Sequence record: MK295203
Origin: Escherichia phage vB_EcoM_005
Strand: one strand, 5' to 3'
DNA length: 64,000 bases
Made by a program: the position numbers and the translations under genes. Positions within the stretch are counted from its first letter, which is position 1; each line of letters starts with the position of its first letter. The notes beneath the pieces were generated by a model, which worked only from the letters and a program-made list of their open reading frames with translations, searched no databases and was not told the origin of the DNA. Below, one piece after another: positions 1-64,000 of the stretch.

Positions 1-297
1 GAACAAATCATCTTTAGCGTAAACAGCACCCGCAGTGAAAACTGGGATAGAGGCACGGTCTTTAGCGGATACTGCACCGGAATAAGTAGCACCTGTCTGG
101 AAAGATAATTCGTTTTTTTCTGTAAGATATTTGATACCATATAGAGCAGCCAAAGGTTGGTTAGTACGCTGCTGAGCTACAAGGTCGGTATAAATCAGTT
201 TGGTCGTAGCTCTGGTTAAAGCTACTAAATTTGGACGACCAATCGAAGAACTCGAAGTAGTGGTCGACTCTTTTAAAAGGTCGTTAATTTTAGCCAT
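1..297 (-). CDS. 24: prohead vertex protein gp24, N-terminal 99 codons (gene runs off window start)
   Basis: Minus-strand ATG at 297 gives MAKINDLLKESTTTSSSSIGRPNLVALTRATTKLIY..., matching the T4 gp24 N-terminus as recalled. Confidence 0.85.
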   Translation of the reverse strand, partial: MAKINDLLKESTTTSSSSIGRPNLVALTRATTKLIYTDLVAQQRTNQPLAALYGIKYLTEKNELSFQTGATYSGAVSAKDRASIPVFTAGAVYAKDDLF

Positions 298-350
298 TGC
301 TATTTTCCTTTGTGGAGTAATAAGTTTATTTATAATTATTTATAAAAGTT

Positions 351-391
351 GTTTACAGCAGGCAGGCCACGTGATACTATAGACCTATCAA
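351..391 (+). promoter_or_regulatory. early sigma70-type promoter cassette (PeSL-like)
   Basis: GTTTAC 351-356, 18-nt spacer, TGATACTAT 372-380, conserved AGACCTATCAA; same module recurs at least 12 times. Confidence 0.55.
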
Positions 392-409
392 AACATGAGG
401 AGATTAAAA

Positions 410-676
410 ATGAACAAATTAAACTTTATCCGTACTACACTTTCTAACCTTGACAAAGACATCAAAGCTCTGGTAGAAAAATTCGGTACCAATCCTAATG
501 GTAATGCAGTTAATGCATTGGTTAAGAAATACGAAGCTCTGGCTTATGAAACTGATTTCTGGTGGAACGGTGAATACTCTACCCATACCAAAGACAAATC
601 TGGTAACTGGCTGAAAATCCAAGAAAATCGTATTGACTTCCGTGATATCATCAACCGTCGTGTCAAAGCAGCGTAA
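410..676 (+). CDS. hypothetical small protein (88 aa)
   Basis: ATG 410 follows GAGGAG at 397-402; ORF track starts at alternative ATG 395; no recognisable motif. Confidence 0.5.
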   Translation: MNKLNFIRTTLSNLDKDIKALVEKFGTNPNGNAVNALVKKYEALAYETDFWWNGEYSTHTKDKSGNWLKIQENRIDFRDIINRRVKAA

Positions 677-679
677 AAT

Positions 680-1339
680 ATGAATTATTTAATTTACAAA
701 ATAACCAATCTCATTAATAACAAGATTTATGTTGGAGCCCATGCCACTACAGATGTTAACGATTCTTATATGGGTTCTGGGGTTAACATAGTAAAATCCA
801 TAAAGAAGCACGGTTTAGAGAATTTTAAAAAGGAAATCCTTTTCAATTTCGAAACACCTGAAGAGATGTATGCTAAGGAAGCCGAACTAGTTGATGAGGC
901 TTTTGTCATGAGAACAGATACTTATAATGCTGCCTTAGGCGGTAAGGGTAATCCTGTTATAGTAGCTTTACAGGAACCCGGGTATCGTGAGATGTTATCC
1001 GAAAAGACCAAGGCCGGTATGACCAAGGAAGTAAGGGCCAAAATGTCTAAATCGAAAACAGGTTCTAAAGAATCCAAAGAGCACCGAGAAAACAAATCTA
1101 TAGCTAATAAAAAGTTTTACGAGAATAGGGATTCTCATCTTAAAGGTAGGAAACTATCAGAAGAACATAAAGCCAAAATTAGAAAGAATTCTAATAAAGG
1201 TAAGAAATTCGTATTTGTGGATATTTCTATTAAAGGTCATGAATTTAGCCATTACGATTACGCTGCCGAATTCTTTAACGTATCCGCAAAAACTATAAGA
1301 AATTGGATTAATGAACGCGATGATTGTTTTAAGCTATAG
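680..1339 (+). CDS. GIY-YIG homing endonuclease (seg-like)
   Basis: YLIYKITNLINNKIYVGAH and YMGSG motifs near N-terminus, basic repeats and HTH-like C-terminus; sits between genes 23 and 24 where T4 has segD. Confidence 0.8.
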   Translation: MNYLIYKITNLINNKIYVGAHATTDVNDSYMGSGVNIVKSIKKHGLENFKKEILFNFETPEEMYAKEAELVDEAFVMRTDTYNAALGGKGNPVIVALQEPGYREMLSEKTKAGMTKEVRAKMSKSKTGSKESKEHRENKSIANKKFYENRDSHLKGRKLSEEHKAKIRKNSNKGKKFVFVDISIKGHEFSHYDYAAEFFNVSAKTIRNWINERDDCFKL

Positions 1340-1345
1340 AAACAA

Positions 1346-1380
1346 GAATGGGAGACCGAAGTCTCCCAAATATTTTTAAG
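1346..1380. terminator. bidirectional rho-independent terminator
   Basis: Hairpin GGGAGACCGAAGTCTCCC at 1350-1367 with T-rich tails on both strands, between convergent genes. Confidence 0.55.
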
Positions 1381-1398
1381 AATTAATAACTTATGTTA

Positions 1399-2825
1399 TT
1401 AAATTCCCTTAACGTAGACACGTCTAAAGTAACCATTCAGACCGAGGCTGTTAACGATGTCAGGCATACCGCTCTGAATACGTTTGGTAGGAGCCTGTGC
1501 AGACGGGTCAGCGAACGGGTTGATACTGTGAAGTAATCGGAACGTGCATACTGGTCGATGTAAACGCGATATTTACCACCAAGAACACCGGCAAATACTG
1601 CTTTGGTTGTGTCAACGTTGAAACCCTGACCCAGACCTTGAGCTGCATAACTTACAGAAGTATCAACTGCAGCCAGTACGTTAACTACGTTACGGGAAGC
1701 GATGATGAAGTTACCAGCACCACGACCGGTCTGACGAGCGATTTCGGCTGCTTCTTTATCAATCTGGAACAGAAGGGCTTTAAAGCTCTCACCGGCCCAA
1801 CGAGCACCACGGATATCAATCGGGTCCTGGAAGTCAAACACACCAGCTTTAGCGCCAACGGTGTTGGTCATACCAGATTTACCAACCTGTGCAGAGTAGT
1901 TAATCCAATCGATAACTTCACGGTTGATTTCGAGCATAATTTCGGTAGCAAGGATACCGGACAGTTCAGCATCTGCATCCATACCGTGTACTGCACGAAG
2001 GTCCTGTGCCAGTTCGATAGAATAGCTTGCTTTCAGCTGACGGGATTTAGCTTCGATAACTTGTTTGTCGATGCGGAAGCCCATTTCGTTCCACGGGTTA
2101 TCCTGGGAACCGTTAAAGCCTTCCTGAAGTTCAGCGATAGAAGTAGCCATACCTTCAGCCAATTCAGCCAACTTACCAGCTTCAATCAAAGCGGTAACAG
2201 CAGCATCCAGTTTAGCGGCATCAGTAGCAGCAGCATCAACGGTTACAGCTTCAACAGCCTGGAAGTGTGCAGCACCGGTAGCTTCGAAGAAGTGAGAATA
2301 AATTTTACCAACTTCCAGAACTTTGCTTGCAGCCAGTGCTTCGAAAGATTCAGCAGCACCCTGACCAGAGAACATAGCGTTCGGAGCATACATCGGGTGG
2401 AAAGCTTCTTTAGCGCCAGCAGCGATAGGGTCTTTACCATAAACTGCGCGCAGGGCAAATACCTGGCCGGTAGGGTTATTCAGAGGCTGAACACCACAAA
2501 TATCAAAAGCAATCAGATGAGGAATAGCACGACGAACCATACCCATTACTGCAGGCCCAATCTGAGTTACAGCACCAGAAGTCTGGCCAGCTGCGATATT
2601 GGTAGCATCATAACCGTGGTCACCGCCAATTTCAGCTTCGGTCAGGAAAGAACCAAATGCTTCAGAGATTTTTTCATCACGGTATTCCGGAGCAGTCAGG
2701 ATGTCTTGTTCCTGGTTTTCGAAAATTTTAGCGATGATAGCTTGTTTAGAAGCACCTACGATTTCAGGAAGAGCTTCGTTTTCCAGCAGAGCGGACCATT
2801 TTTGAACTAATGCATTCTTTTTCAT
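1399..2825 (-). CDS. 23: major capsid protein gp23 (reading frame broken near 3' end)
   Basis: MKKNALVQKW...SKQAIIAKIFENQ... close to T4 gp23; frame changes after DYFTV near 1545; last 41 codons (INPFA...FRRVYVKGI) are in another frame ending 1399; ORF track shows 1437..2825. Confidence 0.9.
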
Positions 2826-2846
2826 GTGTTGTATAACCTTATTAAA

Positions 2847-3563
2847 TTAAGAAATTCGTGATGCTGCGATTGCAGACAGGTCCGCGAAGGACAGGGTAGG
2901 CTTAGCGCCTTTTTCTTCAACTGCTTCTGAAATGTAATTCAGTGCCGCAGCATCGTCTACATTTTTATTTATAGCGGCTTCGGTGATTGGGTTTTCAACG
3001 TCAGTTTCAGTCAGGTCTTTAGTTGCTTCCGTAACAGCAACTTCACGCTGTACGTAATTAATATACGCGTCGCGCTTACCAACTTCTTCGAACAGACGAG
3101 CGGTTTCATCTTTCTGCTCTTGGAGTTCTTCTTCCATTTCAGCAACAACATCTACTGCTTCTTCTGGAACAACCACATTGTGTTCAACAAACAGTTCTTT
3201 CATACCCATCAACATGGATTCGAACAGTTCGGCTTTAATACCTTTATCAACAGCCAGCTGGTTTTCAGCCATCCATTCTTTAGCAACGTGGTCAAGGAAA
3301 CGACCGGCAGCTTCTTGGATTTTCTTATCGGCTTTTTCTTCAGCTTCTTCTTTATTTTTCTCTACTTCTTCTTCCGCTTTTTCAGCGATTTTAGCGATGT
3401 GAGATTCAGCCAGTTTCACGGCGTGTTGCTTGACGGTAGCTTCGAATACAGTGCCGAAAGTTTCTTTTGCTTCCGGAGAAATATTAACTGATTCGAAAAT
3501 ACTATCAAGAGCAACGGAAGCATCAATATTCTGTGCTTCGGCGATCAGTTGTTCTTTAAGCAT
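2847..3563 (-). CDS. 22: prohead scaffold protein gp22
   Basis: 238-aa acidic coiled-coil protein MLKEQLIAEAQ...; position between 21 and 23. Confidence 0.85.
   Translation of the reverse strand: MLKEQLIAEAQNIDASVALDSIFESVNISPEAKETFGTVFEATVKQHAVKLAESHIAKIAEKAEEEVEKNKEEAEEKADKKIQEAAGRFLDHVAKEWMAENQLAVDKGIKAELFESMLMGMKELFVEHNVVVPEEAVDVVAEMEEELQEQKDETARLFEEVGKRDAYINYVQREVAVTEATKDLTETDVENPITEAAINKNVDDAAALNYISEAVEEKGAKPTLSFADLSAIAASRIS
2966..2973 (-). promoter_or_regulatory. possible late promoter TATAAATA
   Basis: Forward TATTTATA = minus-strand TATAAATA, about 140 nt upstream of gene 23 start. Confidence 0.3.
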
Positions 3564-3590
3564 TTTGTAGTCCTGTTGTTTAGATAATAA

Positions 3591-3598
3591 TATTTATA
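3591..3598 (-). promoter_or_regulatory. late promoter TATAAATA for gene 22
   Basis: Minus-strand TATAAATA 28 nt upstream of gene 22 ATG, overlapping gene 21 stop. Confidence 0.5.
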
Positions 3599-4229
3599 AC
3601 GCTTTTTTCATGGCCTCTGCGAGAGCCATAAAGGCGTCATCGGCACTGGTATCGGTTTCTACCGTTTGTGATTCTGTAATTTGCTTTGGAGTTACATAAG
3701 CATCAGGAGCAGATGGTCCCCATACTGCATCAACACCGACGGTTAATTTATAACCTTCGTTTACACGCTTATATCCTTTGTTGGTTTCGGTTAAAGAACC
3801 AAGACCACGAGAACTAACACCAGGAACCCAACCAGCACGGATATTTGCAGCTAGTTTATCACCTGGGCCATGGTCACCTTCGATGATACGTGCACGTCCA
3901 TAAACATCATTACCTTTCCACCACATATCTTCAATAATAATAGCGGCTTGCATAGGGTCAACGTTAGCACGAGGTGGGTGGTTTAATTCTCCTAAAGCTT
4001 GTTTAGTAGCAACCTGTTCCGCCATATAATCGGCAACGGCTTTTTCCAAAATAGGTTTTGGGTAAAGGCGTTTATTACGGTTAACTACCTCTGCTTGCAT
4101 GAAAATGCCTTCTATATAAAGGCCGGGAGCAAGCCCAGAATTTTTTCCATCATGAGATTCCAACATAGGAACCCCATCGATAATTTCACCTGGTTGTCCC
4201 CAATGTTCGATGAGCAATTCAGGTTTCAT
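3594..4229 (-). CDS. 21: prohead protease gp21
   Basis: 211 aa; ...GEIIDGVPMLESHDGK...GLYIEGIFMQAEVVNRNKRLYP... near-identical to T4 gp21 as recalled. Confidence 0.9.
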   Translation of the reverse strand: MKPELLIEHWGQPGEIIDGVPMLESHDGKNSGLAPGLYIEGIFMQAEVVNRNKRLYPKPILEKAVADYMAEQVATKQALGELNHPPRANVDPMQAAIIIEDMWWKGNDVYGRARIIEGDHGPGDKLAANIRAGWVPGVSSRGLGSLTETNKGYKRVNEGYKLTVGVDAVWGPSAPDAYVTPKQITESQTVETDTSADDAFMALAEAMKKAL

Positions 4230-4657
4230 TAGTTAAGTCCAAAAGCTTTACGTTTAGAACGGGCTTTCTTACGCTTACGTTCAGCACGCACTTGAGTAGA
4301 TGGATTAGCACGTTTGGTTTTAGATGCTTTACGAGCAATCTGACGGCGTTTTGCTTTAGATAAACCTGTCGTTTGGAACGCATTACGTTGACGGGTTTTA
4401 ATATCTTTAGTACGAGTAAGCTCACCTTTAGAGGAAACGTGTTTAACGATAAATTCGTTAAGAGCCATTGATTCATTTAAAGAACCAAGAGCGATAGCAC
4501 ATTCGATATCGCCTTCAGCAATCATGTTCTCTACAAGATTATTTATATCGCTTTTCTCGAGCGCTTCAGAAAGAGCAGCAAAACGTCCCTGTGCTTCTGG
4601 AATTTTAGCCTCTACGCTTTCTAGAGTTAATTCGTAATCATCAGGGATAAGGAACAT
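4229..4657 (-). CDS. 68: prohead core protein gp68
   Basis: 142 aa with very basic C-terminus; ATGA overlap with gene 21; T4 order 67-68-21. Confidence 0.8.
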
Positions 4658-4926
4658 TATTCGTCGTCCTCGTCTTCGTCTTTATCATCACCTTCATCCG
4701 CATCGTCAGATTCTTTTTTGTCTTTCTTATCTGCTTTATCGGATTTTTTGTCATCTTCGTCTTCGTCATCTTTGTCGGCTTCTTCGCCTTCAATCATAAC
4801 GGAGCGAGCAATTTCTGCTTTACGGGCTTCAATCAAAGCGGCTACTCGAGATTCGATAAGCGGGCCTGCTGCTTTACGAACTGCTACGAGGTCGTTTGAT
4901 TTAATAGCTTCGATTAAATCTTCCAT
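4657..4926 (-). CDS. 67: prohead core protein gp67
   Basis: 89 aa with highly acidic C-terminal tail (DEDEDD...); between portal and gp68. Confidence 0.8.
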
Positions 4927-6500
4927 TAGAAATCCTCTTCTTCTTCATCTGGGTTTTGGAAACGAGCCTCTTTAGACTCTTCTTCAATTTGCTTAGCTTC
5001 TTGATTAATTTCTTCGTCAGTCATTTGGAGGAAATCTTTCATAGCCGTTTGATGTGAAATGTACTTACCAATAAATGGTTCAGCCATCGTTAGCATATTG
5101 ATTCTGCGTTCCATGATTTCAGCATCTTTCATTTCACTGAAATAGCTATCACGGTTAAACGTAACTTTAATATTATTTATTTCCTTTTCCCACTCATCTT
5201 CTGTAATAATCTTTTTAAGAATGAGGTTTGTTTTTAACGGGTCTAGGAAAATTTCTTCAAATTTGTTTTGTAACTGACGAATCCATTTAGAGAATTTTAA
5301 TTCGTCACGAGTGATTGCTGTACCGGCATCAAACATAACACCAGAATTGGACTCGCTAGGGATACGTGATTCAGGAACACGCAGCGCACGATAAAGTGCT
5401 GTGCGGAAATAAAGAACGTCGTCCATATCACTCATACCAGTAGCGCCTGGCATTGTATCAACTTCTGTAACCGCTTTACCATCACGACGTTGCAACCAAT
5501 AGTCTTCAGTCATGGACATATTGTGTTGTTGGTTTTTAATTTTACCTGTCGAAGCATCATACACCACACGGTTTTTCATCGTGTTCATGATATGTTGCAT
5601 TTGTGCTGCAGCCTTACGTGAAGGCATATTACCTGTATCGATATAAAACACACGACGGTCAGGAGCACGTGTAATACGGTAGATGACCATTGCGTCTTCC
5701 ATCAATTTAAGCTGGTTTGCAGGCTTAATAGCACGTTGCAAATAGCCAATGATGTTTTTACCACAACAATCTAATAATCCAGAATGAGCATAAACCACTG
5801 CAGCACGAGGAATTTTAACTTTAGTCCCGGCTGAATAAATGCGTCCATCAGCGCAATAACTTTCATGGCCTGTATCATAAACGAAAAACTCGCGATATCC
5901 GTCTACAACTTTAACGCCATCTTCCATACGTGTAACGATTTCACGAATATATTGGACTTGGCGTGGGTCTAAGCGACGAAGCTCTTGTACGCCATCTTTC
6001 ATTTTTTTAGGGTTTATAATTTTATGAAAGAAAATTCTTGAGTCTACATACCAGCGTTGGAAATGGTCAGTACCTTTACGTTGGAAATTTAAAAGGTTTA
6101 AAACTTCACTGAATTCGGCCAAGATTTTATCTTTAATTGCTTGACTAAATTCTGTCCCGTCTAAATTCAATGCAACTACTTCTTTATCATCCTCATAGAC
6201 AATAGCGTCAGACACAATTTCCTGTACGGCGTTGTCGACTTCATAGTTGTTCATTAAATTACGGTAGGTATCAATAAGTTCCCTGGTATTTTTAACTTCA
6301 GGCTCATTACTACCAAACATCTGTTGCATAAGAGCATTATAAGGAATATTTTGCTCTTGTGTCTCAATTTCGCGAGCGCCATCATCAAGCTTAGGTGCGG
6401 TGACAGACTCTAAATTGTTATTAATTTGTTGTTTATATTCTTTTTCGTCTTCATTAGCCCATGGCTTAAGAAAACTTAATATTGTATTAAAGTTTGCCAT
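4926..6500 (-). CDS. 20: portal vertex protein gp20
   Basis: 524 aa, same length as T4 gp20; position upstream of 67/68/21. Confidence 0.9.
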
Positions 6501-6548
6501 TAGAGTCTCCGATGAATGGGATAAGGAGCCGAAGCTCCTTGATAATTC

Positions 6549-6556
6549 TATTTATA
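6549..6556 (-). promoter_or_regulatory. late promoter TATAAATA for gene 20
   Basis: Minus-strand TATAAATA about 49 nt upstream of gene 20 ATG; small hairpin GGAGCCGAAGCTCC lies between. Confidence 0.45.
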
Positions 6557-6557
6557 C

Positions 6558-7139
6558 TCATTCATTTTCATGTTTGTGATAACGTGTTATAGCCGAACGA
6601 GTTGATTCAACACCACAGATAGGGCAAATCATCCTTGGCTGATTAATCTTTTTGCCTTTAGCCGGATGTTCTTTACCAAACATCGGATTACCTTCACCAG
6701 ACATAGCTTTGGCTTGGTCTGGTCGCTTACGTCCTTTTAGAGCTTTAGAATGTTCAGGCCTCTTTTTACCTAACCTACAATCTCTTTGTAGCTGTTTGGC
6801 ATGTTCACTCATTGGAATCCCTTTACGAGACATTCCAAAGAACCCGTCAGGCTGAGCTAATGACATATTTATATAGTTTTTAGATTTAACTACATTATAC
6901 TTTATTTGAAGCTCTTTCTCAGCTATACGAGCTTCTTTATCGGTTTCAAATAAAGATAAAATTCTGGTTTTGAAAAGGTGCGGATTTTCTTTACGTTCTA
7001 GATTCCAAATCTTTTTATATGCTTGGGATAATACAGAACCATTATATCCTTCTTTGAGAATCCTTTCAACGTATGTTGAGCCAATATAACGACGGGGTAG
7101 TTTAGACCCCGTGTATATGGTTAAGTAAGTACAATACAT
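6558..7139 (-). CDS. GIY-YIG homing endonuclease with C-terminal zinc finger
   Basis: TIYTGSKLPRRYIGSTY N-terminal motifs, repeated basic H-x-AK segments, C-terminal CPICG...H; free-standing between genes 20 and 19. Confidence 0.7.
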   Translation of the reverse strand: MYCTYLTIYTGSKLPRRYIGSTYVERILKEGYNGSVLSQAYKKIWNLERKENPHLFKTRILSLFETDKEARIAEKELQIKYNVVKSKNYINMSLAQPDGFFGMSRKGIPMSEHAKQLQRDCRLGKKRPEHSKALKGRKRPDQAKAMSGEGNPMFGKEHPAKGKKINQPRMICPICGVESTRSAITRYHKHENE

Positions 7140-7169
7140 TCTAAACTCCTTGACTTCATTGTTTGAATG

Positions 7170-7177
7170 TATTTATA
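7170..7177 (-). promoter_or_regulatory. late promoter TATAAATA for HEG 6558..7139
   Basis: Minus-strand TATAAATA about 30 nt upstream of the HEG ATG. Confidence 0.4.
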
Positions 7178-7206
7178 CTATCATAATTTGCTATAAAAGT
7201 AAAAAC

Positions 7207-7698
7207 TTATTCCCACCAGTCAATAGCAAATGTGCTTTCAAATGTTTCTACCTCGTTATTCGAGTCCCAGTCCATCTGGACTTCACCAACGTTAGTAGGC
7301 CATAAGCCGTAAATTGTAACTTCTTTGGTCACAGTCTTGCCGTCACGATGGAACTGGCGAACTACTGCTTGTTTCTTATATTCTGCAGGTGCTGCACCGG
7401 TAATTTCATTGGTCATACCGTGACAGAGATTCTGCCAATCGACAATTGCTTGACGGGTGTCATGTGCATCATCGTTATAAATGGTAATTGTCCAATCATC
7501 AAACGTACGGTCACCAGCTACGTTAATTTTACGGTTCATGTAGCCAACCGGTACTTTTTCTACAATGCCTGCCGGCATAGGTGCTGCTTTACATTTAAAG
7601 CTAAAGTTTTTACCCAGAAATGGAATTTCCACTTCGAAAAGGTTAGGGCGTGCAAAGTCACCTGACTCGAAGGCCCTAGTGATATCCGTAAGTTCCAT
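7207..7698 (-). CDS. 19: tail tube protein gp19
   Basis: 163 aa; ...ITRAFESGDFARPNLFEVEI...GLWPTNVGE... matches T4 gp19 as recalled. Confidence 0.9.
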   Translation of the reverse strand: MELTDITRAFESGDFARPNLFEVEIPFLGKNFSFKCKAAPMPAGIVEKVPVGYMNRKINVAGDRTFDDWTITIYNDDAHDTRQAIVDWQNLCHGMTNEITGAAPAEYKKQAVVRQFHRDGKTVTKEVTIYGLWPTNVGEVQMDWDSNNEVETFESTFAIDWWE

Positions 7699-7701
7699 AA
7701 G

Positions 7702-8385
7702 TTAGTGTTTCCTATCATATTCTTCAATTAAATGGAATAGCATATCTAAATCTATACTATTTTTAGAATCTTTACTTCGATTCTTTTCCCAAGGAATCAT
7801 TTCTAGATTGCAAATGTGTCCTATTATTTCGGGAGGGACGCCATTTTCAAATCCATATTTGATAGATACCCTATGGTCTAATTGATAAGCTCCTTTAACA
7901 CCACATATCCCGCTTAGATGTCTATTTGGTAGATTATCAACTTCTTCTTTAAAAGTCTTATTAGTAAAAGACCTCACTGAATAATAATATTTATTACGTT
8001 CAGATTTGTTAGGATTCCATCTTCCGTTTTTAGGTCCTGAACAAGCTTCAATCTTTATACCTTTTTTAGACTTAGAAATTTTAGGCCCTTTGGTTTTACG
8101 GATTTTTATGCCTTCATCAGAATTCCAATATTCTTTTCTTGTTTCTGAATAGACTTCCCAACGATGCTCTTTACAGAACTTAGAATTGGTTTCATTAAGT
8201 CGCCCTTTTGTTACAGTATAATAAATGCCACATTTATCACATTTACACGTAACAGCCATTTTTCCAGGACAGTCTTCTAATTTTATTAAATGGGAGCTTC
8301 CACTTTTAACTTGATATCCAAGATTTTTAAAAGCAGAAACATTGCGATTCGTTATAGGTATTTCAAATAGAGTATTAGTAATCAT
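7702..8385 (-). CDS. HNH homing endonuclease (mob-like)
   Basis: C-terminal YQLDHRVSIKYGFENG...HICNLEMIPWEKNRSKD HNH motif, cysteine-rich N-terminus; inserted between genes 19 and 18. Confidence 0.7.
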   Translation of the reverse strand: MITNTLFEIPITNRNVSAFKNLGYQVKSGSSHLIKLEDCPGKMAVTCKCDKCGIYYTVTKGRLNETNSKFCKEHRWEVYSETRKEYWNSDEGIKIRKTKGPKISKSKKGIKIEACSGPKNGRWNPNKSERNKYYYSVRSFTNKTFKEEVDNLPNRHLSGICGVKGAYQLDHRVSIKYGFENGVPPEIIGHICNLEMIPWEKNRSKDSKNSIDLDMLFHLIEEYDRKH

Positions 8386-8407
8386 ACTTATATTTATATA
8401 CCAGAAA

Positions 8408-8436
8408 GTCGCAGGATTGCGCCTGCGACGTTTTTA
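8408..8436. terminator. terminator-like hairpin in 18/19 intergenic region
   Basis: GTCGCAGG-ATTGCG-CCTGCGAC hairpin followed by GTTTTTA; strand assignment ambiguous. Confidence 0.35.
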
Positions 8437-8566
8437 GTTATACAGTTGATAAATCATATTCCTAAAGAATAATCAATCCCAGGCTCAATTCTACGTGATG
8501 TACGCTGTAACCAAACTCATGGTATAATGGTTTTAGGTTCTTTATATTACAGCCTGGGATAATAGA

Positions 8567-10402
8567 TTATACTAACGGTCCAATCAATTCATCAAAATCA
8601 GCACCAGTGCTCGTTGCAACGAAGTTCAACGTGATGTAGTTAATAGAACGAGCAGGTTTAACGTAGATATTAGCAATAAACTCATTACGGTCGATAACCG
8701 CAGGGGTGTTCACTGTAGTATCACAAACCACACGTCCTTCATAAATCCCACCAAGTGCCTTAATACCATCTAAGTACTGAGAAACTTCCATACGGAAGCT
8801 TGAACGGGTGAAGTTATCGTTCAATTCAAACAGTTTATATTTAGAGGCATCACCGATATTTTTCTTAAGCATGTTGAACAGACGGCGAACGTTAATATGG
8901 TCCATCGGAGATGGAACTTTAGTTGCAGTCTTATCACCAAACAATACGAAACCATCACCACCAGCAAAACCAACAACTGGGTTAATAGCTTCCTGGTACA
9001 TGCGGTCACGTTGGGATTGACGAGGTTCAATTGCCAATTTCAGAACGTTAAGAATCTGGCCACGGTTATAACCAGCCGGAGACATCCAAGGCTGAGACAC
9101 ATCATCCGTACGGGCACACAAACCAGCCATATCAGCCGCTAACGGAACCCAACGATTAACGTCGTTATATTTGTCATACTGATATTTATAGTTGCCGTCA
9201 ATTGCAGCATAAGTGGTGCTAATGTTCATGTTGTTGGTATCAAACAATGCTGCACCGGTACGCCAGTCGATAAGGTTATCTACTGCACGAGTCAATGGAA
9301 CGTTAACCAACAGACCTTTAGGAGGAGAAATAAATGCCAAGCAATCCTGACGTTCATCAGCAATGCTCACAACATGTTTCTGGACGGTCGAAGCAACTTC
9401 GTCACCTTCACCGTAGTTCAGCGAGGTAGCGAAGATATAGTTCGAAGTACCTTTAGCGAAATAGTCATCAAGATAAATGTTATTACCGTAAACGTCTTTT
9501 TCGCCTTCTTTGGTAGAAAGTACGACGGATTCTACGATTGCACCGTCACGGCGAACAATAATAGCATATTGGTCTTCTGTTTGAGGACCGTAGTTGAATA
9601 CTGCTTTAGCTACAGAAGCACGAGTACCGCCATTTGGATAAATATCCAACATTTTATTAGAACCAGCATCATAAGCCGCTTTAGAAACAATTTCAACTTC
9701 CAGAGTACTACCAATTTCACCAGGATAAAGGGCGACCACACCAGGCATACCAAACTGTTTAAGAGATGCTTGGAATTCCAGGGAAGTAATAGCTTCTTCA
9801 CTGTTCTCTGCTTCAGTCAACAGAATACCGGAATCGGTTACAATTTTACCGACAGTAATAGTACCAGAAACACCGGAAGAGGCAGAAGTAACTTCAGCAG
9901 TCCACGCCGGGCCGAGGTTCGGATATTGGTTAACAGAACGAGCATAAGAAATAATCTTGCCTGTAGGAATAAACACCGATAGAATTTTACCGTCTGTATC
10001 GACCGAAGTTACACGACCTTCAGATTCGATTACAGTTTGGTTATATTTGATATTAATTTTATCGCCTACCGCATAGTTAGAACCTGCAGTAGTAATAGTG
10101 GTTTGGACGTTACCTGCTATCGGAGATGCGTTTTTAGCGAATTCACGGTTAACAACACGAACAGTACGAAGGTCATTACCGTACTGGAGGAAGTTCATAC
10201 CCGACATGAAGTAATCGGCAACTTCGTTATTAGGACCTCCAAATAAGTCAACCAGTTCAACTTCATTAGTAATCTGAGTTACCTGGAAAGCAGGGCCCCA
10301 CTGGAATTTACCAACCAGCGCTGCACGACCCGTTGCGTTACGAACGACAGTACTCTGTACGGACGTTTCTTTGAGCTCAATGCCCGGTGATAATAAAGCC
10401 AT
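8567..10402 (-). CDS. 18: tail sheath protein gp18
   Basis: MALLSPGIELKETSVQSTVV...ARSINYITLNFVATSTGADFDEL; 611 aa versus about 659 in T4 as recalled. Confidence 0.9.
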   Translation of the reverse strand: MALLSPGIELKETSVQSTVVRNATGRAALVGKFQWGPAFQVTQITNEVELVDLFGGPNNEVADYFMSGMNFLQYGNDLRTVRVVNREFAKNASPIAGNVQTTITTAGSNYAVGDKINIKYNQTVIESEGRVTSVDTDGKILSVFIPTGKIISYARSVNQYPNLGPAWTAEVTSASSGVSGTITVGKIVTDSGILLTEAENSEEAITSLEFQASLKQFGMPGVVALYPGEIGSTLEVEIVSKAAYDAGSNKMLDIYPNGGTRASVAKAVFNYGPQTEDQYAIIVRRDGAIVESVVLSTKEGEKDVYGNNIYLDDYFAKGTSNYIFATSLNYGEGDEVASTVQKHVVSIADERQDCLAFISPPKGLLVNVPLTRAVDNLIDWRTGAALFDTNNMNISTTYAAIDGNYKYQYDKYNDVNRWVPLAADMAGLCARTDDVSQPWMSPAGYNRGQILNVLKLAIEPRQSQRDRMYQEAINPVVGFAGGDGFVLFGDKTATKVPSPMDHINVRRLFNMLKKNIGDASKYKLFELNDNFTRSSFRMEVSQYLDGIKALGGIYEGRVVCDTTVNTPAVIDRNEFIANIYVKPARSINYITLNFVATSTGADFDELIGPLV

Positions 10403-10431
10403 TTTGAATCCTCTTGGTTATGCTTTATTGT

Positions 10432-12741
<2,310 letters not shown>

Positions 12742-12745
<4 letters not shown>

Positions 12746-13608
12746 GGGTTTCTCCTTGGTGCTGGAGGCGCTGGCTCGACAGGCACTGGAATATCTTGTG
12801 AATATGTTTGAACGGAACTTCCATCCCATTCTGTTTGTTCTACACCTCTCGGAACCACTTCGCTATCAACCGATTCGAAATTACCTTCAGGAGCGAGTTC
12901 CTTTGAGTTAGCAAAGAAATCAAGATAAATGGTTTTAATTTCGCCTTCCATTTCTTTAACTGGAGGATATAACCACCCGTTAACCTCAAACATCATGGAC
13001 CATTCTAAACGACGACGAGAAGTGGTATCGCCTTCTAATTGTTCGTCCATTGCAATAGACTGGAACACAATACGAATATCACGGTCAAATTTAATCTCGT
13101 TTGTATAGAGTTCAGTGATTGTTGTATTAAAGTGAGGTTGGAAATAAGGCATAATCTGTTCCACAATTTGGAACATATCATCTTGGGTTCTAGTGTAAAT
13201 ACCCAGTTCGAAAATCATTTTAACCGGAGTAGGAGAATATTGGCTAACCCGTTTACGAGGGTCACCATTCTCAAATTGAATTTGTGTTCTGTTCTGAAGA
13301 GCTGTTTTGTATTGTGAGTTATAAAGCATATCAACCATTTGAAGGTTCATACGTGGAAGAACTGTTTCCACTTTAGCCTTTTGTTCAGCTCGTTCTTTAG
13401 GAGACGTATTGGGATTTGGAATATTCTGTACTGCCGTCCATTTGCCCAAATTTGCCATAAATCTTTCTTTAGAAGCATACGTGATAGGAACCTTAATAAA
13501 TTTAAGCCCTGTATCTTCTCTTTGACGTGCTACTTGAACATGGGAAAATAAATCACCCATCAAAACAATATAGCGACGTAGCGAACTATTATAAAAGTGA
13601 CCGAACAT
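12742..13608 (-). CDS. 15: tail sheath stabilizer/terminator protein gp15
   Basis: [13 protein letters not shown]...VPITYASKE... matches T4 gp15 N-terminus as recalled; 288 aa. Confidence 0.85.
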
Positions 13609-14195
13609 TACTCACCTCTCATTTTACAATTATCATTATGCCAACGATTTATAAGATGGTATCCTATCATCTTGTGGCAATGTGGACACTCTACTTTTCT
13701 CTTTGGTACACCTGTTTGGGCTTGTCCAAAGGATACGGTATGTTCTGCTGAAAGCTTTTTGCCTTTGTGGGTTTCACTGGCTCTCTTTTTAGCATACTCT
13801 CCGTGATGTTTACCAAAAAATGGATTCAATTCACCTATACGAGTTTTACCCCAGGCTGATTTAACCCTCTTCATTTCTATACGGGCTTCTTCGTATTTTA
13901 TTTTTAATTCTTCTTCGGATAAATTTAAATTTCTACGTTCAGAACTACTAAACATAATCCAAAAGGCTAAAATCATTTTAGGGTCTTTTGTTTTTGCTAA
14001 GATTGCATGCGCCTCTAGATGGTCTAAAACATCTATAGAAACTATATTTTCCGGCGTGTTTTCGTATTCTGGAAATAAAGACCTAGGGAGAATATGATGT
14101 TTTTCGGTGTATTCTGTTTTAGGTGGCTTGGAGACCACCGCCAGATATTCATCTGTCAAATCCCCAAGCCATAATCCTACTTTTTCTTCTATCAT
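13608..14195 (-). CDS. HNH homing endonuclease
   Basis: HHILPRSLFPEYENTPENIVSIDVLDHLEAH HNH motif and C-terminal CPHCH...C zinc finger; inserted between genes 15 and 14. Confidence 0.7.
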   Translation of the reverse strand: MIEEKVGLWLGDLTDEYLAVVSKPPKTEYTEKHHILPRSLFPEYENTPENIVSIDVLDHLEAHAILAKTKDPKMILAFWIMFSSSERRNLNLSEEELKIKYEEARIEMKRVKSAWGKTRIGELNPFFGKHHGEYAKKRASETHKGKKLSAEHTVSFGQAQTGVPKRKVECPHCHKMIGYHLINRWHNDNCKMRGE

Positions 14196-14204
14196 AGAAG
14201 TTAT

Positions 14205-14908
14205 TTAATCATCTAAAAAAGCATCATCAAATGCTGTAGGAGGAGCATCTTCTCCTCGTCCATTAATTACAACATAAGGATGTACGAATTCAGCCGCTTC
14301 GGCATTAATCTCATTGACCTCTTCGTATTGAATGTCGGAGATATCAGCCAACCCGTCGATATTCTTAACAGGCATTAAATCAAGCTCACTGAATTCAGGA
14401 ATATTAATACCTTCATTTCTCTGTAATTCAGGACGAAGTTCTTCACCATTGTAAATGAACTTGGTAGCGGTAATTCGACGCTGGACGTTAGCACCTACTT
14501 GATAGAATGGGTCGTAAGGTTGTACCCAGTTAATTTCGAATAGGCTTATTATCCATTGGGAAATAAATCAAGTCGCCTGAAACAGGTTCAGTGCCATTGC
14601 ATTGATGTTTAAAAAGGTTAGGGTTAATTGTGATTGTTACTTCATCATTAACCATCATACCGAACTTACTGAAAGCCTATTCGGTCATTGGCATTTAACA
14701 TATTCACGTGGTATATAATAAAGCTCAATACCACGCATTTGAATAGACTCAGCAACTAAAGCATCAGCCAATGTTTGGGTATTCTCATGCTTGTAATGGT
14801 CGCCATTGGGTCATTGACAAAGGGATTGAGAATTTCGGCTTCGTTCGTATTAGCGTAACCTGTATTATTTTCTAGTTTGGCGAAAAGACTAGAATCAAAT
14901 GTCGACAT
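14205..14908 (-). CDS. 14: neck protein gp14 (multiple frameshifts; not translatable as one ORF)
   Basis: gp14-like segments lie in three frames: [23 protein letters not shown]..., [64 protein letters not shown]...; span of 704 nt is not a multiple of 3. Confidence 0.7.
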
Positions 14909-15521
14909 AACTCCACTCCTTCCATTTAGGTTTATCATTCTTTATTCTATTAATAACTGCGCTTTTGACTATACCAAAATACTCGGCGCATTCTTTACCT
15001 GTCGAGAATACCATTTCTCCGACTCTAACTGCTCTGGCCGCAGGATTTTTACTACCGGTAAAATCTGGGTGTTTCACACGCGTCCACATTAATGCGGTAG
15101 ATTCTTTTCTACGCTTTAGCCCTTCTTCAGTCCATTCTCTTGATTTTGCCGCCTCTGACATTCTTTTTCTTGATTCTATAGAACGGGTTTTACCTATATT
15201 AGGGTTATCTTTAGGATTGTAATAAGAAGGACCACCTTGTCCTCCTTTTACCAAATTAACACACTGAGCAAAATCTTCTTTAAGAATATCGACTAAAAGT
15301 TCTTCGGCTTCCTTTAATAATTCCGGATTACCGAAATCTTTCGACCATAATACCTGTTTTATACAGTTTCGTCCATATTTTTTCTTAGCATTCGAAATAT
15401 ACGTTCCTGAGCCAACGTATGAATCCAGCTTTGGATTAGATTTATCCGAATGTCTTTTACCGCCATAAATTTTTAATCCGTCCGACGTTTCAAACTCAGT
15501 CACGTATAATCTATAAAACAT
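14895..15521 (-). CDS. GIY-YIG homing endonuclease inserted between genes 13 and 14
   Basis: [10 protein letters not shown]...YVGSG motifs, C-terminal HTH; 3' end overlaps gene 14 start; ORF track fuses it to an upstream gene-14 fragment (14895..15668). Confidence 0.75.
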
Positions 15522-15568
15522 AATTATCCAATTAAAATAGGTGTTGGTGGGTCGAGTAAATCTAATTC
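15519..15568. repeat. 50-bp direct repeat, copy 1 (copy of gene 13 3' end)
   Basis: Identical 50-mer CATAATTATCCAATTAAAATAGGTGTTGGTGGGTCGAGTAAATCTAATTC also at 15666-15715. Confidence 0.85.
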
Positions 15569-15572
15569 GAAA

Positions 15573-15668
15573 GTTGACGAAAGGGTTCATTATTTCAGTT
15601 TCGTTCGTGTTAGCATAGCCAGTATTATCTTCTAGCTTAGCGAATAAACTCGAATCGAAAGTAGCCAT
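15573..15668 (-). other. duplicated, diverged 5' fragment of gene 14 (32 codons)
   Basis: [32 protein letters not shown], about 78% nt identical to the real gene 14 start at 14908; reads in frame into the HEG. Confidence 0.6.
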
Positions 15669-15715
15669 AATTATCCAATTAAAATAGGTGTTGGTGGGTC
15701 GAGTAAATCTAATTC
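15666..15715. repeat. 50-bp direct repeat, copy 2 (3' end of gene 13)
   Basis: Identical to 15519-15568; encodes gp13 C-terminus ...[14 protein letters not shown]. Confidence 0.85.
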
Positions 15716-16839
15716 CTCGCGAAGTCGTTCTTTTTCTAAACGAGCTTCTTCAATCAATCGAATAGCCATCTACAGTGGTTCCACCTGCAAGTTGCATGCC
15801 TTGGTGTTTGGCTAAAATATTACCATTGACCTCTTTAACCAGTGCCGTAGCATAATCTTTAACCCAACGGTTATTATATGCACCAGTCTTGAAGACCAAG
15901 GTCCTCACCTACACGCATACCAGAAATACGACGTGATGGATTATCCCAAACAGCTCCAGGGCTCCATTCATTTTCGTCACACCCACCAGAGGCATATCCA
16001 TATCCTGCAGTATTTCCTACCATAGAATCAACCCCATTAAAAGAGCGAGTATAAACTTCAATTACAATAAAATCACCTTTAACAAAGTTACCCATTACCT
16101 TCAACTGTTCAGTGGCATCGTTATACCAATAATCAGGCAACAAAATATTACCATTGACTTCTTTAACCAATGCCGTCGCATAATCTTTGACCCAACGGTT
16201 ATTATATGAACCATCTTGCAAACCAAGGTCTTCACCTGCCCTCATACCTGAAATACGACGAGCCGGGTTATCCCAAATAGCTCCGGGGCTCCATTCATTT
16301 TCGTCACACCCACCAGAGGCATATCCATATCCTGCAGTATTTCCTACCATAGAATCAACCCCATTAAAAGTGGAACCAAAAGGTCTTGCATCATAGAACG
16401 ATATTGCATTAATTGTGTAAAATAACCAAGGTCGGCACCGAAGGCATTAGGCCCAAAGCTGTTACAAGAAGGTTCCAAGACCACCATTAATACCGGCCAA
16501 GCCTAATACAAAATCAGTAAACCATGGATAAGTCGCTTGGCCATCCATAGATGTTAAAGAACCCACGTTGGTTCTCAAAATTTGTGTTACCGCAAATATA
16601 TTACGGCCTTTAAGGTCAAATACACCGTTACGGAATTTTTCTTCGTCATCATGGCCTATATAAAAAGCCTGATAACCTTTGTTATAGCCGTTATAATGAT
16701 ACTCACCGTAGAGCTCCAGTGCGCGCTGGATGCAATCGTATACTTGGTCTGTAGTTACTTCAATATTTGTAATCGGTGCACCCAGGCGGCGCAGGATTGC
16801 GTCCTTGAGTTGCTTAGGGTTATATGATTCACTTGCCAT
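15671..16839 (-). CDS. 13: neck protein gp13 (frameshifts and internal tandem duplication)
   Basis: [23 protein letters not shown]... matches T4 gp13; frame breaks near 16465 and 15760; 1169-nt span is not a multiple of 3. Confidence 0.75.
15814..16043. repeat. tandem duplication inside gene 13, copy A (about 230 bp)
   Basis: About 90% identical to 16142-16370; both encode [43 protein letters not shown]. Confidence 0.8.
16142..16370. repeat. tandem duplication inside gene 13, copy B
   Basis: See copy A; separated from it by a 98-bp unique segment encoding [19 protein letters not shown]... Confidence 0.8.
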
Positions 16840-16860
16840 GGTTTATTCCTCTAATAACCG

Positions 16861-16868
16861 TATTTATA
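16861..16868 (-). promoter_or_regulatory. late promoter TATAAATA for gene 13
   Basis: Minus-strand TATAAATA about 20 nt upstream of gene 13 ATG. Confidence 0.5.
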
Positions 16869-16870
16869 GC

Positions 16871-16892
16871 AAAAAAGGGCCGAAGCCCTTTT
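16871..16892 (-). terminator. rho-independent terminator after wac
   Basis: Minus-strand AAAAGGGCTTCGGCCCTTTTTT immediately downstream of the wac stop. Confidence 0.6.
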
Positions 16893-16893
16893 A

Positions 16894-19107
16894 TTATGGT
16901 GTTGGGGTTAAAGTCACAAAATCTGACAATAATACCCATGCATTATCAACAAGAACATACGGAAGTCCATCAGCAACTGGAGCCGCTGGCGGACGTTTAC
17001 CAAGTTCAGTTTCTAGTGCAGTGATTTTAGCTTCGGCTGCAGTTAAACGAGTAGTTAATCCTGCCACTTTACCTGATTCAACTTCAACAACACCTAAACG
17101 GGTATCAATAGCCGCTACTTTATCGGATTCACCCTTAACTTCAGCCAATCCAGATTTAAGTGTTACTATATCACCTTCTGCAGTGCCAAGGCGGGTATTA
17201 ATACCTGCTACCTTATCAGATTCGACTTTAACAGCGGCAAGTCCTGTTTCTAAAGTGGTGATTTTACCTTCTGCTGTAGTAACTCTAGTTGTTAAAGGAG
17301 CAATTTTGGCAGTATCAACTTTAATTGCGTTAATTTCACCTTCAGTAGAAGAAACTCGGCCAGTTAAAGAAACGATATCGCCTTTGTTCTTGGTGATATC
17401 CGCTTTAATAGGGGTCAACTGGTTTTCTAAATCGGTTACATCTAAAGCCAGTGCAGTAACATCGTCATCAGTAGTATCTGTCTTAGTTTCAAGAGCAGCA
17501 ATTTTACCGTTAATGGTTACATCACTAGATTCAAGTGCTGTTAAACGACCGTCCTGTTCAACGTCTTTAGCCTTTATAGTAACGATATCTGCTTTAATCT
17601 CACCAACCGAAGTGTTTAATGCACCGGTACGAGTATCAAGAGAAGAAATTGAGGTATCATTATCATCGACTCTAGAAGTTAAAGCGGCCACTTTACCGTT
17701 GGTAACAACCAAATCAGCCTTAACAGATTCTATTTCCGTAGAGCTATTGAGAACCTCTGTCCAAGTAGCATTGCGGCGTGCATAAAGCTTACCATCGGAA
17801 GGGGCATCATTCAACTTACCTAACATCTGGGTTTCTAAAGAAGTAACCGCGTTAATAAGACCACGTTCTTCTACAGTAGTACCGTTAGGGTTGGTCCCGT
17901 CAACCTTATTGGTGAGTTTAAGTAAAGTACCCTTAATACCGGATTGGTTATTTCCAATTTCTACTTGAATATCCTGGATAGATGAAGTAGATTGGTTTGC
18001 TTGGATAATAACGTCATTTAAACGCTTATTAATGGTCCCAGCTGCCGGAGATACTTCACTACCTAAACGGCGGTTGATATCAGTAACTTGGAAACGTAAG
18101 CCATCACTTGAACTAACACCCACTATGGTTTTAAGGTCATTTACATCGGTGCGAAGACCGCTTAAACGTCCATTAATAGAAGTAGGAGTTGATTCAGAAC
18201 CTATTTGGATTTCAATTGATGTTACACGAGGTTTTAAATCAACGTTGACTGAATTTTCTAGGGTAAGAGTTTTGCTTTCTAAAGTAGTTACTCGGTCCTT
18301 TATAGGCATACCGGAGAAATCAATATTGGTCTTAATTTCGTCGATAGACGTATTAAAATTAATTGCCGCCGTTTCTAATGCTGAAATTCGGGTATAAGCA
18401 GGTTGTTTACCTACCGTATCAGAATGCGGGCCAAGTTCAGCACGAATTTCATTTAATTTAATACCTAATTGCCCGACGTCAGAATCTTCATAATTCCTTT
18501 CAAGGGTATCAATGCGAAGACGATGGTCGACCAATTCAGTGGTATTATCAATGATGCGACGTTTCATACCGGTGGCTTCGCTGGTTTCACCTGGAGGCAA
18601 TGGATTGCCATTTATATCCTGGTTTTCATAATGACCTATTTCGGTTTTAAGAAGAACAATATTTTCACGTACAGTTAAATATGGGCCATCTTGTAAAGGG
18701 TCATGGTAACCAACGTCTTCACGCAAGTAATCAAAATTGGTGGTTAACTCATCCAATTTTCCTGTTGTTTCTGAAGTAACCTTTTTAAGGTCTACGATAT
18801 CAACACGGTTTTTCTCAATTTGTTGGATGACGGAAATATCCGTAGCCATTTCTAAGGCATCATTGATATTATTAACGTTTTCTACCAGTTCGTTAACTTT
18901 ATCTGCGGTTTTCAAATCATTCGCATCAAGAGCTTCAACGTTTTTCTGAACTCCTAAAGCAGCAGCGTTCAAATTACCTTCATTGCCGTATTTTGTTTTT
19001 GCTGCAGACATACAATCACCCTCGCGTATCCATTGGATACGCTTTTGAGGAGCATCAGGTACGCCGTCAACAAATGGTAACTCACTAAGTTCCAATTTGT
19101 TAATCAT
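16894..19107 (-). CDS. wac: fibritin (whisker antigen control) with extended coiled coil
   Basis: MINKLELSELPFVDGVPDAPQ... N-terminus like T4 wac, long repetitive coiled-coil segments; 737 aa versus 487 in T4 as recalled. Confidence 0.85.
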   Translation of the reverse strand: MINKLELSELPFVDGVPDAPQKRIQWIREGDCMSAAKTKYGNEGNLNAAALGVQKNVEALDANDLKTADKVNELVENVNNINDALEMATDISVIQQIEKNRVDIVDLKKVTSETTGKLDELTTNFDYLREDVGYHDPLQDGPYLTVRENIVLLKTEIGHYENQDINGNPLPPGETSEATGMKRRIIDNTTELVDHRLRIDTLERNYEDSDVGQLGIKLNEIRAELGPHSDTVGKQPAYTRISALETAAINFNTSIDEIKTNIDFSGMPIKDRVTTLESKTLTLENSVNVDLKPRVTSIEIQIGSESTPTSINGRLSGLRTDVNDLKTIVGVSSSDGLRFQVTDINRRLGSEVSPAAGTINKRLNDVIIQANQSTSSIQDIQVEIGNNQSGIKGTLLKLTNKVDGTNPNGTTVEERGLINAVTSLETQMLGKLNDAPSDGKLYARRNATWTEVLNSSTEIESVKADLVVTNGKVAALTSRVDDNDTSISSLDTRTGALNTSVGEIKADIVTIKAKDVEQDGRLTALESSDVTINGKIAALETKTDTTDDDVTALALDVTDLENQLTPIKADITKNKGDIVSLTGRVSSTEGEINAIKVDTAKIAPLTTRVTTAEGKITTLETGLAAVKVESDKVAGINTRLGTAEGDIVTLKSGLAEVKGESDKVAAIDTRLGVVEVESGKVAGLTTRLTAAEAKITALETELGKRPPAAPVADGLPYVLVDNAWVLLSDFVTLTPTP

Positions 19108-19116
19108 TTTTTACCC

Positions 19117-20445
19117 TTATTCTACTTTAATAATAAAAAGAACGGACATTGTCCATGGACGTGTTTCATTGGCAATAAGACCTTCACTATTAAGTGTGGT
19201 ATAGGTAGCGGTATTACCGAAGGCACCAGCATTATCATGTTCACCAAAACCACCAGCATGTTTATGATAACGTAATGCTTGGGCTTGAACGGAAGATTGT
19301 GGGAAAGAACCAACACCATTACCTAAACGGGCTTTACCTTTACCGTCTTCTCCTCGGTTACCGGCAATATGCGGGTTAACTTCGCCTTCAGAATATCCAC
19401 CGACCATGTTAGCGCCACGAGGATATAATCCACGGAAATCTGGAATAGCACCCCACCATCCCCGACAAATAGTACCTACAGGGACGCTATCTGATAATTG
19501 GTCGTGGGTAACAACATCAACACCATTACGACGTAATGCGCCATTAACGTTTAAAGTACCCCATATTTCACCACCTGAAGTAGAAATAACGTTGGCATTA
19601 TAAGCCAGTGCCGTATTACCATCACCTTGGCCCACAGTAGTAGATAATCGAACCAATCCAATACGACCAGTATTACCTGTACGAGCTAACAAAGAAGCAG
19701 GTGTAACAGCGGCAGTGTGGTCAGTACCATTAGATACCATATCCCAACCCGCGAGTTTAATAATACCGCTTCGTTCTTCGGTGGATGTTAATGTGGCTAA
19801 TCCTGCAGGAGAAATAGCGATACCTACAGAAAGATTTCCATTACCAACTTCGGCATTAGTCGCTAAACGAACCAAACCTTCATTTGTAGTCGTTGCCGTA
19901 GAATAAACCGGTAACGCTGCTGTCGCTGCACCAATTGCTTGCGATACTTTAAGTGGGGTCATTGCGGTGGTATCATCGGTACCAGCTAATGCAGCAGGTG
20001 TAGTTGAAATCTTGATAACGCCTGTGGCGTTCTCTGTTGATAAACGGTTCTCAAATGTATAATCCATTACCGCTTTCAAAGAGGTTGCTACGATTGCAGC
20101 CTGGGGCTCTGTGCCTGCTATGGCTTCAGCGTTAGTAGCGTAACGAGTGATACCTACATAAGTTTCTGTTGCCTGAGTAGGAATATCTAAACGGGCTTTT
20201 AAAGTTGCTGGAGTCACTGCACTATAAGCGTCCAATCCGTCCATTACTTCTTGTGTGGTGGCAAGACGAATAATACCTTGGGATGTTTCTGTGGCTGAAG
20301 GAACATTACCTGTGACGCCGATTAATGAAATAGTTGCCAATGCTTCTTGAACATTAGTAATATCAGGCGGGAAATTCGACCCAGTAGGGTCGAATGATTT
20401 GAATTCCGATTTATCACTAATGTGTTTTAGTGTGTTTGTTGACAT
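19117..20445 (-). CDS. 12: short tail fiber protein gp12
   Basis: ...FDPTGSNFPPDITNVQ...MTPLK...YHKHAGGFGEHDNAGAFGNT...NETRPW...IIKVE matches T4 gp12 hallmarks; 442 aa. Confidence 0.85.
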   Translation of the reverse strand: MSTNTLKHISDKSEFKSFDPTGSNFPPDITNVQEALATISLIGVTGNVPSATETSQGIIRLATTQEVMDGLDAYSAVTPATLKARLDIPTQATETYVGITRYATNAEAIAGTEPQAAIVATSLKAVMDYTFENRLSTENATGVIKISTTPAALAGTDDTTAMTPLKVSQAIGAATAALPVYSTATTTNEGLVRLATNAEVGNGNLSVGIAISPAGLATLTSTEERSGIIKLAGWDMVSNGTDHTAAVTPASLLARTGNTGRIGLVRLSTTVGQGDGNTALAYNANVISTSGGEIWGTLNVNGALRRNGVDVVTHDQLSDSVPVGTICRGWWGAIPDFRGLYPRGANMVGGYSEGEVNPHIAGNRGEDGKGKARLGNGVGSFPQSSVQAQALRYHKHAGGFGEHDNAGAFGNTATYTTLNSEGLIANETRPWTMSVLFIIKVE

Positions 20446-21004
20446 TAATATAATCTCTTATAGTAATATAAAGGAATCGTGCCGTTAACTGTACCACCTG
20501 CTAACGATTGGGTAGAGTTACCTAAGTATTCCCACTTACCGTATCCAGCCCTTGGCTGTTGGACTATAGTATGGGAAATTGTACAACCCGGGCAATAGCG
20601 TCTAAAAACACATCATTTACTTTAGATGCAACCAATACAGATGAATCGCCAACTAAGACCTCTACAGGAAGTCCAAACACTTTAATAATAACCGGGTCGC
20701 CAAGTTCACCGCCCGAAGAAATAGAACCGGTAAATGTAATTTTATCAGATTGCTGAATAAATCCAGGTGCTCTGTTTTCTGTGGTAATAATAACAGAGTT
20801 CACAGGAAGCTCTGCTCTAAATGCAATATCATCTATTGCACTTTGAACCGTAGGAAAATAAACACCCTTCTGGGTTTGGTTTGCAGAAGGACCACCGATA
20901 GGTCGTTGGTCAGCGACAGCAGTAGGCTTGTCACTAGTGTAAGATAATTCCAAATAATCGGCTAAGCGGGATTTTAACCCGCTTTTCATTTCAGTTAAAG
21001 TCAT
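20445..21004 (-). CDS. 11: baseplate wedge protein gp11 (frame broken near 3' end)
   Basis: 146-aa ORF (20564..21004) plus C-terminal 33 codons (...GYGKWEYLGNSTQSLAGG...YYYKRLY) in another frame ending at gene 12 ATG. Confidence 0.75.
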
Positions 21005-22716
21005 TATGCAATCCTCAGATAAGCCGGTCCTTGTGAATCAGGGTCAACTAAACATCCACCTACAAAAATAGGGCCATCGTTATCAGCAATAAGGACTTTA
21101 TCATCGGTATTAAGTTCAGGGATATTCTCATATTTCAAATTAGCCACATGAGCACCACCGGTACCACCAGCAGTTGACTGTGGAATACCAGAAGAATCCA
21201 GATCGTTATTATTTGCATTAAACAAAGAAGCCGCGTCAGGAGACCAACCTACCAAGAACACATCAGATAAACGCTTCCATGAACCAAAGCCCATATAAGT
21301 TTTAGGGTTATTAGGGTTCACCGTGTTCTCGTAGATAGTTCCTATAGGGTAGATTAAATCAAAAAATGTTGCTGCTGTGTCTATTGTAATATTAGACGAG
21401 GCGACCGGCTCAACGTTAGGTGCAAAAGGATTATCTACATCAGTAATACGAACCTGGCCTGTTATATCAATCGATGGACCCTTAGAAATATAGATGTTGT
21501 TGGTATAATCCAAAATCTCATCAATTTCCATGGTGGTACCGATATCATTATTGTACCAAATTACTGTAAGAATATCGCCATGTTCAAAGTTACGTCCAAA
21601 TTCGATGGATTCAATCTTGTCTTCAGGAGTCAAATTAAAAATATAGTCTGATTTAGATTGAGTCCATTGACCACCGGCATTAAAACACTCGGTAGCAGTA
21701 CGACCATCAGCACCTTCACAATAAAACGAAGGAAGTCCAGCTGTACCTGCTTGATGAAGTAATGTGCTATTAAGCATAACTTGACAAGCATTTGGGTTGA
21801 TAGGGCTGTTAACAGAAATATTCAAATCAGCGGCTGATATAACATGCGAAGTATTCAAATCTCCGACGAAAGAAGAACCAGGAACAGAAACGTTTTTAGT
21901 CAATTCTGAACTTTGGATTGTTATATCACGGCGGTTATAAGAACTACGCCATTGAGCAAGCCCGTCATTATATGATTTGATAATAACAGTATCACCCGCT
22001 TCACAAGGATATTTTAAACGGATGTCTTTACCATTCAAGGCCACCAATTCACCTGGTTGAGCACCTGGAGAACCAAACTCTGCGGTAGCAGCATCAAAAA
22101 TATCATCAATACCGTAGAACAAATTGTTACCACGTTGTGAAACGCTTAAACTTGCTACGTTATAAGAAAGACCCGGGAAAACATCTAGAAAGTCTGTTTG
22201 ACCTTCAGTGGCAATAAACTGCTTAGTTGCTACAGTAGCAAGGTCGTTATTTGGAATACGGTTTACTTGCTTATTTTCAACATATTCCCAACGTCCTGGA
22301 GCACAATAAACTAATTCAAGGTCAGAGAAGTTGCGAGCAATTTCTACTTGAGTAGCTGAACCCTTAATGGTATCACCTGTGGCAGGGATTAGGGTTACAG
22401 GGTTAGCTTGCCATGAGGAATACACGTCACGTACACGGATAACAAAGTTATATTCTTCAGGGGAGCCTTTAGGAAGCTGAACGTTAATACGCCCACCTTG
22501 AGTATTAAGGGTATAGCTATGACCCATTACAGCGTTCAACAAAGCGCCATCTGCGGTAGAATGCTGTTTCCAAGCGCCTGCGGCATGTGGGTTGTTGCCA
22601 TCACCTAATTGGTAATAAAGCTCATTGAAGTTGTTATTAATTTTAAGACCACCTGCACGCAGGTAATCACCGGACCCGTCATCAACAGCGGAACCTACTT
22701 TTAAGTCTTGTTTCAT
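21004..22716 (-). CDS. 10: baseplate wedge protein gp10
   Basis: MKQDLKVGSAVDDGSGDYLRAGGLKINNNF...DLELVYCAPGRWEYV...NPNNPKTYMGFGSWK matches T4 gp10; 570 aa versus about 602. Confidence 0.9.
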   Translation of the reverse strand: MKQDLKVGSAVDDGSGDYLRAGGLKINNNFNELYYQLGDGNNPHAAGAWKQHSTADGALLNAVMGHSYTLNTQGGRINVQLPKGSPEEYNFVIRVRDVYSSWQANPVTLIPATGDTIKGSATQVEIARNFSDLELVYCAPGRWEYVENKQVNRIPNNDLATVATKQFIATEGQTDFLDVFPGLSYNVASLSVSQRGNNLFYGIDDIFDAATAEFGSPGAQPGELVALNGKDIRLKYPCEAGDTVIIKSYNDGLAQWRSSYNRRDITIQSSELTKNVSVPGSSFVGDLNTSHVISAADLNISVNSPINPNACQVMLNSTLLHQAGTAGLPSFYCEGADGRTATECFNAGGQWTQSKSDYIFNLTPEDKIESIEFGRNFEHGDILTVIWYNNDIGTTMEIDEILDYTNNIYISKGPSIDITGQVRITDVDNPFAPNVEPVASSNITIDTAATFFDLIYPIGTIYENTVNPNNPKTYMGFGSWKRLSDVFLVGWSPDAASLFNANNNDLDSSGIPQSTAGGTGGAHVANLKYENIPELNTDDKVLIADNDGPIFVGGCLVDPDSQGPAYLRIA

Positions 22717-23477
22717 TATACTGGAACTCCAATAGTTTGGGTTTCTACGACCTTAATTGCAAGCCTCATAGGATTGACAGAAGAAGCGGTCGCGATAATA
22801 TAGTTTGATGTATCGAATTTAAAATCTAGGGAATAAATTTCGTCATCATCTGAAGTTTGTCCACGTTTAATAACAGCGTATTCGGTGGAATAAATCTTTC
22901 TAGCTTGGTTGTCGATAAACACAAGGTATTCTGAAGCTTTGTAAATGGTTTCGTTGGCATTCACTGCCGTAACTAAAAGTTTGACCAATGAATACTGGCC
23001 AGAATAAACCACTGGAATATCACGAGCTACAGAAGATATATTATATGTCTTATTTAATGGAACTCGTTTATCACCAAACATACTTTCAATTGAATAATCC
23101 CATACTGCAACGCCGTTTGTATCCGATACACACCATAAAAGAACTCGTGTATAAGGTGTTACGATACGCAAAGTCGAAGTTGAATGGCTTGCAAAAGTAT
23201 CCAATATACGGATTTCAAGATAATTAGTGGAAGAAATACTCCCGTTAGAGTTGATAATCTCGATTCCTTCACCGACTGCACCTTTTACAGTGGTTAATAG
23301 TAATTTCTGACCTGTTAATTCGCCTGTTAAAGCAGTTTTACGTTGGTCACCGAAAGTATTATAAATGTTGTTTAAGTCAGTGTTCAGTTTAACACCGCCG
23401 TCATAAAGAATGTCGCCGGTGCTGGCATTACCAATTTCACCGACGTCAATTAGTTCTTTACCAGTTTGCTTAATCAT
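22716..23477 (-). CDS. 9: baseplate wedge / long tail fiber attachment protein gp9
   Basis: ...KELIDVGEIGNASTGDILYDGG...FGDQRK...FINSNGSIS... like T4 gp9; 253 aa versus about 288. Confidence 0.85.
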   Translation of the reverse strand: MIKQTGKELIDVGEIGNASTGDILYDGGVKLNTDLNNIYNTFGDQRKTALTGELTGQKLLLTTVKGAVGEGIEIINSNGSISSTNYLEIRILDTFASHSTSTLRIVTPYTRVLLWCVSDTNGVAVWDYSIESMFGDKRVPLNKTYNISSVARDIPVVYSGQYSLVKLLVTAVNANETIYKASEYLVFIDNQARKIYSTEYAVIKRGQTSDDDEIYSLDFKFDTSNYIIATASSVNPMRLAIKVVETQTIGVPV

Positions 23478-23539
23478 AGGTATGCCTCATTATTGATATA
23501 CTGTATTTATTAAACCCCGAAAGGGCCTTGCGGCCCTTA

Positions 23540-24445
23540 TTAGAATTCGAAGATAATGTTAATTTCTTCTGTTTGGTCCATGGAACGAATAACCGGAGGA
23601 CGGTTTTCCATATAAATCATTTCACCTGAGTGGCGGGAGAGGTCTATAACATCATAGTACTCTTTTTCGGCTTTAATGATCGGATCGGATGGGTGAGCTT
23701 TAGCTTCTAACGGGTTAGAAATTATCGAAAGCTGTCTAAATCCTTTGTTACCAGGCAGACTAAATTCAGGGAAGTAAACTGAATCTAAGAATGCTTTAAA
23801 ACGAATGGTATTGCCTTTAATACGATAAATCAATCCATAATCGTCTTGCTGCCAAGTAAGGTTATTCTCGTATCCCCAACGTTCTGGGTCTTCGGCAATT
23901 TCTTCCGGCCATGGAACCACGATATATTCATTAGTGCAACGGTTGATACTTACATCAGGTGGAATCTCATACAAATATTCCCAGGTACACTCGGTTTTAT
24001 TATCAAGGGACAAAATAGAACATGTACCTGAGTCAGGAATATCTACACAACGATAAACCATCCAACCTGCACCAACATCAGTACGGTTTTGAGGTTGGCT
24101 ATTCGCCACTACAATTTCACCAATCTGGAAAGTAAACGGGTTAGGATAAGAGGTATCGCCCCAGTCTTTGCGTGGGACAACACAATCCAACATGCTCTTA
24201 TAAACCTTAACACAACCCATCATGTTTGCCCAGACGTCTTCTACGCCTTCAGAATCATCTACAGGATATGGTGGGGCAAAGCCTGGGTCGTTTTCGTTAT
24301 CGGCCCATGGTCGGGCCCTTCCGAAAGATACATACATAGTGTTCTGGTCTTCACCATCACCTATTGTTCTGTAAAAGTTGTACATTTTTTCCGTTCTAAA
24401 TTTTGAAGTAACAATAGAACGATAAACTACTGTAGAATTAATCAT
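23540..24445 (-). CDS. 8: baseplate wedge protein gp8
   Basis: ...YRSIVTSKFRTEKM...RCTNEYIVVPWPEE...HSGEMIYMENRPP... matches T4 gp8; 301 aa versus about 334. Confidence 0.9.
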   Translation of the reverse strand: MINSTVVYRSIVTSKFRTEKMYNFYRTIGDGEDQNTMYVSFGRARPWADNENDPGFAPPYPVDDSEGVEDVWANMMGCVKVYKSMLDCVVPRKDWGDTSYPNPFTFQIGEIVVANSQPQNRTDVGAGWMVYRCVDIPDSGTCSILSLDNKTECTWEYLYEIPPDVSINRCTNEYIVVPWPEEIAEDPERWGYENNLTWQQDDYGLIYRIKGNTIRFKAFLDSVYFPEFSLPGNKGFRQLSIISNPLEAKAHPSDPIIKAEKEYYDVIDLSRHSGEMIYMENRPPVIRSMDQTEEINIIFEF

Positions 24446-24503
24446 TAATTTTTACCTGAGGGGCAAAGGTCACAGCACTTTGGTCAAACAAAATGCGCAT
24501 AGA

Positions 24504-27170
24504 CTAATCGGCAGGAATATCAAACGGTTCTCCTGCTTTAGGTCCAACGTTGTACATTGGAGCACCTGTACGAGGGTCTCGTTCTATATTACCATCAAAA
24601 CCTATTACAGCAACTCTATCATACCATTCAGATGGCAAACCTGAGTCCCATTTATAGTTCTTAAGGATATTAATAATAGTTTCTGTATGTTTTAGCGTTA
24701 AACCAACGTTAACAAACATAGAAAGCAAAGTTATACCTACAAAGCCGAAACCTACTGGATGAACAAATCTCAAAACATCTTTGCGATAACGAGAGGTAGG
24801 GAGATTAGACTTAATAGTCATCACATAATAAGAACGGTTACGGTTGATATAGTCGATATTGTTACTCAAAAGCTCTTTACCACGTACACCCTGAACAATC
24901 ATACCCTTGAACGAAGTACGTTCAGATTTAATTTCCTGTCCGACTATAAAACGACCTAAAAGGTTATGAATGGTTAAACGCCATTGCAGTTTACCATCTT
25001 TGTAATTTCGTTCTATATAAGTAACATTACTACGACCCGTAGGAGTATAAATCGTTTGGCCTACGATATCTTCACTGATATTGTCGGATTCTACGATGAT
25101 ATCATATTCGATAGAGTTCTTGGACTCGATATCAATTTCGACATCTTCGTTGTAAAGCAATTTAAACAGGAACTTATAAGAAGCTTCGGTACCTTTTGTA
25201 GACCAAAAATCGCTTTGGCGTGCCTGGAAAAAACGAACAACTTCATCGCGTTTTTCCTTTGACAAATAGATATTACGCTTATAGATTTCCGACCACAAAT
25301 ATTCCCATGAATCTTCTTCACGCGGATATTGGTTACGAATAAGATTCAACAAATTATTATAGTGCGTACCTGAGCCATCACTAATAAATTGGAGATAGTA
25401 TTCACAGAATTTTTCAAAGTTGGTATCTTGAAGCAAATAACTATCTGGAATCATTTTAACCAGTAAAGGTTGGAGGTCTGGGTCCTGCTCACCAACTTCC
25501 TCTTTAGGCTTCCATGGGATTTCATGTTCTTGGTTTTGCAATTCTGCCGTAAACATAATTTCTTTAGGCTTCCAAATAACACGGACTTCATCACGCACAC
25601 GATAGTCAAATTCAAAATATCCAACCAATTCACCCGTAGATTTGTGAATCATCATTCCGGAAGAATATTTCTTAAAGCCGTTAAATTCTATATTAGGAGA
25701 CGTGACTTTACAAAAACCTTTATTCCAAATCTCGTGAACAATACGTTCAGGTGAAGAACCACTGTTCAGGTCGATAATTTTCTGATATAAAGCATCATTA
25801 TAAACAACCATCGCATGGTCGCCGGTAGTAATCCATGAACGGGTTCCATCACGACGGGACCAACTAAAGAATGGTTCGGCATAATAAGCCATACGTCCAG
25901 GTTTAAATTCTTTGAAATCAGATTTAGAGTTAGACCTAAAACTCATCATCAAATAATGTTTATCATGAATCCATTGTTCATCTTTAACATATTTAACGGC
26001 TGAAGTGACAATTTCAGGATATTCCAAAGGAAGTTCAGAATCAACCTCTACTTCATATCTAAAGTTGCTCGAACTGAAAAATAATTCCTCTCCATCGGTA
26101 GACATGCTGGTATATCCATGCTCTATACGACGACGTTCTTCTTCAGTGTTTCCAAATACACGAGTCCATGTATCGGCTGAAGTGTCTAACCAATAAACAC
26201 CTTTAGATTCGGAATCAACCACATTGGATTCGACTGTAGGGTCCATTTTTTCTTCTTTAACTTCACCTGTAATTAAAGCAAATGTATGGCCTTGGATAGA
26301 ATCTAATTTATAACAAACAGCTTTAGGGTTCCCTGTGATAGTTGAATATCCGCTTTCAAATATCTTCTCTCCATAAGTCGGAGAACTAGGGTCGGTGTCT
26401 ATAGGGGCTTCAGATGTTTTTGCTTTATAAACTCTGTCTCTACCAGCAACATAAATGAATTCATCAGATGCGCACATGGCCTCGGCAATAGTAGAAATAG
26501 GTAAAGGAAGCTTTGCATATGAACCAAATATTTCGATTTCAAATGGAAGGTCGATATCGCTACCTATTTTAGCAAAAGTTACATCCTGGGAACTAAATCT
26601 AACGTCATCAGCAGACCAACGAATATCACTTGATTTACGTCCGTAAAATATTTGGTCATAACCTAGAACATAAGTGGTCGTGTCGGTTTGGTAATGTACC
26701 GTACGTGAAACAGGGTTACCTACTCGGTCATTAAACAAACGGATATAATGCCAGTTCTGCCCTTTATCATTAGAAACCTTAGCGGTGCTTTGGAATCTTT
26801 CTAAAAGGTAAAGTACACCGCCAAGTTCCATTAAAATAGAACGTTTAGGGTCTTTACAAACTGCTTGGATGCTTCCTTGGATTTCATGGAAACGGTCTGC
26901 TTTTAAAACATAATTTGATATAGATGACAAATGCGAATATGCAGGGGTAAAGTTAAAATCTTCACTCATCAAAGAAGCCATAATGGCGTCAGTATTAAAG
27001 TTCACATAATTCTGATTATTTTTTGTGAATTTTTCTTCAATAAATTTATTAGACAAAGTGAATTCGCGCATATGCTCAAATGTATATGCGTTGGTAGAGA
27101 AAGTTTCAAATTCTTCAGTGTAAACCCATTCAGACTGCTCAAACCCCTGGGCAGCTACCGCAACTCTCAT
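24504..27170 (-). CDS. 7: baseplate wedge protein gp7 (start missing, C-terminus frameshifted)
   Basis: Longest ATG-initiated ORF; gp7 homology continues upstream to about 27284 (...LGYTPNNEWF...) with no start codon; C-terminal ...FAPQVKIND lies in another frame at 24443-24500. Confidence 0.85.
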   Translation of the reverse strand: MRVAVAAQGFEQSEWVYTEEFETFSTNAYTFEHMREFTLSNKFIEEKFTKNNQNYVNFNTDAIMASLMSEDFNFTPAYSHLSSISNYVLKADRFHEIQGSIQAVCKDPKRSILMELGGVLYLLERFQSTAKVSNDKGQNWHYIRLFNDRVGNPVSRTVHYQTDTTTYVLGYDQIFYGRKSSDIRWSADDVRFSSQDVTFAKIGSDIDLPFEIEIFGSYAKLPLPISTIAEAMCASDEFIYVAGRDRVYKAKTSEAPIDTDPSSPTYGEKIFESGYSTITGNPKAVCYKLDSIQGHTFALITGEVKEEKMDPTVESNVVDSESKGVYWLDTSADTWTRVFGNTEEERRRIEHGYTSMSTDGEELFFSSSNFRYEVEVDSELPLEYPEIVTSAVKYVKDEQWIHDKHYLMMSFRSNSKSDFKEFKPGRMAYYAEPFFSWSRRDGTRSWITTGDHAMVVYNDALYQKIIDLNSGSSPERIVHEIWNKGFCKVTSPNIEFNGFKKYSSGMMIHKSTGELVGYFEFDYRVRDEVRVIWKPKEIMFTAELQNQEHEIPWKPKEEVGEQDPDLQPLLVKMIPDSYLLQDTNFEKFCEYYLQFISDGSGTHYNNLLNLIRNQYPREEDSWEYLWSEIYKRNIYLSKEKRDEVVRFFQARQSDFWSTKGTEASYKFLFKLLYNEDVEIDIESKNSIEYDIIVESDNISEDIVGQTIYTPTGRSNVTYIERNYKDGKLQWRLTIHNLLGRFIVGQEIKSERTSFKGMIVQGVRGKELLSNNIDYINRNRSYYVMTIKSNLPTSRYRKDVLRFVHPVGFGFVGITLLSMFVNVGLTLKHTETIINILKNYKWDSGLPSEWYDRVAVIGFDGNIERDPRTGAPMYNVGPKAGEPFDIPAD

Positions 27171-27252
27171 TTTATAAAATGAATTAGGAGAAATGAATGC
27201 CTCTTCAAACCATTCGTTATTAGGGGTGTAACCTAAATTTCTCCAAAATAAT

Positions 27253-29121
27253 CTATCGTCGGGAATTTCTACACCCTTCCAACTCTATAGTTGTGTACTG
27301 AGGACGAAGGTCATCTTCAAATACGATTAAAGAACCGTCTTTGGTAAAGATGTTGTCTTGGTCTGGCCCTGCATAAAGTTCAATAGACTGGACTTCAAAA
27401 CGGTCGGAAGTAAGGCCTATTGCGGCGATATCCCAGAAAATAAAGTCTGAGTAATAATCAATTTCGCCAATTAAAGGACCTATAACCATTTTACCATCGC
27501 CTCGTTCGTCTTTATCTGTAGCAACAATACGTACGTTATAAGATTTAATATCATCAGATACGTTTGTTGGGACGAACTCAAATTCACTAGAAGTTACAGA
27601 ACGGTTGGTGTATTGATTATAGTATTTAATACCTGCTTCAGGTGTTTTGAAGAAGTTTAATACCTCGCGAACCATTGTTACCGTAGCCGAAGAGCCAAGG
27701 ATACTGTGGTCTGCATTATCAATATAAGTCAACATTTTAGACTTGGCAAATCCGTGGTTGAATATTTCAACTTCGTTAATATAATAACGGTCTATTTGGG
27801 AAAGGATTTGAGCCGTTAGCCATTGTTCAGATTCCTGTAATTTGTTCAGTGCATATGAAACCTTAATTTTATGTTTCAAGAACAAGTAGTCAGGAGAAAT
27901 AACCGAAGGAGTAATAGGCGCCAAGTTAAATTCTGAAAGATAATTTTGGATATCTTCGCGTTGTACTGCTGTCAAATATAATCCAGATTTAGGCTTAATG
28001 GTAACAAAAGCATAACCAGGTTTATTTGAATCGGTAAAGGTTTGTACTGCTTGTACAATAGACCCAAATCGTTCTGAAACGAATGTATCATAATCTGTAC
28101 CGGTTACAGCACGCATCTGGGCTTCGCGCTTAACTACAGCCAGCTCACGAATACGTTCAATATCTTCAGGGTCACCACCACCATCAGCACCTACATAATC
28201 CGGGTTTTCATCGTAGTTTTCTGTAATTTTTTCAACAGTAATATACGCCAAAGAATCCGCATAACTAAAGTCTACGGCACCGTTAGCAACTTCACCGTCA
28301 GTACGAAGATATTCTATAACAATGGTAGCATCTTTAACAGGTTTTAAACCACCGATATAATTGGCTTCTAATACACCACCTGCAACTGATTTTTCAGCAA
28401 CACCTTCACCAAAGAAGAATTCGGTATTACCATCTACGGTTTCGCGCATATAATAAATGGTAGATGTGCTACCAGCGTGAACCATGGATTTATTAGTCCA
28501 GTTAATCCATTCTGAGCCATCAACATAAAGCTTAACTTCTTGACGGTCGATATCCGGGTCGCGAATAAGAATAGGAGTTTTAGGGTCGTACTTAAGTTCA
28601 GTACGAATAATACGACCTTGTGCTAAAGATACAATAGGGAGATATTGGTTATTAACATCACGTACGGCAATAACGTTTTCCGTGGTAACAAAAGCATACG
28701 GGTCGGCCGAAGTATCACGGGCATAAGCCAAGAATTTAGTACCACGTGGGATACGAATATTCTTTTCATTCAGGGCCTGAGTACAGGTCAACATGATACT
28801 TGTTTTTGCTGCTGATTTAGAACTAGGAAGGTAGCCATTATCCTGTGCAGCCTGGACTACAGAGGAACGCAAGTTAGCGGTACCGATGAAAGATTCATAT
28901 ACGGCGGTGTTAGCAAACTGCTGCATATACAGGGTATTGTAAGCTAACATGTCAATCAGGATATTCATTCGCGAACCTACGAAATCATAATCCTGGAATT
29001 CTTTCTGGCTAGAAAGCCAATCGATAATATTCTTTTTAATCTCTTCAAACGTAGCTCCCACAAATACTTTTGGGATAGCGTTAACGGTTCTTGTTAATTG
29101 GTAATTCGTAGGAGTAGCCAT
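27253..29121 (-). CDS. 6: baseplate wedge protein gp6
   Basis: MATPTNYQLTRTVNAIPKVFVGATF...SMVHAGSTSTIYYMRETVDGNTEF... matches T4 gp6; 622 aa versus about 660. Confidence 0.9.
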   Translation of the reverse strand: MATPTNYQLTRTVNAIPKVFVGATFEEIKKNIIDWLSSQKEFQDYDFVGSRMNILIDMLAYNTLYMQQFANTAVYESFIGTANLRSSVVQAAQDNGYLPSSKSAAKTSIMLTCTQALNEKNIRIPRGTKFLAYARDTSADPYAFVTTENVIAVRDVNNQYLPIVSLAQGRIIRTELKYDPKTPILIRDPDIDRQEVKLYVDGSEWINWTNKSMVHAGSTSTIYYMRETVDGNTEFFFGEGVAEKSVAGGVLEANYIGGLKPVKDATIVIEYLRTDGEVANGAVDFSYADSLAYITVEKITENYDENPDYVGADGGGDPEDIERIRELAVVKREAQMRAVTGTDYDTFVSERFGSIVQAVQTFTDSNKPGYAFVTIKPKSGLYLTAVQREDIQNYLSEFNLAPITPSVISPDYLFLKHKIKVSYALNKLQESEQWLTAQILSQIDRYYINEVEIFNHGFAKSKMLTYIDNADHSILGSSATVTMVREVLNFFKTPEAGIKYYNQYTNRSVTSSEFEFVPTNVSDDIKSYNVRIVATDKDERGDGKMVIGPLIGEIDYYSDFIFWDIAAIGLTSDRFEVQSIELYAGPDQDNIFTKDGSLIVFEDDLRPQYTTIELEGCRNSRR

Positions 29122-29129
29122 TTTAATTC

Positions 29130-29423
29130 CTATTTTATGAATACTTTAGATGAGGCTTGTGCGACTGTATCTCCGCACGAAATAGGGTCTGCCATCTGGA
29201 CAGCCTTTTTGCCTGTAACATATACCTTTGATGTTCTAGGTTGGGTTACCCCACCATGGGTTTCATATGGTTTTTTAATTTCTGTATGTTCTGTAATAGG
29301 GTCACCATCTACTAATACAGGAATACCACCCGTAAATACTTTACCTTGGGTAGCGTTTATTACTGTAGGAGGCCATGCTTCATGACCTGCGGTTACACAT
29401 TGGTTATAACTTAAGCCCGACAT
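29130..29423 (-). CDS. 5.4: PAAR-repeat spike tip protein gp5.4
   Basis: 97 aa, same as T4 gp5.4; position between gene 5 region and gene 6. Confidence 0.8.
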
Positions 29424-29980
29424 TATGGCCTCGCATATACATATTCTCTTAATTGGTTAGCCCATTTGCTCCAATTACCCACTATAACTTTGGTATAAAC
29501 CTTAGTAAGGGTTTTTCTTACCGGAGCAGGAGGTGGGTCTGTTTCGCTACCGGCTCTAGAATTACTACCGCCTGAGTTCCCTGTATCACCTCCTGACGAC
29601 TCTTCCTGAAAGTCATAGATTAATGTGACCGTATAAGAAAAAGTCTTCTGGAGATTGCTAGGGGCTTTCCAGAGGTATAATTGAGTGCTCTTGTCCTCTG
29701 GTAAATCTTTCCATGAACCGGCAGTTTTAAATTCATCACCTAATCGGTATTTTAATGCATCCTCAGAGAAACCAAATACTGATTCGTAAGTTCCATATAA
29801 ATGAGCCCCATCAACTGTGATGCCTTCTGTCGGCTCATATTCTGTTATATTTATTTCGACTAATGTTTCGTTTGTTTCTAATTGAGCGGTAAACGTAACA
29901 TCGATAGAGCTTCCTTCCATGGAATCTCCTAAATCAGTGCTCATCGGTAGGATATTAGCCAATGTCAATCCTCGAACCAT
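29423..29980 (-). CDS. 5.1: gene 5.1-like protein (start uncertain)
   Basis: ORF between gene 5 and 5.4; track start at 30004 is TTG; candidate ATGs at 29980 and 29944. Confidence 0.45.
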
Positions 29981-31376
29981 CAATAGTATATTGACCGGAT
30001 GCAATTGAACTCATAGTCGACATAGTTTCAGACCAATTGCCTGCAACAGTCATATCAACGTTTCCATTTACGGACCATTTAACGTTTCCATTTACTGTAT
30101 AGTCATGGTTGCCTTCAACTAATGTTTTTGCATCGCCTTTAACAGTTATATCAGCATTACCCTCGACAAGAATTGTTACGTTTCCTTTAACAATAAGGGT
30201 CCCATCACCTTCTACGGTTTTAGTTTCATTACCACGAATATGATATCCGTCTGCTACTGTCTTGGAAGTTTTGCGACCATCAGGAGCAACTTCTTCATAA
30301 CTACCTGTAGGATGGATTAAACGATAACGTTCTTGCCCTGGAGTGTTATCAAATTCTTGGATATGCCCGCCTTCAGTCTGCATGGTTTGGACATATGGGT
30401 ATTCACCTTTATAACTAGAATCAGGCTCTTTAAAAAGAATCCTTGTATCTTCTGGAGTCCATGGGTCGGCAGGGTCTGAATTTTTAGGGGCTGCAAAGGT
30501 TTGAATCATTCTATACGAACGCCCTTTAAATGACCTTTCTTTAGGGGCCATAATACCGTATGATTCCATGTTACCTGTAAGGATAATCATTGATACCCTT
30601 GATGCACGACCTTTAGTTTGGTTAAACCACACAGAATCACGAGCGGCATCAAATGCTTTCTTATAATCTCCGGCTAACATTGCAGCGAGCATGGTTCTAA
30701 ATTTAGCCAGTCCACCCAATCCCATTTGGAAAGCCATGTTTTCAAGAGCCATTTGTCTTGAACGGTTTTCTTTATTGTAAACTGGCCCTACAACACTATG
30801 CCGACCTATATCGCTTTGGACTTTTTTAAGGTCTTCTTGGAATAATTTAGAAGCCTCGTCCATTGATATTGCACCTGGGTTACCTTTAACTTCTCGTCCT
30901 ACCTGATTAGATAATATTTTGTTTATTCGGTTCATATCTCTAATAGGTTGCGGTGTGATAAGGTGGCCTATACCTATAGTAGGATAACCTTCGGTGTCCC
31001 AATAGTTAATACCCACATCAGTGTTTGCATCTTGTATTACGTTAGAAGTGGCATCATATCCAACTTCACCGCCTCGGTTTAGTGCTGCAGCATCATTACC
31101 TAAATAAAGTGGATATTGACCTGTTGGGTCGCTAAAACCTTCATTAGGATTAGCCTTTTGTCTTGAAGCGGAACCATATGTACCGAGGACAAGCCCGTTT
31201 AATTTCCACTTATCAAGAAAGTGCCCATAAGTACGAAGGCCTTTTACAGGACCTTGGACCTTTTCGTAAGGATGCAAGCCCCAGACACGAACTCGAACGC
31301 GTCCTTGTTGGAGTGGGTCCATACGGTCTTCAACCACCCCTACGAACCAACTGACATTATCAGACATGTTAATCAT
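29955..31376 (-). CDS. 5: baseplate hub / tail-associated lysozyme gp5
   Basis: N-terminal ...WFVGVVEDRMDPLQQGRVRVRV, central T4-lysozyme-like domain (GINYWDTEGYPTIGIGHLI), C-terminal VxGNxxxxV beta-helix repeats. Confidence 0.9.
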   Translation of the reverse strand: MINMSDNVSWFVGVVEDRMDPLQQGRVRVRVWGLHPYEKVQGPVKGLRTYGHFLDKWKLNGLVLGTYGSASRQKANPNEGFSDPTGQYPLYLGNDAAALNRGGEVGYDATSNVIQDANTDVGINYWDTEGYPTIGIGHLITPQPIRDMNRINKILSNQVGREVKGNPGAISMDEASKLFQEDLKKVQSDIGRHSVVGPVYNKENRSRQMALENMAFQMGLGGLAKFRTMLAAMLAGDYKKAFDAARDSVWFNQTKGRASRVSMIILTGNMESYGIMAPKERSFKGRSYRMIQTFAAPKNSDPADPWTPEDTRILFKEPDSSYKGEYPYVQTMQTEGGHIQEFDNTPGQERYRLIHPTGSYEEVAPDGRKTSKTVADGYHIRGNETKTVEGDGTLIVKGNVTILVEGNADITVKGDAKTLVEGNHDYTVNGNVKWSVNGNVDMTVAGNWSETMSTMSSIASGQYTIDGSRIDIG

Positions 31377-31975
31377 AGCGCTTTTTCCATTTCTCTAATT
31401 AAAGCGGAAACAAAGGACTCGATGTCATTAGGGTCTATAATCTTTATTTCGCGCTTATATTCATTTTTACGAATGGCATCCTCGTAAATATCTACTGCAG
31501 CCAAAGGCCCTTCATATTGAGGATAACGTTTTTCGGTATCGCCCTTATCATACCAAGTATAAGGATTTTCCGGGGTATTTACTAGATTCCAGAATTTCTC
31601 ACCCTTTTCATTGACATGATAAAGGACTTGGTTTCCGCCTGCAGTAGCATAACGTTGAATAGCCGCTTGATACGCCGATTCTTGGCCTGTAATCCATCCA
31701 TAATACGGGTCATAGATATTGTTACACATTAAAAGGACCCAATATAATTGCACGTTACCATAAAGTTGATTGGCCAATTCTTCTGGACGAGGGGCCCCAC
31801 TGATGTAATATGTTTTAAGTGTATAATTTTTAGCCACTTTGTTAAAATATTCTTTATAATTTCTAAATATATCAGTCATCGGAACGCTCAGTACATCGGC
31901 ATTGGTTAATGAGCCGGAATCTGGCTTGACTGTTTTTGATTCGTAATTTATAGGGTCGAAAAATGAGAAGAGCAT
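31373..31975 (-). CDS. 53: baseplate wedge protein gp53
   Basis: MLFSFFDPINYESKTV...PMTDIFRNYKEYF...NPYTWYDKGD... matches T4 gp53; 200 aa. Confidence 0.85.
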   Translation of the reverse strand: MLFSFFDPINYESKTVKPDSGSLTNADVLSVPMTDIFRNYKEYFNKVAKNYTLKTYYISGAPRPEELANQLYGNVQLYWVLLMCNNIYDPYYGWITGQESAYQAAIQRYATAGGNQVLYHVNEKGEKFWNLVNTPENPYTWYDKGDTEKRYPQYEGPLAAVDIYEDAIRKNEYKREIKIIDPNDIESFVSALIREMEKAL

Positions 31976-31987
31976 AGTGCCTCCGAG

Positions 31988-31995
31988 TATAAATA
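31988..31995 (+). promoter_or_regulatory. late promoter TATAAATA for gene 4
   Basis: TATAAATA 27 nt upstream of gene 4 ATG, in divergent 53/4 intergenic region. Confidence 0.5.
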
Positions 31996-32002
31996 ATATT
32001 AA

Positions 32003-32010
32003 TATTTATA
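32003..32010 (-). promoter_or_regulatory. late promoter TATAAATA for gene 53
   Basis: Minus-strand TATAAATA 28 nt upstream of gene 53 ATG. Confidence 0.5.
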
Positions 32011-32021
32011 AGGAGGCGACT

Positions 32022-32471
32022 ATGGCTTACTCAGGGAAATTTAAACCTACAAACTTACAAAAATATAAAGGTGACTGGAAGAAAATCCAATATCGTTCCT
32101 CTTGGGAAGCATGGTTTATGCGTTGGCTTGACAACCATCCTAATGTAGTCCAGTGGAATTCAGAAGAGGTAGTCATTCCTTACTTTTGCAATGCCGAAGG
32201 AAAGAAAAGACGATATTTTATGGACTTCTGGGTTAAATTTGATACAGGTCAACAATTCTTTTTTGAAGTCAAACCTTTTAAAGAAACCCATGCTCCTGCT
32301 GTTCCTGCTAAAATGACTACGGCTGCTAAAAAGAGATATATCAACGAACACTATACTTGGTCTGTTAATACCGATAAGTGGAAAGCAGCTAAATCTACAG
32401 CAGATAAAATGGGTATCACGTTTAGATTGATTACCGAACATTCACTGAAAAAATTAGGATGGAAAGGATGA
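32022..32471 (+). CDS. 4: head completion protein gp4
   Basis: [19 protein letters not shown]...[11 protein letters not shown]...[13 protein letters not shown]... after AGGAGG RBS; matches T4 gp4. Confidence 0.8.
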
Positions 32472-33295
32472 GTATATTTTCCTACATCAATGAGGCTACT
32501 GAAACCACAAAGGGTTCCAAGCCTACTCGTTCAGAACAACAATGGATAGCATTAGGTGTCCAGTATGCCGAAGCTAAAGCAAAGGGCGTCTCGGCTAAGA
32601 AATTCGCTGAAGATAAAGGCATTAAGTATTCTAGCTTTACATCTGCGATGTCTCGATACTCGAGTCGAATTAAAACTGCTGTACAGGTTGAAAAACTTCA
32701 GAAGAAACCTGGCAATAAATTAACCAAAGCCGAACGTCAATTAATTTTGGTGAATAGTTTTAGAAAGAGTATTCGTGATAAGATTGCTAACGAAGGTGCT
32801 GCTGTAAACAATAAATCAGCTAAATGGTTTACAGAAACATTAAAGAAAGGAATTCGCGGACACCAGGTATCTAAACCATCTCCTGGTAAGCTTTATGCTT
32901 ATATCTATGATGCCAAACACAAGGATACCCTACCATACTGGGACAAATATCCTTTAATCATTTATCTTGGGTTAGGTAAGCATAATTTAATGTACGGGCT
33001 GAACTTACACTATATCCCACCTAAAGCACGACAGCAATTTCTGGAAGAATTGCTGAAGCAATACGCGAGTACGCCTACCATTACGAACTCGACTAAATTA
33101 AAAATCGATTGGAGCAAGGTAAAAGGATTCGCCGGAGCCGATGTGATGATTAAGGCTTATATCCCTGGAAATATCAAGGGACCTTTAGTAGAGATAAAAC
33201 CGTCTGATTGGGCTAATGTAATAGGATTACCACTTCAGCAATTTGTATCTAAAGGTAAGCGTTACTCAGCTCAGAAAGTATGGAAGAATTCATAA
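32468..33295 (+). CDS. 2: DNA end protector protein gp2
   Basis: ATGA overlap with gene 4 stop; 275 aa as T4 gp2; position 4-2-3. Confidence 0.75.
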
Positions 33296-33377
33296 TCTAT
33301 TATCCCGGCCAGTTATTGAATGGAACAGACCTAGGACCATTATACACTGTCTGGGACTTAAGCAATATAGGAACCCT

Positions 33378-33968
33378 ATGAACGGTTTATTTAACCAAAC
33401 TAACACTACTAACTTTATCTTAGAGGTTAGTGACGCAGGAATGACGCAGGCATTCAAATTGAACGTACAAGATGTAACACTACCGGGTATCCATATTCCG
33501 GTCTCAGACGTCCCAGGATCGACCCAGGGCATACATCGTGCTAAGCTGCCAGGTTCTACGGTAGAATTCGATCCATTGATTGTGAACTTTCTTGTAGACC
33601 GTGAATTGAAATCATGGCTTGACGTTTATAAGTGGATGTTGTCATTAAACAACTACGTAACACATGATTCAGAAGCCTGGCATCCTAAAGGTCAACCTGA
33701 AGCTATCACCCTCCACATCCTTGATAACAACAAACAAAAAATCGTAATGAGCATTCATTACTACGGTGGTTGGCCATCTGACCTCTCGGAAATCCAGTAC
33801 TCTTATAAAGAGGATTCTGACCCAGCGATAATCGCTACAGCAACATTCAACTTCAAATCGTTTGCTGTAGAAATAGATGGTACAATAGTTACAGGTCGTC
33901 CACAAATTGATTCGTATGCCGAACAACGTGTGGCTCGTATGTCTATGCATCCATCTATGAGAAAATAA
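33378..33968 (+). CDS. 3: tail completion and sheath stabilizer protein gp3
   Basis: Internal ATG of ORF 33243..33968 chosen (MNGLFNQTN...); position between genes 2 and 1. Confidence 0.7.
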   Translation: MNGLFNQTNTTNFILEVSDAGMTQAFKLNVQDVTLPGIHIPVSDVPGSTQGIHRAKLPGSTVEFDPLIVNFLVDRELKSWLDVYKWMLSLNNYVTHDSEAWHPKGQPEAITLHILDNNKQKIVMSIHYYGGWPSDLSEIQYSYKEDSDPAIIATATFNFKSFAVEIDGTIVTGRPQIDSYAEQRVARMSMHPSMRK

Positions 33969-34721
33969 TGAAACTAATATCAATTGTAGGAATCAAACGT
34001 AGCGGTAAGGATACCGTTGCTAACTATGTAATCGAAAATATGGATTCGGTAAAATTTCAGCTCGCAGGTCCTATTAAAAAGTATCTGGCCGAAGCCTATG
34101 AATACATCTCTGATGACCCTGTATTCGACCGTAGTTATATGCCTAAACTCGATTTTAACTGTTTTGAAGGTATCGGTTACGACCGTGAAGAAATCCTTCC
34201 TTTAAAACCATATGATGTTATTGATATCTTTGAAAATGCTATTGTCAAATTGAATAATATCCTTCCTATTCCAGGAATGGACGTTCGTACCGCATATCAT
34301 TATGGTCTTACCCCAGTCCAGTATCTGTCTGAAGAAACAAAAGACCGACTGTTTGAAGTAATAAATAAAAATAACAATTGGTCAGTACGTCGTCTCATGC
34401 AGACCCTTGGGACTGATATTATTGTTAACCAATTTGATAAGATGTATTGGGTTAAGTTGTTCGCTTTAGACTATTTTGATAAAATATACTCTGATGCGAA
34501 ATACTATGTCGTACCTGATGTTCGTCAAACACACGAAATTGATTCGCTCAGAGCGATGGGTGCTACGATTATTCATGTAGTTCGCGCTGAAACCGGTCAA
34601 GTACAAGACTCGCACATCACTGAAGCGGGTCTACCAATTTTACCTGGTGACGTTGTTGTTGAAAATAACGGCACTCTTTCTGAACTATACACCACTATTG
34701 ATAAATTATTAGGAAATAAAA

Positions 34722-34729
<8 letters not shown>
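33968..34729 (+). CDS. 1: deoxynucleoside monophosphate kinase gp1
   Basis: P-loop GIKRSGKDT; ...WSVRRLMQTLGTDIIVNQFDKMYWVKLFALDY... near-identical to T4 gp1 as recalled. Confidence 0.9.
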
Positions 34730-35422
<693 letters not shown>

Positions 35423-35428
35423 AAAGTT

Positions 35429-35468
35429 GTTTACAAGGTCTATAGGCATGATACTATAGACCTATCAA
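35429..35468 (+). promoter_or_regulatory. early promoter cassette (PeSL-like)
   Basis: GTTTAC, spacer AAGGTCTATAGGCA, TGATACTATAGACCTATCAA; spacer AGGTCTATAG pairs with CTATAGACCT. Confidence 0.6.
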
Positions 35469-35494
35469 AACAAACTAACCAAACGGAAATCAAA

Positions 35495-35719
35495 ATGAAA
35501 ACTTATCAAGAATTTATTACCGAAGCTAAAAGACATGAAGATGAACTGCCAATTGTTACAAAAACCTTTGATGGCACACTGGCTGATTTTAAAAAAGTCC
35601 CTAGTGATAAGCTTGCTAAATTGACTGGCTCTATCAATGAAAAAGGTGGCAAGGTCACGTTTTCTGCTGGCGGCATAGCCAATCTTAAAAAACTTTTGAA
35701 AGCCGCTGGCGCTGAATAA
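35495..35719 (+). CDS. internal protein with capsid-targeting leader (ipI position)
   Basis: Starts MKTYQEFITEA; 74 aa; located after 57B where T4 has ipI. Confidence 0.7.
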   Translation: MKTYQEFITEAKRHEDELPIVTKTFDGTLADFKKVPSDKLAKLTGSINEKGGKVTFSAGGIANLKKLLKAAGAE

Positions 35720-35720
35720 A

Positions 35721-35993
35721 ATGAAATCATACCAAGAATTTATCACTGAATCTATTCTTAATGAAGAAGTAAAAATTAACAAATCTGTTAAGACCGTGAT
35801 TGATAATATAAATCATCTCTATAACATTGATTTGACTAATCACGTGACTTTAGGCAATAAGCGAAACTTTTTTGTTTTTGATACTTCAGAACTTGACCAG
35901 AATCAAATTAACAATATTGAACGTTTTGCTAATGAAAAAGGACTGCGTCACGAAACGGCTGGTTATAAAAAGTATGCAATTTATCTAAAATAA
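35721..35993 (+). CDS. internal-protein-like (leader MKSYQEFITES)
   Basis: Same leader family; 90 aa. Confidence 0.6.
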   Translation: MKSYQEFITESILNEEVKINKSVKTVIDNINHLYNIDLTNHVTLGNKRNFFVFDTSELDQNQINNIERFANEKGLRHETAGYKKYAIYLK

Positions 35994-35995
35994 TT

Positions 35996-36038
35996 GTTTA
36001 CAACGGGCTCTAGTGGTGATACTATAGCCCTATCAAAA
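35996..36038 (+). promoter_or_regulatory. early promoter cassette (PeSL-like)
   Basis: GTTTAC...TGATACTATAGCCCTATCAAAACAA followed by GGAGAATAAAATG leader. Confidence 0.55.
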
Positions 36039-36061
36039 CAAATGAGTGATTGGAGAATAAA

Positions 36062-36247
36062 ATGAAACGTTGCGAATTAATTAGAAATGTTACTGCACTG
36101 GCCGCCGTTACTGCTTTTGGCTTTAGTATGTTTGCAGGATTCATGCTCGATATGCTTTCAACTTCCGAGAATATAATCTCTTTAGTAGTGGCATTTTTAA
36201 TTGGTTCAATCTCTTTTGTTATGGATAAAATCTCTAAAGGTGAGTAA
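36062..36247 (+). CDS. small hydrophobic (membrane) protein
   Basis: ATG after GGAG leader; two hydrophobic stretches; track start 36050 is TTG. Confidence 0.5.
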   Translation: MKRCELIRNVTALAAVTAFGFSMFAGFMLDMLSTSENIISLVVAFLIGSISFVMDKISKGE

Positions 36248-36248
36248 A

Positions 36249-36629
36249 ATGTATAAAGTGTATGCGGACTACCAAGCTAATCCATCCGAAAAACCAGATT
36301 GTCAAATTGGATGGGCGCATGACACCCTGCTTGAAGCGGTAGATGAAGCTCAAAAATTAGGGTATAGTTATGTAGATATTGTTCAACCAAATGGAACAGT
36401 TATTACTCTTGAAGAATTCAAGAATATCAAAACAAACTTTTTGCTCTTTGCTGGTGATAACTATTATCCTCGTGGCGGTTATGCTGACTTAATTGCAAAA
36501 GCGGCGTCTGAAGATGAACTACGCGATATCATTAAAGAAAACGAGAATAAGCCTCAATATGGGTCTAATCGTTTTGACTGGTGGCAAATTGTTAATGCCA
36601 ATACCCACACAATTGTAGACGAGGGTTAA
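36249..36629 (+). CDS. hypothetical protein (126 aa)
   Basis: ATG 36249 right after previous stop; no recognisable motif. Confidence 0.55.
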   Translation: MYKVYADYQANPSEKPDCQIGWAHDTLLEAVDEAQKLGYSYVDIVQPNGTVITLEEFKNIKTNFLLFAGDNYYPRGGYADLIAKAASEDELRDIIKENENKPQYGSNRFDWWQIVNANTHTIVDEG

Positions 36630-36914
36630 ATGCTATACGTTAAGGTTACTAATCCAGAGAATGGCTATAACTCCGATCAGGTTGCAGCTGAGTTGTTGAT
36701 TCGCAATTATGGCAAAGATGCTGTTCTTGATGTTCAACAGGTTAATATAGGACGTAGTTCAAGCGATGTTAAGCTCAAAGTTAACAGCCATCGTTATAAT
36801 TCTGTTAACTTTACTTTTTATACCGCAACTGAAAACGGATTGGTCGAATACGACATCTTTAAAAATCCTTTGAAGATTGCTTCTATTAAACTTGATTACA
36901 TTAATATGCTTTAA
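36630..36914 (+). CDS. hypothetical protein (94 aa)
   Basis: TAAATG coupling with previous ORF. Confidence 0.55.
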   Translation: MLYVKVTNPENGYNSDQVAAELLIRNYGKDAVLDVQQVNIGRSSSDVKLKVNSHRYNSVNFTFYTATENGLVEYDIFKNPLKIASIKLDYINML

Positions 36915-37043
36915 GAATTATGTGATATTATTACTCTATCATTAATACCCTCTATTACCAAAGGTTCTTCCCTCAAAGAACCTTTCATAATAGACAAGGT
37001 CTATTAATCAAACTTACTTTACTTAATTTTATTTGAGGTGTTT

Positions 37044-37310
37044 ATGTTAGTATTAAAATTAGCTTTTTATGACCCAGAAACCAAGACAACAACTACCAAA
37101 CGTTGTTCTATTTCATATGACTGCCAATTTGGCGAAGTTGAGACTGACGGCGAGCCCTTTATGGCAATTGCCGATAGCACATTCGCTAAACCAAAAATAA
37201 TTCCACTAGTTAACGCTGCGGCTTATCTGGTTGCTCCTGAAGAAATGACTTATCATACAATTCAGCACATGGCTAAAGACGATAATGCTCCTGCTGGATT
37301 TGTAATTTAA
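37044..37310 (+). CDS. hypothetical protein (88 aa)
   Basis: ATG after GAGGTG; preceded by hairpin AAGGTTCTT-TCCCTC-AAAGAACCTT and a decayed promoter cassette. Confidence 0.5.
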   Translation: MLVLKLAFYDPETKTTTTKRCSISYDCQFGEVETDGEPFMAIADSTFAKPKIIPLVNAAAYLVAPEEMTYHTIQHMAKDDNAPAGFVI

Positions 37311-37315
37311 ATTAA

Positions 37316-37389
37316 GGCCCTGTAGCTCAATGGTTAGCAGCAGTCCCCTCATAAGGGAAAGGTTACCGGTTCAAATCCGGTCTGGGTCA
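37316..37389 (+). tRNA. tRNA, anticodon CAU (Ile or Met)
   Basis: Hand-folded cloverleaf: acceptor GGCCCTG/CTGGGTC, anticodon loop CTCATAA, T-arm ACCGG-TTCAAAT-CCGGT; no encoded CCA. Confidence 0.6.
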
Positions 37390-37397
37390 TTAACTAC

Positions 37398-37472
37398 GTC
37401 CCGCTGGTGTAATGGATAGCATACGATCCTTCTAAGTTTGCGGTCCTGGTTCGATCCCAGGGCGGGATACCA
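37398..37472 (+). tRNA. tRNA-Arg (anticodon UCU)
   Basis: Acceptor GTCCCGC/GCGGGAT, D-loop AATGGATA, anticodon loop CTTCTAA, T-arm CCTGG-TTCGATC-CCAGG, discriminator A plus CCA. Confidence 0.75.
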
Positions 37473-37707
37473 AATGAAGACTATTATATAGTCAAGCCGT
37501 CGTATGAAGGACTGATTACCAGCATTCACCGGCGCAACAAACAAGAAACCGGGTCGCTACCGGTAAGTCGTCGGACTGAAGTTCCCTGAATAAGGACTGG
37601 CATTAACAAATCTTTACGATCTGTTAACGTCCCCTTATCTCACAGCTGAAACGGCGCACCGAACACTTGCCTAGCAGGTGGAACCCCGACAAGGTTACCC
37701 TAGGTTA
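37473..37707 (+). ncRNA. candidate small stable RNA downstream of tRNAs
   Basis: About 235 nt without ORF between tRNA-Arg and a strong terminator; T4 has stable RNAs next to its tRNA cluster. Confidence 0.3.
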
Positions 37708-37738
37708 AAGGCCCTTCCGAAAGGTTGGGCCTTTTTTG
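37708..37738 (+). terminator. rho-independent terminator
   Basis: AGGCCCTTCCGAAAGGTTGGGCCTTTTTT; identical copy at 38851-38880. Confidence 0.7.
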
Positions 37739-37746
37739 TATAAATA
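37739..37746 (+). promoter_or_regulatory. late promoter TATAAATA
   Basis: TATAAATA 29 nt upstream of internal-protein-like gene 37775. Confidence 0.5.
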
Positions 37747-37774
37747 GATAAGTTAATTAACACAGGAAACAATA

Positions 37775-38248
37775 ATGAAAACTTACAATGAATTTTTGAA
37801 CGAAAGCGTTCTGACTGAAGCCTCCGCTTCAGATGTTCGCGCTGCAGCAACTGCTGCTATTAAAGCCGGTAAATATTCTTATAAAGATGCTTCTGATGAA
37901 TCTCGGTACAAGTTCTACGACGATATGAGAGCTGAAGGCTTTGTGGGTAACTATGTTACCACCGCCTGGAAAAGCATGGTTGCTTCTGGTGCAGCTTTCG
38001 AAAAAGCTTCTGGTAAACCCGCTCCTAAGGCCGACCCTAAAGCAGCACAAGAAAAAAATATTGCTAAAGGAATTATCTCTAAGTATGAAGCAATTCTTAA
38101 AGAGCTTTTAGTAATCAAAACAGAAGGCCAGAAACTGGCACGAGCACATAGCTTCAAAGATAATCCACATGCTCACGACTTAGAGTATGTTGAAGATATT
38201 CAGAAAATCATCAAAGACCGTATCTGGTCTGCTAAACAAATCAAATAA
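37775..38248 (+). CDS. internal-protein-like (leader MKTYNEFLNES), 157 aa
   Basis: Leader variant, Ala/Lys-rich. Confidence 0.6.
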   Translation: MKTYNEFLNESVLTEASASDVRAAATAAIKAGKYSYKDASDESRYKFYDDMRAEGFVGNYVTTAWKSMVASGAAFEKASGKPAPKADPKAAQEKNIAKGIISKYEAILKELLVIKTEGQKLARAHSFKDNPHAHDLEYVEDIQKIIKDRIWSAKQIK

Positions 38249-38250
38249 CG

Positions 38251-38276
38251 AAAGCCCCGTCTGGGGCTTTTTTGGT
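38251..38276 (+). terminator. rho-independent terminator
   Basis: AAAGCCCCGTCTGGGGCTTTTTT. Confidence 0.65.
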
Positions 38277-38292
38277 TAACTTAGAGAAATAT

Positions 38293-38847
38293 ATGAAACT
38301 TTTAAAATATTTGAGTTGGGTTCTGTTGGTTCCACTGGATTTCATCTCTATGGTTCTGGCCGTTATCCTTGCGCCTTTTGTAGTTCCTTTCCATAATAAA
38401 AAGACCGGTAAATTGCCTTATGGCTTTGATTGGATGATGACATACGATAATCCAATTGACGGTGACAAAGGTCATATTAAACGTTGGGCTAAAATCAGGA
38501 AAATGCCGGGCGGTGTTTATCTCCAGAGGGTAGCTTGGCTATGGCGAAATAAAGCTTATAACTTTGCTTACCATAAACTTGGACGCGATTGTAGCTCAGA
38601 ATTCCATTATCGTGGTAATCCTGACGTTGAATCTGGTTCTCCTGATAAAGCTCATCATGGGTGGCTATGGATGTGGAATGATGAAGCATGGGGAGTCTTT
38701 GCTTCGGTTCCTTATCTTAAGGTTGGAGGTATTACCTTTTATCTTCGCGTGTACTGTGGTTGGAAACTTAAGAGTCTTTTGTCTCGTAAAATCCCTAAGG
38801 CTATGTTAGCCTTCCACATAAACCCGTTCCGGTTCTACAAGAACTGA
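38293..38847 (+). CDS. membrane protein, 184 aa
   Basis: N-terminal TM (LSWVLLVPLDFISMVLAVILAPFVV); Trp-rich C-terminal part; track start 38272 is TTG. Confidence 0.55.
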   Translation: MKLLKYLSWVLLVPLDFISMVLAVILAPFVVPFHNKKTGKLPYGFDWMMTYDNPIDGDKGHIKRWAKIRKMPGGVYLQRVAWLWRNKAYNFAYHKLGRDCSSEFHYRGNPDVESGSPDKAHHGWLWMWNDEAWGVFASVPYLKVGGITFYLRVYCGWKLKSLLSRKIPKAMLAFHINPFRFYKN

Positions 38848-38850
38848 TTC

Positions 38851-38880
38851 TAGGCCCTTCCGAAAGGTTGGGCCTTTTTT
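38851..38880 (+). terminator. rho-independent terminator (second copy)
   Basis: AGGCCCTTCCGAAAGGTTGGGCCTTTTTT identical to 37708-37738. Confidence 0.7.
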
Positions 38881-38903
38881 GTTTCTAAAAGTTTAAAAAA
38901 GAT

Positions 38904-38945
38904 GTTTACACCTCCTTTAAACATGATACTATAGACCTATCAAAA
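38904..38945 (+). promoter_or_regulatory. early promoter cassette (PeSL-like)
   Basis: GTTTAC...TGATACTATAGACCTATCAAAACAACAGAGTGAAGGAG leader. Confidence 0.6.
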
Positions 38946-38967
38946 CAACAGAGTGAAGGAGAGTAAA

Positions 38968-39231
38968 ATGGATAATTATGGTGAATTGTTTAATTTCTTT
39001 ATGAAATGCGTTCCGGAAGAATTTGGTGCTACCGTTAACGATATTAAGGTTATCGGTCCTGAACATCCGGTATATGAAACGTATGCTGTAATGGGTAATG
39101 AAGACGGACAATGGTATACAATTAAGGTTGTGGTTAATATGTTCTCAGCTGAAGGTTATGCTAAATCGTCTACCAAAGTTTATCATGATAACGATTTTGA
39201 TGCGGAAGATTATTTCAATAATATGAAATAA
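38968..39231 (+). CDS. hypothetical protein (87 aa)
   Basis: ATG 9 nt after AAGGAG; track start 38953 is GTG. Confidence 0.55.
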   Translation: MDNYGELFNFFMKCVPEEFGATVNDIKVIGPEHPVYETYAVMGNEDGQWYTIKVVVNMFSAEGYAKSSTKVYHDNDFDAEDYFNNMK

Positions 39232-39235
39232 AAAT

Positions 39236-39266
39236 GTTTACAACCCTCAGAGGACAGGGTATAATG
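39236..39266 (+). promoter_or_regulatory. early promoter (GTTTAC / TATAAT)
   Basis: GTTTAC 39236-39241, 18-nt spacer, GGTATAAT. Confidence 0.5.
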
Positions 39267-39307
39267 TCCTCATGGATTATAAATCTTAACCAACTGAAGG
39301 AAATACT

Positions 39308-39901
39308 ATGAACACTTTAAAGAAAATCGTTGAATTCATCCGTTCTAAACTGGGTACTGCAATGGCTCAGAACCTGTCAATCGAAGACCAATACACCAAA
39401 GCTGCTTCTACCCTGATTGATAAAATCACTGAACTCCAGACTGCTCATGTTAAGTCTGTGAATGAAGAAAAACGTATTCGTGCGTTGGCTAATGAAAAAG
39501 ACCAGCTCGCTGCTTCTAAAGAACGTGAAATTCGTAAACTGATTGCCGAAGGCGCTGATGTCCAGGTACATGCTAAACTTGGCCTCCTTTATCGTCGTAC
39601 AGCTACTCAGCTTCGTAAGAAAGCTGATGATTATATCGAAATGCGTAATGAAATTAAACTGAAGGTTAAGGAACTTGATGACTCTCGTCAGGAACTGGCT
39701 GTTAAGCTCGAGTACATCCGTGAAACTCGTAATATGGCTGCCCTTGGTATTGCTACTGCTGATGATGTTGTTGAAATTGCTGCACTGACCAAGATTGATA
39801 TCGAAGACACCCTGATGCGTGTAGAAACGTTTAAAGGCCCACAAGTTGGAATGGATACGACTTCTGCTGATATCGAAGACTACATTAATTCACTTAAGTA
39901 A
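39308..39901 (+). CDS. coiled-coil protein, 197 aa
   Basis: Long heptad-like helical sequence; function unknown. Confidence 0.5.
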
Positions 39902-39906
39902 TGTTA

Positions 39907-39932
39907 CCGGGAGACTTCGGTCTCCCTATTTG
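39907..39932 (+). terminator. terminator hairpin
   Basis: GGGAGACTTCGGTCTCCC (same stem as the 1350 hairpin) with weak T tail. Confidence 0.45.
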
Positions 39933-39949
39933 GAGGAGAGGAGAATATT

Positions 39950-40486
39950 ATGAGTTTATACGACGACCTGATATCAAATATTGATTGGTTTAAACATAGT
40001 GGTCTTTCACATGAAACTAATGCAGTTCTTTATAGAATTCGCCAAGACCTAGGTTATTCAAACGATTTCTTAAGCAGAACATCTAGCCGTGGGCATACTA
40101 CCAAATTACCCTTTATCTTTGCTTTAGCTGAGGACCTTTCTTTTGCAGATGCTTTAGAAATTATTGACCTTGAATTAGGTATACAACGTGTGGAGTTCGC
40201 TGGGCTACGCTATTCAGTATACTCTTTAAATGAACCAAGCGATTATAAACAGCTTGTTGATGCCGACGATGATTACCATTTAGTATGCTATTTGATGTTA
40301 GAAAATGGTGACCACTTTGGTATGGTCGACCGTCGCCCGAGTTATTCGGATATTAAAAATTACGATAAAGATGAGCTTATTATTTTGGCTAATGAGTATA
40401 CATCAGAGATTCGAAAACAACAACGGAAGCTTAATCGTTTTATTGCTGAATGCCGCGAATACGCTAAAGAGGTTCGTAATGTATAA
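39950..40486 (+). CDS. hypothetical protein (178 aa)
   Basis: ATG after GGAGGAGAGGAG; no recognisable motif. Confidence 0.55.
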   Translation: MSLYDDLISNIDWFKHSGLSHETNAVLYRIRQDLGYSNDFLSRTSSRGHTTKLPFIFALAEDLSFADALEIIDLELGIQRVEFAGLRYSVYSLNEPSDYKQLVDADDDYHLVCYLMLENGDHFGMVDRRPSYSDIKNYDKDELIILANEYTSEIRKQQRKLNRFIAECREYAKEVRNV

Positions 40487-40832
40487 GCCTAGTAAAACCG
40501 ACCCTGGTTACGCATTAGCAGATTATGATATAGCTATTTCATTATTCCTCGGCATTGCTACTAGTATGGTTGCAGGGATAATTGGATTTCTTGTCGGCGG
40601 GATTATTAATGGTATGCCTCGCCATCCGTTTGAAGATATGAGCCTCGCGTGGATTTGGGTTCCAGCTTTAATAGGATACTTTATCCCAGTGGTCTTTGAT
40701 ATTACCCAAACCAATAAAATAAACAAGCCACGTAAAAAGAGATATGCTTTAGAGATGGCTAATTATAATGAGTATGTAAAACAAACCAAACGTAATGACC
40801 TTGAAACCTTTATTAAGGAATGTAAATCATGA
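40479..40832 (+). CDS. membrane protein with C-terminal ...ETFIKECKS (paralog of 45357..45944)
   Basis: Two TM segments; C-terminal motif shared with 45357..45944 (...NSFIKECRK). Confidence 0.55.
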   Translation: MYKPSKTDPGYALADYDIAISLFLGIATSMVAGIIGFLVGGIINGMPRHPFEDMSLAWIWVPALIGYFIPVVFDITQTNKINKPRKKRYALEMANYNEYVKQTKRNDLETFIKECKS

Positions 40833-41119
40833 ATAAAATTGAAATTGAAATCCCTGAATACAACAGCGCGCTGTCTGCAGAAAAGGCTATCTATGACCTG
40901 CTGGGTAAAGTAGACACCATCGAATCCAAATGTGAAGAAATCGCAGATGAATATGGTATTGAATTCAGCACAGGTGATTATGGTTCAGGCCGTACATATT
41001 ATCCTGTCGGTTATGAATGCTCCCAGTGGTTTAAAGATGAAATTGAAAACAACGGTGGTGAAGTTGAAAACGGCGTCGTTACAGTTGGTGCTTGGGTCTC
41101 CTCTTCAGCAATGTGCTAA
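40829..41119 (+). CDS. small acidic protein, WxSS..C-terminus family, member A
   Basis: Ends GAWVSSSAMC; stop TAA overlaps next RBS TAAGGA. Confidence 0.6.
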   Translation: MNKIEIEIPEYNSALSAEKAIYDLLGKVDTIESKCEEIADEYGIEFSTGDYGSGRTYYPVGYECSQWFKDEIENNGGEVENGVVTVGAWVSSSAMC

Positions 41120-41128
41120 GGAAACGCT

Positions 41129-41410
41129 ATGATGAATGATTACCGTAAAAATAAAGAACTGGCTGAAGCAGTAAATGATATCCATAAAGCTATTCGTCGT
41201 GCTGAGGAAATTGCAAACAAATATGAGACTCATTTTAATATATACCCTGCTCGCGGTATGGGCGGTGACTATTATTCTCCTGGCGCCTTGAAAGCCGACC
41301 TTGCCCACTGGGAAGAATACGGTGAAGCTCAGTATGCTATTGTAAACCAACATGATTACACTACCAGCCTAGAAAATGGTGGATGGGTGTCCTCTTCTTC
41401 TGAATGTTAA
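41129..41410 (+). CDS. small acidic protein, WxSS..C-terminus family, member B
   Basis: Ends GGWVSSSSEC; TAAGGA coupling. Confidence 0.6.
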   Translation: MMNDYRKNKELAEAVNDIHKAIRRAEEIANKYETHFNIYPARGMGGDYYSPGALKADLAHWEEYGEAQYAIVNQHDYTTSLENGGWVSSSSEC

Positions 41411-41419
41411 GGAATTATT

Positions 41420-41617
41420 ATGTCTCGTGAACTAGATTGTGCAATCCGTACTGCAGCCGCAGCTATTGAAAACGTTATCCAGATTTGTAAAGAAGAACGC
41501 GAAGAAGCTGATATCTATATCGATGGCGCTCGTGACCTAGAACGACATATCACGCTTTATAACGGTTGTATTACTATTAGTGGTACTTCCTGGGTATCAT
41601 CCTCTTACGAATGCTAA
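41420..41617 (+). CDS. small acidic protein, WxSS..C-terminus family, member C
   Basis: Ends TSWVSSSYEC; TAAGGA coupling. Confidence 0.6.
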   Translation: MSRELDCAIRTAAAAIENVIQICKEEREEADIYIDGARDLERHITLYNGCITISGTSWVSSSYEC

Positions 41618-41626
41618 GGAAATAAA

Positions 41627-41836
41627 ATGACTATTGATGAAATTGAAAAACAAATCCGCGAATTAGTACGTAAAGGCCAGTCCGTGGCTGACGAAACAGG
41701 TCAGCACTTCCACGCTGGAGGCGAAGAATATATTCCAGCTTCTAGTCCGGAATATGATGATTACGAATGGGCCCGTGATGATTACGGTATCCCAGATGGT
41801 GAAGGTTTCTGGTTTACATCCTCTATGTCTTGCTAA
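41627..41836 (+). CDS. small acidic protein, WxSS..C-terminus family, member D
   Basis: Ends GFWFTSSMSC; TAAGG coupling. Confidence 0.6.
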   Translation: MTIDEIEKQIRELVRKGQSVADETGQHFHAGGEEYIPASSPEYDDYEWARDDYGIPDGEGFWFTSSMSC

Positions 41837-41846
41837 GGTGATAAAA

Positions 41847-42071
41847 ATGTCTGATATTAATGAATTAGAAAAAGCGGCACTTGAACTGGCTGCACTGTAT
41901 AAGAAAGTAAAAGATATGGCTTCTGCTCAGGATTTCCGTGTTGAGCTCGATGATTATGACGGTGAAGTTCGTCTCGAAGATTGGCTGAATAGCTCTTGTT
42001 ATGGTGAAGAAGCTGGTCGCACCTTCGTTGCTCAGGCCGATGGTAAAATCTGGTATCCTAGCTCATGCTAA
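41847..42071 (+). CDS. small acidic protein, WxSS..C-terminus family, member E
   Basis: Internal ATG of ORF 41754..42071; ends KIWYPSSC. Confidence 0.55.
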   Translation: MSDINELEKAALELAALYKKVKDMASAQDFRVELDDYDGEVRLEDWLNSSCYGEEAGRTFVAQADGKIWYPSSC

Positions 42072-42292
42072 AATTAAAGAAAAGATACATTCGTAAAATA
42101 AATGGTCTTCGCGATTATGCTAAAGGTTGGCCATTAAGTATTATTATGGCTGATAGACACCCGCGTTATAATACTGAGATGACTTATTACAAAAAGTACG
42201 ATTCATATTGTCGGTCTAAAGCAGGTCGTTTAGATGGTTCTTATGAAGACTATTTCGGTAAAAAACCTACCCGTATTTCGTTAGGAAAATAA
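42065..42292 (+). CDS. hypothetical basic protein (75 aa)
   Basis: ATG overlaps previous stop; Lys/Arg/Tyr-rich. Confidence 0.45.
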   Translation: MLKLKKRYIRKINGLRDYAKGWPLSIIMADRHPRYNTEMTYYKKYDSYCRSKAGRLDGSYEDYFGKKPTRISLGK

Positions 42293-42322
42293 TTTAATCA
42301 CACGGATGTGGTAGGAGGACTT

Positions 42323-42652
42323 ATGCATAAAGATTCAGTATTCAAATATCTTTTGAAAACAGATAAAGAATTCTATATGAATGGACAAGCTTTCTTGTTC
42401 GTTCGTGGTAAACGTGAGATGTTTTACAAATGCGACCTCTCAATGCACCATCATATGTATCACACCCATGGTGAGCCTATACTGGGGTTCTCTGGTGACG
42501 AAACCAGACATATAGCTATGTACTACGACCATTTTAAGCTCAATGATTGTGGTGACAACGCTCTGGTCTGGAATCCATCTTGGCGTCGTTGGGATACGGT
42601 AGACAACGATAAATTATTTTTAGAATATTGCAGAAGCGATGTACAACTCTAA
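42323..42652 (+). CDS. hypothetical protein (109 aa)
   Basis: ATG after AGGAGG; His-rich (HHHMYHTH); track start 42308 is GTG. Confidence 0.5.
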   Translation: MHKDSVFKYLLKTDKEFYMNGQAFLFVRGKREMFYKCDLSMHHHMYHTHGEPILGFSGDETRHIAMYYDHFKLNDCGDNALVWNPSWRRWDTVDNDKLFLEYCRSDVQL

Positions 42653-42695
42653 AAATACGTGTTACTATTACCCTACACAAACATGAGGAGAACAT

Positions 42696-42935
42696 ATGTG
42701 GTATTACGCTCCGATGTCCGATAAGTCTAATGAACCGCTACGCATTACTCGTGCCAGGTTTAAAAAGATTTATGGCTTTGCTTATAAGAAGTCTGATTAC
42801 GGTGTTCGTTTTGAAGATGCCCACTGTATCAATGACCCTTATGCAGAAGAAATTTCTAATGAGATAATTCCTATCATTAAGAATAATTCTGATGATATGT
42901 GGGAATTGCATAACGATTACGTCGCTGAAATTTAA
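42696..42935 (+). CDS. hypothetical protein (79 aa)
   Basis: ATG after GAGGAG. Confidence 0.5.
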   Translation: MWYYAPMSDKSNEPLRITRARFKKIYGFAYKKSDYGVRFEDAHCINDPYAEEISNEIIPIIKNNSDDMWELHNDYVAEI

Positions 42936-42954
42936 GTTTACTGAGGAAAATATT

Positions 42955-43818
42955 ATGATGTTAGTTATTGGTTCTCGTGCACTGCACCACGCTGGTCTGA
43001 TTGAAAGTAAGCATATCGAAAATTCTGATTGGGATTTCATTGCCGACCAAGGTTCATGGAACCATTTTAAAGCTCGGATGTTTGGTGCCCATGTTTCTGT
43101 GGATAATCCTGATGTCCAGGCTTTTAAATGCATGTACAACGGTAAAGAAACCTATTTTGAAGCATATATCGTTCGTGCTCTGACTAACGTACGAGAAATT
43201 ACCGGCGAGCTTCAAGACGAAGATTTCACCTCAAGTTATCGTCTCCTGAAATATGCCGAAAATCATATTAAAAAGGACCGTCTTACAGGTTTCTATTGGG
43301 CTACGCCTGATATCTGTCTGGCTATCAAAACCTCTCATCGTTTCCTGAAGAATAATCCTTTCTTCTTGAAAACTATGTCCCACATCAAATACCTTCGTAA
43401 TAAAGGTACCACCTTGAATGAAGAACTCCAGGAAATTATGCTGCAACGTCAAAAAGAAACGTTGAGCTATTCCCATCCTAAATTGGATGTAAACAAATCA
43501 TCGTTCTTTAATGATACCATGGAGAAGTTCGAGGCTTTGCCTGAAGCTATTAAATTGGCTGGTGTGTATGAAGAAACCTGTGTCCTGGCACTAGAACGTT
43601 CACAGGTTCCTAATGACTTCAATATTTCACCATCATTAAGTTTCTATATGGCTCTTGAGAAAGTGTGTACCTCAATCACTTCAGGTTGGTTCCGCACTTA
43701 TGCATGGGAAAACTACCAAGCTGTGGTTAATATGTACAAGACTTTAGGTGAAAGTGACTACATTGAACGATTTAAACGTAATCAACATCTTATTAAACCT
43801 TTCAAAAAGGCTGAGTAA
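42955..43818 (+). CDS. hypothetical protein (287 aa), possible nucleotidyltransferase-like N-terminus
   Basis: Internal ATGATG start after GAGGAAAA; N-terminal LVIGSRALHH...SDWDF loosely resembles a GS...DxD motif. Confidence 0.5.
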   Translation: MMLVIGSRALHHAGLIESKHIENSDWDFIADQGSWNHFKARMFGAHVSVDNPDVQAFKCMYNGKETYFEAYIVRALTNVREITGELQDEDFTSSYRLLKYAENHIKKDRLTGFYWATPDICLAIKTSHRFLKNNPFFLKTMSHIKYLRNKGTTLNEELQEIMLQRQKETLSYSHPKLDVNKSSFFNDTMEKFEALPEAIKLAGVYEETCVLALERSQVPNDFNISPSLSFYMALEKVCTSITSGWFRTYAWENYQAVVNMYKTLGESDYIERFKRNQHLIKPFKKAE

Positions 43819-44468
43819 TGGGACGGCCTCTAAAAGATTTAACCGGACAGGTTATAAATGGTATTAAATTTTTATCGGTGGCCTATAAAGCCACCGGATC
43901 GCCAACCAAGTGGCTTTTATTGTGCCATTGCGGTGAAGAATTCGTTACCACCGCCTCTAGAATAAAAACAGGAAAAACAAAATCATGCGGCTGTGAAAGA
44001 TACCATTATTCCTTTATAAAGAATAGGTATACATATTCCTCATATTCTGCTATGATTGCTAGATGTACAGACCCTAAACATAAAGCCTATCCCGCCTACG
44101 GTGGTAATGGTATAGTTGTTTGTGACGAGTGGCTTCCTAAAGGAAAGAAAGGGTATTTAAAATTTGTCGAGGATATGGGCGAGAGACCTAAAGGGACTTC
44201 AATAAATCGAATAGGTTCTGTTAAAAGGTATAGCAAAGAAACTTGTGAGTGGGCTCCATTTACAATGCAATCATTTGACCAAAGAACGCGTCATGATTCA
44301 CCGGGTCCTATTTCAGGAGTTGTATATAGAAAAGATAGAAATAAATGGGTAGCTTCTATAACAGTAGAAGGCGAAGCCATAGGGCTATATTATGGTGATA
44401 CTGAAAGCGAAGCGATAGAGGCTAGAAAACAAGCTGAACTTAAATATTTTGGAAGATTTAAGTCATAA
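43818..44468 (+). CDS. AP2-domain DNA-binding protein (homing-endonuclease-like)
   Basis: C-terminal ...GVVYRKDRNKWVASITVEGEAIGLYYGDTESEAIEARKQAELKYFG AP2-type motif; Cys-rich N-terminus. Confidence 0.55.
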   Translation: MGRPLKDLTGQVINGIKFLSVAYKATGSPTKWLLLCHCGEEFVTTASRIKTGKTKSCGCERYHYSFIKNRYTYSSYSAMIARCTDPKHKAYPAYGGNGIVVCDEWLPKGKKGYLKFVEDMGERPKGTSINRIGSVKRYSKETCEWAPFTMQSFDQRTRHDSPGPISGVVYRKDRNKWVASITVEGEAIGLYYGDTESEAIEARKQAELKYFGRFKS

Positions 44469-44473
44469 AAGTT

Positions 44474-44514
44474 GTTTACAAGGTCTATAGGTGTGATACT
44501 ATAGACCTATCAAA
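44474..44514 (+). promoter_or_regulatory. early promoter cassette (PeSL-like)
   Basis: Near-identical to the 35429 cassette. Confidence 0.6.
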
Positions 44515-44539
44515 ACAACAGAGTGAAATGGAGAATAAA

Positions 44540-44752
44540 ATGAAACTTTCTAACCAAGCAATCAACATGTTAAACGAAGTTCGTGCAGCTGGTGCTAAAT
44601 GCCTGATGGTTGACACTCGTGATGGAGACCTTCGTCAAGCATTTGGTGAATTGAAATCTGCTGACCTGGTTAAATGTTCAGTTGGTATTGGTAACGCACT
44701 TCGTGTATCCTTATCTCCTAAAGGTAAAATGTACTTTTTCAACAAAAAGTAA
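44540..44752 (+). CDS. hypothetical protein (70 aa)
   Basis: ATG after GGAGAATAAA leader; alternative ATG 44528. Confidence 0.5.
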   Translation: MKLSNQAINMLNEVRAAGAKCLMVDTRDGDLRQAFGELKSADLVKCSVGIGNALRVSLSPKGKMYFFNKK

Positions 44753-44766
44753 GTGAGGAAAATATT

Positions 44767-45357
44767 ATGAACGGTCCAAAAACTTTTAATTCTCAAGCTC
44801 GTGCAGTCGGTGGTTTTGCTCAAGATATCAGTAATGATATGATTAAAAATGAGCCTATGTTCTTTAATTGCGATGCTTATTTTGCTCATAAACACGGCGG
44901 TCCTATTACTCGTAGCTTTATTGAAAACCTGCCTGAAGATTGGCAATGTGGCCCTGATATTGTATTTGATTCCCGTGTACACATGTTAATGCCTGGCTGG
45001 TACCCTGCAATTCCAGGCTTCCACCATGATGATGTACCACGTCCGGATATTCCGGTCGGCCAACACTTTATTACCGCAGGGCAGCCTGATTATGATAATC
45101 CTCGTTACCATTCTGAACATATTCTTGGTCTTGTTAACGCTGGAATTGAGTCCAATGAATTAACCAAGTGGGATGCTCCTGACCGCACGTTGCTCCAGTT
45201 TGATTGGCAGACGTGGCATACCGGTTCTCGTGCAGTAAGTAATGGTTGGCGCTGGTTTGGTCGTGTCTCTCGTAATACTGACCGTGTTAAAAAGATTACT
45301 AATGAAATCCGTGTTAATGCTCAAGTTTATCTGGAATTCCCTATGGAGGGCTGGTAA
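44767..45357 (+). CDS. hypothetical protein (196 aa), possible Fe/2OG-oxygenase-like
   Basis: FHHDD...WHTGSR...RWFGRVSR resembles HxD...H...R arrangement; unverified. Confidence 0.5.
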   Translation: MNGPKTFNSQARAVGGFAQDISNDMIKNEPMFFNCDAYFAHKHGGPITRSFIENLPEDWQCGPDIVFDSRVHMLMPGWYPAIPGFHHDDVPRPDIPVGQHFITAGQPDYDNPRYHSEHILGLVNAGIESNELTKWDAPDRTLLQFDWQTWHTGSRAVSNGWRWFGRVSRNTDRVKKITNEIRVNAQVYLEFPMEGW

Positions 45358-45944
45358 TGGCCCTTTATGAACCTGGGTGTATGGGCATTGATGCAAACTT
45401 CATCCGTCGGTCGGAAAATGCTGGAATTATTATCCCAAGTGGTGAGAATATGATTATTAAAAAGTCCTGGCGAAATATCGATGACTGTGATGAAGGAATT
45501 TCAGCCAGTACAATAGATTGGTCAGGTTGTACTGCCGAAATGAAACAGCTTTTAATTGAGGAATATAAAATGGGCTATATTGTAAACGGCTGGCAAGCGG
45601 AACCACATAAAGAACAGACTCCAGACCCATTGATTTGTTATAGCAAAAAATACGGCTTCCGTGCCTGGAGTGATGAATACGACAAATTGGTGAGTTCTAG
45701 ATTCTATGTTTGGATGGGTATATTATTTTTCCCACTCCTAGGGTTTTTCCTGACAACAGATAATGACCTGCCTATTTGTGTATTCGCTTCAGCGATGTCT
45801 GCTGCTATCTTAGGTCTTATCGCATCATTTTTATGGACCTCTGTTATCGAAGTACCTTTTCGTATTTCTAAAGTTAAAAAGGTATATGACGATATCACTA
45901 AGAAAAATACATTAAACTCTTTTATTAAGGAATGCCGTAAATGA
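45357..45944 (+). CDS. membrane protein with C-terminal ...NSFIKECRK (paralog of 40479..40832)
   Basis: Two TM segments in C-terminal half; shared C-terminal motif. Confidence 0.55.
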   Translation: MALYEPGCMGIDANFIRRSENAGIIIPSGENMIIKKSWRNIDDCDEGISASTIDWSGCTAEMKQLLIEEYKMGYIVNGWQAEPHKEQTPDPLICYSKKYGFRAWSDEYDKLVSSRFYVWMGILFFPLLGFFLTTDNDLPICVFASAMSAAILGLIASFLWTSVIEVPFRISKVKKVYDDITKKNTLNSFIKECRK

Positions 45945-46177
45945 GCATTGCAATTTATATTAAATCTGAGTCATGTGATTCTTATCTGTATTCCTATGAT
46001 ACCGGAACATCAGAAGAGAAAATTAAAGAAGACTTAGAAAGCGATATGGATATGTTCTGTCCTATTGGTGACTATATGCTTCAAGTGTCTGATAGTGAAA
46101 GTCCATCATCAGAAAATAGACTTCAAATTATTATGCAAGATATTTTTAAACAATCATGGGAACGAGACGATGAGTAA
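45941..46177 (+). CDS. hypothetical acidic protein (78 aa)
   Basis: ATGA overlap with previous gene. Confidence 0.45.
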   Translation: MSIAIYIKSESCDSYLYSYDTGTSEEKIKEDLESDMDMFCPIGDYMLQVSDSESPSSENRLQIIMQDIFKQSWERDDE

Positions 46178-46619
46178 GAAAGCTAAGGAATTATCGGCAG
46201 GTATTTTGTTCATGACCGTTGATAAAGAACTAGTTATGGGTCGTGTAACAGGCTCTCGTAATCCAGAGAATATGCGTCATAAATGGGACATTCCTAAGGG
46301 TCATGTCGAACCAGGCGAAGAGCCTATTCAAGCGGCAATGCGCGAAACCGAAGAAGAGATTGGATTCACAGCATACGATCCTGCGTTCCTGAAAGACCTA
46401 GGTGAGTTCAAATATTCAAGCAATAAGAATCTACATCTGTTCTTATATACAGTGCCTGTGGAACACGAGCAGTTCAAGGATTGCAAATGTACGGCTTACC
46501 ATACGTTCCCTGATGGTCGTACTATTCCTGAATTCGATGCGTTCGCTTTGATTAAACGTCCGCAATGGGAATATGTCATGGGCCCGTCGATGTTTAAGGT
46601 TTTAGATTCGCTCTTTTGA
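46170..46619 (+). CDS. nudE: Nudix hydrolase NudE
   Basis: Nudix box GHVEPGEEPIQAAMRETEEEIGF; directly upstream of e as in T4. Confidence 0.85.
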   Translation: MSKKAKELSAGILFMTVDKELVMGRVTGSRNPENMRHKWDIPKGHVEPGEEPIQAAMRETEEEIGFTAYDPAFLKDLGEFKYSSNKNLHLFLYTVPVEHEQFKDCKCTAYHTFPDGRTIPEFDAFALIKRPQWEYVMGPSMFKVLDSLF

Positions 46620-46649
46620 TATAAATACCTCCTATACTCAGGAGGTATT
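46620..46649 (+). promoter_or_regulatory. late promoter TATAAATA plus RBS-sequestering hairpin of gene e
   Basis: TATAAATA 46620-46627; hairpin ACCTCC-TATACTCA-GGAGGT (46627-46646) contains the e Shine-Dalgarno. Confidence 0.6.
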
Positions 46650-47081
46650 ATGGATATTTTTGATATGTTACGTCAAGACGAAGGTCTTGATTTAAATCTT
46701 TATAAAGACACTGAAGGTTATTGGACTATTGGTATTGGCCAATTGATTACTAAGAACCCTTCTAAAGATGTTGCTCGTGCTGAACTTGATAAGCTTATGG
46801 GTCGAGTTTGTAATGGTCGTATTACTATGGCTGAAGCTGAACAACTCTTTAACCGATCGGTTGAAAATGCTCGTAGAGCTATTCTGCGTAATCCTAAATT
46901 GAAACCTGTTTATGATGTACTGGACGAAGTTCGTCGTTGTGCTTTAATTAACATGGTCTTCCAAATGGGTGAAGCAGGCGTAGCAGGGTTCACTAACTCT
47001 TTACGTATGCTCCAACAGAAACGTTGGAACGATGCGGCAGTTAACCTGGTTTATCGCAGAGAATGTAATTCCTGCATCTAA
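46650..47081 (+). CDS. e: lysozyme (endolysin) e, C-terminally truncated
   Basis: [33 protein letters not shown]... matches T4 lysozyme to ...AAVNL then diverges and stops (143 aa versus 164). Confidence 0.85.
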
Positions 47082-47094
47082 AGAACTTTTGGCG

Positions 47095-47430
47095 ATGTTT
47101 GAATCTGAAGAGTTCACTGAAGAACTGAATGAGAACCTGACCCAGGCCACTCCTCAGGTTATTCGCGTTCGTAACGCTCTGCAGACAGGCATGCAGGCCC
47201 GCGTATCTAAGACTATGAAGCTGGCATTCACCACTTCTAAAAATGAAGACTATGGCGACGGTATTGCAATGAACACTGGACAGTATTATGTCGAGTGGAA
47301 TGGTGAAACCGGTACGGCTAAGATTCGTCAGACACGTGCAGCGGGTGGTAAAATGTTAGACCTTAAACTGAACGTTAAAGAGAAAGACGTCGCGGCTTTG
47401 TTCAAGAATTGGATGAAAACCTACAAATAA
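47095..47430 (+). CDS. hypothetical protein (111 aa) ending in a stray MKTYK leader fragment
   Basis: ORF replaces the 3' end of e; last codons ATGAAAACCTACAAATAA look like the start of an internal-protein gene. Confidence 0.4.
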   Translation: MFESEEFTEELNENLTQATPQVIRVRNALQTGMQARVSKTMKLAFTTSKNEDYGDGIAMNTGQYYVEWNGETGTAKIRQTRAAGGKMLDLKLNVKEKDVAALFKNWMKTYK

Positions 47431-47462
47431 GTTTACATCTCCTAGAATTATGATAGTATATC
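47431..47462 (+). promoter_or_regulatory. early promoter cassette (variant)
   Basis: GTTTACATCTCCTAGAATTATGATAGTAT upstream of ipIII. Confidence 0.5.
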
Positions 47463-47512
47463 TACAGTTACTTGAACAGACCAATTAAAATATTTACCTT
47501 TAAGGAACCAGT

Positions 47513-48109
47513 ATGAAAACGTATAAAGAATTTATCACCGAAGCTTCTGTAGGAAAGGTCCAAGGCATTAATAAAGATGAGTGGACTTACCGAGGAAACG
47601 GCGTTGACAAAATAGGAAACGGCTTTGACGCTAAAACAGCTCCTATTGAACGGTATTTAGCTACAAAGGCTTCCGATTTTAAAGCTTTCGCTTGGGAAGG
47701 ACTTCGCTGGCGTAACGACCTAAATATTGAAGCTGATGGGCTTAAATTTGGCCATATCCAAGATGTTGTTGCTAGTAACTTGGATGCAGCTTTTATTAAA
47801 GCCGACGGTGACCTTCGTCGCTGGAATTTAAAACTGTTCTCTAAACAGAAAGGTCCGGTATTTGTACCTAAAGCAGGTAAATGGACTATTGATAATAAAT
47901 TGGCTAAAGCGGTTAACTTCGCTGGTCTTGAATTTGCCAAGCACAAATCAGCATGGAAAGGTCTTGATACAATGGCTTTCCGTAAAGAATTTGCTGATGT
48001 TATGACTAAAGCCGGCTTTAAGGCAGAACTAGATACCTCTAAAGGTACGTTTAAAGACGCTAATATTCAGTACGCTTACGCCGTTGCTAATGCAGCCCGT
48101 GGTAATTAA
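47513..48109 (+). CDS. ipIII: internal protein III
   Basis: MKTYKEFITEASVGKVQGINKDEWTYRGNGVDKIGNGFD... matches T4 IPIII as recalled; 198 aa. Confidence 0.8.
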   Translation: MKTYKEFITEASVGKVQGINKDEWTYRGNGVDKIGNGFDAKTAPIERYLATKASDFKAFAWEGLRWRNDLNIEADGLKFGHIQDVVASNLDAAFIKADGDLRRWNLKLFSKQKGPVFVPKAGKWTIDNKLAKAVNFAGLEFAKHKSAWKGLDTMAFRKEFADVMTKAGFKAELDTSKGTFKDANIQYAYAVANAARGN

Positions 48110-48137
48110 TAAAGCGATTTACCTTTAAAGGAAACAT

Positions 48138-48440
48138 ATGAAAACCTATCAAGAATTTATCACTGAAGCCCGCGTAACCGCAGGTAAATTAGAAGCCGCT
48201 GTAAATAAAAAGGCCCATTCATTTCATGATTTGTCAGATAAAGACCGTAAGAAACTTGTAAGCCTTTATATTGACAAAGAGCGTATTCTCGCTCTCCCGG
48301 GCGCTAATGAAGGTAAACAGGCCAAGCCTTTGAATTCTGTCGAAAAGAAAATTGATAACTTTGCTTCTAAGTTTGGTATGTCTATGGATGACCTTCAGCA
48401 AGCGGCTACCGAAGCAGCTAAAGCAATTAAAGGTAAATAA
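48138..48440 (+). CDS. ipII: internal protein II
   Basis: MKTYQEFITEARVTAGKLEAAVNKKAHSFHDL...; 100 aa; T4 order e-ipIII-ipII-denV. Confidence 0.8.
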   Translation: MKTYQEFITEARVTAGKLEAAVNKKAHSFHDLSDKDRKKLVSLYIDKERILALPGANEGKQAKPLNSVEKKIDNFASKFGMSMDDLQQAATEAAKAIKGK

Positions 48441-48443
48441 CAG

Positions 48444-48472
48444 TTTACTTTTACAATAGCTGTGATATAGTG
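48444..48472 (+). promoter_or_regulatory. early promoter (variant) upstream of denV
   Basis: GTTTAC 48444-48449, spacer, TGTGATATAGT. Confidence 0.4.
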
Positions 48473-48500
48473 TTCTCACACAAACATGGAGAACACTAAA

Positions 48501-48917
48501 ATGACTCGTATCAACCTTACCTTAGTATCTGAATTGGCTGACCAACACTTAATGGCTGAATATCGCGAATTACCACGTGTTTTCGGTGCAGTTCGTAAGC
48601 ATGTTGCTAATGGTAAACGTGTTCGTGATTTTAAAATTAGCTCTACTTTTATCCTTGGTACAGGCCATGTTACATTCTTTTACGATAAGCTTGAGTTCTT
48701 ACGTAAACGCCAAATCGAGCTTATAGCCGAATGTTTAAAACGTGGTTTTAATATCAAGGACACTACGGTCCAGGACATTAGTGATATTCCTCAGGAATTC
48801 CGTGGTGACTATACTCCACACGAAGCTTCTATTGCTATATCTCAGGCCCGTTTGGACGAAAAAATTGCACAACGCCCTACCTGGTACAAACATTATGGTA
48901 AGGCTATTTACGCTTAA
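48501..48917 (+). CDS. denV: endonuclease V (pyrimidine-dimer DNA glycosylase) DenV
   Basis: [35 protein letters not shown]... near-identical to T4 DenV; ORF track starts at upstream ATG 48486. Confidence 0.9.
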
Positions 48918-48959
48918 TTAAATCCGTGATAGAATACTTCTATCAACTTAAGGAATAAT

Positions 48960-49259
48960 ATGAAAACTTATCAAGAATTTATTACAGAAGCCAAAGCTCC
49001 TAAAGCATTTCAAATTGGGGTTCAAGGCAATTTAGACCAAGAATATGTTGATGCTATTGTAGCAAGCCTCGGTAAACAGGGTGTACAAGTGGATTTGGTT
49101 GATTTTACCAAAGGTAATACTTTTAATATTGTTACGTCTAAAGGCTCTTTAGCTAAAGTTAAAAAGGCTTTTGGTGTAGCACAAGCCTACGAAATCGACC
49201 ACTCTGAATTAGAAAATAAAGGTCGCCAGAACACAATTAAAGGTTCTGGTTCTTTCTAA
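48960..49259 (+). CDS. internal-protein-like (leader MKTYQEFITEA), 99 aa
   Basis: Same capsid-targeting leader. Confidence 0.65.
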   Translation: MKTYQEFITEAKAPKAFQIGVQGNLDQEYVDAIVASLGKQGVQVDLVDFTKGNTFNIVTSKGSLAKVKKAFGVAQAYEIDHSELENKGRQNTIKGSGSF

Positions 49260-49423
49260 TAAAGGCAAGCCGACCCTCTCCTCATGAACGTCGCGTCCTC
49301 TGAGTGATGGACCTTTCCCTACCTGTAATAAGGTCGAGCCCAAGTGCGGTAAAGGGTTTACATACGGATACATGGACGAATTATGTGCCAAGGAATGGCC
49401 CCACAACTTAAAAAGAGACAATT

Positions 49424-49969
49424 ATGAAAACGTTTTTAACCGGTAGTTATCTATCCCTGATGAATGCTTTTGCAAACCATTCTGATGCTAGAGTAGAACA
49501 CATTTGTAATAGTGGGTTTTATGTACCTGATTCACAAACCCTGTTTAAAGAATGCTGCACCTTAAAACTTGATGGTGGGCGCCAATCCGGTAAAACTAAA
49601 GCAGTATCCATTTTTGCCACAGAATGGTTAGCTAATGGCGGCTCTATTGTTATTTTATCTAATAACACAGCATATGCCAATGTTTCGGCTACTGCAATCC
49701 GAAAGGAATATTTTAATAACCATACAGAAAGTATTAAGTACCGTTTGTACACTGATTCTGTTCGTAGTTTTATTGGTAATACTGCATGCAAATTCCGTGG
49801 ATTATCGCTTTCACGTGTTCTGTATATAATTGATGAGCCTGTTAAAACACCTAATATGGATAAGATTTATGATGCCCATATAAAGGTGGTGCAACATTGC
49901 TGTCATGCATCATGTGTCGAAACCAATCAAACTGCGCGTCCTCTGTTCTTTGTGATAGGAATGCAATGA
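49424..49969 (+). CDS. small P-loop NTPase (181 aa)
   Basis: Walker A GGRQSGKT, Walker B VLYIIDEP. Confidence 0.6.
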   Translation: MKTFLTGSYLSLMNAFANHSDARVEHICNSGFYVPDSQTLFKECCTLKLDGGRQSGKTKAVSIFATEWLANGGSIVILSNNTAYANVSATAIRKEYFNNHTESIKYRLYTDSVRSFIGNTACKFRGLSLSRVLYIIDEPVKTPNMDKIYDAHIKVVQHCCHASCVETNQTARPLFFVIGMQ

Positions 49970-50262
49970 TGACTGATGAAGAACTTTTTGAGTTCTGTTA
50001 TTTCTCACGTAAGGTTCGAAGAGAGGACCTTACTAAAAATTTCGAGTATGCTTATTTCTATCCATTAGAATATGTATTCATGACAGGGCCCTTTAAGGGC
50101 TCTCGTTTTAGATGTCATGCTCCAAGCATCCGATTAATGAAACAGGTTCCTTACTTCACCCTCGAGTTCATCTCAGGGCCTTGTAAGGGTATTATTACTC
50201 GCAGTCTCTTAACTTATGACCAAGAGATTCATATGATTTCTGGCTGGAAGAAATATGTCTAA
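49966..50262 (+). CDS. hypothetical protein (98 aa)
   Basis: ATGATG start overlapping previous stop. Confidence 0.5.
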   Translation: MMTDEELFEFCYFSRKVRREDLTKNFEYAYFYPLEYVFMTGPFKGSRFRCHAPSIRLMKQVPYFTLEFISGPCKGIITRSLLTYDQEIHMISGWKKYV

Positions 50263-50473
50263 ATTGACAATTGAAGGCTCTGATGAAGCTCTGAAGATGT
50301 TTGTTGACTGGTTCCACGAACAGGGCGAACAAGGCTTTTTGGAATGTTGGGATGGCGGACAATGGAATGGTAAAGAAATTGTTTACCCGACTACGTATAT
50401 CTCTGTTCGTGGTGGATATGACGGCCTTCATTTGGTTGAATACGATATTGCATCTGATGAGGAAGTGAAATGA
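50255..50473 (+). CDS. hypothetical acidic protein (72 aa)
   Basis: Translationally coupled small ORF. Confidence 0.5.
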   Translation: MSKLTIEGSDEALKMFVDWFHEQGEQGFLECWDGGQWNGKEIVYPTTYISVRGGYDGLHLVEYDIASDEEVK

Positions 50474-50748
50474 TTGAAGATATTAAGGGTTATAAGCCGC
50501 ATACCGACGATAAAATCAGTAAAGTGAACGCTATCAAAGATGCCGAAGTTCGATTAGGGCTAATCTTTAAAGCCTTGGAAGAAGAATATGTTGAAGCCTT
50601 TACATGCTCGGGTGTTGATAAAATGAGTGATGAAGAATTCAACCTCACCCATGAACGCCTAGCCCAGATTCGTACGGCAATAGAACGCTTGAAAGAAGCA
50701 AGCATGTGGGCGTGTCGTTCCGTTTTCCAACCCGAGGAAAAATACTAA
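50470..50748 (+). CDS. hypothetical protein (92 aa), T4 vs.3-vs.6 position
   Basis: Immediately upstream of regB; no recognisable motif. Confidence 0.5.
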   Translation: MIEDIKGYKPHTDDKISKVNAIKDAEVRLGLIFKALEEEYVEAFTCSGVDKMSDEEFNLTHERLAQIRTAIERLKEASMWACRSVFQPEEKY

Positions 50749-50753
50749 AAGCA

Positions 50754-50796
50754 GTTTACATCTCCTGTAGACGTGATACTATAAACCTATCAACTA
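50754..50796 (+). promoter_or_regulatory. early promoter cassette with SD-sequestering inverted repeat
   Basis: GTTTAC, spacer ATCTCCTGTAG, TGATACTATAAACCTATCAA, then CTACAGGAGAT (perfect 11-bp complement holding the regB SD). Confidence 0.65.
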
Positions 50797-50810
50797 CAGG
50801 AGATTACAAA

Positions 50811-51269
50811 ATGTCAGAAATTAATTCAGAAGTATTCATCCGCCGCAACAAATTACGTCGTCAGTTCGAAACCGAATTCCGTGAACTGAATGCGTCCATC
50901 AAAAAAGCCGCCATTAAGAGCGGAGTCCCAGCCTTCTTTATTAAGTACTCTAATCACTTGTTGGACCGTGCTATCCAACGTGAAATCGACGAAAAATACG
51001 TTTTTGCTTTATTCAAGCAACTCCATAACCATGTTAAAGAAATCCACGAATTCTTAATCCAGGAACCTCTGCCTGATGTAGAATCCGAAATTGTCCCTGG
51101 TAAAGTGTATCGTCCATTGCGTCTCGAAATTACCGATAAAACCTTATGGCTAGGTATGACAGTAGACCGTAAACATCCTGATAAAGGATATTCCCTTAAA
51201 TGCCGTATGGCATTTGTTAACTCTAAACGTTTAGAAGGTAAAACCAGCACGAAAGTAATCTATCTTTAA
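50811..51269 (+). CDS. regB: RegB endoribonuclease
   Basis: MSEINSEVFIRRNKLRRQFETEFRE...YSNHLLDRAIQREIDEKYVF... matches T4 RegB. Confidence 0.85.
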   Translation: MSEINSEVFIRRNKLRRQFETEFRELNASIKKAAIKSGVPAFFIKYSNHLLDRAIQREIDEKYVFALFKQLHNHVKEIHEFLIQEPLPDVESEIVPGKVYRPLRLEITDKTLWLGMTVDRKHPDKGYSLKCRMAFVNSKRLEGKTSTKVIYL

Positions 51270-51281
51270 TAATGAGGTCTC

Positions 51282-51821
51282 ATGAAAAAAGTATTAGCCA
51301 CTTTACTATTGACAGTTAGTATGTCTGCCCATAGCGTAGAGCCTACTTTCAGTAATGAACAACTCGATAATTTACATTATGCGTATGCTTTCGGTGAACA
51401 ATACCAAAAGTCGGGAAAGTTCAAAGAAAACCCTAATCAAAAAGGATTAGGATATATCATGGCCGGATTACTATGGCAGGAATCATCCGCCGGAATTAAT
51501 CAAGGTTTAAATAAAGATAAGCACCATGCTTATGGCATGTTCCAAAATTACTTGCCTACGTTAAGAAGTCGTGTTCAACAGGTAGGTTGGAAGATGTCAG
51601 ACAAAGAAATAATTCGTATGGTCCAAAAACGACAGAACAGTGCCTCTTGGGCCTACATTGAACTGTCTTATTGGATTGATGTTCACAAAGGTGACCTGAG
51701 AAAAGCGATTGCTTCTTATAATGCGGGCTGGAATGTCAAAGCAGGCAGTAAATATGCTTCTGAAGTTCTAGAAAAGGCCAATTACCTAAAATCTAAAAAG
51801 ATGTTTGAGGCGGTATATTAA
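51282..51821 (+). CDS. secreted SLT-domain lytic transglycosylase
   Basis: Signal peptide MKKVLATLLLTVSMSAHS; ...WQESS...GMFQ...SYNAG... SLT motifs. Confidence 0.65.
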   Translation: MKKVLATLLLTVSMSAHSVEPTFSNEQLDNLHYAYAFGEQYQKSGKFKENPNQKGLGYIMAGLLWQESSAGINQGLNKDKHHAYGMFQNYLPTLRSRVQQVGWKMSDKEIIRMVQKRQNSASWAYIELSYWIDVHKGDLRKAIASYNAGWNVKAGSKYASEVLEKANYLKSKKMFEAVY

Positions 51822-52079
51822 ATGATTAAGCAGATGACTATAGCGCTTATGTTGATCGCTCCGGGAGTATTAGCGTCACAAGTTGATGATAGCAATAATT
51901 CAATTGTCGAGTATGCTACCCGTACAGTCCGAATGAAAGAGAAAACTCTTTCTAAAAGATACGAGCAACGTCTAAACGTTACTGAATGTATTCCATCTGA
52001 TAAAAAGTACAAAGAAATGTGCGCGTCTATGGTAGACAGACTCGTTGATTCTTACAATCGAGGATTAAACTCTAAATGA
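51822..52079 (+). CDS. small secreted protein (85 aa)
   Basis: Signal-peptide-like N-terminus MIKQMTIALMLIAPGVLAS. Confidence 0.5.
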   Translation: MIKQMTIALMLIAPGVLASQVDDSNNSIVEYATRTVRMKEKTLSKRYEQRLNVTECIPSDKKYKEMCASMVDRLVDSYNRGLNSK

Positions 52080-52543
52080 TTATCGATTATATTAAGGGCG
52101 ATATCGTCGCCCTGTTTCTTCAAGGTAATAATGTTGCACACGGGTGCAACTGTTTCCACACAATGGGTTCAGGTGTAGCCGGACAATTGGCTAAGGCTTA
52201 TCCACCTATTCTCTCTATCGATAAAACCACTTATTTAGGCAATTTGGAAAAACTTGGCACGTTTACTCAAGCCACAGGTAATAATGGCCAAATTTGCTAT
52301 AATTTATACACCCAATACGAACCAGGTCCTAATCTTGATTACGGTGCTTTAGTAAACTGTATGATAGAATTAAACCGTACCGCAAAGGGTCTTTTGTTTA
52401 AACCAAGAATTTATATTCCTCGCATCGGTTGTGGTATTGCTGGCGGTGATTGGGACAAGGTTTATCAATTGATTAATTTGTTTACTCCTGATATTAATTT
52501 AGTGGTGGTAGATTATGAAAGCCCATTACCCGCATCCGTTTGA
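52076..52543 (+). CDS. macro-domain protein (ADP-ribose binding / hydrolase-like)
   Basis: GDIVALFLQGNNVAHGCNCFHTMGSGVAGQLAKAY and RIYIPRIGCGIAGGDW resemble macro-domain motifs. Confidence 0.65.
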   Translation: MIIDYIKGDIVALFLQGNNVAHGCNCFHTMGSGVAGQLAKAYPPILSIDKTTYLGNLEKLGTFTQATGNNGQICYNLYTQYEPGPNLDYGALVNCMIELNRTAKGLLFKPRIYIPRIGCGIAGGDWDKVYQLINLFTPDINLVVVDYESPLPASV

Positions 52544-52727
52544 CCCTAAAAACAAAGCGGAAATTATTCGACGCTGGACCGAAACCCGAGTAACTAAATG
52601 CCCTATAAAAAGTCAACACAACACCGATAAATGGTATATCGGTGAATACGTTGAATATACTTTTATAGATAAAAATAAACGTAAACAGCATGTAGAAGAA
52701 TATTGCTTAAAGGTGCAATGGTTATGA
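52515..52727 (+). CDS. hypothetical protein (70 aa)
   Basis: Overlaps 3' end of macro-domain gene in another frame. Confidence 0.4.
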   Translation: MKAHYPHPFDPKNKAEIIRRWTETRVTKCPIKSQHNTDKWYIGEYVEYTFIDKNKRKQHVEEYCLKVQWL

Positions 52728-52909
52728 GTCTGAGTAAAGAACAGAAAGATAAATTGTTTGAGCTTATCCACGAGCTTTTGGATGAGCATGCAGAAGCAAA
52801 CGCTTTTTACGATGAATATGGCCCTATAGATGCCGAACACCAGGAAGAATTCGCCAGTCGGTTTGATGAGAAAGAAAACGAATTAATTGCTTATGTAAAT
52901 AGTCTTTAA
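52724..52909 (+). CDS. hypothetical acidic protein (61 aa)
   Basis: ATGA overlap; track start 52703 is TTG. Confidence 0.45.
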   Translation: MSLSKEQKDKLFELIHELLDEHAEANAFYDEYGPIDAEHQEEFASRFDEKENELIAYVNSL

Positions 52910-52918
52910 GAAGGTAAT

Positions 52919-53491
52919 ATGGCCCAACTTTATTTTCACTACGCAGCAATGAATTCCGGGAAGACCGCTTCATTGCTAACAGCCGCTCATAACTACAAAG
53001 AACGTGGTATGGGCGTACTCCTTTTAAAGCCTGCGATAGACAATAGAGAATCAAGCCATAGCATTTCGTCTCGTATAGGGATTAGCCAAGAAGCTAATGC
53101 AGTGACTCCGGATATGGACCTATACGAGTTCTATCGTTGGGCTGAATCTCAAAAAGATATCCACTGTGTGTTTGTGGATGAAGCGCAGTTCTTAGAACCT
53201 GTACAGATAAAACAACTGGCAAAGATAGTAGACAATTATAATGTTCCAGTTATGTGCTATGGACTAAGAACTGATTTTCAGGGTAAACTGTTTCCTGGCT
53301 CTGCTGAATTACTCGCTACAGCAGATAAACTCGTTGAGTACAAAGGTGTGTGCCATTGCGGCCGTAAAGCTACTATGACGGCTCGTATCCAAGATGGTAT
53401 CGCAATTAAGGACGGAGCCCAAGTTTCTATAGGTGGCAACGATTCTTACGTGTCATTGTGCAGGAAGCACTGGATAGAAATAACGAGTTGA
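52919..53491 (+). CDS. tk: thymidine kinase
   Basis: MAQLYFHYAAMNSGKTASLLTAAHNYKERGM...VFVDEAQFL...CHCGRKATMTAR... matches T4 Tk. Confidence 0.9.
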   Translation: MAQLYFHYAAMNSGKTASLLTAAHNYKERGMGVLLLKPAIDNRESSHSISSRIGISQEANAVTPDMDLYEFYRWAESQKDIHCVFVDEAQFLEPVQIKQLAKIVDNYNVPVMCYGLRTDFQGKLFPGSAELLATADKLVEYKGVCHCGRKATMTARIQDGIAIKDGAQVSIGGNDSYVSLCRKHWIEITS

Positions 53492-53574
53492 GGGTACTAT
53501 GGACCTAAATTCAAAGATTTTAATTCTAGCGTTCGCTGTGGCTATTTCTTATATTGTTCTTTTGCCTATCATGG

Positions 53575-53760
53575 ATGGTGTGGCTTACTAAAAGAGAGAT
53601 AGAGGTTGTAGCAGCGACGTATAATGCTAATAATAAAGAGTGTCCTAATAAAAATGGGATGGATTTAATTAAAGCGCATTATATGCTTTCCATTACCTCG
53701 CCTATACAGAGGAATTGGGTTGAATATAATTTTAACGACGTGTTCTATTCTTATTTGTAG
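53575..53760 (+). CDS. hypothetical small protein (61 aa)
   Basis: ATG within ORF 53554..53760 (TTG start in track); overlaps a 30-codon hydrophobic ORF at 53499..53591. Confidence 0.3.
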   Translation: MVWLTKREIEVVAATYNANNKECPNKNGMDLIKAHYMLSITSPIQRNWVEYNFNDVFYSYL

Positions 53761-53774
53761 TAAGCTTAAAAAGC

Positions 53775-53782
53775 TATAAATA
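53775..53782 (+). promoter_or_regulatory. late promoter TATAAATA
   Basis: TATAAATA about 90 nt upstream of the rI-like gene. Confidence 0.4.
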
Positions 53783-53871
53783 ATAATACTAACCGTAGAG
53801 CTTTAGCTTTTGGTAATCGCTATCGGTTAAGGCCGAAAGGCAAATAGTATAAAACAACAAAGGACTTTTGT

Positions 53872-54186
53872 ATGGATATTTTCCGTACAGCGGCTTGTAT
53901 CCTTATGGCGGGATGTTTAAGCCCTACAGTTTCACTAGCAAATGATACCAATGATAAATTGATGGATGCGTTTGCTAGTAGTGCGATGCCTGTTTATGCG
54001 CAAATGAGTAGACCTAGCGTAAAGGCCTCCGAAGACTATTGGGCCTATGTTACGGCTTCCTGGAAGATTTCAAGTTGTCGGACTATAGAAGCGTGCTCAA
54101 TTGAAGGTCGTGCCATCGGAGAGCGTTATGCAAAACTATTCAGCCCATTTAGAAACCAAAAGCTATGCAAGACACAAAGCGTATGA
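53872..54186 (+). CDS. rI: RI-like lysis-inhibition regulator candidate (secreted / lipoprotein)
   Basis: Signal peptide with lipobox-like LMAGC; C-terminal ...SSCRTIEACSIEGRAIGERYAKL resembles T4 RI as recalled; located after tk. Confidence 0.45.
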   Translation: MDIFRTAACILMAGCLSPTVSLANDTNDKLMDAFASSAMPVYAQMSRPSVKASEDYWAYVTASWKISSCRTIEACSIEGRAIGERYAKLFSPFRNQKLCKTQSV

Positions 54187-54436
54187 CTTCTATTATGTAG
54201 AAGTTCAAGGACCTCTGGACCAATTTAGTGAGCAATATCTTGGATTCAGTGGCAAAGAATATAAAGCATCATTACCGTCTGCTTCAGACTTGCCTAAGGA
54301 CCCGGTAGATTTTCTTGACGAGCTTCTTAAAGCATCTGATAAAATCTATGGCACCCTTCCTAAGGCCATCCAGTCGACTTTGGACGATATCACTGGCGTC
54401 TTTTACCAGACTAAGTATTTGCTGACGTTAGAATAA
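54128..54436 (+). CDS. hypothetical protein (102 aa)
   Basis: Internal ATG of ORF 54101..54436 (TTG in track); overlaps rI-like 3' end in another frame. Confidence 0.45.
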   Translation: MQNYSAHLETKSYARHKAYDFYYVEVQGPLDQFSEQYLGFSGKEYKASLPSASDLPKDPVDFLDELLKASDKIYGTLPKAIQSTLDDITGVFYQTKYLLTLE

Positions 54437-54441
54437 TCAAA

Positions 54442-54466
54442 GGTCCCACTTCGGTGGGACCTTTTT
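54442..54466 (+). terminator. rho-independent terminator
   Basis: GGTCCCAC-TTCG-GTGGGACC followed by TTTTT. Confidence 0.7.
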
Positions 54467-54475
54467 CGTTTAGGT

Positions 54476-54517
54476 GTTTACATCCTCTAGGAACATGATA
54501 CTATAGACCTATCAACT
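54476..54517 (+). promoter_or_regulatory. early promoter cassette (PeSL-like)
   Basis: GTTTACATCCTCTAGGAACATGATACTATAGACCTATCAACTAATGAGGAG. Confidence 0.6.
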
Positions 54518-54532
54518 AATGAGGAGAACAGT

Positions 54533-54769
54533 ATGAAACTTACAAGTACTACGGTTTCATTAGAATATGAAATCAACGGTCGTATCCTTGAGATTAAGAT
54601 ATTCGACGACCGAAGTATCTTCGCTGATTATCGAGGATACAGAATTCGTCTAGAAAAGGACGAGCTCAAGGAACCGTGGCTCCTTAAAGACACATTAAAG
54701 GGTTGTGGGTGTAAACTGAACACCACCCAGGCCCAAGAATTAATTTCTACCATCAACAAATACTGGTGA
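54533..54769 (+). CDS. hypothetical protein (78 aa)
   Basis: ATG after GAGGAG. Confidence 0.55.
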   Translation: MKLTSTTVSLEYEINGRILEIKIFDDRSIFADYRGYRIRLEKDELKEPWLLKDTLKGCGCKLNTTQAQELISTINKYW

Positions 54770-54773
54770 TATT

Positions 54774-54956
54774 ATGTTAACTACTGAACAGATTGAACAA
54801 ATCCTTAAACTCGCTACTGCTGTTGAACGCGATTCGTATGATATTGCAGTAGAACAATGTGAAGGCTATTCATATTCCGGAATAGAGCAGTGTAAACGAG
54901 ATTTGGCTAACTCTAAAGCAGCATTGGTTGGGTATCTTAATGAGTTGAAAGCATAA
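54774..54956 (+). CDS. hypothetical protein (60 aa)
   Basis: Coupled small ORF. Confidence 0.5.
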   Translation: MLTTEQIEQILKLATAVERDSYDIAVEQCEGYSYSGIEQCKRDLANSKAALVGYLNELKA

Positions 54957-55057
54957 TGGCTGATGGCACAGGAGCATGAGATGATTTACTATCTTGAACC
55001 TTGGGCTTGGCTAACTTTGTTCTAGAACCTGAGACATTAGCCGGTTCTGGTGATGAT

Positions 55058-55186
55058 ATGACTGTTGAAGTGGTAGAATGGAATCTCATTAAAGGTGGGA
55101 TTGTTCTGGAACAAGATGACGAGGTCATTTATCTGGATGCAAGCCAAGTTGAAGAGCTTTATAGTATTTTAAAACACAACCGGTGA
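55058..55186 (+). CDS. hypothetical small protein, apparently disrupted paralog of 55383..55844
   Basis: Removing 55001-55029 restores one ORF from ATG 54981 (MIYYLEPETLAGSGDDMTVEVVEW...) that aligns with the N-terminus of 55383..55844. Confidence 0.35.
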   Translation: MTVEVVEWNLIKGGIVLEQDDEVIYLDASQVEELYSILKHNR

Positions 55187-55189
55187 TTT

Positions 55190-55372
55190 ATGAAAACCGA
55201 AGAAAAGCATTTAAAACTTGAAGAGCTTATCGAGATATATTCTGGAGCAGTGGCCAGATTTGAAACTGCGTTTTGCAATGATTACCCAGCTAGTGAATGC
55301 AGCAGGCTTTCTAAAGAAGAAGATGAAGCTCTTAAAGAGTTGTTAAATTTTATTAAACAAAATGTGAAATGA
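55190..55372 (+). CDS. hypothetical protein (60 aa)
   Basis: ATGA-coupled. Confidence 0.5.
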   Translation: MKTEEKHLKLEELIEIYSGAVARFETAFCNDYPASECSRLSKEEDEALKELLNFIKQNVK

Positions 55373-55382
55373 GGAACGGAAA

Positions 55383-55844
55383 ATGATTATTGAAACATCT
55401 GGGCTGTTTGGTGACCTGACTGCTGAAGTAGTTGATAATGCAATTGTGCTTTCACAAGAAGACGATAAAATCGTACTGACTATCCAAGATATCAAACCAC
55501 TTTACGATTTAAAGGTTTTGGACAAACACGAATATCTTAAGGGTAGTTTTAGAGGTGTATTTGATATTAACGATGATATGTGGGCCCAGATTTATAACCA
55601 TGACAACGGGTTTAATTTGGAAACGGATGCAGAATGTCTAAGCATTAGTGATTCCGCTAATTTCTTTAAATGTATTTTTAAACTGTTCCAGGAAGAATGC
55701 AAGCCGGAAGTTGAATGGAAAGTCCCTGGCCAAGATGCGGTAATTCGTTCTATCGACGGTGAAAATGAAGTGGTATTTACTAAGGACGAGCTTAAAGTTT
55801 TAGTCTCTTATCTGAACTCTGTTATCCCAACTATGAACGCTTAA
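55383..55844 (+). CDS. hypothetical acidic protein (153 aa)
   Basis: ATG after GAGGAACGG; N-terminus paralogous to 55058 ORF. Confidence 0.55.
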   Translation: MIIETSGLFGDLTAEVVDNAIVLSQEDDKIVLTIQDIKPLYDLKVLDKHEYLKGSFRGVFDINDDMWAQIYNHDNGFNLETDAECLSISDSANFFKCIFKLFQEECKPEVEWKVPGQDAVIRSIDGENEVVFTKDELKVLVSYLNSVIPTMNA

Positions 55845-55853
55845 GGAAATATT

Positions 55854-56207
55854 ATGGTTATCAATACAAGGTGTTCTGTGCTTGCAGGTAGTACTATTTT
55901 CGGCTTAACTGTTGCAGGTGCCGGTATATTGGAGCAGTTCTTTGTATTGAGTACTCCTGTTGGTTTAAGTTTAGGTTTTATTTTAGGACTGGTTACACTG
56001 GCTCTTATTCTGGCGGTAGCTGTTGGTATTGTGTATTGTATAATGAGTTTCTGGGCCTGGTATGATTTACGTAAAGAAGAAAAAGAATGGGAACTAATTA
56101 AAGCTAAACGTGAAGGAAAGGAAATTAAAGAAAATATCGTTATTCAATATATCAAAGCTCGTAAATCTAAGGTCTGTCCGGTAATCCACTTCGAGGACAA
56201 AGAATGA
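55854..56207 (+). CDS. membrane protein (117 aa)
   Basis: Two or three hydrophobic helices then Lys/Glu-rich tail; overlaps next gene by 4 nt. Confidence 0.55.
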   Translation: MVINTRCSVLAGSTIFGLTVAGAGILEQFFVLSTPVGLSLGFILGLVTLALILAVAVGIVYCIMSFWAWYDLRKEEKEWELIKAKREGKEIKENIVIQYIKARKSKVCPVIHFEDKE

Positions 56208-57115
56208 GAACAGTTATGAAAGGCTACTTCGGTAGCCACCTTTATGGAACAAGTACTCCGGAATCTGATGTCGATTTTAAAGAAATCTTTGTTCCACATC
56301 CGCGTGATATTCTGTTAGGTACGGCTATGAACCATACCAACCTGAATACGAATAACACAGCTTCTAAAAACACTAAAGATGATGTTGACCACGAGCTTTA
56401 CAGCCTGAAATATTTCTTTAAACTAGCGGCTGAAGGCGAAACCGTTGCTCTGGATATGCTCCACACTCCACCTGAATTGGTGGTTAAATCTGATTTACCT
56501 GATGTATGGAAATTTATCCAGGATAACCGTTCTCGGTTCTATACAACCAACATGAAAGCCTATTTAGGGTATGTCCGTAAGCAAGCTTCTAAGTATGGTG
56601 TTAAAGGTTCTCGGGTAGAAGATATCAAACACAGACTCCCTGAAAACGAGTTCTGTGAATGGGTATTCCATAACCACGAGAAAACAGGTCCTCAAACGTT
56701 CTATACTGTTCTTGGACGTAAGTACCAAACCACCTTGTCTTTAATCGAGCTCAAGCAATCTCTGAATAAGCTCGATGCGGAATATGGTGAACGTGCTCGT
56801 AAGGCTGAAGCCAATGAAGGTATTGACTGGAAAGCTCTGAGCCATGCTTATCGGGCTGGATACCAGTTGAAGGAAATCTATCAAACTGGTGACCTCCAAT
56901 ATCCTTTACGTACAGCACCGTTTATCCTTGAAATCAAACAAGGGCTTCATGCTTTTAAAGATGTACAGGCCGAACTTGAAGCTATCGTTGATGAAGTCGA
57001 AACTAATGCTATCTGGGCCGCTAAGAATGGTATGCCTGAGAAGGTAGACATGAAGTTCTGGGACAAGTTCGTCGAAGAGGTTTACCTAGAAAACCATAAC
57101 TCGTATTATAAATGA
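56204..57115 (+). CDS. Pol-beta-superfamily nucleotidyltransferase-like protein (303 aa)
   Basis: N-terminal GYFGSHLYGTSTPESDVD fits the G[SG]...DxD NTase signature. Confidence 0.6.
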   Translation: MRTVMKGYFGSHLYGTSTPESDVDFKEIFVPHPRDILLGTAMNHTNLNTNNTASKNTKDDVDHELYSLKYFFKLAAEGETVALDMLHTPPELVVKSDLPDVWKFIQDNRSRFYTTNMKAYLGYVRKQASKYGVKGSRVEDIKHRLPENEFCEWVFHNHEKTGPQTFYTVLGRKYQTTLSLIELKQSLNKLDAEYGERARKAEANEGIDWKALSHAYRAGYQLKEIYQTGDLQYPLRTAPFILEIKQGLHAFKDVQAELEAIVDEVETNAIWAAKNGMPEKVDMKFWDKFVEEVYLENHNSYYK

Positions 57116-57118
57116 TAA

Positions 57119-57138
57119 AAGGCCTTCGGGCCTTTTTT
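57119..57138 (+). terminator. rho-independent terminator
   Basis: GGCC-TTCG-GGCC followed by TTTTTT. Confidence 0.65.
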
Positions 57139-57157
57139 GGGTTTAGTGCAAAAAAGA

Positions 57158-57200
57158 GTTTACACCCTCGTAGAGCATGTTATTATGGACCTATCAAATC
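57158..57200 (+). promoter_or_regulatory. early promoter cassette (variant)
   Basis: GTTTACACCCTCGTAGAGCATGTTATTATGGACCTATCAAATC. Confidence 0.5.
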
Positions 57201-57223
57201 TACTGAGTGAAATGGAGAATATA

Positions 57224-58204
57224 ATGTTAACTATCAAAATCAACAAAGGTATCTATCGCGGTAATGAAATCTCTGGTACGTTCATGAGTTCAGGTAAAAC
57301 CTGGTTCCCTAATAAAATTCATGAATCCGAAGCTCACCTCGGTGACGGCAAGGTATTCGTACAGATTGATGGTGTTGAACGTGGTGTATGGGTGTTCAAA
57401 TGTGACGTTGAAACGGAAGGTGCTGAAGCTCCTGTAGTGGTTACTGAATCCGCTGAAGAAATGAAGCATCGCATCAACAAACGTTTTAAAGTAATGAACA
57501 TGATGACTAACGGAATCATCGATGGTAAAATTCGTTCCCTTATCATCTCTGGTGCCGCAGGTATTGGTAAAACGTATTCTTTGGATAAAGCATTACAAAA
57601 TGCCCACGAAAATGAAACTATCGAATATAAATCAATCAACGGAAAGATTAGTGGAATCGGTCTTTACGAGCAGCTTTGGAATAACCGCGGCCCTAATAGT
57701 GTTCTTCTTATCGATGATGTTGATGTATTCTCTGATATGGATATCCTGAACCTGTTAAAAGCAGCATTGGATACCGGTGAAAAACGTAAGGTGTGCTGGA
57801 GCACTTCAAGTTCTTACCTCGATGATAAAAATATCGATAAAGAATTCGAATACGAAGGCACCATCGTGTTCATCACCAACGTTGATATTGACCGTGAATT
57901 AGAGCGTGGAACTAAACTTGCTCCACACCTCCAGGCTTTAGTATCTCGTTCAGTTTACTTAGACCTCGGAGTTCACTCGAACGAAGAGATTATGGTTCGT
58001 GTTGAAGACGTTATCCTGTCCACTGATATGATGCAAAATCGAGGTCTGACTGATGCTGAGACTTATCAAGCTTTAGCATGGATGAAGGCTAATGTATCTC
58101 GTCTTCGTAACGTATCATTACGTACAGCTCTTTATCTGGCAGACTTCATTGCCACCGATAAAAATGACTGGAACGAAATCGCTGAAGTTACACTTCTGAA
58201 ATAA
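57224..58204 (+). CDS. AAA+-type ATPase (326 aa)
   Basis: Walker A GAAGIGKT, Walker B VLLIDDVD; ATG after GGAG; ORF track extends upstream from TTG 57137. Confidence 0.65.
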   Translation: MLTIKINKGIYRGNEISGTFMSSGKTWFPNKIHESEAHLGDGKVFVQIDGVERGVWVFKCDVETEGAEAPVVVTESAEEMKHRINKRFKVMNMMTNGIIDGKIRSLIISGAAGIGKTYSLDKALQNAHENETIEYKSINGKISGIGLYEQLWNNRGPNSVLLIDDVDVFSDMDILNLLKAALDTGEKRKVCWSTSSSYLDDKNIDKEFEYEGTIVFITNVDIDRELERGTKLAPHLQALVSRSVYLDLGVHSNEEIMVRVEDVILSTDMMQNRGLTDAETYQALAWMKANVSRLRNVSLRTALYLADFIATDKNDWNEIAEVTLLK

Positions 58205-58214
58205 AGGTGAAATT

Positions 58215-58556
58215 ATGTTCGAACAATTTAGTTACGACCTTATAAAAGCAGAGTTGAAGTACTCTAATGCCATGAAACAGTCCGTCGAGGACTATGATAA
58301 TGAATTTAAATACAAATTCGCCGAGAAGGTTTATAAAACTGATTGTGAAGAAGGAGACTATAAGAGACTGGCCTTGGCAGCTAAGACTCAGGCCTTAATA
58401 AATCTAGACCGCAAACAGGTAAAGTTGGCAGGCGACTTCCGAGGTGAACTCTGCGCCATCAGGAATGAATACCTTATTCGTATTAAACACCAACGGAAAG
58501 AGAACACCCAATCTGCGTGGTTTAGTGGACAATCAGGTGAAAAAAGTTTCTATTAG
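58215..58556 (+). CDS. hypothetical protein (113 aa)
   Basis: ATG after AAGGTG. Confidence 0.5.
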   Translation: MFEQFSYDLIKAELKYSNAMKQSVEDYDNEFKYKFAEKVYKTDCEEGDYKRLALAAKTQALINLDRKQVKLAGDFRGELCAIRNEYLIRIKHQRKENTQSAWFSGQSGEKSFY

Positions 58557-58557
58557 T

Positions 58558-58600
58558 TGTTTACATCTCCAGTAGAAATGATACTATAGACCTATCAACT
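58558..58600 (+). promoter_or_regulatory. early promoter cassette with SD-sequestering inverted repeat
   Basis: GTTTAC, spacer ATCTCCAGTAG, TGATACTATAGACCTATCAA, then CTACTGGAGG. Confidence 0.6.
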
Positions 58601-58613
58601 ACTGGAGGTTATC

Positions 58614-59039
58614 ATGAACGCTAAAGATATTTTTTCACTGATTAATTTCAACAACGGTAATTTCAAATCTGAAAAACAAAGCAAGTTCTTTAACGACGTT
58701 GCTTGTGGTAATGAGATTACCGTATCTGGAGGAGAGATTTACAAAAGCCGTTGGAACTGGATTGTTATCATCGATTCAGTTGGTATTGTAGAGCTCTATA
58801 AAAATACTAACAAAAAACGTACTCTTCACTGGAGTCGTGAAACCAATCAATCTTATCAAGCTGAACGTAACAAACGTTTAATGCCTACTGAATCTGACCT
58901 GGCAAATGTTAAATCTGATATCGCTTATTTCGATAATCTGATTGCCGAGGAACAAGCGGTTATTGATAAGTTTGACGAAATCAAAGCTTGTAAAGAGATT
59001 CCTGAATTCATGGAGCGTTTAAAGACGGTTCTCGCATAA
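58614..59039 (+). CDS. hypothetical protein (141 aa)
   Basis: ATG after GGAGG. Confidence 0.55.
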   Translation: MNAKDIFSLINFNNGNFKSEKQSKFFNDVACGNEITVSGGEIYKSRWNWIVIIDSVGIVELYKNTNKKRTLHWSRETNQSYQAERNKRLMPTESDLANVKSDIAYFDNLIAEEQAVIDKFDEIKACKEIPEFMERLKTVLA

Positions 59040-59040
59040 A

Positions 59041-59066
59041 CGCTTTATACCAAGGATGGTATAATG
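59041..59066 (+). promoter_or_regulatory. possible early promoter (TATAAT type)
   Basis: CTTTATAC...GGTATAAT upstream of 59103. Confidence 0.3.
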
Positions 59067-59102
59067 GTTCTAGGTTCTTAATTACTTACTGAGGAAATTA
59101 TT

Positions 59103-59948
59103 ATGTCACAGGCAATTAATCAAATTCGTTCTGAAGTTAAAAAAGTTATTAAATTTGGTCGTATTCCACTGAATAAAGAAGTGGTTGAAAAGGTTTTGGC
59201 CATGATGTGGGAAAAGTTTGAAGTTTGTATTTCTGTAGATGAATTCACTAAAATCTTTGACAAGACTAAAGGTTTGTTTACGTTAGAAGACCGAGTCATG
59301 AAATCTCTTCACAGGGCCGGTATGTTGACTCGTGCTAACGCCAGAATTATTCTTAGAAATTATAACAAAGGCTATGACCTCTACGGTCGTTTAATCCCGG
59401 CGATGTCATTTGATGAAGTTGTTAAAGACCTTAATGCCAACCAACGACGTCTACTGGCTCTTGGCGCTCGCCTTGCAAAAGGTCTTGATAAACAAATGAC
59501 CTTTAAGACCAATGGTTCAGGCGATTGGATTATCTTTAGTATTGTTAACCACCCCAGAAATGAAAATGAGTATACTATTTCCCATTACAGTGGATGTCAA
59601 TACGACAACTGGAAGTTCCATCTGCGCTTAGCCCTGTCTGAATTAGAACAGCATGGTGTTCTTAGTTTTGGTGATGCCGAAACTGGAGTGGGTCAGCGTA
59701 TTAAACTTTATAAAATTAAAGACCTGGCTGAAGAGCCTTCAGAACAAGCTCCTAAACCGGAACCTGTGCCAGTGCGCAGCAATGAGAAGCATCAATCCCA
59801 GATTGAGTATTTTAGCAATTTGCTTACTTGCTTGAATGTTACAATCCAACAACAAGATGATGAGATTTTCCGACTCTCTGGTCTGAATGCTAAAGCTAAG
59901 GCTGAACGTCAAAAATATATCGATATCCTAAATCTTCTTAAGGATTAA
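59103..59948 (+). CDS. hypothetical protein (281 aa)
   Basis: ATG after GAGGAAA; no recognisable motif. Confidence 0.55.
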   Translation: MSQAINQIRSEVKKVIKFGRIPLNKEVVEKVLAMMWEKFEVCISVDEFTKIFDKTKGLFTLEDRVMKSLHRAGMLTRANARIILRNYNKGYDLYGRLIPAMSFDEVVKDLNANQRRLLALGARLAKGLDKQMTFKTNGSGDWIIFSIVNHPRNENEYTISHYSGCQYDNWKFHLRLALSELEQHGVLSFGDAETGVGQRIKLYKIKDLAEEPSEQAPKPEPVPVRSNEKHQSQIEYFSNLLTCLNVTIQQQDDEIFRLSGLNAKAKAERQKYIDILNLLKD

Positions 59949-59949
59949 T

Positions 59950-60165
59950 ATGGCTACTTTAATTATTGGTTCTATTTTTGGATACCTTGTGATAGGATTC
60001 ATTACTACCGTATTAATCCATAAATTCGATGGCCATTTTGAAAGAGGTGACAAGTATGATGCAGTATTCACTACCCTTGCATGGCCTATATTCTGGATTG
60101 TATGTATTGTTTTGGTAGTAGTGTGGCCTATGGCTAAATTCTATGAAAAATTATTTGGACTTTAA
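59950..60165 (+). CDS. small membrane protein (71 aa)
   Basis: Two hydrophobic helices. Confidence 0.5.
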   Translation: MATLIIGSIFGYLVIGFITTVLIHKFDGHFERGDKYDAVFTTLAWPIFWIVCIVLVVVWPMAKFYEKLFGL

Positions 60166-60166
60166 T

Positions 60167-60949
60167 ATGAACATTAAAACACGTAAAGAATATTCTCGAT
60201 ATGATTTTGATACCACACGTCGTATCGCTATTGACCGTCTGGCAGACTTTGGCCATATTTGTAATGGTAATTATACTTATGGTGTAGGTCGTAAAGGAAC
60301 TTATATTGGTTCTTTGAACGATTATTGCCGTTGCCCGGCCCACCTGTTTGGTGCAACATTGCGAGCTAATATCAAAGACCTCTTGGCTACAGCAGGGCGT
60401 ATTTCTACGGTTCCTGTTAATATCAAAAATATTAATTTTACAGCTCGTAACCTGGTCATTAATATTTTGGCAGACGGTATTCAAGTTCGTTTCCGTCCTA
60501 CCTCAAAAGGTAATAAAGCCCTTCGTGAAGCATTTGAAACCGTTAATGTTAAACTAACTCGCGAATATCTTTTGTCTTACGCCCCTTATCAATCCCAACA
60601 AAAGGAACCACAAATGGAACGTCGTATCTCTATCTCTACATCTGCGGTATCATGTGACAGCGTAGGCCAGTATGCAGCCTATGACAAATTCAAAACCACC
60701 GCTGTGCCGAGTCCATTCAATTCCAAACCGTATCATTGGAAAATTGCACCTGATAATTCTATGGTGGTTACTAACCCTACGATGAAACCTATCGAGAAGT
60801 ATCATGAGGACTACATCCAGGAATCAATCCACCGTTTAAACGGTCAAATCGAAGATGAGAAAAAGAGTATCCAAGACGTATTGATTCGTATCAAGAACAT
60901 GGAACTCCAGCGTGACAAGCTCCGCGCGGCAGTATTAGCTCTAAAATAA
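60167..60949 (+). CDS. hypothetical protein (260 aa)
   Basis: TAATATG coupling with previous ORF; track starts at upstream ATG 60143. Confidence 0.5.
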   Translation: MNIKTRKEYSRYDFDTTRRIAIDRLADFGHICNGNYTYGVGRKGTYIGSLNDYCRCPAHLFGATLRANIKDLLATAGRISTVPVNIKNINFTARNLVINILADGIQVRFRPTSKGNKALREAFETVNVKLTREYLLSYAPYQSQQKEPQMERRISISTSAVSCDSVGQYAAYDKFKTTAVPSPFNSKPYHWKIAPDNSMVVTNPTMKPIEKYHEDYIQESIHRLNGQIEDEKKSIQDVLIRIKNMELQRDKLRAAVLALK

Positions 60950-60950
60950 T

Positions 60951-60985
60951 GTTTACATCCAAGGATGGATGGAGTATAATCCTTT
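60951..60985 (+). promoter_or_regulatory. early promoter (GTTTAC / GAGTATAAT)
   Basis: GTTTAC 60951-60956, spacer, TATAAT about 60975. Confidence 0.45.
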
Positions 60986-61008
60986 TATCAACTACTGAGG
61001 AGAATATC

Positions 61009-61920
61009 ATGACTCGTACTGAATACATCAATGCCTTTACTACGTATATCACTGCTGCCACCCCTCCATTAACCCCATACGAGGTAATAGTTTCTAATAT
61101 CAATAAATGGGTAGACCAAATTGATGAAGCACTATCTGGTTGTTTCAAAGATGAAATCGAAAAGATTGCGAGTCGTTTGTTTATTTCTGATATCACGGAA
61201 ACTTTTAAAGGTTCTCGTTTGCTTTCACGCCTGGTCAATAAGGACATCCTTTCAGAGTTTGGCAAAGAGAAACATCCAGGTTCCAGCCATGTTGTTAGCT
61301 ATCAATGGTTTGGTGACGTTTTAAAAAGCTATGTCAAAATTAAAGGTGCCGATCCTAGTGGCCTATTTCCACAACGTTGGGCTGGTGAATTTAAGGCTAA
61401 CTCCGCATTAATTCTAAAAGCAGCAACCAAAACCTTTGTAAAGGGTGATTGTCGTACTATCCACCCTATGGCTAATTGCATGATTAAAACAAACAGCTAT
61501 AAAGGGAAGGTACTTATTTCTATTATTTGGTCGCCTAGTCGGAAACCTAAAGAAGTTGAAGTTTCGAAATACCACGATATTTCCTACAATACCCTGAATA
61601 TGGTAGAACAGGCTTTAGCTTTGATGGATACAGTAGAGAAATATGAGATTCAAGAAATCAAACACCACTTAGGCTGGAAAGGATATGAAGTTTTAGTAAC
61701 AGTTCGCGAAATCAAATGCCCTGTTCCAAAAACCGACGCTGAAATTTATCAAGAAAAATGTGAGGAAATTGTGAACACTGATAAAGAGCCTGCAACCTTA
61801 GAAGACCTGATTGATGAGCTGAATAGCCCGAGGCTATTGGCCTGTGCACAAATTACTAAATCCAAGTTACCAGAAGTCGTTGCGGACCGTCTTGAACAGG
61901 CTCTGGAGCTGCTGAAATGA
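61009..61920 (+). CDS. hypothetical protein (303 aa)
   Basis: ATG after GAGGAG; track starts at 60949. Confidence 0.55.
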   Translation: MTRTEYINAFTTYITAATPPLTPYEVIVSNINKWVDQIDEALSGCFKDEIEKIASRLFISDITETFKGSRLLSRLVNKDILSEFGKEKHPGSSHVVSYQWFGDVLKSYVKIKGADPSGLFPQRWAGEFKANSALILKAATKTFVKGDCRTIHPMANCMIKTNSYKGKVLISIIWSPSRKPKEVEVSKYHDISYNTLNMVEQALALMDTVEKYEIQEIKHHLGWKGYEVLVTVREIKCPVPKTDAEIYQEKCEEIVNTDKEPATLEDLIDELNSPRLLACAQITKSKLPEVVADRLEQALELLK

Positions 61921-62249
61921 AACAACGTTTAGCTGAAGATATTGCTTCAACAACCAATACAGGTTTATTGGAATTTATTAAAGCCGAGGATGTTGAAGCT
62001 GAATTGGTTGGTAAGATTCATGGTGATGAGTATAGTGATGTCGTTAATTGGGACGCTGTGATGGCCATGGTTGAACGTCGTGAAAAAGCTTCTAAGAACG
62101 TTCCGAACTGTCCTATGTGTGGAACTGAACAGGTCCAGTTGGTTCAATGGCGGCATAATCCACTTCAGTATAAATGTCGCATGTGTAAACACAAATTTGA
62201 GCGAGACGAAAATGGCAAAGCGCAAAGAATATGTAGAGGCGGCCGATAA
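61917..62249 (+). CDS. zinc-ribbon-like protein (110 aa)
   Basis: CPMCG...CRMCKH four-Cys motif; ATGA overlap. Confidence 0.5.
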
Positions 62250-62448
62250 GGCGGTCCGCGAACTTACTCTAGCTTATTATAAAGAGCACGGTAAATTTCC
62301 TGACAGTTATTCAGTTTTAAAATCTGCTTTAACTCGCTCGTATAATAATATACTATCTGATGTGTATGATTTAAAATATGAGCACATGGAAAAATATGGA
62401 ACAGAACTTGACCGTTCTGAAGCATTCAAACAAATATTAGGAATTTAA
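62212..62448 (+). CDS. hypothetical protein (78 aa)
   Basis: Internal ATG of ORF 62071..62448. Confidence 0.45.
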
Positions 62449-62449
62449 A

Positions 62450-62614
62450 ATGGATGTGATGCCGGAAAAAGGTGTATTTGATGATGAGAAGATTGCTGAA
62501 CTCCTGGCTTCTCTTGGACGTGAATCTCAGGTAGGTTTGACTATGCCTCAGGTATTTGCTCCGGACGGAACTTCTATTGGTGGCTTTGACCAATTGCGAG
62601 CATATTTCAAATGA
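62450..62614 (+). CDS. nrdC: thioredoxin NrdC, C-terminal fragment only
   Basis: MDVMPEKGVFDDEKIAELLASLGRESQVGLTMPQVFAPDGTSIGGFDQLRAYFK matches the C-terminal part of T4 NrdC; N-terminal CxxC region absent. Confidence 0.6.
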   Translation: MDVMPEKGVFDDEKIAELLASLGRESQVGLTMPQVFAPDGTSIGGFDQLRAYFK

Positions 62615-62901
62615 TTGAATTAAATGAACAGACTATTTTTCTAGGTGATGGTACCGAAGATGACCTGGAATATAAACTATACGAATATATGGTTTGGCTG
62701 GCTAAAGCAGAAGGTATTGACTTTGCTGTAGCTCACCCGTATGGCGAGAACACCGTTGTAATCGGTGGCACTGCTTATGAAGTCCAATGGCAATACGTTG
62801 GGCTTGAATCCGAAGAATTTGAAGAAGATGAACACGGTGATTGGCACCCAGTCGGCCCTTGGTACTGGGAAGATGGTGAACCCGATTTTGAAGTAGCATA
62901 A
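62611..62901 (+). CDS. hypothetical acidic protein (96 aa)
   Basis: ATGA overlap; an open frame without start continues 62911..63044. Confidence 0.5.
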   Translation: MIELNEQTIFLGDGTEDDLEYKLYEYMVWLAKAEGIDFAVAHPYGENTVVIGGTAYEVQWQYVGLESEEFEEDEHGDWHPVGPWYWEDGEPDFEVA

Positions 62902-63042
62902 AGGCCGTCTGATTGAACATTCGCTTTATGAACTTTCGGATTCAGGTTCTTTACCTGACCTAGAATCCGATTTGATTAAAGCTGCTGCTGACTATATCCA
63001 TTGGCTTGAAGCTCAACTTCGCTTTGCTGATAAGGCGTTCTG

Positions 63043-63219
63043 ATGAAAACTAAATTAGTCTATACCGAAAAGTTGGATGGCAGTAAGGTCTGGAAACTTC
63101 TTATCAAAGGAAGTCCTACCGACCAGTTTATGGCCACCTGTGTAGGATTGTATACTCGCCCTACCAAAAAGATGATTCGTCAATTTAAACGGTTGCATCG
63201 TTCGTTCTATAATGTTTAA
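63043..63219 (+). CDS. hypothetical basic protein (58 aa)
   Basis: TGATG overlap with upstream frame. Confidence 0.4.
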   Translation: MKTKLVYTEKLDGSKVWKLLIKGSPTDQFMATCVGLYTRPTKKMIRQFKRLHRSFYNV

Positions 63220-63257
63220 TAAATACCTATATCTAATTATTATTAAAGGTATAGGTC

Positions 63258-64000
63258 ATGCAAGATTTCGGACATTGGGCGGTATTTGAAGAAACCGATA
63301 TTAAAAACCATATTGGATTTGTATACGTAATCACTTTTGAAGATGGCAAAAAATATGTAGGTGCTAAAAAGATTTGGAAACGAATTAAAGCTGCACCTTG
63401 CACATTTAAACGCGGCCCTAAAAAAGGATTTGAAGAATCTGATTGGAAAACCTATACCTCATCATCTAATGAACTAAACGCAATGATAGAAAAGGGTATA
63501 AGTCCTAAAGAGTACCTTATTGTAGGATGGTATCCTACTTGGGGTAAAACTCTTATGGCAGAAATGGAAATGCAATTAGCCAATGATGTTTTACGAGACC
63601 CTATGTGGCTTAACAAGCAAATTGGCGGACATTTCAACCCTAACTGCTTTGACGATTTAACCGCTGACGAAGTTGGCAAGTATATTAAATCTGGGTGGCA
63701 ATTTGGTCGTTCTAAAACAGAAAAACATTCTGTTACCTATAATTGCTCTAAATTTACTATATGGGACTATCAAGAAAATAAAGCAGTGGAAGTTCTAAAT
63801 CAAAATGAGTTTGCTCGTAATAATGATTTAAGTAGCAACCATCTAACTAGACTACTTCAAGGAACTCTCGACCTTATTAAAGATCGCTGGGGACTTCCAC
63901 CAGATATTGCTCGTCAGCGTTATAAATTTCAGGACGTTTCTTCAGGAACAAAATTTTTATCTAATTCTGAGTTAGAAGAATTTTACGGTATGACTCGCGG
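63258..64000 (+). CDS. GIY-YIG homing endonuclease (3' end beyond window)
   Basis: MQDFGHWAVFEETDIKNHIGFVYVITFEDGKKYVGAKK... GIY-YIG motifs; no stop before window end, so absent from ORF track. Confidence 0.7.
   Translation, partial: MQDFGHWAVFEETDIKNHIGFVYVITFEDGKKYVGAKKIWKRIKAAPCTFKRGPKKGFEESDWKTYTSSSNELNAMIEKGISPKEYLIVGWYPTWGKTLMAEMEMQLANDVLRDPMWLNKQIGGHFNPNCFDDLTADEVGKYIKSGWQFGRSKTEKHSVTYNCSKFTIWDYQENKAVEVLNQNEFARNNDLSSNHLTRLLQGTLDLIKDRWGLPPDIARQRYKFQDVSSGTKFLSNSELEEFYGMTR

Follow-up and report, generated by a model that had tools for sequence, protein, structure and literature searches.

The macrodomain gene between vs and tk.3 in Escherichia phage vB_EcoM_005, an orthologue of T4 tk.4 with a predicted role against DarTG2

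The locus described here raises the question of what a T4-like phage does with a small macrodomain protein, and on which ADP-ribose derivative such a protein would act. The window is the whole stretch of 64,000 nucleotides from Escherichia phage vB_EcoM_005 (sequence record MK295203) that was analyzed, and the gene lies close to the thymidine kinase gene tk. The gene itself is already known. It is the tk.4 of T4-like genomes and has been annotated for years, a near-identical copy from phage C6 is in GenBank, and the anti-DarTG2 role of the T4 orthologue was assigned in 2025. What is mildly new here is limited to one point, that the T4-type AdfM is a Gln-type, non-DarG macrodomain distinct from the AdfM of PhiKZ.

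The bacterial toxin DarT2 blocks phage replication by attaching ADP-ribose to thymidine of single-stranded DNA (PMC11825919, PMC13309987). In the HIDEN-SEQ preprint of November 2025, E. coli expressing DarTG2 was infected with a saturated T4 transposon library, and only tk.4 emerged as a significant hit (bioRxiv 10.1101/2025.11.20.689424). A clean tk.4 knockout sensitized T4 to DarTG2, and the gene was named adfM, for anti-DarT factor, macrodomain; the T4 evidence is genetic, and according to the authors it "seems likely" that the enzyme removes ADP-ribose from DNA (10.1101/2025.11.20.689424). T4 has a separate NADAR enzyme, AdfN, encoded by gene 30.3, against the guanine-specific DarTG1, while AdfA and AdfB are small phage inhibitors that appear to act through toxin interaction (PMC11825919). 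The name AdfM has also been given to gp104 of the jumbo phage PhiKZ, which counters DarTG2, rescues DarT2 toxicity, and strips DarT2-made ADP-ribose from DNA in vitro (Cell Rep 2026, PMC13309987).

Gene neighborhood and fold

The macro gene is an ATG-to-TGA open reading frame on the plus strand (52076-52543) that encodes 155 amino acids plus the stop. A Shine-Dalgarno-like GAGGA, read from the sequence, precedes the start codon by 11 nt (52060-52064, same strand). This ATG and the stop codon of vs share nucleotides (ATGA, 52076-52079), suggesting that the two genes are probably coupled in translation.

The neighboring genes form a conserved block, all on the plus strand, that begins with the orthologue of the endoribonuclease gene regB (50811-51269), whose product is 98.7% identical to RegB of phage JS98. 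The vs.1 orthologue follows (51282-51821; PHROG 600, E=1.9e-67; 98.9% identity with JS98 Vs.1). Next is the orthologue of vs, the valyl-tRNA synthetase modifier (51822-52079; 85 aa; PHROG 38498, E=5e-28), which adjoins the macro gene upstream and is without 33 codons that JS98 and C6 have. On the downstream side, the tk.3 orthologue (52515-52727; Pfam DUF7202, E=2.5e-37; 100% identity with JS98 Tk.3) overlaps the 3' end of the macro gene with its first 29 nt; this overlap is also 29 nt in JS98 and is 4 nt in T4. The tk.2 orthologue occupies about 52718-52909, with its start taken as in the C6 annotation (Pfam DUF7438, E=2e-18; 82% identity with JS98 Tk.2), and it is followed by tk, encoding thymidine kinase (52919-53491; Pfam TK, E=6.8e-57; 97.4% identity with JS98 Tk). 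The genes of 50400-54000 are tightly packed or overlapping and are presumably co-transcribed. A terminator scan of this interval found none that was convincing between genes, and a promoter scan of the same interval was uninformative, with shuffled sequence giving more sigma-70-like sites. No second macro gene, NADAR gene, or DarT2 homologue was found elsewhere in the 64,000-nt window.

The protein is a single-domain macrodomain. It had been called a macro-domain protein from the letters and open reading frames, and the profile search and the structure prediction both bear this out. The Pfam Macro family (PF01661) matches with 32.7 bits (gathering cut-off 22) and E=8e-8 over profile positions 2-117 of 118. 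The AlphaFold2 model, made from an input alignment of 58 homologues with the T4 sequence left out, has a mean pLDDT of 94.6 and a pTM of 0.89, and disorder is limited to the last four residues. The three-layer alpha/beta/alpha macro fold is present in the predicted structure. In a Foldseek search the nearest solved structures are all macrodomains, among them TARG1 (E=2.8e-10) and Poa1p (E=6.8e-10), with a TM of about 0.76. Both glycine-rich ADP-ribose-binding loops (M30-G-S-G33 and G118-C-G120-I-A-G-G124) are present and are invariant or nearly so.

Orthology with T4 tk.4 and a variable segment

Sequence identity and gene order identify the macro gene as the Dhakavirus orthologue of T4 tk.4/adfM. 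The protein is 53% identical to T4 Tk.4 (NP_049723) with 155 of 155 residues aligned (E=1e-62), it matches PHROG 335 (E=7e-67), and its identity to JS98 Tk.4 is 77%. The order regB - vs.1 - vs - tk.4 - tk.3 - tk.2 - tk is common to T4, JS98, and the window, and across 20 kb around the locus the identity to JS98-like phages is about 95%. The gene is labeled tk.4 in the record of JS98, the type species of the genus. The T4 and JS98 records label tk.4 "phosphatase; A1pp motif," and PHROG 335 is likewise labeled phosphatase. In Escherichia phage C6 (Dhakavirus, Tevenvirinae) the corresponding ORF111 is 99.4% identical to the window protein and is labeled "hypothetical protein." Relatives of the protein are found in 2,742 phage records. 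They come mostly from large virulent myoviruses, with enterobacteria, Pseudomonas, Vibrio, Acinetobacter, and Aeromonas as hosts.

The window protein and T4 Tk.4 have the same length of 155 aa, their genes occupy the same site in the regB-tk block, flanked by vs and tk.3, and they share every family-invariant residue, including H22, N25, NLYTQ, and the GxGxAGGxW loop. They differ in 47% of their residues. The hairpin in segment 43-72 is 3-4 residues shorter in the window protein, and the C-terminal tail (residues 152-155, pLDDT < 50), with its coding end 29 nt into tk.3, also differs from that of T4 Tk.4.

Divergence from JS98 is concentrated in codons 43-72. This variable surface segment (52202-52291, +) has 44% nucleotide identity to JS98 plus a 12-nt indel, while the flanking parts of the gene are at 88% (codons 1-42) and 90% (codons 73-155). 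The surrounding genes are closer still, with 100% for the 3' end of vs.1, 95% for vs, and 97% for tk.3. At the protein level, tk, tk.3, vs.1, and regB products are 97-100% identical to those of JS98, compared with 77% for Tk.4. The segment corresponds to helix 44-49 and the next hairpin, and only D49, L60, and G61 are conserved within it. Because its identity is low while its flanks and neighbors are conserved, the segment looks as though it was replaced like a cassette. Such a replacement would fit conflict-driven diversification of the gene.

Active site and relationship to other macrodomains

The residues of both loops and of the motif between them are highly conserved in two sets of relatives, 58 phage and metagenome homologues and 80 bacterial proteins. 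The first ADP-ribose-binding (Gly-rich) loop covers codons 22-35 (52139-52180, +; H22-G-C-N25 ... M-G-S-G33-V-A35), and H22, G23, N25, G33, and A35 are invariant in the 58 homologues and in all 80 bacterial relatives. The N-L-Y-T-Q motif lies at codons 76-80 (52301-52315, +). N76, Y78, T79, and Q80 are invariant in the 58 homologues, and N76, Y78, and Q80 in 80 of the 80 bacterial relatives. The second (diphosphate-binding) loop covers codons 115-126 (52418-52453, +; P-R-I-G-C-G-I-A-G-G-D-W). Here P115, G118, G120, and W126 are invariant in the 58 homologues, A122, G123, and G124 are at least 90% conserved, and these residues are kept in each of the 80 bacterial proteins. The Gly-rich motif and the second loop motif that the sequence-only reading had pointed out are thus present, and both are conserved in the two sets.

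Q80 distinguishes the family from macrodomains of the lysine type. Q80 aligns with the catalytic Lys of TARG1 (K84), DarG (K80), and PhiKZ gp104 (K78) and with Gln85 of SCO6735, while A122 aligns with D125, a catalytic residue of TARG1. The stretch N76-L-Y-T79-Q80 corresponds to N-F-P-T-K in both DarG structures, to M-F-P-T-K in PhiKZ gp104, to Y-L-I-T-K in TARG1, and to N-M-I-G-Q in BT1257 and SCO6735. The HMMER profile alignment sets the TQ of the family on the TK of TARG1 and the GQ of BT1257, and the MAFFT alignment included five reference macrodomains, DarG, TARG1, BT1257, and gp104 among them. A different register was given by hhalign, which compared the family profile with PhiKZ gp104, found homology at 96% probability, and put the Lys on Y81, one column off. 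This register was rejected because HMMER (with TARG1 and BT1257) and MAFFT both align NLYTQ with NFPTK. Numbering checked on the 5E3B alignment shows that H22, G23, N25, and Q80 of the window protein correspond to H24, V25, N27, and Q85 of SCO6735. Judged by these alignments, the active site is of the H22/N25/Q80 type found in SCO6735, unlike the lysine type of DarG and TARG1.

The chemistry of such a site has been described for SCO6735 of Streptomyces coelicolor. This enzyme cleaves DarT-made thymidine-ADP-ribose DNA faster than DarG or TARG1, and it rescues DarT toxicity (PMC9411070). H24, N27, and Q85 were mutagenized, and Q85A/E abolishes activity; a water-mediated mechanism was proposed in which the Gln positions the substrate (PMC9411070). 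A JACS study of 2026 on the specificity of ADPr-DNA hydrolases had no phage enzymes in its panel. SCO6735 and BT1257 are Gln-type ALC1-like proteins (PDB 5E3B, 2FG1/2AFC), and the macro protein shares their His/Asn/Gln active-site set, but its identity to them is 25-29%. They own an extended "mobile loop" that is about 5 residues longer than in DarG and TARG1. The loop after NLYTQ in the macro protein is 6 residues shorter than in BT1257 and SCO6735, and in the bacterial relatives this mobile loop carries 3-4 additional residues. In addition, D49 and Y78 are invariants of the phage family, as is T79 where SCO6735 and BT1257 have Gly, and K34 and K89 of SCO6735 are without counterpart in the phage protein. 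The comparison suggests that the macro protein belongs to a sister group of SCO6735/BT1257, outside that subclass, and that it probably works like SCO6735.

The macro protein scores low on models of the DarG antitoxins. It reaches 20.3 bits on the NCBIfam DarG model NF048014, compared with a cut-off of 250, and 24 bits on the PADLOC DarG model, while T4 Tk.4 scores 30-36 bits on DarG models. PhiKZ gp104 scores 133 bits on the PADLOC model and 138 on the NCBIfam model. The match of the macro protein spans only positions 3-142 of the 329-position DarG model. Unlike DarG of M. tuberculosis and T. aquaticus (PDB 5M3I, 5M31), it has an invariant Gln for Lys80 and NLYTQ where DarG has NFPTK. It is also without the C-terminal DarT-binding domain and without an adjacent darT. 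By these comparisons the protein, a member of the T4 Tk.4/AdfM family, is not a DarG. An orphaned DarG antitoxin was considered as its origin and rejected, given the low DarG scores, the missing Lys, and the finding, by a single-sequence search, of no DarT beside the 80 bacterial relatives.

PhiKZ gp104 resembles the macro protein in being a standalone phage macrodomain, but the two are only distantly related (20% pairwise identity, E=0.004). Gp104 matches DarG of M. tuberculosis at E=9e-25 and keeps the lysine of FPTK. By sequence, then, the name AdfM covers two different macrodomain subfamilies, the T4 type and the PhiKZ gp104 type, which seem to have been recruited independently. Tk.4 would in that case be no "orphan antitoxin," and either way T4 AdfM and PhiKZ AdfM should not be treated as one family.

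Two eukaryotic proteins are the nearest in structure. Human TARG1 (OARD1/C6orf130) shares with the macro protein a YxKGD start, the His of loop 1, and the PRIGCG loop, but its catalytic dyad K84/D125 is replaced by Q80/A122. Yeast Poa1p, a soluble ADP-ribose-1''-phosphate phosphatase, is larger, with about 170 residues resolved in crystals.

The family is also common in bacteria. When one genome per species was scanned, relatives at 33-43% identity turned up at no fewer than 496 loci in many phyla, and the neighborhoods of 80 loci were fetched. In these 80 most of the relatives stand alone, as ORFs of about 150 aa, and all invariant residues are kept. The 80 loci have no conserved partner gene, and the largest neighbor cluster comprises 6 of them. 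No DarT2 homologue was detected within 4 kb at these loci with phmmer and one P. aeruginosa DarT2 query at E up to 10, a search of limited sensitivity. The absence of DarT near the 80 loci and of a conserved neighbor argues against an orphaned-DarG origin. NAD-salvage or NADAR neighbors are present at 11 of the loci, where the arrangements include NAPRTase - NADAR - macro - NAD synthase as well as NAMPT beside a Nudix regulator of the NrtR type; the other 69 have no NAD-related neighbor. The NAD-related genes hint that some members, at least, act on small molecules.

Predicted function against DarTG2

We consider it likely that the macro gene, as the Tk.4/AdfM orthologue, lets the phage escape DarTG2 through Gln-type hydrolysis of thymidine-ADP-ribose in phage DNA. 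The 155-residue macrodomain would be made early in infection, from within the regB-vs-tk transcription block. Infection would release the bacterial toxin DarT2, which would use NAD+ to place ADP-ribose on thymidine in single-stranded phage DNA and so block replication. The two glycine-rich loops of the phage macrodomain would then bind the ADP-ribose between them, and the enzyme would hydrolyze the ribose-thymine bond, so that normal DNA is restored and the phage escapes DarTG2. The chemistry would take place at H22/N25/Q80, with the Gln positioning the substrate and a water molecule acting, as proposed for SCO6735. The fold of the protein, its orthology and synteny with T4 tk.4, and its pattern of active-site residues are direct results of this analysis, and by analogy with T4 tk.4 and SCO6735 the window allele would act likewise and catalytically on DNA. 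The SCO6735 mechanism may not transfer exactly, because the loop after NLYTQ is 6 residues shorter. Catalysis also need not be the sole route of protection, since dead SCO6735 inhibits DarT by binding.

Some features of the protein stand against the main reading, namely the identity of only 53% to the T4 protein, the replaced segment 43-72, the absence of the DarG lysine, and the poor DarG scores. The bacterial relatives also count against it, with no DarT seen at the 80 loci by the single-sequence search and with NAD-salvage or NADAR genes at 11 of them, and so does the purely genetic, preprint-stage evidence for T4.

Several other roles can be set beside this reading, and the evidence already described bears on each of them. 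The protein could act mainly on small molecules, as an ADP-ribose-1''-phosphate phosphatase or O-acetyl-ADP-ribose deacetylase that recycles soluble ADP-ribose derivatives as part of NAD+ economy and does not repair DNA. The legacy "phosphatase; A1pp motif" labels in T4, JS98, and PHROG 335 point in this direction, as do the 11 of 80 bacterial relatives beside NAPRTase/NAMPT, NAD synthase, NrtR-Nudix, or NADAR genes. However, the phosphatase label is motif-based and does not come from an assay, NAD-related neighbors are absent from 69 of the 80 bacterial loci, and the family has the same His/Asn/Gln residues as an enzyme proven to hydrolyze thymidine-ADPr in DNA. The only known phenotype of the orthologue is DarTG2 sensitivity, for which it was the sole hit of the screen. 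This role is therefore unlikely as the main one, and small-molecule and DNA activities are not mutually exclusive. The main substrate could instead be ADP-ribosylated protein or RNA, such as phage marks of the Alt/ModA/ModB type, the products of other host ADP-ribosyltransferase defenses, or uracil in RNA. Several ADP-ribosyltransferases are encoded by T4-like phages, which would provide such protein marks, and a 2026 paper on reversible uracil ADP-ribosylation in RNA reportedly cites TARG1, DarG, and SCO6735 repeatedly. The T4 transferases modify arginine, however, and macrodomains are not known to cleave arginine-linked ADP-ribose. Glu/Asp-linked ADP-ribose on proteins is also a substrate of TARG1 and SCO6735 (PMC9411070). 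Even so, no phenotype ties tk.4 to protein or RNA ADP-ribosylation, while the known phenotype is specific to DarTG2, whose toxin is described as a single-stranded-DNA thymidine transferase, making a protein or RNA substrate quite improbable.

Protection without catalysis is a further alternative, in which the protein would bind and block the DarT2 toxin or shield ADP-ribosylated DNA, as may be compared with AdfA, AdfB, and in part DarG. The catalytically dead Q85A form of SCO6735 is a stronger inhibitor of DarT in vitro than dead DarG or TARG1 (PMC9411070), the AdfA and AdfB proteins appear to work through the toxin (PMC11825919), and the variable cassette 43-72 could be an interaction surface that evolves with its target. 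On the other side, the binding and catalytic residues are strictly invariant in phage and bacterial proteins, as selection for enzyme activity predicts. The protein is also without the C-terminal DarT-binding domain of DarG (155 aa; positions 3-142 of 329), and no DarT partner was found beside the bacterial relatives by the single-sequence search of 80 loci. Protection by binding in place of catalysis is thus very improbable. The function proposed in the sequence-only reading had two branches, and they fared differently. Counter-defense against ADP-ribosylation holds up, by orthology with T4 tk.4 only. Degradation of NAD-derived immune signals, such as Thoeris-type cyclic ADP-ribose isomers or similar molecules, finds no support in the sequence, the genomic context, the relatives, or the literature, and what has been published for the orthologue is a phenotype specific to DarTG2, so that this branch is scarcely credible.

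Escape from DarTG2 by DNA repair, the favored reading, has some practical consequences. The Dhakavirus label "hypothetical protein" or "phosphatase" can become "AdfM-like anti-DarTG2 macrodomain (predicted)." In phage therapy, a phage with the gene would be expected to resist E. coli that carry DarTG2, provided that the orthology extends to function. The Gln in place of the DarG lysine points to Q80, N25, and H22 as informative residues.

The distribution of the family permits a wider interpretation, which is offered tentatively as about as likely to be wrong as right, or slightly more so. The Tk.4 type would be a separate, very widespread, standalone Gln-type family, a housekeeping-type ADP-ribose hydrolase that was recruited by phages, uses water-mediated chemistry like that of SCO6735, and is independent of the captured DarG-type gp104. 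Its substrates would possibly be broader and include DNA thymidine, RNA uracil, and soluble ADPr derivatives, and codons 43-72 might be the part engaged in an arms race. The Tk.4-type Gln family can be recognized by the signature HGCNC ... D ... NxYTQ ... GxGxAGGDW.

Sequence variation in the macrodomain gene and its neighbours

The comparison with JS98, the Dhakavirus type species, suggests that codons 43-72 of the macrodomain gene (52202-52291) are a replaced, cassette-like segment. This segment has 44% nucleotide identity to JS98 and a 12-nt indel, the rest of the gene is 88-90% identical, and the neighbourhood is 95-100% identical. The window protein shares approximately 75% identity with Tk.4 of Tequatrovirus-type phages, for example phage 132, fPS-2, and phiD1, and 53% with Tk.4 of T4 itself. 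These sequences indicate that Tk.4 is present as at least two allele types in T4-like phages.

Immediately upstream of the macrodomain gene, the valyl-tRNA synthetase modifier gene vs (51822-52079) has an in-frame deletion of 99 nt (33 codons) relative to JS98 and to the Dhakavirus C6, with the junction near 51928. Its product is 85 amino acids long compared to 118, and the stretch C-H-P-S-N-T-E-C falls within the absent segment. In T4, vs was reported to be the most needed gene in minimal medium (10.1101/2025.11.20.689424). Downstream, the macrodomain gene overlaps tk.3 by 29 nt in a different frame (52515-52543). The overlap in JS98 is likewise 29 nt, but in T4 tk.4 and tk.3 overlap by only 4 nt. 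The overlapping codons of the macrodomain gene encode its C-terminal tail, the last four residues of which are disordered in the predicted model (pLDDT < 50). At the next boundary JS98 has an additional gene of 213 nt, orf102, separating tk.3 from tk.2. This gene is absent from the window, where the site is at about 52727, and from C6, based on a 203-nt alignment gap and tblastn searches without a match.

The C6 record (MW679410, locus L001) contains a second "valyl-tRNA synthetase modifier", ORF104 (locus positions 6557-6793), and a second "thymidine kinase", ORF100 (7495-8055), both located downstream of the true tk gene. At 561 nt, ORF100 matches JS98 mobD.1 in length. The two labels in this public record are apparently misannotations.

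Lysozyme and tRNA genes

The lysozyme gene e (46650-47081) encodes a product of 143 amino acids rather than 162. The protein follows JS98 lysozyme to residue 137, and the sequence thereafter is unrelated. The usual 25 C-terminal residues were not found just downstream of e in any frame, and an ORF of 132 amino acids (47032-47430) overlaps its 3' end. From the sequence, the end of e could be a recombination junction, or the endolysin could be truncated and possibly impaired. The tRNA search found only two tRNA genes at 37316-37472, Met-CAT and Arg-TCT. The corresponding region of JS98 contains three, for Arg, Asn, and Met. The tRNA-Asn gene appears to be absent from the window.

Other counter-defence and ADP-ribose genes

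The window has an orthologue of T4 57B/Acb1 (34967-35419), which is 99.3% identical to JS98 57B, a protein annotated as "RNA ligase". T4 57B/Acb1 is a known anti-CBASS cyclic-nucleotide phosphodiesterase (10.1101/2025.11.20.689424), and therefore its orthologue is a second known counter-defence gene in the window. An orthologue of the Nudix hydrolase NudE (46170-46616) is 98% identical to JS98 NudE. Since ADP-ribose has been reported among the substrates of T4 NudE, this enzyme might, speculatively, clear ADP-ribose set free by the macrodomain.

In some bacteria a macrodomain relative is found inside an NAD-salvage operon (L039, positions 2361-5258; also L079, L010, L017, and L067). By Pfam, one such operon has the order NAPRTase, NADAR, macro, and NAD synthase, and a second includes NAMPT and an NrtR-type Nudix regulator. 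Neighbours of the NAD-salvage or NADAR type are present at 11 of the 80 bacterial loci. The bacterial pairing of NADAR and macro domains mirrors the AdfN and AdfM pair of T4.

Follow-up and report, generated by a model that had tools for sequence, protein, structure and literature searches.

The C-terminal nrdC fragment in the Escherichia phage vB_EcoM_005 record is very probably a defect of the deposited sequence

The DNA that was analysed (the window) is a stretch of 64,000 nt from the sequence record of Escherichia phage vB_EcoM_005 (MK295203), near the end of which lies an open reading frame (ORF) corresponding to part of nrdC. NrdC of phage T4 is a glutaredoxin-fold protein with a CxxC active site that serves the aerobic NrdAB ribonucleotide reductase of the phage as hydrogen donor, and its gene is dispensable in T4. 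In the window, the order of genes at the nrdC locus was the standard T-even arrangement, in which nrdC.2 precedes nrdC.1, and the native nrdC start codon, the nrdC stop codon and both neighbours of the gene were intact. The following features were assigned at the locus:

61917-62249, plus strand: nrdC.2 homologue, 110 aa, with a C-terminal CxxC...CxxC zinc-ribbon-like segment
62212-62448, plus strand: nrdC.1 homologue, 78 aa, intact, directly upstream of nrdC (phrog_2052, 2.4e-31)
62450-62614, plus strand: truncated nrdC ORF, 54 aa, which keeps residues 1 and 35-87 of an 87-aa NrdC and has the substitution N35D at the junction
62452-62453: dropout junction in nrdC, where 99 nt of all relatives are missing; G62453, the first base 3' of it, is not shared by any of the four aligned relatives
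62611-62901, plus strand: gp49.3-like ORF, 96 aa, whose start codon overlaps the stop of nrdC (ATGA), as it does in relatives (phrog_4203)
63258-64000, plus strand, running off the end of the window: SegE-like GIY-YIG homing endonuclease (PF19835, 2.2e-34; phrog_7363, 1.7e-127)

The first-pass annotation of this DNA had placed the end of the upstream ORF 2 nt before the nrdC start codon; the nrdC.1 stop ended at position 62448, with one base between it and the ATG at 62450. The same one-base spacing was found in the related phages AnYang, Bp7, SHP1 and IME540. The Dhakavirus NrdC proteins (JS98, YP_001595211.1; JS10, Bp7, AnYang and SHP1; 87 aa) are encoded at the same locus, in the order nrdC.2, nrdC.1, nrdC, an optional small ORF and 49.3, and the start context of these orthologues, TAAAATG, was that of the window. 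An additional loss of 166 nt was located at about 62895. Regarding the flanking genes, Pfam zinc-ribbon hits to the nrdC.2 homologue were weak and below threshold; this protein also matched phrog_9774, labelled as an NrdC-like thioredoxin, a label that seems to derive from the name of the locus rather than from the fold. The SegE-like gene lay about 650 nt downstream of nrdC, and the Bp7 match reached into this region, where Bp7 has an ORF, whereas the AnYang match stopped short of it.

As written in the record, nrdC is an ATG-initiated ORF on the plus strand that ends in a TGA stop and encodes the 54-aa product MDVMPEKGVFDDEKIAELLASLGRESQVGLTMPQVFAPDGTSIGGFDQLRAYFK. Residues 2-54 of this product aligned without gaps to residues 35-87 of the 87-aa T4 NrdC (PDB 1AAZ and 1ABA; E = 4.9e-26), which bore out the earlier reading of the gene as a C-terminal fragment. 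The cis-Pro (TMPQ) and GGFDQL motifs were present in the aligned C-terminal part, and both TMPQVF and GGFDQL were shared with T4 NrdC (PDB 1AAZ, 1ABA, 1DE1 and 1DE2). In a search of 5.8 billion proteins, the nearest relatives were the 87-aa NrdC proteins of Dhakaviruses, with 91 to 94% identity over the 54 residues; 94% identity was reached with the C-terminal 54 aa of Dhakavirus NrdC (E = 1.7e-25), JS10 NrdC being among these matches. What the record lacks are the counterparts of T4 NrdC residues 2-34, with Cys14-x-x-Cys17, a segment that in the T4 structure also includes beta1-alpha1-beta2 of the glutaredoxin fold. When the window was aligned at the DNA level with AnYang, Bp7, SHP1 and IME540, the sequences were collinear apart from exactly 99 nt, corresponding to codons 2-34, that were absent directly 3' of the nrdC ATG; all of the Dhakavirus orthologues carry these 99 nt. 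Thus, the absence of the CxxC-bearing N-terminal part, as proposed in the first-pass annotation, was confirmed. The ORF contains no cysteines, where the relatives carry C14-V-F-C17. The first codon kept after the ATG was GAT (Asp) in the window and AAT or AAC (Asn) in all four aligned relatives. An alternative placement of the gap, as 69 nt plus 30 nt, also summed to 99.

These features bear on the assignment of the ORF to the T4-type NrdC/glutaredoxin family (PF00462). C-terminal homology and position at the locus both agreed with membership; the CxxC site and a complete glutaredoxin domain were lacking. A Pfam search with the 54-aa ORF recovered no family at E values up to 1, and PF00462 was found in 22 of the 23 other homologues retrieved. 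The phrog_22 profile ("thioredoxin domain") matched the ORF only in part, over profile positions 104-145 of 162. Since the missing family features are best explained by a defect in the sequence, they are uninformative on the real NrdC of this phage. The missing 5' portion, which on the first-pass annotation might have lain elsewhere in the genome, was not found in the 64-kb window, as tblastn and blastn-short searches with the N-terminal 35 aa and the 99 nt returned only noise (best tblastn E = 0.9). The 162 nt of nrdC that were retained differed from SHP1 at three positions, about the same level as the flanking DNA, and there was no sign of decay.

The truncated form appeared to be unique to this record. 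All 46 phage records that covered a 91-nt query spanning the nrdC junction did so in two pieces spanning 190 nt (91 plus 99), that is, they contained the full gene, and none of the BLAST matches in the phage collection extended across the junction. For the best relative, SHP1, the match took in 90 of the 91 bases and was 100% identical, the unmatched base being most simply G62453. The other homologues retrieved (n = 23) were all longer than 54 aa; 20 were 87 aa long and the remaining three were 89, 91 and 73 aa, the 73-aa homologue being located on a contig of 831 bp. A 20-mer spanning the junction had no matches in the viral and genome contig collections. Two metagenome matches of the 20-mer had unrelated flanks and were dismissed as chance. 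The 54-aa protein was identical to AZV01036.1 and YP_010100589.1, "thioredoxin [Escherichia phage vB_EcoM_005]," and occurred on one contig only; a look-up of contigs encoding the 54-aa protein returned no entry. A 305-aa JGI protein that shares a 90%-identity cluster with the 54-aa NrdC was rejected as a relative. From its sequence, we presume it to resemble a branched-chain aminotransferase, and its presence in the cluster looks like an error in the protein collection.

The loss of 99 nt was not confined to nrdC. The whole window was compared with AnYang by BLAST, and nearly every break between BLAST segments had 0 to 3 nt in the window opposite about 99 to 102 nt in AnYang. Exact realignment against AnYang and JS98 then showed that the window lacked exactly 99 nt at 17 sites relative to AnYang and at 15 sites relative to JS98, making 19 distinct sites, and every one of these losses was in frame. 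There were no 99-nt insertions in the window relative to AnYang or JS98. When AnYang and JS98 were compared with each other over the same region as a control, nine indels of at least 20 nt were found, and none of the nine was 99 nt long. The sites other than nrdC, all of them placed by realignment, were as follows:

3002-3003: gene 22, prohead scaffold; 238 aa vs 271; identical to AZV00940.1
19202-19203: gene 12 (by realignment)
19463-19464: gene 12 (by realignment)
21017-21018: 3' end of gene 10 (by realignment)
23299-23300: gene 9; 253 aa vs 286; identical to AZV00961.1
23984-23985: gene 8; 301 aa vs 334; identical to AZV00962.1
27471-27472: gene 6 (by realignment)
31004-31005: gene 5, baseplate hub/tail lysozyme (by realignment)
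31230-31231: gene 5, baseplate hub/tail lysozyme (by realignment)
45142-45143: JS98 orf120 homologue (by realignment)
47049-47050: lysozyme gene e, 3' end removed
51927-51928: vs gene; 85 aa vs 118
54137-54138: rI/rI.-1 boundary; rI is short of 7 aa at the C terminus and rI.-1 of 29 aa at the N terminus
55015-55016: AnYang ORF036 homologue (by realignment)
56613-56614: nrdC.11; 303 aa vs 336; identical to AZV01026.1
59012-59013: nrdC.8 (by realignment)
60541-60542: JS98 orf86 homologue (by realignment)
61883-61884: nrdC.4 (by realignment)

The junctions themselves were then compared at 17 sites, with one 99-nt gap per site in its optimal placement. Directly 3' of the junction, the base differed from the reference at 11 of the 17 sites and was usually G in the window; directly 5' of the junction, it differed at none. 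Since the divergence around the junctions was only about 2 to 10%, this one-sided mismatch indicated that the lesions are better described as the replacement of 100 nt by one unreliable base. In nrdC, the odd base was G62453, which turns Asn35 into Asp. Microhomology at the 17 junctions amounted to only 0 to 3 nt, and at nrdC no direct repeats or microhomology that might explain a natural deletion were found beyond the 0 to 3 nt of alignment ambiguity. No common motif was seen at the ends of the dropped segments. A fixed 100-nt grid, such as might result from binned masking, was considered and rejected, since the spacings between losses (261, 226 and 685 nt, each plus 99) were not multiples of 100.

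Several of the lesions fell in genes for essential structural proteins. The 99-nt losses left one 33-residue hole each in gp22, gp6, gp8 and gp9 and two each in gp5 and gp12, and they removed the C termini of gp10 and of lysozyme. Further lesions were of other sizes. Gene 11 (20448-21004) was split by a frameshifting loss of 106 nt at 20590; a loss of 173 nt at 27276 removed the end of gp6 and codons 1-44 of gp7, together with the intergenic region; gene 5 lacked another 123 nt at 30242; and the gene for the tail sheath protein gp18 lacked 147 nt. In the major capsid gene (gp23; 1400-2825, minus strand), 133 nt were lost near 1527, with a frameshift after about residue 433, such that the product in the record has 462 aa with an unrelated tail vs the 519 aa of the normal protein. 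This loss would be lethal if real and is therefore a further sign that the record is faulty. A different kind of lesion was found in the gene for the neck protein:

15814-16370, minus strand: scrambled gene 13 (neck protein), with two 92%-identical alleles of one 227-nt stretch in tandem

The two copies of the gene 13 stretch occupied positions 15814-16043 and 16142-16370. Between them lay about 98 nt that were then missing after the second copy. The tandem alleles suggest that two genotypes were co-assembled and that the assembly graph was threaded wrongly. Taken together, the lesions in gp23, gp11, gp7, gp13 and the other genes describe a phage that would be unable to form particles or to be propagated, and yet the phage was grown and sequenced.

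The same lesions were found in the public databases. The shortened gp8, gp9, gp22 and NrdC.11 were exactly the NCBI proteins of vB_EcoM_005, each of them forming a singleton cluster at 90% identity. This indicated that the lesions belong to the public record and were not introduced downstream of it. The public record of vB_EcoM_005 is 155,101 bp long, compared to 168 to 172 kb in related Dhakaviruses, and is thus about 15 kb short. If the density of 99-nt losses in the window holds for the whole record, about 45 of them would be expected in it. The record serves as exemplar for the species Dhakavirus ecom005 and is included in RefSeq (YP_ accessions). A literature search on vB_EcoM_005 yielded no paper on its genome; the phage was mentioned only in passing, in a paper on another subject.

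On these grounds, the nrdC fragment is very probably a defect of the deposited sequence, arising in assembly or editing, and not a feature of the phage. This reading follows from the recurrence of the 99-nt loss at the same size and from the damage that it does to essential capsid and baseplate genes. Constant-size lesions recurred in the window without relation to gene boundaries and were absent from the control pair, and several were incompatible with a viable phage (the gp23 and gp11 frameshifts, the lost gp7 start and the scrambled gp13). A technical cause is what we infer from this pattern: losses of one constant size recur, their junctions share a signature, essential genes are damaged, and the lesions stand in the public record. 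The phage itself most likely carries an ordinary 87-aa NrdC, encoded by a complete gene of 264 nt. The first-pass annotation therefore stands as a description, since the ORF does comprise the C-terminal two-thirds of NrdC without the CxxC site and does abut nrdC.1. The biology that it implied, a gene surviving as a fragment, was not supported, given that 18 other losses share its size and signature, several of them in essential structural genes, and that gp23 and gp11 are frameshifted and gp13 is scrambled.

Very probably, the sequence lost 99-nt blocks in numerous positions during the building of the record or, equivalently, 100 nt were each time replaced by one unreliable base, and one of the lost blocks covered nrdC codons 2-34. 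This block starts directly 3' of the ATG and its length is divisible by three, so that a tidy 54-codon ORF remains, and it was annotated as thioredoxin. Incorrect merging at contig joins or k-mer overlaps is a known type of artefact in short-read assemblies, for which 99 or 100 is a typical maximal k. Our best guess is that contigs of a de Bruijn graph that overlapped by about 99 nt were merged incorrectly, the overlap having been cut from each of the two, and that the sample would have contained two related genotypes. Gene 13 would fit such a process; its layout can be written as X-Y-X'-Z, where X and X' would be the alleles and Y a shared segment of about 98 nt, not found again after X'. The series resembles artefacts of this type in its constant loss near the maximal k (99/100), in the unreliable base at the junction, in the tandem alleles of gene 13 and in a genome shorter than those of its relatives. 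It is unlike the simplest version in that the junction mismatch is strictly one-sided; a simple double-trim model predicts variant bases on both sides, but mismatches were seen only on the 3' side.

Some properties of the nrdC lesion count against an artefact. The deletion starts exactly after the start codon and is in frame, which makes it look "designed" (although the whole series of 99-nt losses is in frame), and since nrdC is not essential in T4, a real deletion would be tolerated. We therefore considered the possibility that codons 2-34 were genuinely deleted in frame in a recent event, so that the thioredoxin was lost and an inactive remnant ORF was left, still translationally coupled to its neighbours. 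The preserved ATG, stop and ATGA overlap with the next gene are in keeping with such a deletion, the lack of further decay in the remnant would fit a recent one, and related Dhakaviruses have a second glutaredoxin gene (AnYang ORF016) some 2 kb further downstream. If the deletion were genuine, deoxynucleoside triphosphates (dNTPs) could be made by way of this second phage glutaredoxin-like gene or by host redoxins together with the host reductase. A natural deletion would, however, be expected to be a lone event, or one unlike the other differences in kind, in an otherwise intact genome and to share its junction with another isolate or assembly. What was found were 19 exact 99-nt losses in 64 kb, in a record that as a whole is not a viable genome, and a junction that occurred in 0 of the 46 phage records and in none of the other phages, viral contigs, genomes or metagenome contigs in the collections searched. 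Neither microhomology nor a repeat accounts for a natural event, and both the 99-nt size and the odd junction base are those of the 18 other losses, many of them in essential genes, such that a genuine deletion would need to have matched the artefact series in both exact size and signature by pure coincidence. We therefore regard a genuine recent deletion as unlikely. A further reading, which we regard as very unlikely, is that the nrdC deletion is genuine in an otherwise faulty record. The redox-active N-terminal third would then have been lost naturally, a 54-aa remnant would still be expressed, and ribonucleotide reductase would depend on a different redoxin, of phage or host origin.

We also considered a split or relocated gene, whose CxxC part would be encoded elsewhere in the genome, set apart by a mobile element for instance, and would act together with the C-terminal part, or else a 54-aa piece with its own function. 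Genomes of T4-type phages are rich in homing endonucleases, which are able to split genes, and the presence of the SegE-like GIY-YIG gene 650 nt downstream of nrdC speaks for this idea, as does the fact that the ORF keeps its start codon and ribosome-binding context. Against it, neither the N-terminal 35 aa nor the missing 99 nt could be located in the 64-kb window, and nrdC.1 abuts the ATG exactly as in the relatives, which indicates that nothing has been inserted. The piece also lacks both beta1-alpha1-beta2 and the active site, and it has no Pfam hit at E values up to 1. This alternative was thus judged to be extremely unlikely, and a defect of the deposited sequence remained the preferred explanation of the nrdC fragment.

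As biology, the fragment is unimportant, there being no good reason to suppose that the phage is without a functional NrdC. As a matter of data quality, it warns of corruption at many sites in the RefSeq exemplar of a species, with dozens of 33-residue holes and with core genes that are frameshifted in several instances. As singleton clusters, the damaged proteins have spread to nr and UniRef, and users of the record would be misled in comparative genomics, in the inference of gene loss, in structure prediction and in the setting of taxonomic thresholds.

The window also differed from AnYang by several insertions of about 600 to 730 nt, mostly among structural genes (680-1339, plus strand; 6558-7139, 7702-8385, 13608-14195 and 14895-15668, minus strand; and 43818-44468, plus strand). 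The ORF at 680-1339 was weakly GIY-YIG-like, and that at 14895-15668 was chimeric, with gp14 residues 1-33 joined to a protein of the I-TevI-type DNA-binding/NUMOD3 kind. No Pfam hits were obtained for the ORFs in the remaining insertions (6558-7139, 7702-8385, 13608-14195 and 43818-44468). We considered whether these insertions of roughly 650 nt might be artefacts as well. This was disfavoured, since they contain unique ORFs, some of which are recognisable as homing endonucleases; the insertions are probably real and probably represent free-standing homing endonucleases.
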